Assembly (NCBI GenBank): GCA_964016885.1
Contig: OZ024745.1
Coordinates: 66,960,001 to 67,024,000 of the forward strand
Source: Eledone cirrhosa
Taxonomy: Eukaryota
Reading direction: 5' to 3'
DNA: 64,000 bases
Both the position numbers and the translations under genes were made by a program. Positions 1 through 64,000 of this stretch are shown in pieces (position 1 is the stretch's first letter; each line of letters opens with the position of its first letter). The notes under the pieces are model-generated. The model did not search any database, was not told the origin of the DNA, and saw nothing but the letters and a program-made list of their open reading frames with translations.

Positions 1-1086
1 TCAATATTAACAACATATGAGACCCGGATAGTAACACTGAAGCAACACCTTCAACAGAGGAAAAAGGTTGGCGACCATCTTGCTCAGGTTTATGAGCATG
101 AAAAAAGAAATATCATTAGAATAGCGACTGATCTGGAGGAGAGATATGGAATAAAGCCTGATATAAATCTCTCACCCAGAGAAATCGGAAGATCCTATTC
201 AATGTTCAAACAAGAAAAAAAAATTGACCAATTTACAGAGAAAGTTGTGCATGGATACTTGAGGCGAAAAACACAGACCATAGAGGGGATAAACCACTCA
301 AAAAGCCTGGCATGGAGTTCCGACAAGTTTATGACATCACACCTTGAGGGATATCTCTATGCAATACAGGAACAAGAACTCCCTACCAAATATCTGCTGC
401 ACAAAAGAGGAGGGCCAGCAGCTGACAATAAATGTAGGCTATGTAAAACAAAGATCGAGGATGTAAGCCACATTGTTGCCAGCTGCGAAAGAATGTCATC
501 TCGCTACTACCTCCCCATGAGACACGATGGGATAGCTAGAACTATCTGGAACGCACTTCGGAAAACAAAATTAACAACAAACGAGGAAGAATATATTGAG
601 ACAGATGGCACTAAGGAATACTGGTGGAACCTGAAAATAAAAACTGCCACCAAATTAAAGCACAACCGGCCTGATATTGTAGTTTGGGACCACACATTTA
701 AAACGTGTTCTGTTGTGGAGATCAGCTGCCCACTTGATGTAAACGTTGTCAGAAAAATACAGGAGAAGGAGGACATCTACGGACCATTGATGAGGAGCTT
801 ACAAATCCAGTATCCAAGATACACCTTTAGCTTCATACCCATCATTATTGGTGCTACGGGTTATATACCAACCCGCTTGGACCAAAGTATGACCGAACTT
901 GGATTTGCGGACAAAAAGCGCAGCTCCCTAATTCATAGTCTACAAATGGCTGCGATAGCTGGCACCTTCAAAATATGCAAAACATTCTTGCGATTCAAGG
1001 GATGACAATTTCTTTTCTTTTACAACCTTGCCACCAGGAAGGTGGCCGGTCAAAAAAATATACTCGAAATTAAGAGAAAGAGAAAA
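1..1086 (+). mobile_element. R4/Dong-type RLE non-LTR retrotransposon, family A, 3' part (runs off the window start)
   Basis: ORF 202-1005 has a CCHC finger (CRLC..SHIVASC), RHD, and a restriction-like endonuclease (RPDIVVWD..VVEISCP..EKEDIY). The 3' UTR has hairpin GCCACC-AGGAA-GGTGGC and ends directly in (CATA)n. Confidence 0.9.
202..1005 (+). pseudogene. C-terminal zinc finger and RLE domain of the family A LINE ORF
   Basis: Motifs as above; the frame is disrupted upstream of 202. Confidence 0.85.
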
Positions 1087-1130
1087 CATACATACATACA
1101 TACGTACATACATACATACATACATACATA
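1087..1130. repeat. (CATA)n microsatellite joining LINE A to LINE B
   Basis: Seen directly. Confidence 0.95.
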
Positions 1131-2638
1131 CTACACCCGATTAAGAAAGATATGGTCATCGGAACTCTCTGCGCAAAACAAAACAATGGCTCACAATGTG
1201 TTTGCTGTGCCTGTCCTAATACCAACGTTTGGAATACTCAATTGGACGATAGACGAAATCCGAGCAGTTGATGTTGGAACTCGAAAAATACTGAACAACA
1301 CCGGAAACTTCCACATCAACAGTGACATAAACCGCCTTTACTTGAAACGTAGGCAGGGAGGCAGAGGCCTAACATCAGTCCAGACAACATTTGAATGTCG
1401 CATCATATCTCTTCGACAACATCTACGAACCTCGAAGCGAAGGAGCCCGCTTCTCGAGCAAGTCTATCTGCATGAAACAGACATGAGAGTTGGGAAGGAA
1501 CACCTTGAGAGATATTCCCTGTGTGATAATCAAACACTCACACCCAGGGATGTCGCTCAGCAGTATCGCAGTGAATCCATGGATGAAAAACTGCGTGCCT
1601 ATCAGCAGAAAATCATGCATGGATATGTTGCCAGGAAGCTCCAGAGTGAGAGTAATATAGATAAGCAAAGTAGTCTATCTTGGACCAACAACCGCTATAT
1701 TGGCTCCCACTTTGAAGGATACGCTTTTTCAATCCAAGAACAGGAGATTAGCACGAAATACCTGATTCACAAAAGAGATAGGGATAAAGGCAAAACACCT
1801 AGATGTGATAACAAGTGCAGACTCTGCAGAACTAACATCGAGGATATCACCCATGTCATCAGCAGCTGTCCAAAGATGTCATCGTGGTACTATCTACCTA
1901 TGAGGCATGATGTAGTGGCCAAAACACTGTACAATGCAGTTCGTAAAAAAGATAGCCCCGACGATAAACACATTAAAAGCTACAACAATGTGGAAGACAT
2001 CCATGTACATAATATGAAAGAGTACTGTGGAATGTTCCAGTAAAAACCCCAATAAAATGCAGGCATAACAGACCAGATATTATGATATGGGACAGGGAGA
2101 AGAAAACATGCACAGTAGTGGAAATTAGCTGCCCAGCAGATGCCAATATAATATCAAAGATTAGTGAAAAGGAGAATATTTATGCAGAACTGATGAAAAA
2201 TCTGCAGATACTCCACCCTGATTACACCTTCAGATTTATGCCTGTGATTATTGGGGCACTGGGATATGTTAGTAACTGCCTCAATACAAATCTTGAGAAG
2301 CTAGGCTTCACAGGAACAGAAAGAACACAACTAGTTAGGAAATTACAAGTACAATCCATTAATGGAACAGTAAAAATATGTAAAACATTCCAAACATTTT
2401 GCATCTAATAACTGCATATACACATGTACAGATACAAAGCATATACACATGCACACATACAACTCAAAACATACACATCCACACATACAATAACATCCAT
2501 ATCTACACACGCATGCAGACATACATACATATCTACCTAGTTGATGTTGTGTAAATTCCAATGAGAGAGTCTTGTGTCTATGTTAGAAACCGACTCTCTC
2601 TATTGGGAAAACTTTGTGAAATAATAAAACCAGAAGAA
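1131..2638 (+). mobile_element. R4/Dong-type RLE LINE, family B, 5'-truncated
   Basis: Reading frame YYTRLRKIW..RLYLKRRQGGRGL..CRLC..HVISSC..RHD, a 1-bp frameshift near 2027, then RPDIMIWD..VVEISCP. 3' UTR hairpin near 2558-2606; ends in (CATA)n at 2639. Confidence 0.9.
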
Positions 2639-2695
2639 CATACATACATACATACATACATACATACATACATACATACATACATACATACATAC
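2639..2695. repeat. (CATA)n tail/target of LINE B
   Basis: Seen directly. Confidence 0.95.
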
Positions 2696-2969
2696 GTATA
2701 TCCATACCTGTATTGATATGTTATGCATACACACCAAACATACACATACGAGCAAATACACGTGTGTGTGTGGGTGTGGGTATGGGTGTGTGGGTGGGTG
2801 CGGGGTGGGGTGGGGGTTAATTTGTAAGGTCTCAGTGCGGAAGAGAAAGGAACTATAATTACAGAAGACGGTTAGCTTAATTTGTAAAATCAAGTGCCTT
2901 CCACGGTTCTAGTTTCGTTTTCTCATCAAGATTTCATCATTAGCATTATAACTGTCGGTATCCAATTGC

Positions 2970-3268
2970 CAGGGATTAGCAGAATCGTTAACGAGTTAAA
3001 TGAATATGCCTTGTATTCTGAGTATGTATGCCTTGTATCCTTACGGGGTCAATAAAATAAAGTACCAGTAATGTACTGGGTATTTGCTGGCCTTGTGCCT
3101 AAAATAGAAAACATTATTTAGGTATGATTCATACATTCTGGGATTAGCGTTACATTTCATCCTTCAGGGTCGATAAAATAAAGTACCTGTAACACACTGG
3201 AGTCGGTTTAATCCACTATCCCCTTCCTTTCAAATTACTCGCCTTGTGCCAAATGTAGACACAATTAT
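2970..3268 (+). mobile_element. Two degraded tandem copies of the tRNA-derived SINE
   Basis: Core ATCCTT.CGGGGTC.ATAAAATAAAGTACC occurs twice, each copy ending GCCTTGTGCC..TAGA.AC.ATTATT. Confidence 0.75.
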
Positions 3269-4421
3269 TTAGTTACGGAAATTTACATTTTGGCGTCAGT
3301 CATGCGTCAGTCATGCCTTATATACTGGCATCAGTCATTCCTTATATACTTTCGTAATATAGAACACATAGTACCAGTCAAGATTTTGAGTCGACTTAAT
3401 CGACTAGCTCCTCAAAAAAATTTGATGTTAGAAATTATTATTATTTTCGTTCTTGACTTTAATTCTAATTATATTAAAGATTTATCCTTATTTCTCGATC
3501 GATACTGGCTGGAAACTAAAACAAGAAGATGGTCTTCACCAATACTATACGTAGCAATATTATTACAATATATGCTGTGATTTAAAGTATTACCAAGTCT
3601 GTTATTTGCCAGCTTAAAATCTCTTTGCTCGCATACATAAATATACACACCCAAGCACATATACAAACAGAATAAAAAGACAGATGTTTATGGTTCATAC
3701 ATGCATTTATGTTTATATCTGTACTTCAAATGCTTTCGTTCATATGTAGATTATCCAGGCTGTAACTTTCCACAAATGTACCTCGCAGAATATATGACGA
3801 TTTGAGGAAGATTTATATTGGATATTTTTGTGGGTCGCGCAATCAGATAAAATTTCGTTCGTTGAATAGTTCTAATCTAATGATGTAAGGTGTTATATAG
3901 TAGATTACTGACAATTTTTATAGATGTATTCATATTTCTTTCATTCAGATATATTTTGATAAATTCATTGTAATATTTTTTTTTCTTCCAGTGTCGGAAA
4001 GAAATATTATGATGTCCGTTTTTGTTCCAGGAGCATGTTCTGTCCTAGTGTGACAAGTGTTGTTCTTACCCCATTTTATGCCTGGACTTATGTAAGACGC
4101 GAATAGAAAGTTATACGAGTTACAATACAGAGAGCTCTAATATTTCAGAAAGGTTTATTCACGGCTGTTTAGACATATGTTGAATAAGTTTTGGACAATA
4201 TCCCGAAAGGTATCAACCGGGGTATGGAGGAATTTCAGAGATGATATTAAGCAGCCTCTGAACATTTCCTCTTTGCACTCAAATATTATTTCCCTGATAT
4301 TGTTCGCCGTAGAGGGGGGCTCTCTATTTAGCTCGCAAGAGCCAAGTCTGTTTGTGGTTATGTCATCAAATTCAATTGACTATTTTAATTTGTATGTATA
4401 TATATATATATATATATATAC

Positions 4422-5764
4422 TTAGGGTAAATATTGATGCAATTCAATTCAAGCACTCAACGTACTTATTCCACATAGGAGTGACGGAGTAAATATCGAA
4501 TAAGGAAAAGCGAAGTAGTTTCAGATGTTCAAGTTTTTTTAATAATAATGGGGTGATATATATTTCAGTGCCAGTGTCGCGACATCGTCAGACAGCTTGT
4601 TACATAATAAGGTTATGTTTCCGAGGCAATCCAAATTGAATCGACATGGGAACGGACGAAGTGTGTGCTTTTGGGTTCTTCATGCGTTCCCCTGTGAGTA
4701 CCAATTCACCCCCACCGGTCTGCGCAGGCGCAGGTCCAGAGGAAGTTGACCATTAGCTACAGCAGATTTCAACGAAATTCGCCTAGTCAGTTCCCCCTCT
4801 CAGCCAAACAATGACCCATTCAGGCCTGTACCATAGTTTACTGCTACCCATCCCGTCTGTGGCAGTCAGCCGAAAGCCAGAGGGGATGGGAGAGTGTTAG
4901 TATTTACAGGTCACAATACTACCTCTCACCAAGCATGGACAGTACAACTGACCATCAACCCCTAAGAGAAAATATACTTAATTCTAGGTATCATGGTTTC
5001 ACATTGGAAGTTATGAGTGAGAGTTGGAAATAAAAATTAAGATTTAAAATCGAAAATCCTAAATCAATTAACAGAAATTATAAATTAAAAAATTAAAAAA
5101 TTAACAATTAGAAATTAAAAAATTGTTCAAGTGAGAATCCGGATTGAGGTGAGTAAAAATAGATTGAAGTGAGTAAATAATATGCAGAGAGCTGTTTAAG
5201 TAAGAAGTTCTGAAGGGGGCACTAATATCACAGTTACACTAGCCACATACTGAACGATAGTAGCGTACAGTAGAACGGAGGGTAATTTACAGTATGAAAG
5301 GCAGTAGTCAATCGGGTACATAGTCATAGTTTCCATCACATGGAACAAACCCCCCCAAAAAGATATAAAGTACACAAAAGAAAAGAACCAATAATGAATA
5401 AATGCAAAAACACAGAGTACATATATGCAAAATGATCCATATGATTGTCCATGTATAGATTGAATTGAGGAGGCTTCTGTTAAAATGCGATTTGGTGCAG
5501 GAAAATATGGGTTTATCTTTGTTTTTGTTTCCGCGTATTTTTTCCTGCCGAAAGTTATTATTATGTCCGTCCAGTGTCAGGAGTTTCCATCTCCATGGTA
5601 GCGGGAATTTCCGGCTGTAGCTCGTGGTTGGTTCCACTCTTCTCCACCATATCGCTCAACTAATTGGAGCTAAATTCGATGTCGCGACACTGGCACACAT
5701 TGAAATATATATCACAGCATTATTATTAAAAGACTTTAACATATGAAACTACTTCGCTTTTCCT

Positions 5765-5768
<4 letters not shown>
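4422..5768 (-). mobile_element. Non-autonomous PLE-type element in (TA)n with an inverted 5' pseudo-LTR fragment
   Basis: About 90-bp inverted repeats at 4499-4587 and 5677-5768, (TA)n on both flanks, and a hammerhead motif within the repeat. Confidence 0.65.
4550..4596 (-). ncRNA. Minimal hammerhead ribozyme (degenerate)
   Basis: Minus strand reads GCTGT-CTGACGA-stem II-GAAA-TATATA-TC. The inverted copy at 5702-5718 retains the pairing 3' arm ACAGC. Confidence 0.65.
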
Positions 5769-5837
<69 letters not shown>

Positions 5838-6380
5838 GCTTATATATGTTGTTTGTGTAATTCATGAATCTTACGTTGCTTCACGTTATGATTTTCAAGC
5901 CACGTATAAGAATCTCCTTTTGCAGTTATGATTTCCTACACATTCGCTGTGCATCCTATTTCCTCAAATATTATTTACGTATGACAATGAAAAATAATGT
6001 TAAATGTACTCGTTTTATTTATTATTTTTCATCAAAAATATTCGCGATATTGTGACCTTTAGTAGTGTACTTCTTTGATATTGAATAGTGAAAAGAGTAA
6101 GGACATGAGGGAATTTTACGATTCGTTGTTGTTGTTGTTGAGTAATTAATAGTTTATCCTTGTTAGTCATAACTATTATTAATGGCATTACACCAATGAT
6201 CATTCCATGTTTTGAGACATTGTGTATTACTTAATATATAATTCAATTCATTCATTTTTAAGAAATTAGATTATGCTTTGAAGGAATTTAGACAACTATT
6301 TCTGGTAATGGTCACGTATATGTACTACTATTGCTACGATTTGCCAAATTTCATTGTTGTATTTAAACTTGCACTCTTAA

Positions 6381-6570
6381 TATATGTATGAATATATGTA
6401 TATATGTAAGTACGTATATATGTATGTAAGTATGTATATATGTAAGTACGTACGTACGTACGTACGTATGTATGTATTATGTATGTATGTATGTATGTAT
6501 GTATGTATGTATGTATGTATGTATGTATGTATGTATGTATGTATGTATGTATGTATGTATGTATGTATAT
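6381..6570. repeat. (TATG)n microsatellite with a degenerate left flank
   Basis: Seen directly. Confidence 0.95.
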
Positions 6571-6651
6571 GTGTGTAATTTGACCCGTAATGTTTGACAC
6601 AACAGACATTTGCCGATCTGGGATGTACAATTTTCTTACTGGAGACATTTC

Positions 6652-6954
6652 ATACAGCTGATACTTGTATGTATCTTATACCAATTTCGATACATAAAGT
6701 GAATGAATATGTTGATATGAATTTGTTAAAATCAATAAACTCGCACTAGTAAAATTACTCGATTGTTTCTGTTGGCTGGTGCTAACACAGCGTTTCCTGT
6801 TATAAAACTCATCTACAGGTTTGAACACTGACAATCCCTGCCAAAAAGAAGGAGTGCGAATGACAGAGAGGAGGTGAGATAGAGGTATAGAGCAATTATC
6901 GACACCATTACAAGACTGGTATATTTTATGCTAACTTCGGATCGATGAAAGGCA

Positions 6955-6985
<31 letters not shown>

Positions 6986-8104
6986 GCGCACACACCACAC
7001 ACACAGTTGAATTTGTATATACATATACATACATATAAGGCGGGCGTACGCACAGTTTCCGTCTACAAAATGTTTCTTATACATATAGGCCTCACAAGAA
7101 GAAAGAACATTTGTTGTTATATAACAGTATTGTTCGTAAAAGAGTAAATAAAAAAAAGAGAGGTTATATGTCTTAATCCGTATGGTGGGCAAATGGGGTC
7201 CCATGTGCTGGCCTCCCCACAGCCCCGGCGGACAGAATGGAGAAGGCGTTTCCCCGGAGGATGGTAGGGCTCACACCTACGGCTGGCCAGCTCAGCGCCT
7301 CTGGTGGTGAATAGTGAGGTAGCCCTAGGGCCAAGGACACCAGAAGTCTCCACTTCCAAGGCCACGACCGGAACCTGTCGGAGAGCGACCGGTACTTGGA
7401 GAGTTTGGCCTCCTCAGCTCGACGTGCAGCAGTGGCATTCCAGACAAAGGGTTTACCACCGCGGAACGGGAAGATGGTAATACCGTCTGGCCTTTTGCCA
7501 ACATGCCAAATTAGAACATAGGGACAGACAGGATTTGAAATCATGGTGCAGGGGGTGGGAACGAATACTTCAATGCATTCTATGGCTCAGCCACTTCGCC
7601 GCATTTTATATTCTTTGGCTCGTTGAAAATTGGTTGTGTTTATCGTTGAGGTAGGCATTGAATACGTTGCGTTTTTTTCAGTAGACATAGTTCATTCTTC
7701 ATCAAAACAATTCTTGCTGCGAAAGAAATGAAGCTTGCCATTTATATATCATATATTGTACACGTGCTTTCATGCAGGTGAACACAAATACACACACACA
7801 CACACATACACACACGCGCGCGCGCGCGAGCGCGCATACAGACATACACACACAGGTACACAAACATACACACGCACACAAAATCACACACTAGTATATA
7901 ATTTCAAGAAAAGCAAGAATAACAGAACCGATACAACATATATTTGCTTATCCAGGTAGTTCTATTTTCCTAATACAGCTAATTGCAATGTATCTTATAC
8001 CAAATTTCGATACATAAAGTGAATAAATATTTCGATATTAAATTGTGAAAATCAATAAATTCGTACTCTGTAAAATTACACGATCGATTGTTGGCTGGTG
8101 TTAA
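6652..8104. repeat. Diverged ~135-bp direct repeat pair (6652-6785 and 7972-8104)
   Basis: Both copies share ATGTATCTTATACCAA.TTTCGATACATAAAGTGAAT...GTAAAATTAC.CGAT...TGTTGGCTGGTG. Confidence 0.8.
7120..7500 (-). mobile_element. CRE-like non-LTR retrotransposon, 3' (RLE) remnant
   Basis: GKRPDGITIFPFRGGKPFVWNAT..AARRAEEAKLSKY, a frame change to ALEVETSGVLGP, then ILRGNAFSIL; this matches the typical CRE-clade C-terminus. Confidence 0.75.
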
Positions 8105-8291
8105 TTCAATCAATTGCATCTGTGATAACAGATACCGACTTTAATAAGAAGGTCATCTACTCTCGATCTATGTTGCACACACGTATGTTAAAAAAGCACG
8201 CTTTTCAGTCGTTGTCTTGAACCGGAAGAGATCAACAAACATCAGAAGTTCGAAATACATTACATGGAAATGTCTAGTTTGGTAAAATAAT

Positions 8292-8506
8292 GGTTTCTTA
8301 TATAGGCACAAGGCCAGCAATTATGGGGGAGGGGAAAGTCGATTAAATCGACCCCAGTGCGTGACTGATACTTTATTTTATCGACGCCGTAAGGATGAAA
8401 TGCAAAGTTAACCTCAGCGGGATTTGAACTCAGATCATAAAGGGCCGTAACTTTATGCTGCAAAGCATGGCGTCCGACCTCTACACATACTACCAATCCA
8501 CCACCC
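8292..8506 (-). mobile_element. tRNA-derived SINE, full length (long form)
   Basis: A-box-like head and B box GAGTTCAAATCCC on the minus strand; TSD TCTAGTTTGGTAAAATAAT at 8273 and 8507. Confidence 0.9.
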
Positions 8507-8579
8507 TCTAGTTTGGTAAAATAATGATATATCACAAAATGCGTTGTCTCACACACACACGCACAAACATATATATATA

Positions 8580-8616
<37 letters not shown>

Positions 8617-9655
8617 GCATGCACACACACACGCATATATATACGCACGCACATACACACACACTCGCGCGCACACACACGCACGCACACACAGGCGCGC
8701 GCACATTTGCTCGTACTTGCATATAATGAATTTGTATTCAGTTGAAAAATGTACATTAAAACTTGAGTTAAGTACACAAACCCTTGTAGTTCGTTTACGC
8801 TATATATTGACCAGTGATGCGTCAGATCACGTCAGCTTCTTACGCGTGATTGACATTGTCCTATGCTATTTTGCATTAAGGCGTGTGCGTATGTTGAAAG
8901 AGGAGTGATATCTGACAAGCATATTTCCTTGCATTACGACAGTGAAAAGTTAGAAAATGTATATGTGATTGTTTCAAAATATTACAACTGCTCACACGAT
9001 TGCGTCTACGTCTGTTAGGGGATGGGTGTGAAAGATATACACAGTAGATATTTCAGTCAGATCCCAATGAACGTAAATAATATCATTTGACTATGTCCAG
9101 CAAAATATTGTAGCAAGAGCATTATAGTGGGGAACGAAATATGTCACGCAACATATTCACTGTATTTCTTGTTTGTATATTATTAGAATTGTAAAACCTG
9201 GTCACAGAATGTTTAAACAGCCACAATGTATGAAAGTAATATAGTGTCGAATTTACCATCAAAACGTTGATTAAATATTTTGATTCTACTATCTACTATT
9301 CAAAGGAAATGTAACGAAATTTAAACTACTGCATTTAACGGCTTAGTGTGTACTCAAAGTTTAATAAAATAACTTTTACGTTCAATTCTCAAGAGATACA
9401 GAAATATCTGATTTTAGCAATAATTCTACATTCCCCTCTTATTTGTTCTTTACTTCGAGATTTATGAAGACATTATGACGCTATACTTAAATAAAGCCCA
9501 GGACAACAATATATTTGTAGTGTTATATTTCCATCCGGCTGCATACCGGAAATTAATAGAAGCCACAATTTGAAGCCTTCTGAGCTGCAAGTAACAGCAA
9601 TTCACGCATACACATATCTATATAATTACCTATCCAAATGAACACACGCACATCT

Positions 9656-9712
<57 letters not shown>

Positions 9713-9738
9713 GGGGGGGGGGTCAGTGCATATGTGTG

Positions 9739-9782
<44 letters not shown>

Positions 9783-10437
9783 TATGTGTGTATGTGTATG
9801 TGTGTGTGTGTGTGTGTGTGTGTTTGTGCGCGCGCGCGTGTGTACGTGCTTCTTTTTCATTCTTTATTTATGTTTAACTGTGTATCGATTTGGCTTAACG
9901 TAAATGTGTAAATTGAGGCTACACCAACATATTCATTTTAACAATAAATTACACTTTTATAGACTTTTCCTGAGTTGTCTTACTGAATTGCATTAATTAA
10001 ATGTAGTGAATTCCATTTTCCTTTTAATATATCGAAAGCTGTATACAGATATTTTGTTAGTCATTTATTCCAACGGCTAAAGTAACGTGTTCTAAGCTCA
10101 TTAAGTCTACTTGCACTAAACAATTTAATGGAATGGATGTAATTTATCTAACTGCCTTTAGGTTATATAACAAATTCACTTTTAATTTTGAAAGGACAAC
10201 GCGCTTATCGTCTTGTAGCTTCATATGTCTGAAACTGAATTACATTTCATTTTAAATTGTTTTCTAGTTTCTGTCTATGTTCTGTGAAGAAATGAAAGGA
10301 AAATACTTTGCATACATTCTGCACAATACGAAGTTTTTTACAACTAGATGTAATAAATATTTTGTTCTAAAACATTTCATTTCACGTTGCTCCAGTATAC
10401 TCAGCTGAAAATAGGTACCAACAATAGCTGGGCGTTT

Positions 10438-10555
10438 AACCCTGTGATAGGCTGGCGTCCTGTCCAGGGGGAAGTCTTGAACTCTTTGTCACTTCATGCC
10501 ACGAAACCGGGATAAGTACCGGCCTAACGAGCCTTCTGGCTTAAGACAGACTTAA
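10438..10555 (+). mobile_element. 3' fragment of a second SINE family
   Basis: AACCCTGTGATAGGCTGGCGTCCTGTCCAGGGG..GAAACCGGGATAAG resembles the body and tail of invertebrate tRNA SINEs (recognised from memory, not searched). Confidence 0.5.
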
Positions 10556-10811
10556 TATGTTTCACCTTTAACTCTTGATCGGGACAATAAAGCTTTTGTC
10601 AAGTGTAGATAATAAAATTATTCATTATTTGAAATTAGTGATTTTATAAATTTCAAAATGATATATATTTCTCTCCAAATAGAGAACCTAAATTTTTAAA
10701 TTACTACTAGATATATTCAATGTACGTAATGTTATTACAGAAGAACGTTTCTTAAAGAATAAGGTCGCCAGGATTACTTGGATATGCATGAGTTCAGGGG
10801 TTGTTAATAAT

Positions 10812-11000
10812 TGTTTCTACTTTTAGCCACAAGGCCAGCATATACCCAGTGCATTACTGGTACTTTATTTTATCGACGCCGTAAGGATGAAAGGCAAAGT
10901 TAACCTCGGCGGGATTTGAAATCAGACCGTAAAGGGACGTAACTATGTTGGAAAGCATGGTGTCCGACTTTCTACCGATACTGCCAATCCACCGCCCTTG
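10812..11000 (-). mobile_element. tRNA-derived SINE (short form)
   Basis: Same core as the other copies; TSD GTTGTTAATAAT at 10800 and 11002. Confidence 0.9.
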
Positions 11001-11291
11001 TGTTGTTAATAATAATGTTGTAAATAATGTTGTTAATAATGATTTCTTTATTAACCACAAGGGTTTACATAAAGTAGACATTAAGGACAGTGCAGGACAA
11101 TACAGGACGGTACAAATGGGCATTTCTGCGTTTAAAAAACAAAAACAGAGGATGTAACAAAAAAATAACAATGAAAAATTCCCCAATAGGGGGGAGACTT
11201 CGGAGGGACATTTGTGGAGAAAGCCCAGTAAAAGGCCACAGTGACCCTGACCACCAAGGCAAGTGCACTCTCCCAGTTTTCCACTTTTAAT

Positions 11292-14200
11292 TTACAGATA
11301 CGTACTCAGAGTAGGCCCATTCACTCGGGCCATTCTTGCTTCTCTCACCCATCTTTCAACAAAATGCTGGGAAGAGAGCACTTCCCTCTCTACTCTGATT
11401 TTCCTTTTCAAATGAAATTTGAAAAAGTCAATCAGGGCATCACCGAAGAGGTAAGTGCTCGTCTTCAGCCCTTTCAAACGTCTCCACCATACTATCTCTT
11501 TCACCATGGCCACCAGACAGATAAAAACTGCCTGCCCTTCCCAGCTAAAGGAAGAGGGCGGGGCATCCCTGCCCGATTGGTCGAGGGCTGTGAGCGCCTG
11601 AAGACATTCCAGTCTCGAGACGTTCCCTCTCGGTCTTCGCTTGACCCAGGACTGCAGCTCAGTCAAGGAAACGAGCTGGGGAAATACGTGTCTAGCAAAC
11701 GGCAACCACAGCTGATCACCGTCGAGGAAGAGGTGGAGATGTCGTAGCCTGAGCGCGTGTCTGCGCATGATCAGCCACGGCATTCCCAGCTCTCCACGTA
11801 GCGGGTGTTGACAGCAGATGGACCGCCTGACCATCGGAGCGCGTCCCTTCCACAAAAAGCGAAAGAACAAACGCTCCAGCGCAGTCAGGCGGGGCTTAGG
11901 ACAAGGTGCGACGGTCAGGCGGTAGCAGATGACAGACGCGATGTACGCGTTAGCCACCTCCGCTCGACCTTTCAGGGATAGCTTACTCTCCGCACATTTC
12001 TGGGTGAGAGAAGCCACCCTGCTCGTCACCTCGTCCCAGTTTTTGTCCGTCTGGAGGTCCGGACCGAACCAGACCCCAAGCAATTTAACCGGTCCGTCCG
12101 TCCAGCGTCCGACGACGCTCTAGGACGGCATGGACCTACCTCTCCAGGTTCGAGCTGCAGGACCACTGACTTTTCCTGGTTGATCATTGCTCCTGCCACC
12201 GCTTCGTATTCTCTTAGTGTAGTACCGATCGCCTCGATGAGTTTGGCGTTCGACACCACTACGGTGACATCGTCCGCATATACTGACACGGATCTTCCGC
12301 ATCCTAGTTCGGGCGGGACGCCCCTCAATATCTCCAGTTTATGCAGTAATGGCTCGAGAGTCAATACGTACAAGAGGGACAAGAGGGGACATCCTTGGCG
12401 GACCGAGCGCATGATGTTGAACGGTTCCGAAAGGTGACTGTTCACTCTCACCACAGAGCAGATGTCGCTGTGCATAGCAGTGATCCAGCCTCTGAAGACG
12501 GGCCCAAAGCCAGCCGCCCTCAGGATTGCCGCTAGGTAACGATGGTCGACCCTATCGAAAGCTTTCGACTGATCTAAATTGATCAAGGACCCACCCGTGC
12601 CAGGTTCCCTAGCTACCCTCTCTACGATGTATCGCATGAGGTGGAAGTTGTCGTGGATGGATCTGTCGGGAATGGCGCATGTCTGCGCCTCTCCCACCAG
12701 ACGACCAACGACAAGCGCCAACTTCTTTGCTAGCACCTTGGCCAAAATCTTGAACTCTGTGTTTAGCAGAGTTATGGGCCTGATATTATCTATGTTATCC
12801 CCCTTGTTCGGATCCTTTCTCAGCAGTGCCACCGCTCCTTGGCTCACAGAGCTGGGAATTCTCCCGTTATGTTGCCAGTTGCAGTAGACGTCCGCCAAGA
12901 GGCCTCCGAACAAGTCTGGCATCTGTACATAAAGTTCATAGGGCAGACCATCCAAACCAGGCGATTTACCCCTTGTGCAGCCAGTCATTGCCTCCCGTAC
13001 TTCAGCGGCTGTTATAGGCTTTTCGCAACACTCCGCATCAGTGGCCGAGAGCCGCGGCAGTCCGTCGAGGTAGACACTAAAGTCCATCCCTCGACCCGGC
13101 CCACCGCTGCCCCCGAACAGCTGAGCGAAGTGTCGCTGAAAAGCTTCACACATTTGCCCGGGATCGAGTAGCATGCGCCCGTTGTGGTCCACCAAAGACC
13201 GGATCGTGGCTTTGTTGCCACGATGCGCCTCCGTCACTCGGTCCCATTGAACGGCTTTCGTCCCCTCGTGTCTGAGAGCATGCACCCTAGCTCTGACAAC
13301 GCAGCCTTCGTGCTTTGCATTGAAGAATTGGTCAAGGGCCAATTTCGCCGCAAGCACGTCGGTCGCGATGCCTTTGCTAAGCGCCTCGTCTCTTTTCTAA
13401 CTAGTTCTCCCTCTGCTCTATTTTTCACTATTGCTAAAGCATTACTAAACCTAATGGATTCTATTCTAATCGCTCTTTTCAGAGCAAACCACCACTTGTT
13501 GTTGACGATGGCCCCCGTCAACGCCCGCTTAACTAGTTCACTAATCCGGTCTCTGTAGGCCTTGCGCGCTGGTAAGGACGCATTTAGCTTCCAGTAGCCG
13601 GGTCCTCGTCTATGAAGCCTATCTAAGTCAAGCACACAGATCACGAATCTGTGGTCCGTATAGCTGACTATCTTGAATTGTGGACAGCCTATGCTAGTCC
13701 TATCTATTTCCCTACAAAATACTCTATCTAGATATGATCTGGATGACCCAATGCGATTCGTCCAAGTCCACATTGGCACATTCGGGAAATCCAATCGGTA
13801 CCTGTCAGACGCCTGAGCAGGTTGGTGAGGCTCTTGCACCCTCCACCCCTATCTGCTAATCCCACACAGTCCCAGCGTGCATCTAAGATCCCGTTCCAGT
13901 CGCCCACTAACACTAAAGAGCGGGACGTTCCAAGAAAGGTCTCCAGACGCCGGAAGAAATCAGGCCGCCCTGCTCCTGTCGGGGCATAGACGGCCACTAG
14001 CCTGAAAGCTTGCCCGTCTCCGCTGGTCACGTCCAGCACCACCAACTTACCCTCTGGGTCCAGGAAGATGGCCCGTATGGCGAGATCCAAACCTCTCCTA
14101 AAAAGCACAGCAACTCCTCCCCCCGATCCAGGACGGCCGGGAGATGCGTACACATCGTAGCCGCCGAAGATCGATGCGAAGGCCCGTGCTTCGGAGATTC

Positions 14201-14321
14201 TGGTCTCGCTGATGGCCACTACATCTATGTTTAGTGACCTGAGGTCGTTGAGCAGATGACCCTGCTTCCATGACGACCCCAAGCCACGCGCATTTATGCT
14301 GCCTATTCTGAGTGAGGTCAT
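11292..14321 (-). pseudogene. Tx1 ORF2 (APE endonuclease and reverse transcriptase), frameshifted, C-terminal zinc finger deleted
   Basis: SINARGL, ISET, VGDWN, SYLDRVF, YTDH; KSPGLDG, RPITLLN, DQSKAFD, RQGCPL, YADD. Confidence 0.92.
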
Positions 14322-14356
14322 GTTTAAAATAGAGTGGAAAAGATAGGAAAGACCAC

Positions 14357-16443
14357 TTACCTTCTCTCAGAGGAAGGATGGTTTCACCATCCCTTTTCAC
14401 TTGATCGTCTGGTGAAGGGACCGTTGAATCGCCCCTTCGGCTGGTCGTCGGCTCATCTGTGAGTATAACCGAATATACCCTCCGGTTGAGTGTCCCTCCT
14501 AGGTCTCTGAAATCACCAACTGCGTTGGGGAATTTCGTTTTAATGTTTGTGTATTGTTTCTGTGCTATGTTTACCAGTCTTATGTTCGTTGGTGTTTTGA
14601 TTGGTGCTGGTATTATGTAGTCGTGCTGTAAAATGTCTGTGTGTTCAATTATGTAGGTCATTAATTTCTTGTTGTGTGTATTTATTGCTGTGCATTTGTT
14701 TTTCTGGGGGTGGGGGGGGGGTTCTGCTATTTTCTTGTCGTTGTTGCTGGGTGTGTGTGTTTTGTTGTGTTTGCGATGTTGGTGCTGGTGTTGAAGGTGT
14801 TGTTGTTGTTGGCGATGGGGTTTCCTCCGGCGGTGATGGTGGTGCTAGTGTGGGTGGTGATGGTGTTGGTAGTGTTGCTGCTGTAAGTCTTTTTGCTGTA
14901 GCCTTTACCCTTTTTTCGTTTCTTTCCTCCCTTTTCGAAGGCGACGATGCGCTGCTTCTGCGTTTGTGCCTTCTTGCGACATTTTGCCATCCCTCTCCCA
15001 CCTCACACTCCATGTCCGATTCTGTGAGGTTGGGGAGGGGTACCAGCTCCATTCTTTCACTTGTTGTTGTTGGTGATGTTTGCAGTGGAGTCTCTGTTGC
15101 AGCAGCAGTTGGTATTGTTGTTGTTGTTGTTAATACTTCCACTGCTGTTCTTGATTTCCGTGGCGTGGGTATGGGTGCCACGGACCTATCCTTCCTGGTT
15201 TCCGCCTGTCCTGTTGCTGGTAGCTGTGGAGCTGGTTTCGGAAGGAGGGGGGTTTTCTCCTTTCTCAGGGTGTTCTCATTGCAGAAGGCTCTGAGGTGAG
15301 TCTTCGATCCACAGCGAAAGCATTTCGGGCGTTTTCCCTCAACACTTATGGGCAGTTGAGTGCCGTTATCGAAGTCTATCACATCCGAGATAGCTTCGAT
15401 GCACTTCTGGTTGGTTTGGATTAACATCTCAATGGAGGTGCCGACTCAATCTTCTCTTACTTTTTTCTATACTTGCAGTACAGTTGTTTTGTCCTCAATT
15501 CCGACGAGGACAGATGCGGCCAGCCAAGAAGGGGCCATCCCGGGGGGGGGGGGTCAGTTTGACCCTCACAATTGTTTGTCCGCAGTAGGAGGGCACCAAC
15601 ATCATTTCTTCGCTCCTTAGGGTCACTAAGGATTGAGCCTTTGCCTCCTGGGGTGTGGCAAAAAGCACGTCCACGGTGGCATATTTCTTGCCTCGGGTGA
15701 TATGCGTTTTCCGCTGCCTCACAGACCCTAAGGCTTTTTGTATTTGAGCCTCTGTGGCTCTTTCAACCCTACGGGATTTTGTGCTTACTGTACGGTACAT
15801 GACCGTACAGTGCTGTTGGGTTTCGAAATATGTTTCGGCTGCCTTGCAGATTGCTCGGTGTCCAGTTTTCGTCACCATCTTCTTTGCTTCCTGTAATTCC
15901 TCATTTGTTATAAGGATGGTTCCCAGGTTCTTTGCGATACCTGAAAACGAGATTGGTTTTTCTTTGTTGTTGTTGTTGTTGCTGTTACTTTTGTTGTTGC
16001 TGCTGGTAGTATGACTGCCGCCGCTGTTGTTGCCGCTGTTGTTGTTGCCGCTGCTGTTGTTGTTGTCGCTGTTGTTATTGCTGTTGCTGCTGTTGCTGTT
16101 GCTGTTGTTGTTGTTGCTGTTGCTGTTGCTGCTGTTGTTGCTGCTGCTAATGCTGTTGTTGTTTATGCTGGTGTGGTGCTGATGCTGTTGCGGCTGCTAC
16201 TGTTGTTTTCCTTGTCACTGTTGCTGTTGATGCTGTTGTTATTACGGCTGCTACTGCTATTATCCATGACGTCAGACGAATGAAATGGGTTTTCGTATTT
16301 TCCACACACCTTTTTCGTCGTTGTCGTCGTCGTGGAGAAGTGTTCCACGTTTTGCACGTGACGATTGAGGAAGTAGTGACGATTGAGGAAGAAGAAAACG
16401 GAATGAGTGGGAGTGACTTGTGAAAATTCTTTTTTGTAGCCAT
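14357..16443 (-). pseudogene. Tx1 ORF1 (gag-like, CFRCGSKTHLRAFC knuckle), frameshifted
   Basis: Starts MATKKNFHKS, has an N/S-rich tract, the knuckle and a P/T-rich tail; homologous to 58335-60433. Confidence 0.85.
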
Positions 16444-17300
16444 GATTTCTTTGGTTTAAAATAAATATTGGGCACAACACCCCAATAAGCGGTTATTTAA
16501 CCCCGAAGGGCCAAATAACGAGCAGAAAGACCCCTCTCACGAGGAGGGGGGTGTTTTTGTCTACAATTTGGTTAAAGTTTTAAACAATTTACAATTGTTA
16601 TAGCGGTTAAAATTTACTATACCTTACAGAGCCGAGCCTCCATCGACCATGGCATTCAATAATAATAATAATGTTGTTAATAATAATGTAAAATTAAAAT
16701 ACAAATATCCATAATTCGTATTCTGCAGAATGTACGTAACACATGTTTCACTCTATTCCGAATATTACTCAAGTATTACATCTAAGAAACACAAGTCGGT
16801 AAGTCGTGATATCAAATCGATTGCAACGATGTCTCTCTAGTTAACACACATATATACATACACAAGCTTGACTTTCTTTTTTATATATGCTGATGAGAAA
16901 TTCTGGTTGTAGCTGTCCTATCATTTTATAATGTATCCTTTACTATTTATGACAATAAGGTGATAATTGACTGCTTTTTCTATTGGTAACAATATAAGAG
17001 AAGGCCAAAGTATTGCTGAAAATACTAAGGAAATCAAGTTTCGGGGAAGAAAAGTTTTTGCATCATATTCTTACATATGTATGCATGCATCGTCCTGTAA
17101 CGCCTGATACAGTTGTAGGAGCACAGTAGTGGCATACGGCCAGTCTACAGGATTTTAAGCCTAGCGAAGCTCATCCCTCTTCATGTTGCATGTATACAAA
17201 TATATACACACAAACATTGGGTTTTTGAGAGGTGCAGCGACGAAACTGAATGTTGCTTATTCCATCTCCAAAACAGTGATTTGTGTAATAGGATTATAAT

Positions 17301-17414
17301 TGTTTCTACTTTTGGCACAAGGCCAGCAATTACCCAGTACATTACTGGTACTTTATTTTATCGACCCCGTAAGGATGAAAGGCAAAGTTGACCTCGGTGG
17401 GATTTGAACTCAGA
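17301..17414 (-). mobile_element. 5'-truncated tRNA-derived SINE
   Basis: Runs from the B box to the tail; GGATTAT on both flanks. Confidence 0.85.
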
Positions 17415-18049
17415 ATGGATTATGTTTTTAGATTCAATTGATTAAAATGATAACAATAACCCACGAAATTTCAGAATTGTTTTATCTGAAAAAATGACAA
17501 AAACATAGCATACGGGTTGACGCACAGTTTCATATAATATTGTCTTTCAAACCAAATTTCAGTGAAATAATTGTTTATTGAAGTATTGATCTGGTAATTC
17601 TGAGAAAAATAAAGGTCTTCCGGATATTTTTAATAGACCTTATGTCGTTCTAGGATATTTAATAGCGATTGTAAGGGTGGTTGATACGCCTGCAATCACC
17701 CACGTAACTGTGTTAAATGATATTAATACAAAATAATGATGCGTTCATGTGTTCATAGGAAGATTGTTTAAAAGTAAATCTACTATTATTGTATATATAT
17801 ATATGTATAATCTTTTCCTGAGTCAAACCATTTTCGTTGCTGTGGCAATGCGGCTGGACTGCTGATCGTTATATTTGATTTGCTAAGCTGTCTAAACGTA
17901 TTATTATTACTTTGGGGTACTATTCCCTATCGAGTGCTAAAGCTACATAACGAATTTGCATTCGTTAGCTTTGCCGCAACCTAAAGCTTCGTTAATGCTG
18001 TACTAAAATTTGTATATATATTCATATATAGGTGTATAATAAAGGTTTC

Positions 18050-18260
18050 TACATTTGTCGCTAGGCCAGCAATCTCAAGTGAATGCGAATGTTGATTAAA
18101 TCGACCCTAGTGTGATGTTGGTAATTTATTTTATCGACACCGTAAGGATGAAAGGCAAAGCTAATCATTGCAGGATTTAAACACAGAACGTGTTGGGGCG
18201 TAACTATATGTCGCAAAGTATGTTCTCTGACGCTCTACCGGTGCTGTCAATCCACCACGC
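18050..18260 (-). mobile_element. Diverged tRNA-derived SINE
   Basis: Core CGTAAGGATGAAAGGCAAAG plus a head remnant. Confidence 0.8.
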
Positions 18261-20104
18261 TCAGATGGATATCTAATAATAACAATTATACATACCATCA
18301 TTTTCCTGTAATGTAGTGTTTAAATGTTGAATATTCATGCACAGTACAGCGTGTATTTGACAATAAAAAATAAATTAAAATAGGTATAACTACAGTTTAT
18401 AGGCCTCACCATAAAGATTTAATCGTATGTGAGATATTCTTCATGACAGCTGCGAAGTATTTTTATAAGTTTCACACTCCATCATAAGTGATTTTTATAA
18501 CTAAACGTAACTCTAACATCATTACTCTCTCTTTGAACTCAACAGTATGTCTGTTTATAAAACGCATATTTTTTCAAAAATGTTTTGAACTTAACACCAT
18601 TATTTTTGTCAATCTCAGCTCTAGAAATTGTGGTTTATGTAAGTGTTAAATGGCTTATATATTCTCTTTTTATTCAAGATATCCAAAAGTCATTTCCTGT
18701 TTCTGCGTATATTTCACGAAAAGCTCGTCAGAATCTTCTCGCTCATTCCTGACCTTTGAAATATTTTTAGCTTTTCATTACCAATCCCCGGAATATATAT
18801 GTTGTAGTAGTTCATTCGATAATAGGTATTAAAACATCACCAGTTAGACTTATTTTCCTATTTCACTACTCGTGTATCCATGACTGAATTAATCTCTCTT
18901 TCTTTGTCGCTGACTCTCTCTACCCCCCCCCTCTCTCTCTCTTTCTCTCTCACTCTATCTTACTCTCTCTCTCTTCCTCTACACACACATATATATTTAT
19001 AGATATATGTGTGTATGTGTGTGTGTGTGAGAAAGAGAGAAAGAGTGTATGTGTGTATGTGTTTGTATAATAAGAAAAACGAAGTTTCGTTTACATATAT
19101 ATAAGCTTTTATTTTGTATCGACCTGTTCTGCAGGTTTCTCAGATAATTGGCTGAAGGTTACCCATGGAAGTTATGGATCCGACTCCAGTAACGAGCTGC
19201 TCGTCAGACTGGTGATTCAACAACAAATAACATATTTGTGGTGATCCGTGCAATGTTGGGTATATATATATAAACATCGGTCCTATATGTTTGCATGGGT
19301 GTGTCCGTATGTAAGTGCTTAAGTGCGTAGGCATGCCTACTTGTGTGTACATATATGCGTGCGTGCGTGCGAAGTCCAGAAGGGTCAATCATATTTCCGC
19401 AATCAGACTTTTGATATTTATCTATACACATACGTGGATACTCACACACACACGCACGCGCGCGTGTATATATGTGTGTGTGTGAGTGTGTGTCTATGTA
19501 TGTATTTTATGTTTGCAGAAAACATTGGATGAATTAATAACAATACAGTTACCATGGAATATATAGAACAATCTGTATTAATTACATCTTAAAGTAAAAT
19601 TATACTATCAGGAAAGTAGTAATCTATACGCTAAAGCAAGTTACCTTATGACATATATTAAATGGTTCTTAGTTGTTATTGTTTGTATATAATTATTTAT
19701 TGAAATGGTAATCTTGGAAATTGTCGTGTTGAACATTGAGTAAGTGAAACGACATGTCAACAATTTACGTATTAATAAGAACCTAGTCGGAAGTATGGCT
19801 TTATTCACAAACAGAAGGCTGTTGCAAATATATACATACCATATACATATATCGAAGAAAGACGTGAGAAATAGCAAAACCCTGTGTTTAACGAAGAAAT
19901 TCTCTTCTGATACTTGGTCTGCATCACGATTCATACTTCCAAACCAGTCGGTAAAGACTACTAGCTTTGTAAGAGGAGAGGGAGACGGGGTGAAATAACA
20001 CTGGGGTTTCGCAGATGTACACCCACGTGTTTTGTGGGAAATAATTATTTTTCTACGCTTTCTCGTTGTGAGTGTGGGCTGTCAACTAATCTGACCTCCC
20101 AGAG

Positions 20105-20415
20105 CATAGGTTCTCAAGGTGGGCGCTACCGCCGAGGAAGGGGGGCGTTGAATAGGTGCATGGGGTGATGGAGCCAAAGGAACGCTGGAGGGAAGACGGT
20201 AGAGATGATATAATAGTATATTAAATATCAAATGACACATATATATAAATATAGTAAAATAAAGAATATCTATTTATACATAGTATATATTATATTTTTT
20301 ATTATATATAAACTAATTTTATTTATTATATATTTCTTACAATTGGTGGGTTGGGGCGCTGAGGGTATCACGTGGCTGTGAGGGGGCAGTGGCCAAAATT
20401 GTTTAAGAACCTCTG
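20105..20415. mobile_element. hAT (Charlie-like) MITE
   Basis: TIRs CATAGGTTCTCAA and TTAAGAACCTCTG; 8-bp TSD TCCCAGAG / TCCTAGAG. Confidence 0.85.
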
Positions 20416-20666
20416 TCCTAGAGGTTCGCATCCGACCTTTCTTCGCTGAAAACGGAATCCCTAGTAGTAACTAACTGTAACACTAACCCCAACCCCAAAC
20501 TTAACCCTCAAAAGATCGACATCGACACACGTAAGAACCTTCATAACTGCACATATACAGACATGCAGACGGACTTATATAGTTACAATGGAGGATGAAG
20601 GATCTTTCTTTCTGGGTTAGAAACCGCCCCTGTCTCTCTTTCTCCCTCTCTCTCTCACTCGCACTT

Positions 20667-20697
<31 letters not shown>

Positions 20698-20771
20698 TGA
20701 CGAGAAAATGAAAAAAAACAGAATGGAACATACATATATACACATATACATACATAAATGCATACATTCAT

Positions 20772-20829
<58 letters not shown>

Positions 20830-21215
20830 TCATATATTTATATAATTATTTCAATTACTGACATAGATACTTCTTACCAAGGGCCAAATCTCTCTCGTAT
20901 ACTATTGTGGACAACAATACTATAGAGTTACACATTGTATTTCGGAAAAGTAATGCTTATGTTAATTGTTCGTGTTCCAGATTTGATTAACTAAATGCAC
21001 ATTAGATTGTATTCTCTATGTTAGGAAATCTCCGACGTTCCAGAATACTGATTGCTCATTTAGTAATACAATAGAGTGTTCCACTGATTAGAGTTAAACG
21101 TGTAAATTTTAAATTATAGTAAAGAGGTATGATTCTACGCAGTACTGCATAGATATTCTTATTCTTGCTAAATTCTAATGAAAAGCTTAAACTACTGTGC
21201 ACCAAAGAACCAATA

Positions 21216-21255
<40 letters not shown>

Positions 21256-21256
<1 letters not shown>

Positions 21257-23754
21257 TAGCAGAAGTACCCGGCGTTACCCGGGTGTAAGTCGACCTTTGG
21301 TCTGTTAGAATGTTTGAAAGTTACTTCCCGCGCATCACAGGTTCAAAACTTCGAACTTCAATGGAAAAAAATAGGTTAGTAGACACAGGTGTGTAATTTA
21401 TTAATTGTAGTTACACAGTGTATCGTTGAAATTGTTCTCTGCACGACTGACGGAAGTCAAAATCGCTTGATATTGAATGTTCAGTTAATTTAAAGCAGGG
21501 TGAAAATGTCGATTGCTTTCAGGGTTTTTTTTTTTTTACAATTTTTGCGCTCACATGTGCAGAAGAAGAATTAAAAGGGCCTTTATCTTAACCGCGGCAT
21601 AATGGCGAGTCTTTTGTGGCAGTTTTCAAGAATATAGGACGTTCCTGTAAAAAGTTTTCCCATGTGTAACTTTGCCTTGTTTTTTGCGCAAAATCGAGCC
21701 CCGCTTCAGTTTTATTGATTTTTTACATCAATGCGTGATCTCTGAAGTAGATTTGAGTAGCTAAAAACCTGACCCGGTAAATTTGCTATAGGTGAAAAAA
21801 AGTTGATCAAAATTGTATCTAGGGTTATTGCCCTTTGCCACAGCCTCAAGCCTCGTCTGACGGGATGTTGGTGATTCCTCCGTCAGCGCTTGTTGGCGAC
21901 GAAGGCGAACATCAGCAAGCCTTGTCGTACGTGATGTTGGTGACTCAACCAGCCGGGAAAGACGTCTATCAGCGAGTCGAGATTCGTGCTCAGTAGATGT
22001 TTCCTAGAGAAAATTAATTAATTCTACTGGTTAGCTAAGCCAATGGCAGTGTCAATAGTAAATGAGAAAAGTCTAACATGAACAAAAGGGAATCAAGGTA
22101 AGACAATAAATTTAATATAACTATGATTAGAATGTTGTAGTTGCTTAAAAGTGGTGACAGTTAGGATAAACGCAGTACTTGCTAACATTAAGAGAGAATA
22201 TTGCATAAAGGATTAATAAATTGTGAATGAACTCATACCTGAGAACGCCTAATTCGTTATCTCAAAGCAATAGCTGTACCTTTTTTGGAGGTAAGTCTTG
22301 AACGTTTCCGTGTGGGCATAACGACGTGTAACGAAGCTGTTAGGTTAGAGAGAGGTGATTAAATACAGAGAGAGATGACACCAGATTCGTTAGCATGGTT
22401 ACTGGTGAATGGGAATGTTTGGAAATATGATTACAATAACTTACCGAATTTTCCCGTCTATAAATTGCACTTAAAATAATTAAATTTAATCAAAAAACAG
22501 CTCTGCGCTTTATACTCCGGTGAGCCTTATGTATAAATAATACAATGGTAATCAATCACGGCTCTAACAGAAGTAATAGATCTAGACTAAAAGTAAAGAA
22601 GATAGCATTTTCTGGTTGGCCTTACACGCCGTTGCGCGGACCTGATTTTAAATGATACGCCTTATATCCTGGTGAGCCTTATAGAGCGGAAAATATCTAT
22701 TGGAAAAGAATACGAATTCATGACCAAGGTGTGACAAGATAGGCGTCTATACAGCGCCTGAAACAAACTTGTCCAAAACCCTAGGATTTTTCTCGTTAAG
22801 TATCCACTAAAAGGAACCGTTTTTTAGTTACAAAAAATAACCAAAGTGTATAGTAGCTATATTTCTGACATATCATGCCAAAAAGAACAATATATTCAAA
22901 AAATGTTCTAAAGTACATTCAATCTCTCTTTTTGACCGATATCTTAATAAGCAAGTTATCGATTTTTTATTGGCTGTCAGTGTCTATCTGCATGCAGGTG
23001 TGCACGTGTGCGCAATTAATTGCAAATACGCTCATAACATTTAGTCGTAAGCAGAACAAAAAATGCCATTAGAGGTGGGCTAATAATGAAGACACAAACC
23101 CTGGTGAACTTACGTTTAAACACCCGAAAAGTTACTCACTTCCTGTGCAAAAGACTGTATTATAAATTAAGTAATTTTTTAGAATCTTTTGTTTAAAAAA
23201 GGAAAACATTGGTACGACGTAAATCTTTTTACTTGTATTGTATGTGTACAACACAACTTGGTCAACGTATTATTTGGTAATTTTTTTTTCAAAAAGCATG
23301 ATTATTTAAGACTGTTTGAAAATTTACTCACAGCTTTTAGGTTCACAAAAGACACCATTAAATTTGGTTCCCTTTTCAGATAGGGATAATACTGTATTTC
23401 CACTTGAATAAGGTGGAATATGAAAAGAAACTCTTTAATGATCGGTCGTTTACTGAGACAGCTGGGAAGACATGCAGCTGGCCGTCCAATCAATAACGCA
23501 CGTCCTTATATGGGCATATGAAATTTATTTGTATTGTGCCAGATGTAAACTAAGAGTTTTTGTGTTCGAATTCACATAAAATTTCATTGGAATCGCAAAA
23601 CATTCTGTCATAGGGCCCGATTATCGATCTTTCGAAAATTTCAAGTAGCCTATTCCACTCTACGCGTTGAGTTTTATATATGTGTGAGGTTTCATGAAAA
23701 TTGGATTAACGGTGTAGCAGGCAAGTTCGGTACATTAAACAATGTCCATCTTCC

Positions 23755-23765
<11 letters not shown>
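21256..23765 (-). mobile_element. Non-autonomous Helitron-like element
   Basis: Minus-strand 3' end has hairpin CCCGG-GTAACG-CCGGG, 8 nt, then CTAG|T. The probable 5' end TATATAAAGGGAAG merges into (TA)n. No transposase ORF. Confidence 0.7.
22442..22699. mobile_element. pogo/Tigger-like MITE nested in the Helitron
   Basis: Imperfect TIRs TACCGAATTTTCCCGTCTATAA and TTATAGAGCGGAAAATATCTA; internal repeat TTATA..C.GGTGAGCCTTAT. Confidence 0.55.
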
Positions 23766-23804
<39 letters not shown>

Positions 23805-23874
23805 CATAACTAATAAGCTCTGTAACCTACATAGAGCACTCTTTTTTCCTGGACCTTTCCGAAGGAATTACTTC

Positions 23875-23924
<50 letters not shown>

Positions 23925-23929
<5 letters not shown>

Positions 23930-24126
23930 AACGAGTAGGACCCCGACGGCTGAGCTCAAGCCGTTTCGACGGCTAATTCTGGAATTAGTCGTCCAGAATT
24001 AGCCGTCGAAACGGCTTGGCTCAGTCGTCGGGGTCCTACTCGTTCCTATTACCCACTCTACTACCCTAAGTATTGAGTACTTTGGTGCGTTATCGTCCAC
24101 CTGGTTCCTTACCACATTTCCTTCGT

Positions 24127-24127
<1 letters not shown>
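23925..24127 (+). mobile_element. Fold-back PLE pseudo-LTR fragment (125-bp palindrome plus tail) in (TA)n
   Basis: Arms 23925-23983 and 23992-24049; contains the hammerhead 3' half GAAA-CGGCT..AGTCG-TC-GGGGTCC. Confidence 0.7.
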
Positions 24128-24158
<31 letters not shown>

Positions 24159-24350
24159 ACAAAGAAAGTGTGGTAAGAAACCAGGTAAGCCATAACGCAC
24201 CAGAGTACTTGATACTTAGGGTAGTAGAGTGGGTAATATGAAAAAAGTCAGGACCCCGACGGCTGAGCTCCGGCCGTTTCGACAGCTAGATCCGAACTGC
24301 TCGGATCTAGCTGTCGAAACAGCCGGAGCTCAGCTGTCGGGGTCCTGACT
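24159..24350 (-). mobile_element. Second fold-back PLE fragment of the same family, tail-to-tail with the first
   Basis: Palindrome 24246-24350 (loop 24296-24300); its tail is the reverse complement of 24048-24127. Confidence 0.7.
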
Positions 24351-24351
24351 C

Positions 24352-24901
24352 TTTAACGTACGGCTTTGTTTTACTCAATAAGATGCTTCCATAGTTATGC
24401 AGCGAGTTCGCAGTAATTTCTATGCAGGTTATACTGGAGTAATAATAGTGAAAGAATGAAGAGTAACATGGTTGGCTGTACAATAAGGGGGTTCATTTCA
24501 AGTACTGACAATTGTTTCGTTGATTAGGAGAGTCTAGAAGTCGCTAATCGCTTGAAGTTGCATCACTCGATCTCCAATACATTATTTACCTCAGAGTACG
24601 TAGATATAAAAATAATCCACTCGAGGCAATAGCTTATAATCAAAACAATAACATCAATAATAAAATATATATGGTAAAAAGGTAGAGAAGTTACAGATGT
24701 AAAAGGTAAAAAGTAAAAAATAAGATAGGATACAGTAAAAAAGTAAGAAAAGGAGAAAATGGAAAATATAAAGAAATAAATAAGGATAAGTGAGAGCATG
24801 TAAGTGCAGAGTATGTTTGTAGTAGTGATCAACGAAACAATTGTCAGTACTTGAAATAAAGCCCCTTATTGTACAGCCAACCATGTTACTTTTCATTCTT
24901 T

Positions 24902-24903
<2 letters not shown>
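24352..24903 (-). mobile_element. PLE-type non-autonomous element with an inverted 5' fragment
   Basis: Inverted repeats near 24449-24524 and 24826-24903 contain GAAA-CAATTG-TC (palindromic hammerhead stem III); (TA)n on the right flank. Confidence 0.6.
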
Positions 24904-24947
<44 letters not shown>

Positions 24948-25248
24948 ATAATAAATGTGACAACAAAAATCCGAAGAGTTTTGATGAGGATAATATATAT
25001 ATAATATATATAAAAAACTGTAGAGCAAATATTTATTAAAATAATTGATTAAAGTTTAAGCAAGGAATCGCTGCGTTCACCCTTAACGGGATCTTCTGAA
25101 ACTAAAAAATTTAATCTGTGAACGCAGAAGTAAATATTTTGAAAAACGTTAAAACCGAAGGAAAACAGGAAGACGATACTTTGGTTCATGAAGACGTTCC
25201 CTGGCAATGAACGGAAAAAAGCGAAGATAAAACGTCGTTATGTGGAGC

Positions 25249-26560
25249 TGGCCCCTCTTGCACTGTGGAATAATTCTTTCGCGGTGATTGAATGGTTCAA
25301 TGGCATATGCAACAAGGAACATTGCCGTTTTATCCAATTCGATATCAATAACTACTACTCCTCCATCACTTTACCACTTTTTCTTAGAGCTATCAATTTC
25401 GCTAAAACGCTCACGGTGGTTAATGATTTCGAAGTTGATATCATCCTCAATGCCCGTAAATCGGTGATTAATTTTGACGACTCTATTTGGATAAAAAAAT
25501 CTAATAGTACTCCATACCAGGTGAGTAGGGGAGCCAGCGATTCGGCGGAGGTTACAGATCTTATAGGTCTTTTCCTTCTTTTCTTTATCAAGGAAGAAAT
25601 CCCCAATGTGGGCGGTGGTTTGTACCGCGATGATGGTATTTTGACCATGACAAAGTGCAGTCCACACCCTTGCGACAGATTCAGAAAAGAACTCACAGCT
25701 CCATTAAGGGCTTCAACCTCTCCATACAGGTTGAGGCCAACCGCTCGGTCGTTAATTATCTCCACGTTACCCTCAATTTGTCGAATGGCTTGCATTACCC
25801 GTATAGAAACCTGAACGATACGCTTAATTACATAAGTCAGCATTCTAACCTGCCAGCATAACCTGGCAAGAAACGTTTCTTTTCGGCTTTCCTGTCTATC
25901 TACAAACGAGAATATTTTCACCGACCATTCCACATATTACAATGAAGGTCTTGCTCGGAGCGGATTTGTCGATTAGGTAGCATATACTAAGTATGAGCAT
26001 AGACCAAGGAAAAATAGATCCCGACGCATTATATGGTATAACCCACCATATAATATAGAGGTGGCCACACCATTAGCTAAGATCTTTCTCTCCCTTATTA
26101 AGAAGCATTTCCCCTCAGCACATAAATAGAATAACATTTTTAATAGAAATACAATTAAAATATCTTACTCTAAGTCCCCTAACCTTGCTCGTAACATCAC
26201 TACATCAAATTTAGCTAAATTACCTAGCTGTAGGGACACGTGCAACCCTGTAGCTAGCACTAACTGTAATTGTAGGAATCGGGCTGACTGCCCTCTATCC
26301 GGGAAATGCCTCTCCAGTAACATTGTCTACAAATGTAAGGTCGAAACACCCACATCCCGTAGGGCCTACATAGAGTTAACTGTCAATAGATTCAAGCAGC
26401 GTCTTTACATGCACACTCATTCTTTTCTTAACCCTTTAAGAAGGAATATGACGTGACTTTCAGCTCATACCTGGAGTCTAAAAGACAACCACACCCAATA
26501 TAGGGTACAGTGGGACATCCTAACTAAAGGCTAGATCGTATAACGGAAATAAAAGACCTT
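25249..26560 (+). pseudogene. PLE reverse transcriptase and GIY-YIG endonuclease, disrupted
   Basis: FIQFDINNYYSSI, GASDSAEVTDLIG, GLYRDDGI, RRIIWYNPPY, CNCRNRADCPLSGKCLSSNIVYKCKV..AYIELTVNRFKQRLYMH; contains stops and frameshifts. Confidence 0.88.
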
Positions 26561-27116
26561 GTGATCTTTGCGCCGCTGAAGCCCTGAAAATACTCTACGC
26601 CAATGACCACATCTTAAACAAGTAATCTGAGGCAATTTCAGCTTGTAAACACAAATTGCATAAAACCTTCCTGTATTACAGCCCCACTTTATACCATAAC
26701 GGATAGTACGAACAATACGCGGATAATTTACGTCTTGATGTGGTAGATAAGTATATTTTATGTTTATACCATTACTTATTTGTATAGGTAAGTATATCTT
26801 ACCCATATCTTTTGTGAAGGTACGTATACTTTCTCGTACGTGTATATGCTTGTATTTGTTATAGGTGTATATATTATATTATATATACTGGTATATGTGT
26901 ATATGGTTATGTGTATATGTGTATTTTGTGTTTGTGTGTGTATGCGTGTATGCGTGTTTGCACGTACATAAGGTGTGTATATGTGTACATTGTGTTTTGG
27001 TTGATGTACGTTTGGTGAACATATGTGTATTTACCTGTATGTATGTGTGTGCGTGCGTTATATGCGTATTTATGTGTGTATATTTATATACGTTTATATA
27101 ATTATATGTACACACA

Positions 27117-27163
<47 letters not shown>

Positions 27164-27668
27164 ACACATATATAAATTTCTGTATATGTATTTGGTGTAT
27201 ACGTTCGTATGTGTGCGGGCACAGGTGTCGCGCGGATTTATGTATGTGTGCGCTTTTTTATGTGTACGTGCATGTATATGCATGCATGTACGTCTATGTC
27301 CGTATATTTTGTGTATGCACGTCTATGTCCGTATATAGATGCGTGTATGTATATATTTAATTATTTGATTTTAATAACCTTTGCCATTGTCGTTCTACTA
27401 ATTTATTTACATTATTCTTAACTCTGAAGCCGAGAATCATTCGGTTTCATAAATAGAATATTAGTCTACGATTTCATTTATAGCATAAACGTGGTTTTGT
27501 CTTTGCGTGTAATTGTTCTCACCGTTCCAAATAACGACGTATTATCTTCGCAATTCTCTGTTCATTGCCAGGTAACGTCTTCATGAAGCAAAATATCGTC
27601 TTCCTGTTTTCCTTCGGTTGCAACGTTTTTCGAAATATTTACTTCTGCGTTCACAGATTTATTTTTTT

Positions 27669-27719
27669 AGTTTCAGAAGATCCCGTTAATGGTGAAAGCA
27701 GCGATTCTTTGCTTAAACT
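27669..27719 (+). ncRNA. Type I hammerhead ribozyme with variant core, in the PLE pseudo-LTR
   Basis: AGTTT-CAGAAGA-stem II-GAAA-GCA(loop)TGC-TT-AAACT; distal stem I pairing ACAGATT/AATCTGT. Confidence 0.7.
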
Positions 27720-27826
27720 TTAATCTGTTATTTTAATAAATATTTGCTCTAAGGTTCTTAAATCTTTGATATATATTTATCCTTATCGAGCCCTCTTCGG
27801 ATTTTAGTCTTCAAATTTATTATTAT

Positions 27827-27908
<82 letters not shown>

Positions 27909-27911
<3 letters not shown>

Positions 27912-28087
27912 GGAGCTTCCAACAGTAATGGTTGCATTCTTTAAGGGTATGTCAATATTTATTTATAAAACTGGTCTATATTATATTTTATCTGATGAAA
28001 GCACACCATAATTTAACTTGGTGTCCTTGAAATATCTATAATGAAATAAATATGGGTTTATAAATATAGTTTCCATTTGTTAATATC

Positions 28088-28088
<1 letters not shown>
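27909..28088 (+). mobile_element. Hammerhead-bearing PLE-type 3' fragment between (TA)n tracts
   Basis: A second copy lies at 49345-49528. Confidence 0.75.
27985..28047 (+). ncRNA. Minimal type I hammerhead ribozyme
   Basis: ATTTTAT-CTGATGA-AAGCACACCA..TGGTGTCCTT-GAAA-TATCTA-TA-ATGAAAT. Confidence 0.75.
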
Positions 28089-28134
<46 letters not shown>

Positions 28135-28221
28135 GCCTCTTTTGTTTGCATTTAATAGATGATGATTTGATAAAATTTCGCCACCAATATAGATTATGTT
28201 ATGAATATATGGATATATGTA

Positions 28222-28405
28222 TTGGCACTGGATTCGTAGTATCGGTAGAACGTCGGCCAGCATGTATTATGAAATAAGGCCACGCCCATTTACGATCTCA
28301 GTTCAAATCCTGCCGAGGTTACCTTTGCCTTTCATCTTTAGGGGGTCAATTTAATCCACTTTCCCCTCCCCCGGAATTGTTTGTGGGTGCCTAAATCAGA
28401 AACCA
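28222..28405 (+). mobile_element. tRNA-derived SINE, internally deleted
   Basis: B box GTTCAAATCC and the core are present; ATATATGGATAT occurs near both ends (28205 and 28406). Confidence 0.8.
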
Positions 28406-29891
28406 ATATATGGATATAGTGAATATCACAAATAACTTTATCACGTATTCTTTTTGGCAACAACTTCCTGTTGCATAGCTATGTAATATTTTAATGACAG
28501 TTTGGCAGCGTTTCTTATTAACGATGTCATATCTTTTACTGATGACAAGCTTAAATGCGTCATTGTTTCTTCTTTCACACGGTAGTTATTTGCTATATAT
28601 TTGATGTTGCAAAGGCATAACTTTCAGAATATTACTTGATTTCATGGCCACATATCCCAAACGATTATAAATTTGCCGCATATGTTGATATGATAGTCAT
28701 GTTTTATGTGTAAGAGGTTAGCTGTATATCTTCGATTGGATGTTTGTATGGTATGCTAGACATGATCATTTCCGCGTATATGAAGATATAGAGGGATGTA
28801 CCAGTAATAGTCACTCCGTGTACATATAACACTTCAATGTATTTGTTGGGATATAAATGTATTAATAAAAATATCAATATATGCTTTATCCGTGCTAGCT
28901 ACGAAGGATATTTTTTTAATATTGCTATATGAAGCAATAACAGTGTCACAGCGAGGTCAATAACCATACGATTTTTTAAAGTTCTCGATCTCACCAGCAG
29001 ATGAAGAGGAGATGGATTTGTTATTTCCTTCGTGGCAGAAGTAATGGCTTATACTAGTTGATTCTAAAAGACTCATTACGTATTGAGAATTGGCTTCAAT
29101 ATACATACCTACTGTAATCTATTTTTCATGTAAATGAACTCCAACGTTGAGCCCAATGTTCATTACTTATAAAAATATATACATTGAGATGCACTAAGAT
29201 GCATATTTATTCAAGTTATATACATTGGAGTGCATGTTTATTTACGTTGTGAGAGAATAATTTAAACTTATCAACAATTCGAAATAATTAGTGGCTATTA
29301 TTTTTCGAAACCTTTCCCAAGGGTTTTTTTTAATATCTTTAACAATATTATATTTTCACTCAGTATTTAATCTGGAGGATTGGGCGAGCCATAGACCGAC
29401 ATTCCATCTAAGTAATATGTCAATTTGAAACCATTTCTAAGCTCTATATTTAGCAAATTTCGTTTCGATAATTTTGTACGTGATTCGATTTACGCGCCAT
29501 AATTTCCGAAGGTACAGAAAAGTTGATATATTTCATTTTTTGCTGAAAATGTCATTTCATTCGCTTAGAAAAAAGAAATAGGTTTATTAATCATAATAGG
29601 AATGAGAATTTTAGATAATTTCTTTAGAAACTAGTTGAGAACAATTATATTAATGTTACTCTATTTGGTTTCAGCCTATATTATAACTTCCATGTCATTG
29701 GTATATTTATAGATACTATGAACTTTACAGTAGCGCCATATTCCAATGTTATATTCTGTAATATGACTTGTAGGTGCATTAATAAATATATGTTGATGTA
29801 AGTCTTCCACGTTGTACATTATCTATCCATTAAGCTCTGAGCTTATAGAATTTCCTCAAGCAAATATAAGTATACATACGTACAAACATAC

Positions 29892-30380
29892 AGAAAAGAC
29901 TCAAGGCAATACTGGTTGAACATAAAAATATAAACTGCCACCCAATTAAAGCACAACCGACTTATTGTTTGAGACCATACATTAAAAATATGTTCTGTTG
30001 GAGAAGTCAAATGTCCACTTTATGTCGGTGTAGTGAGAAAGAGGGAAGAGAGGGAGGATATCTATGGACCATTGTTGAAGGTTTTGCAGATCCAGTATCT
30101 AAGATAAACGTTCAGCTTCATTCACGTTATTATAGGATATATACCAATTCATATGGACCAAAATATACCTGAACTTGGACTTGTGGAGAAAGAACGTAAC
30201 ACTTTAATTCATATCATATAAATGGTTGCGAATCGAGAACCTTCAAAATTTGCAGAACATTCTTACGATTCAAAGAATGAAGGCTTACAAAACAGTAGTC
30301 TGCAGTTTCCCTCTTTTATAACTTTGCCACTCGGAAGGTGGCCGGTAAAAATTAGAGTCGAAATTAAGAGAAAGAGAGAA
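29892..30380 (+). mobile_element. Degraded 5'-truncated copy of RLE LINE family A
   Basis: Aligns with about 600-1086, with the same 3' hairpin and terminus; a CATA-like remnant precedes it and (CATA)n follows it. Confidence 0.85.
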
Positions 30381-30462
30381 CATACATACATACATACATA
30401 CATACATACATACATACATACATACATACATACATACATACATACATACATACATACATACA

Positions 30463-30491
<29 letters not shown>
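30381..30491. repeat. (CATA)n joining LINE A to LINE B
   Basis: Seen directly. Confidence 0.95.
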
Positions 30492-30493
<2 letters not shown>

Positions 30494-32112
30494 CTGGACC
30501 TGGTTACAACGTTCTCAAAGGATATAGGAATGGAGTTTGGCCAAGATAAATGCTCATACATGACTGTAAAGCGGGGAAAAACAACAACCCAATCTAGCAA
30601 CATTGTCATCAATGGCCTAACTGTTTCACCGATATCTGATGAGGACTGCTACAGATACCTGGGGATAGATGAGAACATATCCTATAATGGTATCTGTAAT
30701 AAATAACGCGTAACCAAGGAATACTACACCCGCTTAAGAAAGATCTGGTCATCGGAACTCTCTGCGCAAAACAAAACAATGGCTCACAATGTGTTTGCTG
30801 TGCCTGTCCTAACACCAACGTTTGGAATATTCAATTGAACGACAGACGAAGTCCGAGCAGTTGATGTTGGAACTCGAAAAATACTAAACAACACCGGAAA
30901 CTTCCACATTAACAATGACATAGACCGCCTTTACTTGAAACGTAAGCAGGGAGGCAGAGGCCTAACATCAGTCCAGACAGCATTTGAATGTCGCATCATA
31001 TCTCCCCGACAACATCTACGAACCTCGAAGCGTAGGAGCATGTCTATCTGCATGAAACAGATAAGATCATGAGAGTTGGGAAGGAACTCCTTGAGAGATA
31101 TTCCCTGTGTGATAATCAAAAACTCACACCCAGGGATGTCGCTCAGCAGTATCGCAGTGAATCCATGGATGAAAAACTGCATGCTTATCAGCAAAATATC
31201 ATGCATGGATATGTTGCCAGGAAGCTCCAAAGTAAGAGTAATATAGATAAGGAAAGTAGTCTATCTTGGACCAACAACCGCTATATTGGCTCCCACTTTG
31301 AAGGATACGCTTTTGCAATCCAAGAAAAGGAGATTAACACGAAATACCTGATTCACAAAAGAGATAGGGATGCAGGCAAAACACCTAGATGTGATAACAA
31401 GTGCAGACTCTGCAGAACTAACATCGAGGATATCACCCATGTCATCAGCAGCGGTCCAAAGATGTCATAGCGGTACTATCTACCTATGAGGCATGATGTA
31501 GTGGCCAAAGAACTGTACAATGCAGTTCGTAAAAAAGATAGCCCCGATAATAAACACATTAAAAGCTACAGCAATGTGGAAGATATCCATGTACATAATA
31601 TGAAAGAGTACTGGTGGAATGTTCCAGTAAAAACCCCAATAAAATGCAGGCATAACAGACCAGATATTATGATATGGGACAGGGAGAAGACAGCATACAC
31701 AGTAGTGGAAATTAGCTGCCCAGCAGATGCCAATATAATATCAAAGATTAGTGAAAAGGAGAATATTTATGCAGAACTAATGAGAAATCTGCAGATACTT
31801 CACCCTGATTACACCTTCAGATTTATGCCTGTGATTATTGGGGCACTGGGGTATGTTAAAAAGTGCCTCAATACAAATCTTGAGAAGCTAGGCTTCACAG
31901 GAACAGAAAGAACACAACTAGTTAGGAAATTACAAGTACAATCCATTAATGGAAAAGTAAAAATATGTAAAACATTCCAAAAATGGTGCATCTAATAACT
32001 GCATATACACATGTACAGATACAAAGCATATACACATGCACACATATAACTCAAAACAGCCACATCCATACATACAATAACATCCATATCTACACATGCA
32101 TGCATACATACA
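30492..32112 (+). mobile_element. RLE LINE family B, copy 2 (5'-truncated, with stops)
   Basis: Highly similar to 1131-2530 and extends about 230 bp further 5' (DIGMEFGQDKC, YRYLGIDE). Confidence 0.92.
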
Positions 32113-32228
32113 TCTCACTGTGTAACACACTTCTCTCTGTGTATTTGTGCTCAGATGAAAATTCTCTGTACTTCTCCCAGCTAGTATTATTATTACTGTG
32201 AACTGCGGAATACTTTAATTCCGATCTT

Positions 32229-32303
<75 letters not shown>

Positions 32304-34107
32304 TCATACATGCACACACACATAGATACACACACATATATATATACATATATGTGTGTGTGTGGGGGGGGGGGGGTACGCGTGTATGTGTGTGTGCGTG
32401 TGTGTGTGTACATGTATAAAAAGTGATAAATATATATTACATACATCGGCAGTAGTTAAGAAGAGAGAAACTAGATTATTGTTAGAAGATGGTACATTAC
32501 GACATGTCGCATTGTCTTGTCGAACAATCGTTATTTCTGAAAGCTGTTAGCTTAAAATATATTGTACATTACTACTTTGATGCATAGAAATAGAAACATT
32601 CAAAGATATACCACCAGCACATACGAACATAAAATCAGTTATTCATTACGCGGTTTGTTCCAATACAATTTCCAAAATCTAAAAAGTGACACAACGGGAA
32701 AGCTGCTATAAAATTTACTTTCCCGGTGATGTGACACATCTGACAATCCTGTATACCACATTTAAAACTGATCTAAAATATTGATTTATTTAACAGACGC
32801 ATAATTATAAGCTAAGGCAGATGCCATTTTTGTGATGTTTACGCACTTAACTAAACTATCACTAACTCATAATTCAGGATGTTGAATTTTAACTACTAGT
32901 GTTGTAACCCGTTCTTTATATAACCCTTTCATGATATTTATATACGGATAATCACATTTCCTAATCTACAGCATATTACTTTTGGAAATATTAGAATATT
33001 AACGACCTATAGTGAAAGAATTGAATTGCTATAGTTACGAGGGAGTTACTGATGTCGGTATAATCGGATATAGCACTCCCGGAGATATGTTATTGTGCCT
33101 ATGTGGGAAATCAATATCACAGATAGTTTGTGTAATTCTGCTTAAGTATTGTAACGTCTACAATATTCATTGTATTATATGGTAAGATTGCAAAGAGGTT
33201 TTGTCCATTTGAAACAAATCAATATCTAATTATTGTCAATTAGTCGAATATATAAGAAAGGTAGCAGACTTTAAGTAATTAAGGAAATTAAGGTGTATAT
33301 TGATAGACAAGTGTGAATATATATTCGGTATATTTTGGCTTGATGAATTATCGCGTATTCAACTAAAACATGTTGTGGATCGAATTGAGATCATTTATTT
33401 TTATGTATTTTCCTTTTCTTTTTAACTCCAAATAGAAATATGTTTAATTCGATATGAAGTGTATGTGATTGTATCATCTTTGTACTGTAAATGGCAATGT
33501 AAAATAATTCATGACGGATAACGTCCTTTGTGGTTTTTAACAGAACCATGTCGTTGTGTCTGTTATGTTTTCTACAGCTTTTATTCAATTTGAACAGCCA
33601 CAGTTAATGTCTGAAGCAAAGACGTAAGCAGAAATAGAAATACAGAAATGTTGTTGAGTAATGCTTTGAAATAGTGTTTAGTGTTCTGGTTGGGAAAGAG
33701 GACACAGTTATACAGCAGGCATTGCGAGAGGCAGTAGACATATTTATAGGGTGAGCTAGAGTTGCTGTGGTAGGCAACTAGCTAAATACGAACTCTGATC
33801 TAGTGTAATAAGCAGAGTGAGCTTGATTTTGGATGAAGACACTGCTGTTTATTTATTCAACTGTGCCCTCACACATGGCACGGCATTATACAATAATGCC
33901 TCGCAGATTCGCTTCTTATGCAATAAGCAACTGGTAGTTATATATTTTCGGGCTCTGAATATTTGATGAATTATCACAAAATGGCATTGTCGGTAATTGT
34001 GAGATTTAATATAAGTAGCGATTTTAGGGTTTTAATTGCGGGTTGCCTTAGACTAGAAACGTGAAGCTACAGCATTGTTCCAAATAGTTAGCAATCAGTT
34101 TAATAAT

Positions 34108-34310
34108 GATTTCTGATTTAGGCACAAGTAATAAAATTGGGTGGGTATCGATTGAATCGACCCCTGTGCATTACTGGTAAGTTATTCTATCGACTCTGTA
34201 AGTTAAAGCTGGCCTCGCCAGGATTTGAACCCAGGACATAAAGAACCGTAACTATATGTCGCAAATCATGTTGTTTAACGCCCTACTGATACTACCAAAC
34301 CACCGTCTAT
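34108..34310 (-). mobile_element. Diverged tRNA-derived SINE
   Basis: Core present; TSD AGTTTAATAAT at 34097 and 34311. Confidence 0.8.
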
Positions 34311-35249
34311 AGTTTAATAATAACTCTGAACCATTTTTGAATTTAGTTGTTTTAAATGAAGGAGGTTTTCATGTTCTCCATATAGTTCTGAAAATTAAAT
34401 GTTGGAAAATATTCTTAGAAGCTATATTAGTTTAATTAATTAACAAGCCTTATATAATATTCCTTCATTTCAAAAATATTTGTTTTTATTTTCAGTTAAA
34501 TCTCCAATATCTAGAATGACGAACTACATAGCTATATTGAATTTCTTGGGTTTTCGTAGGAAGTTTATTTTATTATATAGTACACATTAAGTTTTACTAC
34601 ATAAAATAAAAACAAAGACACAGTAGAACATATATGTAAATTAAATATATATTCACCTTTATGAAGAAGTATTTAATTCAATTACGTACTATGAAGAAAC
34701 ACGAACAAAAGTTACAATTACCATTAATCTTATATTTATAACATGAACAATTGCCTTATGCAATCACTTTTATTTAAAATCGAAATATATATATTTTTTT
34801 TTTTAGTTTAGTAGTCAAACTAATAATATAGTACAACATTAGATTCGTTTACGAGACAGAGAATATTTTCCTACAACATCTAGGGTAGTACCACTATATT
34901 TTTAAAGTCGGATATTAGGCATTCCCTTAGTTTTGAATTATTCATCTTATCCAGGTGCTTCATAGAATCAAGCATTTAAACAGATTGTATATTTATTGAA
35001 TTAATTATTGTTGGAATTATATCCATTACTACAATTCTGAATATACTGCTGAATGCCTTACAGTTATCATTCTCTAAAGCGAGAGAAATATTTATTAATT
35101 TTGTTAAGATATAAATATTAATTATTGCATTGAAAATGTAATATTTAAACATATTTCATTTTTTATAAACTATTTCTTTTACTATATTTTGCCCAAGTCT
35201 CTAAAGAGAACATATACATTGGAATAATGTGTATTTAATAAATAATTAT

Positions 35250-35429
35250 TTCTACTTTTGGCACAAGGCCAGCAATTATCCCAGTGCATTACTGGTACTT
35301 TATTTTTTGGACCCCGTAAGGATGAAAGACAAAGTTAACCTCGGCGGGATTTGAACTCAGATCATAAAGGGCCGTAACTCTATGCTGCAAAGCATGGCGT
35401 CCGACCCTCTACCGATACTGCCAATCCAC
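35250..35429 (-). mobile_element. tRNA-derived SINE (short form)
   Basis: Highly similar to 10812-11000. Confidence 0.88.
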
Positions 35430-36132
35430 AATGAACTATTGCCCATTGACGTAAATTATTTTTCGTCTAGGCTTCGAATACTTTCTTCATCCTGATTCTC
35501 AGTAACCAAATGGATGCTGATTTAACGATATATAGTTCGAAGATTGAATCAGGTGAAAATTGTGTTACCTTTAATTAACGAGGAAATATTGTGCTGACAG
35601 TCTCATACAAAAGTGATACTTCAACTAGACATTTTCCGATAATTGTGAATTAGGGTACAGGACAGAATCGTATGAGAATATTGACAAATTATAATATATT
35701 AACATATACATATATATTGAAAACTGTGCAAATTTATGTATACGAATATTACATCAATTGAATAGAAATTATTTATAATAGTGGAATCCTGCATAAATGT
35801 AATCTTTATCATAAGAATTTGTCATTTAACCACCGGGAAGGTTATGGTGAAGTATTGCTAAAGGCCATTAAAGCAAAGAGTGACGCATTTCACCGTGAAT
35901 GGAAATCAAATAGAATTTAAACGAGCCTAATATTACTTGACGGATATTATTACACTAGGTTGTAATTAGGGTCAGCGAAATTTACTTCAATGAAATTCAA
36001 GTAAATTTTAGTGTTCTTAACGATCAGAAAATGGATAACCTGAAGGTTTGCACATGTCCTGTTTTTCAGTAATTATACTTTCGTTCTTAAGATGATGACT
36101 CTTAAAATCTTTGATATGTTCATTAGTGGTGT

Positions 36133-36241
36133 CTTCTTCTTCTTCTTCTTCTTCTTCTTCTTCTTCTTCTTCTTCTTCTTCTTCTTCTTCTTCTTCTTCT
36201 TCTCCTCCTTCTTCTCCTCCTTCTTCTTCTTCTTCTTCTTC
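36133..36241. repeat. (TTC)n microsatellite
   Basis: Seen directly. Confidence 0.95.
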
Positions 36242-38425
36242 TGCTGCAGCTGCTGCTACGTCTTCTTTTTATTTCTGAGAGTGTCATGGGAGCAGAGTCC
36301 TCAGACACGCCTTCCAGCGAATCTTATCAGAAGTAATCGTCTCCAAATAATCCGGGTAGATCCTCAGTCGTGACTAACAACCATATGGATATTATTCAAC
36401 TATATTGCCCGTGATCTACAAATGGAGACTCTACCCGTAACATCTGCCCATCCAGTACTACGGACATGTCTTTAGTACCGGAGCTGTGATCTCTCGATGG
36501 GAAGAGACCATTAATATCTTAAGTGAGTTATAACATTTAGTTTGAGCTTTAAGAGAATAGAGAATTATGAGATATATATTTCGTGTAAGGAGTAGTAGAT
36601 ACACCGTGTAACTATTTGATGATTAGTTAAATGTGGTATAGAAATAGATATCATATAATTATCTGCAGTGAATTTCATATAATGATATGCCTCCATGATT
36701 TATGCATGTTTCTGTTGCTCCTTATAATGGTTGCCTTCTTACTTGAAAAGTAAATATCAAGGCGAAAATAATCCAGCCAGCACCCAATATTTAATCGAAT
36801 ATATAGTATATCACACTCTGTTTTTTATTTAGCTTTATTGGGTTTTATAACATACACTAGAGAAGCTGAGAGGATCTATAGCAATCATGCGATTGAATAG
36901 AGAAACAGTCTTATACAAATTAATATAGAAGTCCTCATATTCTATTAATTACTACATCATTTATCTTAAATAGTGATGTGTGTAAGGGAGCAATATACTT
37001 GGTGGTGTTACGTTAGGGTATATTAATTTCTGAGTACAATTCCTACCCATGTAAACATCACCTTCAGATGTCGAGCAGCCATCTAGTATTTAACTACTGG
37101 TGGAGATTATGATCGTATGCTTTTGTTAAATATCAATATATTAATCTATTAATCTAAATTCTCTCTAAAATATACAGGTATTGCCATTAAATCTAGCCAC
37201 TCCATAGAGCTAATTTGTTTTCATTTCTGAACTCTCGGTTAGTTATGTCATACATATACATCCTTATCTGTCAAATTATTGACATAACAGTCTGATAGAA
37301 TTGTAATTTATCATTCAAAATATTTCGGATCATATTTCACTGCTATCACTTCACCTCTGTCGGTTTGGCTTTGGACCTCATTTCTTCATGGAGTCGTAGG
37401 GGTGTGATTGTGAGATAAAGCGTGTCTAAAACTTATTCAACCCCTGACAGAAACAATCAGAGCCGATTGATTTCTTTCAGAGAGAATAGAGAGGGAGAAA
37501 ATATAAAGTGATTCACTACGCGTACATCATTTATCGACTAATGAAAAGATGAAAATTAGAATGACCTTAATGTAATTTGAGATTAAAGCGTAGAGAAACG
37601 GAATAAGTACTGCAAATCGTTCTAGCAGGCTCTATAACTCGCCACCTACTGACAATACTACTAAGAATGGTTTTGTTATGATGTTTACATTCAAGAGAAA
37701 AGCTTTATATCTGGAAAGCTATTTGTATGCTTGAAGGATACATGTATCAGAAGAAGTAATATCATGTGCAATATCGTTTTCCTCATACATCTATTAATCT
37801 ATCAAATTATATTAATAGTACACGTTTCCATCAGTGTTCTACATATTATTGATTCTCATTTTATAAGTGCAAGACTGAAAATGTCGTTTGAAATAATTTG
37901 AATCGGCGGACGAAAATATTATTGTTCTTGCCTATTCTCTCTAAATGTATTCACAAAATATTCATTAAAACATATTATATATATTTACGTAAATTTCATC
38001 TAGTTTCAGTCGTGCATATCTCTACTTCAAAAACTGTATGTAAATATGTTGCCTTAAAGACATCACAGGCGTTTATGTTGAATATACTCTGGTAATATTA
38101 TCCAACAGAACATTACTCAAATAAAATAGTTCGTATGCGCTGTAGTGCATATATTAAATAATAAATGTGTTCTCTTGTTTTGCACAACATTTCCAAATAT
38201 AATGCGACGATACCACTTCAAATATACCTTGGGAAGCTGCATATGCTTATTACATAGTCGTTAATCACCACTGATAGCAACTGTTTTATCCTGACTGTCT
38301 CATTCATTACATCCATATATTCAGCAATATATCAAGCTAGAAAAAGTAAAAAGAATATTGTTAATAATTCAAATGCACATACATACATACACACAGGTAT
38401 ACACATGCTGGCACTAATGCACACT

Positions 38426-38525
<100 letters not shown>

Positions 38526-39485
38526 GATACTATTTATAGTTATGTATACACTATATACAACTATAAACAGGAAAGGTCAGTCATTTATTACTACCTTATT
38601 ACCAGTAAGAAAAATAGCTCAATGTAAATACATCAGATGTTTTACAGAGCAGGAATATAAATTACACAATAATCAAAGTTATGTTCAAATCCTTTCTGAC
38701 AATCGTTTCTTCCAAACTCTCGTTTGGAATCATCGGAGCACTAGCAATGTTTGTACATATAGTTAAACTCCTATTCAACTGAACAATCATGTAGATACAT
38801 GGATATTAATGCTGTCAACAACAGTTTCGTATTTACAGAGTGGAGTGGATGCGACATATATTACAAGAGAATTGTACAATAATTAAAATTAAAAAGCACA
38901 GAGTGGAATGCATGCGACAGATATCACAAGGGAATAGTATAATAATTAAAGAGGCATTAAGGAGAAAAGTTACTCGTAAAACGAGTACACCAGCAGTACA
39001 TATGCAAGCGTATATAGAGTGCAAATGCATTAAGCATATACAGGAAGGAGACGAGCAATGGTACTAGGCATATATAGTTACTGTATGGTAAAGGTATCAC
39101 ATAAAATAACATAGGTTTACAAGCATATCAAGCAGGCAAATGTGTTTGTGTATTACACTAAACCAAACAAAAAAATTAGAACTAAAAATATTATTTGGTA
39201 CTCCCCTCGCCCCCCCCCCCCCCATTCTCTTTAAGCGTTAAAACACCTTTAGCAAAGCTATTTTTTAAAGCACTAGACAAATGTTTTCCTTAAGCCCACA
39301 GATACCACTCTATTTTTAACAGACATACTATAAAACTATCCTACTCTACTACTATGAACATAGCACAAAACATAAATAGAATTAATAATAGAAACTTAAA
39401 TTTAAACCCTAACGAAAATTGCAATAATAATACTTCACTTTCACCTCTTATATGGAACTTAAAAAGCAAGAATTTAAATACAATA

Positions 39486-39903
<418 letters not shown>

Positions 39904-40277
39904 TATATAGAGAGAGAGAGAGACAGAGAGAGAGGGAACAGAAGAGAGAGAGAAAGAAAGAAAGAGTGAATGCATGAAGCCATATACGGTATGGTTATGT
40001 ATAATAAACATACAATGCCCATGCTATGAATATTGTTAATTATGATCATGTCACAGATTTCTTAGTAACTGTGTGAGGACATCAGATAGGTATTCCTAGA
40101 TATTTATCCGAAATCAGTGATCTTTACTCATTCGGTACTGAGACAATCACAAGCTATACCTTATATTCTTTTGGGGATGTATAACATCGACTGGATGTCC
40201 GCATTGCATGTATTGTAAATAAAACATCTGATGGAGATGTTCATTTACCAGTAGCGAAAATTTGACCGTCTAGGATT

Positions 40278-40481
40278 ATTTAGCAGAGTGCGTCATAATT
40301 GGGGGGGGGGGGGGTCGATTAAATGTAAACCCATGCATTACTGGTGCTTAATAAATTGACCCCGTAAGGATGAAAGACAAAGCTGAACTTGGTTGGATTT
40401 GAACTCAGAACATAAAGGGAGGTAAATATACAGCAAAACATATTGTCCGAAACTCTATCGATACTGTCAATTCACCGCCCT
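40278..40481 (-). mobile_element. Diverged tRNA-derived SINE
   Basis: GACCCGTAAGGATGAAAG..GGATTTGAACTCAG..CAATTCACCGCCC. Confidence 0.8.
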
Positions 40482-41062
40482 TCATTGATTCATAATAGAT
40501 GTGTATTTAAAGGCATATACGGTATTTTTATGTATATATTTACGCTTTAGACATGTGTTACAGCTGTCTCAGTAGCCATGCAAAACGTCAGACACGTGCT
40601 TCTGAATTCGTATACACCATCGGAGAGATTTGTCTCACACTGTCCTGAAACAATTACAAACCTATAGGTGTTATATGTCATTGCATAGGAAACATAGTTG
40701 AGTATAGAGCAGGTGAAACATCGACGCTTGTTTGCATATAGTGCGAACATAACCACGTGAATAGGATTTATTGGCATTAGTTTAGTTACGTATATGTATA
40801 ATAGTATTTGACTTAAGGCTAATTTTTGCAAATATCACAGCGCTATATGCCAAGTGTAAGAATTACTTACATTTAGAAATGTCAAAAGAATGTGTTCATA
40901 GTTTGTATTCATCCATTATTTATATTTACCGACTATTTTTATATATATCTACACTAACGTGACAATATTTGTAACGACTTTGGAGACAGTAAAATATAAA
41001 CAATTCACTGTAATTTGTGGTTATAAAAGACCTTTACTTTAGTATTGTAACATATTTCATTG

Positions 41063-41092
<30 letters not shown>

Positions 41093-41097
<5 letters not shown>

Positions 41098-41573
41098 TTT
41101 GTCACTTAGTAGAACCTTAATGAATTTAGCTTTTAAAGAATCTCCCTTTCCTTTAATTCTATCTACCATGACTGACCCCCCACTGATCTTATAGACATCT
41201 GTTAGCTTAAGAGAAACTTAATGACAAGGAATGGTATGCCATCCGGAACCTGTTTATAGAATTCTGTCTGCCTTTGTTACTCTAAAAACAAAAATTAATA
41301 AAAATAAACTATAGCTTTGTAGAATTAGCTTTTAATGAATTTCCTTTTCTATCAACCAATGACCTACACCCATCCCACTCCCCACCCTCTCCTACCACTT
41401 GTAGAGACCTATAAATACCATATTTATTTTTTGATACCCAGATTTCTGATGATTTCTAAAGAATGAAACAGTTCTAGTCCTGTAGAATCTCATCTATATT
41501 AAAACTTTTATACTCTGCAATGTATTGAGTACCTTACTTACTGTGGTTACCTCCGATTCAACCCGGAATAACG
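41093..41573 (+). mobile_element. Non-coding hammerhead-bearing element (~480 bp) between (TA)n tracts
   Basis: Canonical hammerhead near the 3' end; a rearranged piece of the same family lies at 43638-43718. Confidence 0.7.
41440..41490 (+). ncRNA. Type I hammerhead ribozyme, canonical core
   Basis: AGATTT-CTGATGA-T(TTC-TAAA-GAA)T-GAAA-CAG(TTCTAGTC)CTG-TA-GAATCT; predicted GUA cleavage after 41484. Confidence 0.82.
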
Positions 41574-41612
<39 letters not shown>

Positions 41613-43489
41613 ATATGAAAATATGTTTAGATGCATTGAACAAAATTTGAAATTAATGAGAAAGTTAGAAGCACTATCGAATGTTTTAAATATAGAAAAT
41701 TACCCTAAATAATGTGTTAATGTCCATTTATGTCGTTAAAAGGAGGATTATATGCCTTATCTTTTAGACCATTTTCCTATAGTCCAAAAATTGGATGATG
41801 CCTCTAATGTATGTATATAAACCTGCTAACATAAAGCTATCAGCTTTCAGGTACGTTTTTGATCATGAAAAATAGGCGATTAAGCCCAGAAGACAAGGAA
41901 TTGTTCGACGGTGCCTGTAGGCAGGGTGGCGTTCAGCTAGCAGGAAAATTCAAAATAAGTGAATTGGCAGAGTCCTAAGAACATCGAATATAATGCTTTG
42001 CAGTATTGGTTCCGCTTACTGCGCTCTCTGAGTGCAATTTCTGCTGGTTAATTCTTCTTCTATACCAATTTATCACTTCCTCTTTTCCCACACTCTCCTT
42101 CTCTGGACGAAATCGCTCCCATGATTCCATCTGGAGGTATGTGTCCATACATATATATAGTATACCAATGGAGATACGGCTCTTTTTTCTGATTAAATGA
42201 ATGATTGGGTTTTTACCAAAGTACCTAAATCTGAAAATATCAATATATATATAAAGTTATCAATATGAAATTATATTTACTATTATGAATCTCTACAATG
42301 ATTTCTTATCCCTATGAAAATTAGTAACAATTGCTGATTATATGTGATTTAATTTAATTTAAAAAGCAGTAAGACGCCAATGTAAATGAGTTGAGTATAT
42401 AAAAGTTGTAATTAACAGAATGGAAATATTTGAGACCGTAGACAATAATTTTATTTGCGTGACCAGAATACTGTGATATATGTTTATATTCTCCGGTGAA
42501 GATTATATAATATCAATGAACCCCATTAACTGCTTAAATTTATTTTATGTTAAGTGTATTATTATATTTTGAAAATGTTATTTGTTACGATGTGAGAAAT
42601 TATACATCATATTAGAATGTTTGTTTACGACGTACATAGAAGAACGACTTATTGAACTGTTTAACCGCATACAGTTACATTTAATATTAGTTTACAACAC
42701 TCATTGATTGCTCCATTAGTTGATAACATAGGTTAGGTGAACATATTACTTTAGTTATTAACAAAACATAATATTATTTTTTTAACATTTAAGTAATTCG
42801 ATTTATTGAGGTAATTTCTTTATTGGAAAATGAAAATAAAACACAATGGCACTTCCATTATAAATATTTGGAATTATATGAGCGATAATTTCATACGACC
42901 AATATAGTCACATGAAAAATGATGCATGGTGAATCGTTTAAATGATATTAAAGTAAGATGTGTTTAAATAATATGAGATAAGTTAATTAAAATGCAAATG
43001 GTGTAGGGGTTAATAAGTGTAAAGTTGAAAGAAATGGTGATAAAATATCTTTTAATTTTATCAAGACATTGAAGCCGTCAATCAAACAAACACATAAATA
43101 TATCTAAAAAATTGAAACTTCAGCAAATAAAATAACATAGAGAACAATACAAAGATCGTGTATTCGTTTTGCGATTGATATAGCTGAAAATGAGCCTAAA
43201 CATTTCCTACTCTAATCCTTCACGCGTCATCAGAATATAGACAATGAGAGAGAGACGAGAAAAAGGAGGGTAGAAGTGTGTAGGGAAACGGGAAGTGTAC
43301 TCTCAGGCCAGAGTGCATTTGTTTTGTTAATCAACCACCTTGATACGTTCATACATATATGCGTACCTAAATAATATATATATAGATATATGTATTAGTT
43401 AGGTGCTCCCGAGGGTGTCGTAAGGGCGGCCTATTGACATACGGCTAGAGAGAGTGGGAGAATAGAAGTGAGAAAAAGATATAGAGGAG

Positions 43490-43610
43490 GAATCAACCCC
43501 AGTACTTGTTTAACGACCTCAAAAGAGTGAAAGGCAAAGTTAACCTCGACGGGATTTGAACTCAAATGAATACCGCAAACCATTCCATCCAACGTTCTAA
43601 CGACTCACCC
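43490..43610 (-). mobile_element. Degraded SINE fragment
   Basis: GAAAGGCAAAGTTAACCTCGACGGGATTTGAACTC. Confidence 0.7.
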
Positions 43611-43637
43611 ATTTATATATATATATATATATATATT

Positions 43638-43718
43638 AATATAGAGGAGATTCTACAGGACTAGAACTGTTTCATTCTTTAGAAATCATCTTACCTCCGA
43701 TTCAACCCGGAATAACGT
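43638..43718. mobile_element. Inverted hammerhead fragment fused to the 3' terminus of the 41093-41573 family
   Basis: 43638-43690 is the reverse complement of 41448-41500; 43691-43718 equals 41546-41573; (TA)n on both flanks. Confidence 0.8.
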
Positions 43719-43794
43719 ATATATATATATATATATATACATACATATATATATATGTGTGTATGTATGTATGCATATATATACATATATATAC

Positions 43795-44796
<1,002 letters not shown>

Positions 44797-45297
44797 TATT
44801 GGGATGGCTTTAAAAATGAGGCTTGCTTGCATAATTGCAAACGAATCGAATATTATTATTAATATTCGAAAAATTCAGATTACATTTATATATATATATG
44901 CATAAATACATACATACTTCTATATGTATATGTGGAGGTGGATGCGAGAAAAGAAATACTTTTATAAGAAATGTTAACAAGATTTGGTGAAAGCATGCTT
45001 GTTCGTGCTTTGTATTTGAAAGTGGGAAAAGATGACTTAAACTCAATAAAATATAATTCCCTCAGATTTTGACATCAAACAATGAAATGTGAAGAGAATA
45101 TATGATGTTGCTCTGCCTAATATTTCTATTTAGTTTAGAAGAAAGAACTTTAATAAATATTTCCAAGTTACATAACCTCTTAATTACTAACTGTCTCTTT
45201 GTATTGTTTTTATAATCTTTTATGATGAATGTGAACTTCATATTAATTTTGTAATATTTATACTGTTTAAATGATTAGCCGTATTGATAATAATAAT

Positions 45298-45483
45298 TGT
45301 TTCTACTTTTGGCACAAGGCCAGCAGATTATCCAGTACATTACTGGTACTTTATTTTATCGACCCCGTAAGGATGAAAGGCAAAGTTAACCTCGACGGGA
45401 TTTGAACTCAGACCGTAAAGGGACGTAACTATGCTAGAAAGCATGGCGTCCAACCCTCTACCGGTACTGCCAATTCACCGCCC
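45298..45483 (-). mobile_element. tRNA-derived SINE (short form), full length
   Basis: Head GGGCGGTGAATTGGCAGTACCGGTAGAG and B box present; TSD CCGTATTGATAATAATAAT at 45279 and 45499. Confidence 0.92.
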
Positions 45484-47480
45484 TTTTTGCCAATTCACCC
45501 CGTATTGATAATAATAATATGCAACGTTTATTGATAGTTTTTTTTTTTTTTGCAAGAGAAGAAATTGTGACAAGTCATATCAGTTCACCCTGTTTAAATA
45601 AAAGAACAGTTAAATTCATTTTATTTTTCGGGGTTGTATTCTTATTTCCTTTCTTTGATCTACCTTTTTAGGTTCTGCGGTGAGATACATAAGGAATAAA
45701 ATCAAGTTAAACATCTATACAGACTGACTGCTTCAATTATGGTTAGTCTTTATTTATCTTATTCAAATTAAATGTATATTTTCCTTCTCTTCAATTTCGT
45801 TTAGCTAAACATTTGTAAATACTGTGGCTACGAACAATTAGATTACTTTTAATGCGTTATGAAAACCCGAAGATGACAAATAGGCAGAAATTTTAGAGGG
45901 CCAGATATAAAATAAAGTTGTATTCGTTCCGGCTGTGAGCGCTCTGGATTTAAATATTCTCAATGTCACTCTTATTTTTCTAGATTCGAAACATAATGTG
46001 CCTCTGTGTGTGATTGTATGTGTGTGTGTTTTTGTGTGCGTGTGTGTGTGTGCGAGTGAGCTTGTGTGAGTGAGCTTGTGTGTGTGTGTGTGTGCGCGCG
46101 CATACATGCATACACAAATATTTATATGAATTTCAGTAGTCGCCAGTCGGTGTAACTCTGCCTCCTGCGAATTTCACTGAATCTAAAGTGTATATTTGTT
46201 AATTGTCTATGTTAGGAATTCCAGTAAATCTGGCTGTAAATTAAATTAAGTTTAGCAATTTGCTTTCGATTTTTTTTATACTTCCTATTCAACACCCAGA
46301 CTGCTATATTCATTTTATTTTTTTATTTTTTTTTTTTTTGTCTTTTAAGTGATCGCACATACCTAGTCAGTCTGAGGATCGACATCGTATATAACCCGAA
46401 TAGAATAATCATAGAATAATAATGTGACGTCTTGCTTTAAAGGTTTTGAACAGAATACAGAGAAAGATTTCAAGACCTGGCAAACAAGAATCTGTTCTAT
46501 TAAAAGACAAGATATTTAAACGTTAAACCTTCTATTACTAATGGCAATTCACCTTATTCGACATTCGACGAACTATGTATTTGACTTCAGTTGAGCTTAC
46601 AACTGTAATCTGACATATTACACCTGAAAACTACAGCTATGTAAAATCGGATCTTCATATTTAACTGTTTCTGGTGTAGGATTGTATTACAGATTCTTAC
46701 TATTCAAGACTTTCTTTGTGTATACGATAAAACACTTACATATATCCACTCTGAATATTTTATAGACTGATTAGTGATTTTGTTCTAGCCATTTAGCAAT
46801 TATGTATCTGTTTTTGAATGTGAAGAACAATTTCAAACCTTCATGATTTCTTTTATTACTGGTTAGATAAACTTAAATATTCAAACATGTAATTTAACAG
46901 TCACATATATCACGACCATAAACGAATTATGAATATACTTTCAAACATAAATCACAAGAATGTGTGCACATATTTATAATGCTAATATTATATATTTATA
47001 CATTTAAATCACAGGCTGACTCAAACACCTGTCTCAAATTGATTTATTCCATAAATATATAGTAACAGAATGTTATATATACATGTAAGTGTATGTGTGT
47101 GTGTATCTATGTGTATCTGTGTGTTGTTGGAGGTTTCGATCAGAATAGAAAAGAGATAATTTCGCAAAGGTTCTTACAATACTTAGTAACGCCCTTTTTC
47201 ATTCTGAATTCGAATTTTGTCGAGATCGATATGCCTTTTGTCCTACCGATAAAATAAGTACCTGCCAAACATTGTGGATTAGCAAATGTAATTTCTATTT
47301 TTGCTTCGGAGTAAAACATCACTTTGGAGCAAGGTATCTCTTTATAGACGAACTAGATAATCAAAATAAGAAGACTACCATTAGAAATGAGAGGTGTCTT
47401 CGGATCTAGCATGAAATCGATAATGGTTTTCGGTGAAAACGACACTTATGTTGGAGCGTTAAGCGAAAGACCATGTTTGA

Positions 47481-47530
<50 letters not shown>

Positions 47531-49025
47531 ATATATATTGTTTCACTCGGTCTGCTAATAACCACTTCCTGAATAAAATATAACAATCAGATATTAATAC
47601 ATGCGACATTAATATATTTAAAGAGATATAAGTAAATGAGATGTATCAACGTAATAAATATACACCTATATAAACTTTACATTATTGCTGTGTATTATCA
47701 ACTAATTCTATTCTCAATCAATGTAAATGTCATACTTATTATGAGTAGTATTTTACGCTGTAATTTCTAAATAATATATTCAGACTGTTAATTATCTAAA
47801 TATTTATTAGGAAGAGCAGTGAATTAGAAACATTGATATCATACTATTATGCTAAATGCTATTATGTCTCGCTATGTTTGATATTGTTTCTTGTCAATAT
47901 ATCCTTGCATCAGTTCACTTAGCTGTAAACATATAACATAGACCAGTACATAACCCTATTGTAGGTAGTGGTCAGGATTACTTGTAGAATAGAGTTCACG
48001 TCCTGAAATATGACGGCTCTTGACTCGATTTAGGAATTGTAAATTGCTAACGTCTCATTTAAGGGGAAATTAATACAGAAATGATATTTGGCTAGCTCCA
48101 TAGTTAGAAACTTTCAAACTAAAACAATATTCAAAATAGCAGGCAAAAGAGCAGCATAGCAACATATATTACCAAATGGGTCTGTTGTTTAGATAATCAT
48201 ATTGAGATAATGGAGTAAGTTGTGGATTTACTTCTCCTCTTCAAAGTAATATTACGATATGAGATTCATATTACACATGGAATTTAAAATATTTGATACA
48301 GAGTAGTGGGGAATGATAACAGCTAATGACTCGGCTAAAGAAATGCCACGGCGGCAATCGTTTAACTTACTAATAATTTAGCGAACCTAGGACACTTTGC
48401 ATCAAGAAAAAGAGGTTGGGTTAGAAAAATTGGGAGAGTTTTGTTAAACGTATAGAATTCTCCTTCAAGAAGTAAGATTAATTTGAATAGAAGTCCATAG
48501 AGATATCAGCGGGAAAAGGAAAACAAAGGAATTAGCAACAGATGGAACATAAAGGGAAATAAGATAGATTAAAATTGATCTCTAACACAATTCAAATTAT
48601 TCAGCAGAATCATAATTAGACAAGGGTGGGTAAAATCAGGAGAAGAATCTAGAGATGTCATGAAATTCCAATATTCCATTATCTCAAAAGCTTAAAGAGT
48701 GGATGTGAATCAGACAGTGAATAATCAGTACTTTGTTAGATTCGAACGTGTCATGTACCTTATATTATATTTTATCGGGGACAAGTGTAGAATTAAATCT
48801 ATGTTCATGTGGAGACTATCCTGAAATTGTATGACATTATTTGTTCCAAAGTTAAAATTACCAGACTGAAAATTGCTCTACCAAAATAGAAGGTGCAATA
48901 TATTGTTCAATACCTATCAACCGCATCTTCCTATATATTGAGGCTCTGAAAAGATTCGACAACAGAAACAATTAACCTCTCCATAGTTGTCCTCTCTCCC
49001 TCTCTCTTCTCCCTCTCTCTCTCTC

Positions 49026-49087
<62 letters not shown>

Positions 49088-49129
49088 GTATAATATATAT
49101 ATGTATAATAATATAATATAATATATATA

Positions 49130-49181
<52 letters not shown>

Positions 49182-49344
49182 ATATTATACTGATATATAA
49201 TATATATTATATATATTATATATTATACTGTTATATAATATATATATATATATTATATATTATACTTATAATTTAAATATACTGTTTTAAACTTTTCCAA
49301 CACTAATTTGCATAATAAACCAACAATAAATCTAATAACTCCAC

Positions 49345-49528
49345 TATCCAGGAGGTTCCAACCAGAATGGTTGCATTTTTTAAGAGTATGTCAATATTTA
49401 TTTATAAAACTAACCTATATTATATTTTATCTGATGAAAGCGCACCATAGTTTGCTCTGGTGGCCCTTGAAATATGTATAATGAAATAAATATGGTTTTA
49501 TAAATATAGTTTCCATTTGTTAATATAT
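49345..49528 (+). mobile_element. Second copy of the minimal-hammerhead element (ribozyme at 49424-49487)
   Basis: ATTTTAT-CTGATGA-..-GAAA-TATGTA-TA-ATGAAAT; ends in (TA)n. Confidence 0.78.
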
Positions 49529-49550
49529 TGTATATATATATATATATATG

Positions 49551-49626
<76 letters not shown>

Positions 49627-49757
49627 AGAGATTACATGAAAAAGAACATGCTTTTTCATTACAGGGTATTTTTACCGCCAGAGTCAAAGACATAAACTGT
49701 GTAAGTCCTTTCTCCGTTGCTTCATTTGATATATATATATATACACACACACATACC

Positions 49758-49802
<45 letters not shown>

Positions 49803-50533
49803 CACAGACAGAACAATACACACATGCACAAACATAGACCAAACTTCAGACACTCACACACCTTCACGAACGATGGATACACCACTCCAACGCACATATT
49901 CAGAAATAGAATTAAAAACAATCCACACACTCACATGACCCTTCTCTTCTTCATCTTTATTTTCTCTTTCCTCTGCCTATTAAACTCTAAGCAGATTATA
50001 TTAAACTACTCTATTATGTAGTAGAAGATACGAATATGGTAGGCTCTGCTGTCGAACCAGAAACAACCTCATTACTAAGCGAAATTCTAAACCCCATACA
50101 ACTGTGACTACACATTAAAAGTATTTATCATGTTCAGATATATAAATATGAATAGAAGAATATTCATTTGCATATAATATAGTGTCTCCCTTTCAAAACA
50201 TTGATTCTAGCCTTTTCACCGTTTCTTACGTCTTGGGGGTGTTATGAAATATATGCTACGTATATCTTTCAGAATGCACTCGAAATTAAAGATAATTTTT
50301 TCCCTGTGTAAAATATCGATATTACATGATTTAAAGTTATTATAACTGCCACTCAAAATGTGTATAAGAAAAGCGACATATTCAAAGAGTATGCTGCCGG
50401 AAGTCAGATATTCACTTCACCTATTGTTTTGTTCTTGTTTAAACACTTGTAAGCAACGCAAAGATTTACTGCGGGATTAAAAAGACAATGTCATACGAAA
50501 GAAATGTATTTATATTCACATATTTCAGACTTA

Positions 50534-50614
<81 letters not shown>

Positions 50615-50937
50615 CTGTGTCTGTGTGTGTCTATATGAGTCCATGTGTGTCTGTGTGCGTGTTGGTGTGTGTGCACGTAGTGTCAATGTGTAAAGATATG
50701 TGTATATACAGACGTTCAATTCTGAATGAGATATAAGACGATTATCTCAAATAACATGCTCACTATCCACATAGAACAAATTCATAGCTGTGTTCCATCT
50801 ACAACAATCCAACACTGCAAAGGTGTGTGCAAGCCGTTTTTCTGTCTTTTTAGTAAACGTAGCTTAAATGAAAAATGTATATTTAATATCTCAAATATAA
50901 TCGAAACATACATTAACGACATGCCGCAACGCCATCA

Positions 50938-50975
<38 letters not shown>

Positions 50976-51105
50976 CTTACTCTCTTCCTATCTGTTTATC
51001 TTCCCCTCTCTCTCATTTCCTCCCTCATTTTTGTATGCTTTCTGTAAAGCTAAATCTACTAAAGATCGAACCTTCTATTTCGCTCACCAATAGACATTGA
51101 CAGTA

Positions 51106-51350
51106 TAGGGATGTGGTCAGACGCCATGCTTTTCTTACGGGATCGATAAATAAAGTCCCAGTAATGCACTGAGGTCGAATCAATCGATTTACCCTCCCCC
51201 AACATTGCTGGCCTTGGCCCTAAAGTAGAACCAATTATTATTATTCAAATCCCGCCGAGGTTAACTTTGCCTTTCATCCTTACGGAGTCGATAAAATAAA
51301 GTACCAGTAATACACTGGATATTTGCTGGCCTTGTGCCAAAAGTAGAAAC
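51106..51350 (+). mobile_element. Two tandem SINE copies separated by (ATT)n
   Basis: 51106-51232 and the 5'-truncated 51246-51350 each end TAGAA.C.ATTATT. Confidence 0.85.
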
Positions 51351-51367
51351 AATTATTATTATTATTG

Positions 51368-54300
51368 TTCTTTGAGTCTCAGTCATTGATGTTAGTTAAC
51401 TGGAAAGTTTGTTGAAATGAATATCAAGCCACTACCTGCAGCCTCAGATATTCAGGACGTATCGGAGGGTTCTTGCTGTTCCCAGCAAGCATGCCTTTTG
51501 AAGTGTTCCAAAATGCGGGTCGGGGCCAATTTTCTTTAACCATCCCTGAAAACTATTTGAGATAGTACCTAATGCGCCTATGACAATCGGGACCACTTTG
51601 ACTTCATGGCAGTTCCAAATCATTTTTACCTCCCACTTTACGTCCTGGTATCGGTTAATTTTCTCCCTCTCCTTCTCTTGCACTCTTGTGTCGAATGGGC
51701 AGGCCACATCCACAATCAGACACTATTTCTTTCCTTGTCCAAAACCACCAGGTCAGGTCTATTGTATTACAGTTTCTTGTCCGCCTGTATCCTAAAATCT
51801 CACAGCACCTTCACCTGATCGTTTTCTATCACCATACCACTTCTCAGAATGAGGTAAATTGTTTACTTTGCATAGGTGCCAGTGGATCACCCTGCCTATC
51901 GCATCATGTCTCCAGCCTTTATAGTGAGTCTGTACTAGGCGTTTACACTCGGATACAATGTAAGCCACAGTCTCCTCTCTCTCTCTCTCCACATATCCTG
52001 CACAGTGGGCTAGCTTCCTCCTTGTAAATATGGTGTTTCAACCACTTCGTTTTGAGGGCCTGCTCTTGCGCAGCCATTAGCATTCCTTCTGTAGCCTTTT
52101 TAAGGTCTCTTCTTTTCAACCAGTTCCATGTCTCTGGATCTCTGAATTCAGTTTTCTCAAAGAAGGTACTATGAGGGATTTTTCATGTAGGCTGCTCTTT
52201 CTCCTTGTTGTTATTTCCTCCTTGGACATCCCCTTGTCTATTGTCCTCTCCTTCAGTACGATTCTGAGCATTGGCTCCTTACTATCAGTCACGCATTTGT
52301 GTAGGTTGTTTTTCTCCATCTTAACGCAGTCCTCTATGCTGATAAGACCTCTTCCGCCTTCAGATCTCCTTAAGTAGAGTCTATTGACATCACTCCTCTT
52401 GTGGAACATCTTGTAGATAGGCAATAGCTTCCTAGTCTCCCTATCCACTTCTTTTTGTTCAGGAATATTCCATCTCAGAATTCCCTCGCTGTACCTAATA
52501 ATAGACACAGCTCGGGAATGTACTGCACTTATGGCATTCCTACTGTTCAGATGTGACTTTAATACGCTCCTTACTCTCCGAATGTACTCAGATCTTATGA
52601 ATTACTTCATTTTTTTTTTCTTGATGTCATCAGCCTCCAGAACACCCGAACACTTGTATCCTTCTTCAGTGTCAATTTCCTTTATCATCTCACCTGTTGG
52701 TTCCTGGATTCCGTTGCTTCTGCTCAATTTACCCCTCTTCATCACAAGGACTCCACACTTACTAATACCAAATTGCATACATATATTATTGCTGAAAATA
52801 CGGACAGTGTCAACAAGCACATCCAACTCCTTCTCACTCTTCCCGAAGAGCTTAAGGTCGTCCATGAAGAGGAGGTGATTGATGGTAAGCTCTCCCTTTC
52901 CCAACTTGTATCCTGCTCTCCCTTTTCGCAGTATAATGGTCAGGGTATCAGGGCAAGGACAAACAACAGAGGGGACAGACTATCTCCCTGGAAGATTCCT
53001 CTCTTGATCTTCATGCCTCCCAAGGATTCTCCATCTGATGTTAACTCTGTTTTCCAGGACTTCATACTTTTTCTCAACAACTGTCTGATGTTATCTGCCA
53101 CCTTGAAGATCTCTAGGCTTTTGGTGATCCAAGAATGAGGCACCATGTCAAATGCCTTTTTGTAGTCTATCCATCCCATGGCAAGACCAGTGTGTCTCCT
53201 CTTGCAATTCCTCATTACCATCTTATCAATAAGTAACTGGTCCTTTGTACAACCGGACTTCTTTCGGCATCCTTTCTGTTCGTCCGGTAACAAGTTGTTT
53301 GTGTGGAGGTGATGGTAGATTTCCTCAGACACAATGCTTGTCAACAGTTTCCACATTACGGACAGACATGTGATAGGTCTATAGTTGGTAACATCATTAC
53401 CCTTGATTCGGTCTTTCATTACTAGAACTGTGGTACCTTTTGTCAACCACTCTGGTACCTCACCTGACATCAAGTAGTCATTGAACACGGTTGTCAGTTT
53501 CGGGTGGAGGGATGTTATATTTTTAATCCAATACCCCTGCACACCATCTGGGCCTGGTGATTTCCAGTTGGTTAGTTTTTTGGCCTGCCCCTTAAGAGTT
53601 TCAACTGTGATACTCAAATCAGTTTGTTGGTGGCCCTGTTCACTAATCTCCTTTTGTACTGTCTCAATCCACACTGCCTGGTCATTATGTTTAACGTCCT
53701 GCTCCCATATTCCTCTCCAGAATGTCTTAGTTTGGTCCGCCTCAGGGATCAAGTCGTTGCCTCTTTCTTTCCCTTCAAGCTGTCCAAACAACATCTTCTG
53801 GATGTTGTGAAACATGCGGTTCTCTCTATACTGACTGACTCTGCTCTCATATCGCCTAATTTTTGCACTCTTTGCTACAATGCGTTGCTTCAGTTCCTCT
53901 ATGATAATATTTAGCTTTTTCCTCCTAGTTTTGTACTTTATTTCCAGTCTACTTTTAGTGTCTATGTTCTTTAGTGTCCCATTCGGTAGGGACTCAAGCT
54001 TTCCCATATCATTTCTCATTTCCCTGATTTGACCATTCAGTCGTTTCTTCCACCAAGGTTCTGATCTTTCTTGTTTGTTGTTTCCTCTCGCTTTTATGCC
54101 AAGTAATTTCCTCACCGCATTTGCTGTTGCTTTGAGGATATTGTTGCACTGGTGAAGGCTCCTCGCCTCAAGGTATGGGATGACTTTGTTTACCTTAGCT
54201 GTTGTTTCTTTTAACTCTTTCCTGTCTACAAATCTTAGGCTCATAGGTTTCCCACTATCATTGTTCATTTCATCTACCACTAAGTTTAGGATATCAACCA

Positions 54301-54682
54301 AATCTTGTCCTAGCTCGTCAGCATTCATCTCCTCAATGGCCGTATCTTTGTTCCAGGTATTATTTATTTCAGCATTCAGATCATTGTCTGCTTCAGATAG
54401 TTCCTCCGTTCTCTCAACCTCTTCACCTTCATTACCCACTGGCTCGTTTGCCTTGGCATACTCCACTCTCCATTTCCAACCTAATCTCTCTGCTCAGTTC
54501 CTCCAGTTCCAGCTCGCTTATCCACAAATTAGTTCTTATTACCCGAGCCTGCCCGGCCAATTTTTGTTCATTTAATTTAAATAGACCGATCTCGTTCCAG
54601 ATCTTATGCATCCGTTTCCTATAGCCTTTTTCCTTGGGGTTACTCTTCAGGTAACATTGCATAACAGTTCTATTCAAATCTT
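51368..54682 (-). mobile_element. Dong/R4 RLE LINE copy X, near-complete ORF, degraded
   Basis: N-terminal VMQCYLKSNP..RKRMHKIW, RT motifs KSPGPDG, DYKKAFD, FQGDSLSP, LFMDD, then RHD and RLE; several frameshifts; ends in (AAT)n. Confidence 0.95.
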
Positions 54683-54696
54683 CTTCTTCATCATCA

Positions 54697-54731
<35 letters not shown>

Positions 54732-54741
54732 GTTATTGTTA

Positions 54742-57691
54742 TTCCTTGAATCTCAGTCATTGATGTTGGTTAACTGGAAAGTCCGTTGGATTGAATATCA
54801 AGCCACTACCTGCAGCCTCAGATATTCAGGACGTATCGGAGGGTTCTTGCTGTTCCAAGCAAGCATGCCTTTTGAAGCGTTCCAAAAAGCGTGAAGGGGC
54901 CGATTTTCTTTAACCATCCCTGGAAACCTTTGGAGATAGTCCCCAGTGCGCCTATGACAATCGGGATCACTTTGACTTCATGGCAGTTCCAAATCCTTTT
55001 CACCTCCCACTTTAGGTCCTGGTATCGGTTAATTTTCTCCCTCTCCTTCTCTTGCACTCTCGTGTCGAACGGGCAGGCCGCATCCACAATCAGGCACGAT
55101 CTTTTTTCTTTGTCCACAACCACCAGGTCAGGTCTATTGTGTTCCAGTTTTTTGTCCGTCTGTATCCTAAAATCCCACAGCACCTTCACCTGACTGTTCT
55201 CCATCACCGCCTCTGGCCTATGCTCATACCATTTCTCAGAATGTGGTAGATTGTTTACTTTGCACAGGTGCCAGTGGATCACCCTGCCCATCACATCGTG
55301 TCTCCAGCCCTTATAGTGGGTCTGGGCTAGGTGTTTACACTCGGACACAATGTGAGCCACAGTCTCCTCTCTCTCTCCACAGATCCTGCAAAGTGGGCTA
55401 GCCTCCTCCTTGTAGATATGGTGCTTCAACCACTTCGTTTTGATGGCCTGCTCCTGCGCAGCCATTAGCATTCCTTCTGTAGCCTTTTTGAGGTCTCCTC
55501 TTCTCAACCAGTTCCATGTCTGTGGATCTCTACATTCAGTTTTCTCAAAGAAGGTACTATGAAGGGATTTTCCCTTAAGGCTGCTCTTCCTCCTTGATGT
55601 TATTTCCTCCTTGGATATCCCCTGGCCTACTGTCCCCTCCTTCAGTACAGCTCTGAGCATTGGCTCCTTACTATAGGTCACGTATTTGTATAGGTTGTTT
55701 TTCTCCATCTGAACACAGTCCTCTATGCTGATAAGACCTCTTCCACCCTCAGATCTCCTTAGGTAGAGTCTATCGACATCACTCCTCTTGTGGAACATGT
55801 TGTAGATAGTCAATAGCTTCCTAGTCTTCCTATCCATTTCTTTTTGTTCAGCAACATTCCATCTCAGAATTCCCGCACTGTACCTAATAATAGACACAGC
55901 TCGGGAATTTACTGCGCTTATGGCATTTCTGCTGTTCAGATGTGACTTCAATACGCTCCTTACTCTCCGAATGTATTCAGTTCTTAACAATTCCTTAATT
56001 TTTTTGTTCTTTATGCCATCAGCCTCCAGAACGCCCAAATACTTGTATCCTTCCTCAGAGTCAATTTCCTTTATCATCTCACCTGTTGGTATCTGGATCC
56101 CGTTACTTCTGCTCAACCCACCCCTCCTCATCACAATGACTCCACATTTACCAATACCAAACTGCATACATATATCACTGCTGAAAATACGGACAGTGTC
56201 AACAAGCACATCCAACTCCTTCTCACTTTTCCCGAAGAGCTTAAGATCGTCCATGAAGAGGAGGTGATTGATGGTAAGCTCTCCCCTTCCCAACTTGTAT
56301 CCTGCTCTCACTTTTCGCAGCATAATGGTCAAGGGCATCAGGGCAAGGACAAACAACAGAGGGGACAGGCTATCTCCCTGGAAGATACCTCTCTTGATCT
56401 TCACGCTTCCCAAGGATACTCCAGTTGATGTCAACTCTGTCTCCCAGGACCCCATACTCCTGCCCAGCAACTGTCTGATGTTATCTGCCACCCTGAAGAT
56501 CTCCAGGCTTTTGGTGATCCAGGAATGAGGCACCATGTCAAATGCCTTTCTGTAGTCTATCCATCCCATGGCAAGATCAGTGTGTCTCCTCCTGCAATTC
56601 CCCATTACCATCTTATCAATAAGCAACTGGTCCTTTGTACCACGTGACTTCTTTCGGCATCCTTTCTGTTCGTCCGGTAACAAGTTGTTTGTGTGGAGGT
56701 GATGGTAGATTTCCTCAGACACAATGCTCGTCAACAGTTTCCACATTACGGGCAGACATGTGATAGGTCTATAGTTGGTAACATCATTACCCTTGATTCG
56801 GTCTTTCATTATCAGAACTGTGGTACCTTTTGTCAACCACTCTGGCACCTCACCCGACACCAAGCAGTCATTGAACATGGCCGTCAGCTTCGGGTGGAGG
56901 GATGTTAAATGTTTAATCCAATACCCCTGCACACCATCTGGGCCTGGTGATTTCCAGTTGGTTAGTTTTTTGGCTTGCCCCTTAAGAGTTTCAACTGTGA
57001 TACTCAAATCAGTCTGTTGTTGTGCCTGCTCACCGATCTCCCTCTCTGCTGTCTCAATCCACCCTGCCTGGGCATTGTGTCTAACATCCTGCTCCCATAT
57101 TCCTCTCCAGAATGTTTTAGTTTGTTCCGCCCCAGGGATCAAGTCGTTGCCTCTTTCTTTGCCCTCAAGCTGTCCAAACAGCATCTTCTGGTTGTTGTCG
57201 AACATGCGGTTCTGTTTATACTGACTGACTCTGTTCTCGTATCGCCTGATTTTGGCACTCTTTGCTACAATGCGTTGCTTCAATTCCTCTATGATAATAT
57301 TTAGCTTTTTACTCCTAGTTTTGTATTTTATTTCCAGTCTATTTTTAGTGCCTATGTTTTTTAGTGTCCCATTCAGTAGTGACTCAAGCTTTCCTATGTC
57401 ATTTCTCATTTCCCCGATTTGCCCACTCAGTCGCTTCTTCCACCACGGCTCTGCTCTTTCTTGTCTGTTGTTTCCTCTCGCTTTTATACCAATTAGTTTC
57501 CTCACCGTATTTGCTGTTGCTCTGAGGATATTGTTGCACTGGTGAAGGCTCCTCGCCTCAAGGTATGGGATGACTTTGTTTACCTTAGCTGTTGTTTCTT
57601 TTAACTTTTTCCTGTCTACAAATCTTAGGTTCATAGGTCTCCCACTATCATTGTTCAATTCATCTACCACTAAATTTAGGATGTCAACCGA
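54742..57691 (-). mobile_element. Dong/R4 RLE LINE copy Y, 5'-truncated, ORF open
   Basis: Same family as X; flanked by (AAT)n on both sides. Confidence 0.95.
54818..57670 (-). CDS. Reverse transcriptase, CCHC finger and restriction-like endonuclease (950 aa, N-terminus missing)
   Basis: Uninterrupted ORF: YRPITCL, DYRKAFD, FQGDSLSP, LFMDD, CRIC..HIVSEC, RHD, RPDLVVVD, EKINRY. Confidence 0.9.
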   Translation of the reverse strand: MVDELNNDSGRPMNLRFVDRKKLKETTAKVNKVIPYLEARSLHQCNNILRATANTVRKLIGIKARGNNRQERAEPWWKKRLSGQIGEMRNDIGKLESLLNGTLKNIGTKNRLEIKYKTRSKKLNIIIEELKQRIVAKSAKIRRYENRVSQYKQNRMFDNNQKMLFGQLEGKERGNDLIPGAEQTKTFWRGIWEQDVRHNAQAGWIETAEREIGEQAQQQTDLSITVETLKGQAKKLTNWKSPGPDGVQGYWIKHLTSLHPKLTAMFNDCLVSGEVPEWLTKGTTVLIMKDRIKGNDVTNYRPITCLPVMWKLLTSIVSEEIYHHLHTNNLLPDEQKGCRKKSRGTKDQLLIDKMVMGNCRRRHTDLAMGWIDYRKAFDMVPHSWITKSLEIFRVADNIRQLLGRSMGSWETELTSTGVSLGSVKIKRGIFQGDSLSPLLFVLALMPLTIMLRKVRAGYKLGRGELTINHLLFMDDLKLFGKSEKELDVLVDTVRIFSSDICMQFGIGKCGVIVMRRGGLSRSNGIQIPTGEMIKEIDSEEGYKYLGVLEADGIKNKKIKELLRTEYIRRVRSVLKSHLNSRNAISAVNSRAVSIIRYSAGILRWNVAEQKEMDRKTRKLLTIYNMFHKRSDVDRLYLRRSEGGRGLISIEDCVQMEKNNLYKYVTYSKEPMLRAVLKEGTVGQGISKEEITSRRKSSLKGKSLHSTFFEKTECRDPQTWNWLRRGDLKKATEGMLMAAQEQAIKTKWLKHHIYKEEASPLCRICGEREETVAHIVSECKHLAQTHYKGWRHDVMGRVIHWHLCKVNNLPHSEKWYEHRPEAVMENSQVKVLWDFRIQTDKKLEHNRPDLVVVDKEKRSCLIVDAACPFDTRVQEKEREKINRYQDLKWEVKRIWNCHEVKVIPIVIGALGTISKGFQGWLKKIGPFTLFGTLQKACLLGTARTLRYVLNI

Positions 57692-57761
<70 letters not shown>

Positions 57762-57764
<3 letters not shown>

Positions 57765-58089
57765 TTTGAGTCTCAGTCATTGATGTTGGTTAACTGGAAA
57801 GTTTGTTGAAATGAATATCAAGCCACTACCTGCAGCCTAAGATATTCAGGACGTATCCGAGGGTGCTTGCTGTTCCCAGCAAGCATGCCTTTTGAAGCGT
57901 TCCAAAAAGCGTGAAGGGGCCAATTTTCTTTAACCATCCCTGGAAACTTTTTGAGATAGTCCCTAGTGCGCCTATGACAGTCGGGATCACTTTCACTTCA
58001 TGGCAGTTCCAAATCCATTTTACTTCCCACTTTAAGTCCTGGTATCGGTTAATTTTCTCCCTCTCCTTCTCTTGCACTCTCGTGTCGAA
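57762..58089 (-). mobile_element. Dong/R4 LINE copy Z, severely 5'-truncated
   Basis: Last ~330 bp of the X/Y family, between AAT/ATT tracts. Confidence 0.93.
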
Positions 58090-58334
58090 TAATAATAATA
58101 ATTATTATTATTATTATTGAATGCTATGGTTGACGGAGGCTCGGCTCTGTAAGTTATTGTAAATTTTGAACGCTATAACAATTGTAAATTGTTTAAAACT
58201 TTAACCAACTTGTAGACAAAAACACCCTCCTCCTCGTGAGAGGGGTCTTTCTGCCCGTTATTTGGCCCTTCGGGGTTAAATAACTGCTTATTGGGGTTTT
58301 GTGCCCAATATTTATTTTAAACAAAAAAAACAAC

Positions 58335-60433
58335 ATGGCTAGGAAAAAGAATTTTCATAGGTCACTCCCACTCATTCCGTCTTCTTCTTCCTCAATCGTC
58401 ACTACAGCAGAGAGAAGATTATCTCTCTCCCTCCCTTCTTTAAATGTGTCTCTCTCCCTCCCTTCTCTTTCGCAAGCGACGACAGAAAAGAAAAGTCTCG
58501 TGCAAAGCGTGCAAGATTTCTCCACGACGACGACGACAACGACGAAACAGGTGTGCGGGAAATACGAAAACCCATTTCATTCGTCTGACGTCAGGAATAA
58601 TAGCAGTAGCAGCCGTAATAACAACAGCAACAGTGACAATGAAAACAACAGTAGCAGCCGCAACAGCATCAGCAGCAGCATAAACAACAACAGCATTAGC
58701 AGCAGCAACAACAACAACCACAGCAACAGCGGCGCCGGCAGTAGTCGTAGTACCTACAGCAACAACAAAAGTAACAGCAGCTCTGACGACAACAACAACA
58801 ACAACAGCAGCAAAGAAAAACCAATCTCGTTTGCAGGTATCACGAAGAACCTGGAAACAATCCTCATAACAAATGAGGAATTAGAGGAAGCGAAGAAGAT
58901 GGTGACAAAAACCGGACACCGAGCAATCTACAAGGCAGCGGAAAAATTTTTCGAAACCCAACAGCACTGTACGGTCACGTACCGTACAGTAAGTACAAAA
59001 TCCCGTAGGGTGGAAAGAGCCACAGAGGCTCAAATACAAAAAGCCTTGGGGTCTGTGTGGCAGCGGAAAACGCACATCACCCGAGGCAAGAAATATGCCA
59101 CTGTAGACGTACTTTTTGCCACACCCCAGGAGGCAAAGGCTCAATCCGTAGTGACCCTAAGGAGCGAGGAAATGGTGTTGGTGCCCTCCTACTGCGGGCA
59201 AAAAATTGTGAGGGTCGAACTGACCCACGTCCCCCTCGGGATGGCCCCTTCTTGGCTGGCCGCGTCTGTCCTCGTCGGAATCGAGGACAAAACAACTGTA
59301 CTGCAAGTACAGAAAAAAGTAAGAGAAGATTGGGTCGGCACCTCCATTGAGATTATAATCCAAACCAACCAGGAGTGCATCGAAGCTATCCCGGATGTGA
59401 TAGACTTCGATAACGGCACTCAACTGCCCATAAGTGTTGAGGGCAAACGCCCGAAATGCTTTCGCTGTGGATCGAAGACTCTCCTCAGGGCCTTCTGCAA
59501 CGAGAAGACCCTGTGAAAGGAGAAAACCCCCCTCCTTCCGAAACCGGCTCCACGGCTACCAGGAACAGGACAAGCGGCAACCAGGAACGATAGGTCCGTG
59601 GCACCCATACCCACGCCACGGAAATCAAAAACAGCAGCAGCAGTGGAAGTATTAACAACAACAACAGCAATACCAAATGCAGCTGCAACAGAGACTCCAG
59701 TGCAAACATCACCAACAACAATAAGTGAAAGAGTGGAGCTGGTACCCCTCCCCAACCTCACAGAATCAGACATGGAGTTTGAGGTGGGAGAGGGATGAAA
59801 AAAGGTCGTAAGAAGGCACAAACGCAGAAGCAGCGCATCGTCGCCTTCGAAAAGGGAGGAAAGAAATGAAAAAAGGGTAAAGTCTACTGCAAAGAGACTC
59901 ACAGCAGCAACACCACCAACACCATCACCACCCACACTAGCACCACCATCACCACCGGCGACAACCCCACCGCCAACAACACCTTCAACACCACCACCAC
60001 AAGCACCAATATCGCAAACACAACAAAACACACACACCCAGCAACAACGACAAGAAAATAGCAGAACCACACCCCACCCCCAGAAAAACAAATGCACGGC
60101 AATAAATACACACACAAGAAACTAATGACTTACATAATTGAACACACAGACATTTCACAACACGACTCCATATTACCAGCACCAATCAAAACGCCAACTA
60201 ACATAAGACTGCTAAAAATAGCACAGAAACAATACACAAACATTAAAACGAAATTCCCCAACGCAGTTGGTGATTTCAGAGACCTAGGAGGAACTATCAA
60301 CCGAAGAGTATATTCGGACATACTCATAGAAGAGCCGACGACCAGCCGAAGGGACGATTCAACGGTCCCTTCACCAGACGATCAAGTGAAAAGGGATGGA
60401 AAAACCATGCCTCCTCTACGAAAAGTACGGTAA
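58335..60433 (+). pseudogene. Tx1 ORF1 with premature stops and a frameshift
   Basis: MARKKNF..CFRCGSKTLLRAFC; TGA at 59514 and 59796. Confidence 0.85.
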
Positions 60434-60468
60434 GTGGTCTTTCCCATCTTTTCCACTCTATTTTAAAC

Positions 60469-63108
60469 ATGACCTCACTCAGAATAGGCAGCATAAATGC
60501 GCGTGGCTTGGGGTCGTCATGGAAGCAGGGTCACCTGCTCAACCACCTCAGGTCACTAAACATAGATGTAGTGGCCATCAGCGAGACCAGAATCTCCGAA
60601 GCACGGGCCTTCGCACCGATCTTCGGCGGCTACGATGTGTACGCATCTCCCAGCCGTCCTGGATCGCGGAGAGGAGTTGCTGTGCTTTTTCGGAGAGGTT
60701 TGGATCTCGCCATACGGGCCATCTTCCTGGACCCAGAGGGTAAGTTGGTGGTGCTGGACGTGACCAGCGGAGACGGGCAAGCTTTCAGGCTAGTGGCCGT
60801 CTATGCCCCGACAGGAGCAGGGCGGCCTGATTTCTTCCGGCGTCTGGAGACCTTTCTTGGAACGTCCCGCTCTTTAGTGTTAGTGGGCGACTGGAACGGG
60901 ATCTTAGATGCACGCTGGGACTGTGTGGGATTAGCGGATAGGGGTGGTGGGTGCAAGAGCCTCACCAACCTGCTCAGGCGTTTTGAACTGTCTGACAGGT
61001 ACCGATTGGATTTCCCGAATGTGCCAATATGGACTTGGACAAATCGTATATGGTCATCAAGATCATATCTAGATAGAGTATTTTGTAGGGAAATAGATAG
61101 GTCTAGCATAGGCTGTCCACAATTCAAGATAGTCAGCTACACGGACCACAAATTCGTGATCTGTGTGCTGGACTTAGATAGGCTTCATAGACGAGGACCC
61201 GGCTACTGGAAGCTAAATGCGTCCTTACCAGCGTGCAAGGCCTACAGAGACCGGATTAGCGAACTAGTTAAGCGGGCGTTGACGGGGGCTATCGTCAACA
61301 ACAAGTGGTGGTTTGCTCTGAAAAGAGCGATTAGAATATAATCCATTAGGTTTAGTAAGGCTTTAGCAATAGAGAAAAATAGAGCAGAGGGAGAACTAGT
61401 TAGAAAATTAGACGAGGCGCTTAGCAAAGGCATTGCGACCGACGTGCTTGCGGCGAAATTGGCCCTTGACCAATTCTTCAATGCAAAGCACGAAGGCTGC
61501 GTTGTCAGAGCAAGGGTGCGTGCTCTCAGACACGAGGGGACGAAAGCCGTTCAATGGGCCCGAGTGGCGGAGGCTCGTCGTGGCAACAAAGCCACGATCC
61601 GGTCTTTGGTGGACCACGACGGGTGCATGCTACTCGATCCCGGGCATATGTGTGAAGCTTTTCAGCCGCACTTCGCTCAGCTGCTCGGGGGCAGCGGTGG
61701 GCCGGGTCGAGGGATGGACTTTAGTGTCTACCTTGACGGTCTGCCGCGGCTCTCGGCCACTGAGGCGAAGTGTTGCGAAAAGCCGATAACAGCCGCTGAA
61801 GTACGGGAGGCAATGACTGGCTGCACAAGAGGTAAATCGCCTGGTTTGGATGGTCTGCCCTATGAACTTTACGTACAGATGCCAGACTTGTTCGGAGGCC
61901 TCTTGGCGGACGTCTACTGCAACTGGCAACAGAACGGGAGAAATCCCAGTTCTGTGAGCCGAGGAGCGGTGGCACTGCTGAGAAACGATCCGAACAAGGG
62001 GGATAACATAGATAATTTCTAGAAATGGGTGGAGAGGAAGCTATCCCTGAAAGGTCGAGCGGAGGTGGCTAACGCGTACATCGCGTCTGTCATCTGCTAC
62101 CGCCTGACCGTCGTACCTTGTCCTAAGCCTCGCCTGACTGCGCTGGAGCGTTTGCTCTTTCGATTTTTGTGGAAGGGACGCGCTCCGATGGTCAGGCGGT
62201 CCATCTGTTGTCAACACCCGCTACGTGGAGGGCTGGGCATGCCGTAGCTGATGATGCGCAGGCACGCGCTCAGGCTACGACATCTCCACCTCTTCCTCGA
62301 CGGTGATCAGGTGTGGTCGCCGTTTGCTAGACACGTATTTCCCCAGCTCGTTTCCTTGACGGAGCTGCAGTCCTGGGTCAAGCGAAGACCGAGAGGGAGC
62401 GCCTGGAGACTGGAATGTCTTCAGGCGCTCACAGCCCTCGACCAATCGGGCAATGTGATCGGTGGAAACTCCACCTCGGCGTTCTATAGAGGATTAGTGG
62501 AGGGGAAGAGCGACGACGTACTTGGAGAAACTCTAGGCGTCGACGAAAATCAACTAGCCAATCTCTTCGGAAGAACTTTCGGGCCAGGGCCTATGGACAA
62601 CTTCCAGAAATCTCTGGCCTGGCAGTGCTACCGAGGAGCCTTGCCAGTTCGGGATAAACTCTACAGGCATGGAGGTGCCGTCAGCCGGGCATGTCCGAGA
62701 TGCGCGCAGGGCGACGAAACCCTCCTGCACGCATTCGTCCAGTGTCCGAAAATTGCTGACTTGTGGGTTTATGTCGAACACCTGCTGTCGCGTGTAGGAC
62801 GGATCCGGCTATCATCTGAGTCCATCGTGAGGATTGCCCCGCCCTCCTCCTTTACCCGGGAAGGGCAGGCAGTGTTTATCTGTCTGGTGGCCATGGCGAA
62901 AGAGATAGTATGGTGGACACGTTTGAAAGGGCTGAAGACGAGCACTTACCTCTTCGGTGATGCTCTGATTGTCTTTTTCAAATTTCATTTGAAAAGGAAA
63001 ATCAGAGTAGAGAGGGGAGTGCTCTCTTCCCAGCATTTTGTTGAAAGATGGGTGAGAGAAGCAAGAATGGCCCGAGTGAATGGGCCTACTCTGAGTATAT
63101 ATCTGTAA
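60469..63108 (+). pseudogene. Tx1 ORF2 (APE, partial RT, C-terminal CCHC finger)
   Basis: APE motifs intact; stops at 61339, 62020 and 62245; about 780 bp of RT missing at ~62019; CPRC..LLHAFVQC present. Confidence 0.92.
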
Positions 63109-63373
63109 ATTAAAGGTGGAAAACTGGGAGAGGGCACTTGCCTTGGTGGTCAGGGTCACTGTGGCCTTTTACTGGGCTTTCTCCACAAATGTCCCTCCGA
63201 AGTCTCCCCCTATTGGGGAATTTTTCATTGTTATTTTTTTGTTACATCCTCTGTTTTTGTTTTTTACACGCAGAAATGCCCATTTGTACCGTCCTGTATT
63301 GTCCTGCACTGTCCTTAATGTCTACTTTATGTAAACCCTTGTGGTTAATAAAGAAATCATTATTATTATTATT

Positions 63374-64000
63374 ACAGTTGCATTTATCTTGCTTTATGTT
63401 CATACGAGTTATCACCAAGTCACAACCAGTGACCTCATGAGACAACAAGGTCCGCCATGTTCAAGGAAGAACATACATACTCACACATGCATCTTTAGTG
63501 TTTAGACTTGTGATGTACTTATATTGACAGAATCTTCCTTAGTATATGGGCAGTTCTCATTAGTACTATCTTTTGTATTTCTCCTATACGCGGGTTTCCT
63601 GGGATTTGCGATAAGTAATCATTAGACCTCTTAGGTATCATTCCCAGAGCGCCTACAACCACTGGTATTGTTTTAGTTCTCAATTTCCACATTTTTCCAA
63701 TTTCTATCTCCAGGTCCTGAATTTTTCAAATGTTTTTATAGATACATTCTTGTATATTGGAACAGACATATCAATTAGCAGGCATACCCTCTTTTTAATG
63801 TCCTTCAATATTATATCAGGTCTATTTGCATCTATTTTTCGGTCTGTTTGGATGCTAAAGTTCCACAAGATTGAGATGTGATCTTTTTCAAGTATGGGAG
63901 GTGGTTGATGCTCCCACCAATTCTTTTGATGGGGCAGGTCAAAATGCTTACACATTATCCAATGTATGTATTGTGCAGCTCTGTCATGCCTGTTTAGGTA
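63374..64000 (-). mobile_element. 3' part of another Dong/R4-type RLE LINE (family C)
   Basis: YLNRHDRAAQYIHW..NRPDIILKD..LIDMSVP..RTAHILRKILSI*, with the stop at 63519-63521; the 3' UTR ends in (AAT)n. Confidence 0.88.

What the first reader, a model, noticed from the sequence alone, without database searches (positions are those of the whole stretch)
51106..64000. 13-kb nested pile of seven retroelements in one (ATT)n tract, with strict family-specific orientation
Seen: SINE(+), SINE(+), Dong X(-), Dong Y(-), Dong Z(-), Tx1(+) and family C(-), with an ATT-type tract at every junction (51233, 51352, 54699, 57692, 58101, 63359) and no unique DNA between. RLE elements always read with AAT tails, whereas Tx1 and SINEs read with ATT tails, so they use opposite strands of one target. 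With the CATA and TA clusters this suggests a self-amplifying system: each retroelement group occupies one microsatellite class and regenerates it. Such piles mix sense and antisense sequence and might act as small-RNA or dsRNA source loci (inference).
Basis: partly seen in the sequence, partly recalled or inferred. Interest (0 to 1): 0.75.

Follow-up and report, generated by a model that had tools for sequence, protein, structure and literature searches.

The report
Retrotransposon stack in ATT microsatellite
Seven jumping genes have landed end to end in a three-letter DNA repeat; most of this is the known behaviour of Dong elements, but a second, unrelated element seems to use the opposite strand of the same repeat and may be what copies the small SINE elements beside it.

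Summary
The stack is real: two SINEs (+), three Dong-like copies X, Y, Z (-), a Tx1-like LINE (+) and a second restriction-like-endonuclease (RLE) family C (-), joined by 206 bp of triplet spacer. They abut end to end; none interrupts another. The left edge has no tract, and one junction holds an inverted (AAT)5. Dong's (TAA)n targeting is published. Among 18 related loci from other organisms, tracts of four or more units read AAT in 15 of 15 cases, and three loci hold head-to-tail piles. Fixed orientation follows from strand-specific nicking, as with TRAS/SART. X and Y are independent insertions (dN/dS 0.31). What may be new rests on small numbers: both Tx1-like copies sit in ATT-rich targets in the polarity opposite to Dong, the solo copy with an 18-bp duplication; their last 22 nt match the SINE end in register; and 4 of 5 SINE duplications start with ATTATT. 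That suggests a Tx1-SINE partnership whose tails seed Dong targets. No long inverted repeat supports a dsRNA source. Mostly ordinary; one testable lead.

The parts
51096..51233 (+). SINE1: older, 5'-truncated, internally deleted copy of the window's tRNA-like SINE; no ATT tract on its left
   Evidence: 67-85% identical to the other copies; left flank
51234..51245 (+). (ATT)4: SINE1 tail and target of SINE2
51246..51351 (+). SINE2: 5'-truncated copy of the younger short-body subfamily
   Evidence: 92-95% identical to the copies at 10805, 17293, 35231 and 45281
51352..51369 (+). (ATT)5 GTT spacer
51370..54683 (-). Dong-like X: RT + CCHC + RLE; lacks about 55 N-terminal codons and the 5' UTR; decayed (three 1-bp deletions, one 17-bp deletion, a 4-bp insertion, four stops in Y's frame)
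54684..54743 (+). Spacer drifting from (CTT)/(CAT) to (ATT)11, then an interrupted ATT/GTT run
54744..57691 (-). Dong-like Y: 5'-truncated (about 200 codons missing); 957 open codons with the QGD/FMDD RT motifs, CCHC, RHD and the PD..D..K RLE motif
   Evidence: best PDB hits are R2 proteins
57692..57763 (+). Pure (ATT)24
57764..58089 (-). Dong-like Z: about 325-bp 3' fragment
   Evidence: 303 and 304 of 324 columns identical to X and Y
58088..58118 (.). (AAT)5/(ATT)6 junction, a perfect 28-nt palindrome; 58087-58102 is the reverse complement of Z's own 3' junction (likely snap-back synthesis)
58119..63358 (+). Tx1-like LINE with both ends present: ORF1 (58335-59513, CCHC knuckle), ORF2 from 60469 (APE endonuclease, RT, zf-RVT); dead (779-bp deletion in the RT, stops)
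63359..63373 (+). (ATT)5: 3' target of Tx1 and AAT tail of family C
63374..64000 (-). Family C: 3' end of a second Dong-like RLE family, frameshifted; runs off the window
   Evidence: 42% identical to Y over 155 aa; falls among the Dong-like sequences, not with the CATA families
11041..16657 (-). Solo copy of the same Tx1-like family with an 18-bp target duplication starting ATTATT and three extra ATT units at its 5' end, next to a SINE in the same polarity

Best explanation
This is a graveyard of independent target-primed insertions in a short (ATT/AAT)n tract, probably in an octopod genome. An old SINE left an ATT tail. Each later element nicked one strand of a tract, primed reverse transcription there, and left tract on both sides (target duplication, tail and slippage), giving the next element a target. 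Dong-like RLE elements prime on the ATT-reading strand and so always read AAT. The Tx1-like element and the SINE prime on the AAT-reading strand and so read ATT. Orientation is set by the strand nicked, not by selection for a function. Shown here: anatomy, polarity, target duplications, independence of X and Y. Taken from the literature: Dong's TAA target and strand-specific insertion. Inferred: which strand each enzyme nicks, the order of insertion, true target specificity of the Tx1 family, and that Tx1 mobilises the SINE (about 0.4).
For: Dong targets TAA repeats in insects, molluscs and cnidarians (PMC7998251 passage; PMC3812793 passage). The B. mori Dong 5'-junction primer carries 7 TAA units on the sense strand (PMC3774820 passages), the same polarity as here. 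In 18 related loci (177.5 kb), tracts of 4 or more units number 15 AAT and 0 ATT; 8 of 8 loci with tracts of 5 or more units read AAT (p=0.008); L003, L004 and L009 hold head-to-tail copies with AAT spacers at some junctions. X vs Y: dS 0.196, dN 0.061, different 5' truncation points, uniform 88-94% identity along their length. The solo Tx1 has an 18-bp duplication starting ATTATT. Of 10 SINEs outside the pile, 5 have duplications of 11 nt or more (null rate 0.5%), and 4 of the 5 start with ATTATT. TRAS and SART enter one repeat in opposite directions (PMC7265360 passages). Tandem SINEU and Tx1 insertions at a shared target are reported (PMC4494074 sections 14 and 16). Dong-R4 and L1-Tx1 are among recently active O. 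vulgaris families (PMC13282606).
Against: There are only 2 Tx1 copies, and the solo target is an interrupted repeat. SINE targets are hexamers, not long tracts: none of the 10 outside copies has an ATT run of 5 or more units. At a 3-unit threshold the external tally is 34 AAT vs 9 ATT. A control dinucleotide was also skewed (7 AC vs 20 GT), so tract counts are not independent. Nine of 18 related loci have no tract of 4 or more units, and L011/L012 form a pile without AAT spacers. No empty site was available.
Confidence: 0.8

Rival explanations
1. Tails, not targets: each element simply carries a triplet tail on its RNA, and clustering reflects passive build-up in a tolerant region plus annealing of the tail to any nicked complementary site.
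For: SINE duplications begin with only 6 matching bases. The SINE ends in ATT in most copies whatever the site. TE hotspots exist in O. vulgaris (PMC13282606). Passive accumulation has been proposed for Waldo-A/B (PMC3812793).
Against: 5'-truncated Dong copies have AAT tracts on their 5' side too (Y here; L006, L007, L013), which a tail cannot supply. All 6 junctions are tracts, against a 0.13% background. The solo Tx1's ATT is duplicated target. This rival probably does hold for the SINE.
Confidence: 0.12
2. X, Y and Z arose by local tandem duplication or unequal crossing-over at the tracts, or by assembly error in a repeat, not by separate insertions.
For: There are three same-family copies head to tail with microsatellite joints, and a very long pure (ATT)24.
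Against: The copies are 91-94% identical with a coding-constraint signature (dN/dS 0.31; 111 of 237 differences at third codon positions). Private sites are interleaved (13 X, 12 Y, 7 Z), and each copy has its own 5' junction.
Confidence: 0.04
3. The pile is kept as a piRNA/dsRNA source or TE trap because it mixes sense and antisense sequence.
For: Read-through from the Tx1 5' end would run antisense into family C (inference). Molluscs express piRNAs widely (PMC6128900, search listing only).
Against: No long inverted repeat and no opposite-strand homology between elements. The opposite-facing elements are unrelated in sequence. Equivalent Dong piles occur in unrelated hosts, so orientation needs no functional cause.
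Confidence: 0.04

Closest known systems
Dong (R4/Dong clade; B. mori Dong, DongAG, DongBG, ostracod Dong, octopus Dong-R4)
   Same: Single ORF with RT, CCHC and RLE; inserts in (TAA)n with TAA on the sense strand; present and recently active in octopus.
   Different: Here two Dong-like families (X/Y/Z and C, 42% identical) share one tract with an APE-type element and SINEs. No named Dong sequence was aligned.
TRAS and SART in (TTAGG)n
   Same: Two families enter one asymmetric repeat in fixed opposite orientations, set by the endonuclease.
   Different: TRAS and SART are both R1-clade APE elements in telomeres (clade recalled). Here the pair is cross-group (RLE vs Tx1-like APE) in a dispersed microsatellite.
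Microsatellite-targeting Tx1 families Kibi (TC)n, Koshi (TTC)n and crocodilian (TTCC/TTTC)n
   Same: Two-ORF APE LINE with a microsatellite target and a target duplication.
   Different: The target here is ATT-rich, which is not among the targets listed in the passages read.
SINEU / Tx1-Mar partnership in crocodilians
   Same: A SINE and Tx1 families share a target and form tandem insertions.
   Different: Here the SINE has a tRNA-like head, the target is a microsatellite, and there is a 22-nt 3'-end resemblance; SINEU was linked by target, age and shared heads.

Membership tests
R4/Dong clade (X, Y, Z) | Single ORF with central RT | tested here: met
   957 open codons in Y; RVT_1 E=4e-23
R4/Dong clade (X, Y, Z) | C-terminal CCHC knuckle and restriction-like endonuclease | tested here: met
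   C768-C785 knuckle, RHD797, RPD853, D870, K886, invariant or nearly so in alignment A1; top PDB hits are R2 proteins
R4/Dong clade (X, Y, Z) | N-terminal Myb/SANT-like domain without zinc fingers | tested here: inconclusive
   X keeps a piece 76% identical to P0001 residues 61-126; homologs show a conserved Trp-rich N-terminal block and no evident zinc fingers; Pfam gives no Myb hit. The domain was originally found by HHpred, which could not be run against a library here.
R4/Dong clade (X, Y, Z) | (TAA)n target, TAA on the sense strand | tested here: met
   3 of 3 copies have AAT at the 3' end, X and Y also on the 5' side; Z has an inverted piece first; related loci 15 AAT and 0 ATT
R4/Dong clade (X, Y, Z) | RT phylogeny with named Dong/R4 references | not testable with these tools
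   None of the 120 listed homologs carried an informative name
R4/Dong clade (family C) | RLE C-terminus grouping with Dong-like sequences; AAT tail | tested here: inconclusive
   42-46% identical to Dong-like rows; its own branch is not strongly supported (91/58) in a 174-column tree; followed by (AAT)5 on its own strand
Tx1 clade | Two ORFs; ORF2 with N-terminal APE endonuclease, RT and C-terminal zinc finger | tested here: met
   Exo_endo_phos E=1.5e-14 and zf-RVT E=5.5e-9; LINE-1 endonuclease is the top PDB hit; full-length relatives of about 1150 aa show EN-RT-zf
Tx1 clade | ORF1 with a CCHC knuckle and RNA-binding domains | tested here: inconclusive
   CX2CX4HX4C is intact in the solo copy and has H changed in the pile copy; no Pfam hit; Atlas look-alikes are zf-CCHC and ZCCHC3 RBD clusters at 0.87-0.90, a lead only
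Tx1 clade | RT phylogeny with named Tx1 rather than L1 | not testable with these tools
Tx1 clade | Sequence-specific target with duplication | tested here: inconclusive
   2 of 2 copies are in ATT-rich sites of the same polarity; the solo copy has an 18-bp duplication
tRNA-derived SINE | Pol III A and B boxes / tRNA head | tested here: inconclusive
   A- and B-box-like motifs are visible in the alignment (consensus recalled); ARAGORN and Rfam found nothing
RTE-derived (Ceph-type) SINE body | Body similar to an RTE 5' UTR | tested here: inconclusive
   Exact-word search of the PMC5786205 supplement for three short motifs of this SINE showed no relevant match (2 passages of 6 hits to the shortest motif were seen); an exact-word search is weak
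piRNA cluster / dsRNA source | Long inverted repeat in the locus | tested here: not met
piRNA cluster / dsRNA source | Uniquely mapping small RNAs | not testable with these tools
   no read data

The most novel reading that the evidence does not exclude
An octopod Tx1-like family nicks the AAT strand of (ATT)n, the strand opposite to the one Dong uses, and is the autonomous partner of an abundant tRNA-like SINE, recognising a shared 22-nt 3' end. SINE tails then seed ATT tracts that recruit Dong-R4 and Tx1. This would be a cross-clade feed-forward loop coupling SINE expansion, microsatellite load and LINE hotspots, with parallel loops on (CATA)n and (TA)n.
Probability: 0.3. Interest if true: 0.6.

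Novelty: new variant of a known kind. Interest (0 to 1): 0.33.

Why it matters
Octopus genomes are dominated by SINEs, LINEs and microsatellites and have TE hotspots whose cause is open (PMC13282606, PMC12988792). If targeting plus target regeneration builds such stacks, hotspots would have a simple mechanical cause that can be counted directly in existing assemblies. If the Tx1 family drives the SINE, a major octopus SINE would gain a candidate partner LINE, and ATT would join the known Tx1 targets. The Dong part alone is ordinary.

Tried and rejected
Rfam and ARAGORN on the window found nothing. A scan of genome contigs for the SINE core found 0 matches, so no further host DNA was available and the SINE and Tx1 claims rest on this window. 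Homolog searches gave almost no names, so clades could not be fixed by named references. Local alignment of SINE 3' ends to the Tx1 end was significant for 3 of 5 copies and not for the other 2, including SINE2; only the anchored, ungapped test was clear. Folding showed no shared stable structure at the SINE and Tx1 ends (z between -0.9 and -1.25). An RTE origin of the SINE body (recalled lead) was not confirmed. Tandem duplication of X/Y/Z was rejected. A dsRNA hairpin was rejected. Rfam found no tRNA or 5S match at the 5' ends of L001, L004 and L008. Pfam did not confirm the TA family as Penelope-like. The supplement of PMC4494074, which may list further Tx1 targets, could not be read. Viral and metagenome contigs stayed unchecked.

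Full report
Observation. Sequence, self-BLAST and translated searches give this order: SINE1 51096-51233(+), SINE2 51246-51351(+), X 51370-54683(-), Y 54744-57691(-), Z 57764-58089(-), a Tx1-like LINE 58119-63358(+), and family C 63374 to beyond 64000(-). The six spacers total 206 of 12,905 bases and are all triplet repeat. Tracts of 4 or more units cover 66 of the first 51,000 bases, so 6 of 6 junctions is not chance. Of the 8 tracts of 5 or more units in the whole window, 6 are in the pile, one flanks the solo Tx1 copy and one follows a TA run. Three corrections apply. The elements abut; none interrupts another. There is no tract left of SINE1. And 58088-58115 is a perfect 28-nt palindrome, so the tract is not of one polarity.

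Host. The named relatives of the Tx1-like element are an Octopus sinensis gene model carrying a fragment and an Argonauta hians protein 68% identical to a close relative, P0188. An octopod host is inferred, not shown. Dong-R4 (1129 insertions) and L1-Tx1 (421) are listed among recently active O. vulgaris families (PMC13282606, parts 1-2 of 3 read), and a Dong element was noted in O. bimaculoides (PMC9115989 passages).

X, Y, Z. Y keeps 957 open codons with RT, CCHC and RLE motifs, and its best solved relatives are R2 proteins. Full-length homologs are about 1,140 aa and up to 66% identical, so all three copies are 5'-truncated, each at a different point. X and Y differ with dS 0.196 and dN 0.061 (ratio 0.31), evenly along their length. 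Z shares 303 and 304 of 324 columns with them, with interleaved private sites. They are separate insertions from diverged source lineages. X is the more decayed: five indels and four stops against none in Y, and 15 changes at conserved columns against 5. Family C is a second RLE family, 42% identical to Y over 155 residues; it falls among the Dong-like rows of a weakly resolved tree, apart from the CATA families.

Is the polarity general? Dong's TAA target is published for insects, molluscs and cnidarians (passages of PMC7998251, and PMC3812793). The B. mori 5'-junction primer has seven TAA units on the sense strand (PMC3774820 passages). As an independent test, a scan with alignment A1 returned 18 loci from prokaryotic genome records that look like eukaryotic host DNA (inference from microsatellites and composition). 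Oriented by the element, tracts of 4 or more units number 15 AAT and 0 ATT, in 9 of 18 loci; at 5 or more units, 8 of 8 loci read AAT (p=0.008). L003, L004 and L009 contain head-to-tail copies with AAT at some junctions. Against this: at 3 units the tally is 34 to 9, half the loci have no tract of 4 units, L011/L012 overlap and pile up without AAT, and a control dinucleotide was also skewed, 7 to 20. The RLE half of the finding is therefore real and ordinary Dong behaviour.

The Tx1-like element. It has two ORFs, an APE endonuclease, RT and a zinc finger. A second copy at 11041-16657(-) is 94.3% identical, has the same two ends, and is also dead. It sits in an interrupted ATT repeat with an exact 18-bp duplication starting ATTATT, plus three extra ATT units at its 5' end. 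So the ATT after Tx1 is duplicated target, and both copies face the way opposite to Dong. Two copies cannot establish strictness. The Tx1 microsatellite targets in the passages read are TC, TTC and TTCC/TTTC (PMC4494074 passages). Searches listed no paper showing an ATT- or TAA-targeting Tx1. However, Repbase, Kojima and Fujiwara 2004 and the supplement of PMC4494074 were not seen, so novelty is unproven.

The SINE. Ten copies outside the pile had a locatable 3' end; two fragments without one were dropped. Five of the ten have flanking direct repeats of 11-20 nt (null rate 0.5%), and four of those five start with ATTATT. The SINE thus primes at short ATTATT sites in the same polarity as Tx1, which is weak specificity and may be tail annealing alone. 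The SINE's last 22 nt match the Tx1's last 22 nt in register (mean 13.8 of 22 over 11 copies, against 4.7-9.1 for the other LINE ends). Only 1 of 121,538 other 22-mers in the window scores as high. Caveats: the 22-nt length was chosen after seeing the match; that one rival 22-mer lies in the 3' UTR hairpin of the CATA-B element; gapped local scores were significant for only 3 of 5 copies; and RTE or other LINEs absent from the window could match better. Tx1-driven SINEs have a precedent in SINEU (PMC4494074 sections 14 and 16). I put the partnership at about 0.4.

Mechanism. In target-primed reverse transcription the nicked strand primes cDNA, so an asymmetric repeat fixes orientation (established knowledge; TRAS and SART enter TTAGG in opposite directions, PMC7265360 passages). 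Dong-like elements would prime from the ATT-reading strand, and Tx1 and the SINE from the AAT-reading strand (inferred). Each insertion leaves tract on both sides, so sites persist and multiply. The missing left tract suggests that SINE1's tail was the seed (inferred). The one polarity exception fits the same chemistry: 58087-58102 is the exact reverse complement of the 16 nt at Z's own 3' junction. This is what would be expected if Z's truncated cDNA snapped back on its primer, a junction class described for R2 (PMC11371274 passages). The order of the other insertions cannot be fixed.

CATA and TA clusters. Two further RLE families, about 30% identical to Y and 50% to each other, end in (ACAT)n on their own strand and lie head to tail at 1-2637 and 29903-32113. 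This supports one repeat class per family. The TA-associated family looks Penelope-like by eye (GIY-YIG-like motif at 26130-26456, recalled), which Pfam did not confirm; TA has no polarity.

Small RNA. The longest inverted pairs within the pile all involve the tract palindrome (25 of 90 shown). Opposite-strand BLAST found otherwise only short local hairpins and weak matches of 45 nt or less. Elements facing opposite ways are unrelated, so the locus cannot fold into long dsRNA. Antisense read-through is possible but untested.

Other papers consulted as passages only: PMC4640811, PMC5786205 (plus a supplement word search), PMC12988792 (it raises TE-into-TE insertion as an untested idea), PMC4758252, PMC3747384, PMC8967140.

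Verdict. The feature is real and largely explained by known target-specific retrotransposition. It is a new variant of a known kind because an RLE element and an APE element share one microsatellite on opposite strands and a Tx1-SINE link is possible. Interest 0.33; 0.6 if the feed-forward reading holds genome-wide (probability 0.3).

Noticed in passing
window 1-2637 and 29903-32113: Two RLE families (50% identical to each other, about 30% to Dong Y) lie head to tail with (ACAT)n spacers at two separate loci; possibly R4-like families with a CATA target.
   Followed up: partly
window 2559-2605: Strong hairpin (z -5.2) in the CATA-B 3' UTR whose inner part matches the SINE's last 22 nt as well as the Tx1 end does.
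   Followed up: partly
window 24897-26600, 27446-28131, 39506-39909, 49345-49573: TA-associated family with an RT-like ORF and a GIY-YIG-like piece (Penelope-like by eye, not confirmed by Pfam); ends abut (TA)n runs.
   Followed up: partly
window 10805-16690: A second, smaller ATT-polarity cluster: the solo Tx1 copy sits in the 5' flank of a SINE, both on the minus strand.
   Followed up: yes
window 54684-54731; L003:8548-8640: Triplet drift at element junctions: (GAA)/(GAT) to (AAT)n at X's 5' end, and (AAT)15 followed by (AAG)16 in L003.
   Followed up: no
L001:130-350; L004:560-640; L008:3536-3620: Dong-like elements whose 5' ends look like Pol III small-RNA heads (5S-like in L001, tRNA-like in L004 and L008, by eye; no Rfam hit). 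L001 also contains a near copy of the 23-bp RTE-like motif quoted in PMC5786205.
   Followed up: partly
L001-L018: Eighteen loci in prokaryotic genome records (MAGs and one Streptomyces assembly) carry eukaryote-type R4/Dong-like retrotransposons, many with microsatellites; they look like host contamination or chimeric contigs.
   Followed up: no
L011, L012: A pile of at least five divergent RLE elements without AAT spacers, on a long separate branch; target unknown.
   Followed up: no
window 43885-44159 and 44521-44796: A 276-bp direct repeat, 99.3% identical, next to a long TA run.
   Followed up: no
P0190: An Octopus sinensis 'tectonic-3-like' gene model begins with a fragment of this Tx1-like endonuclease; probably a mis-joined annotation.
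   Followed up: no
window 3029-3270: Two SINE fragments in tandem outside the pile.
   Followed up: no
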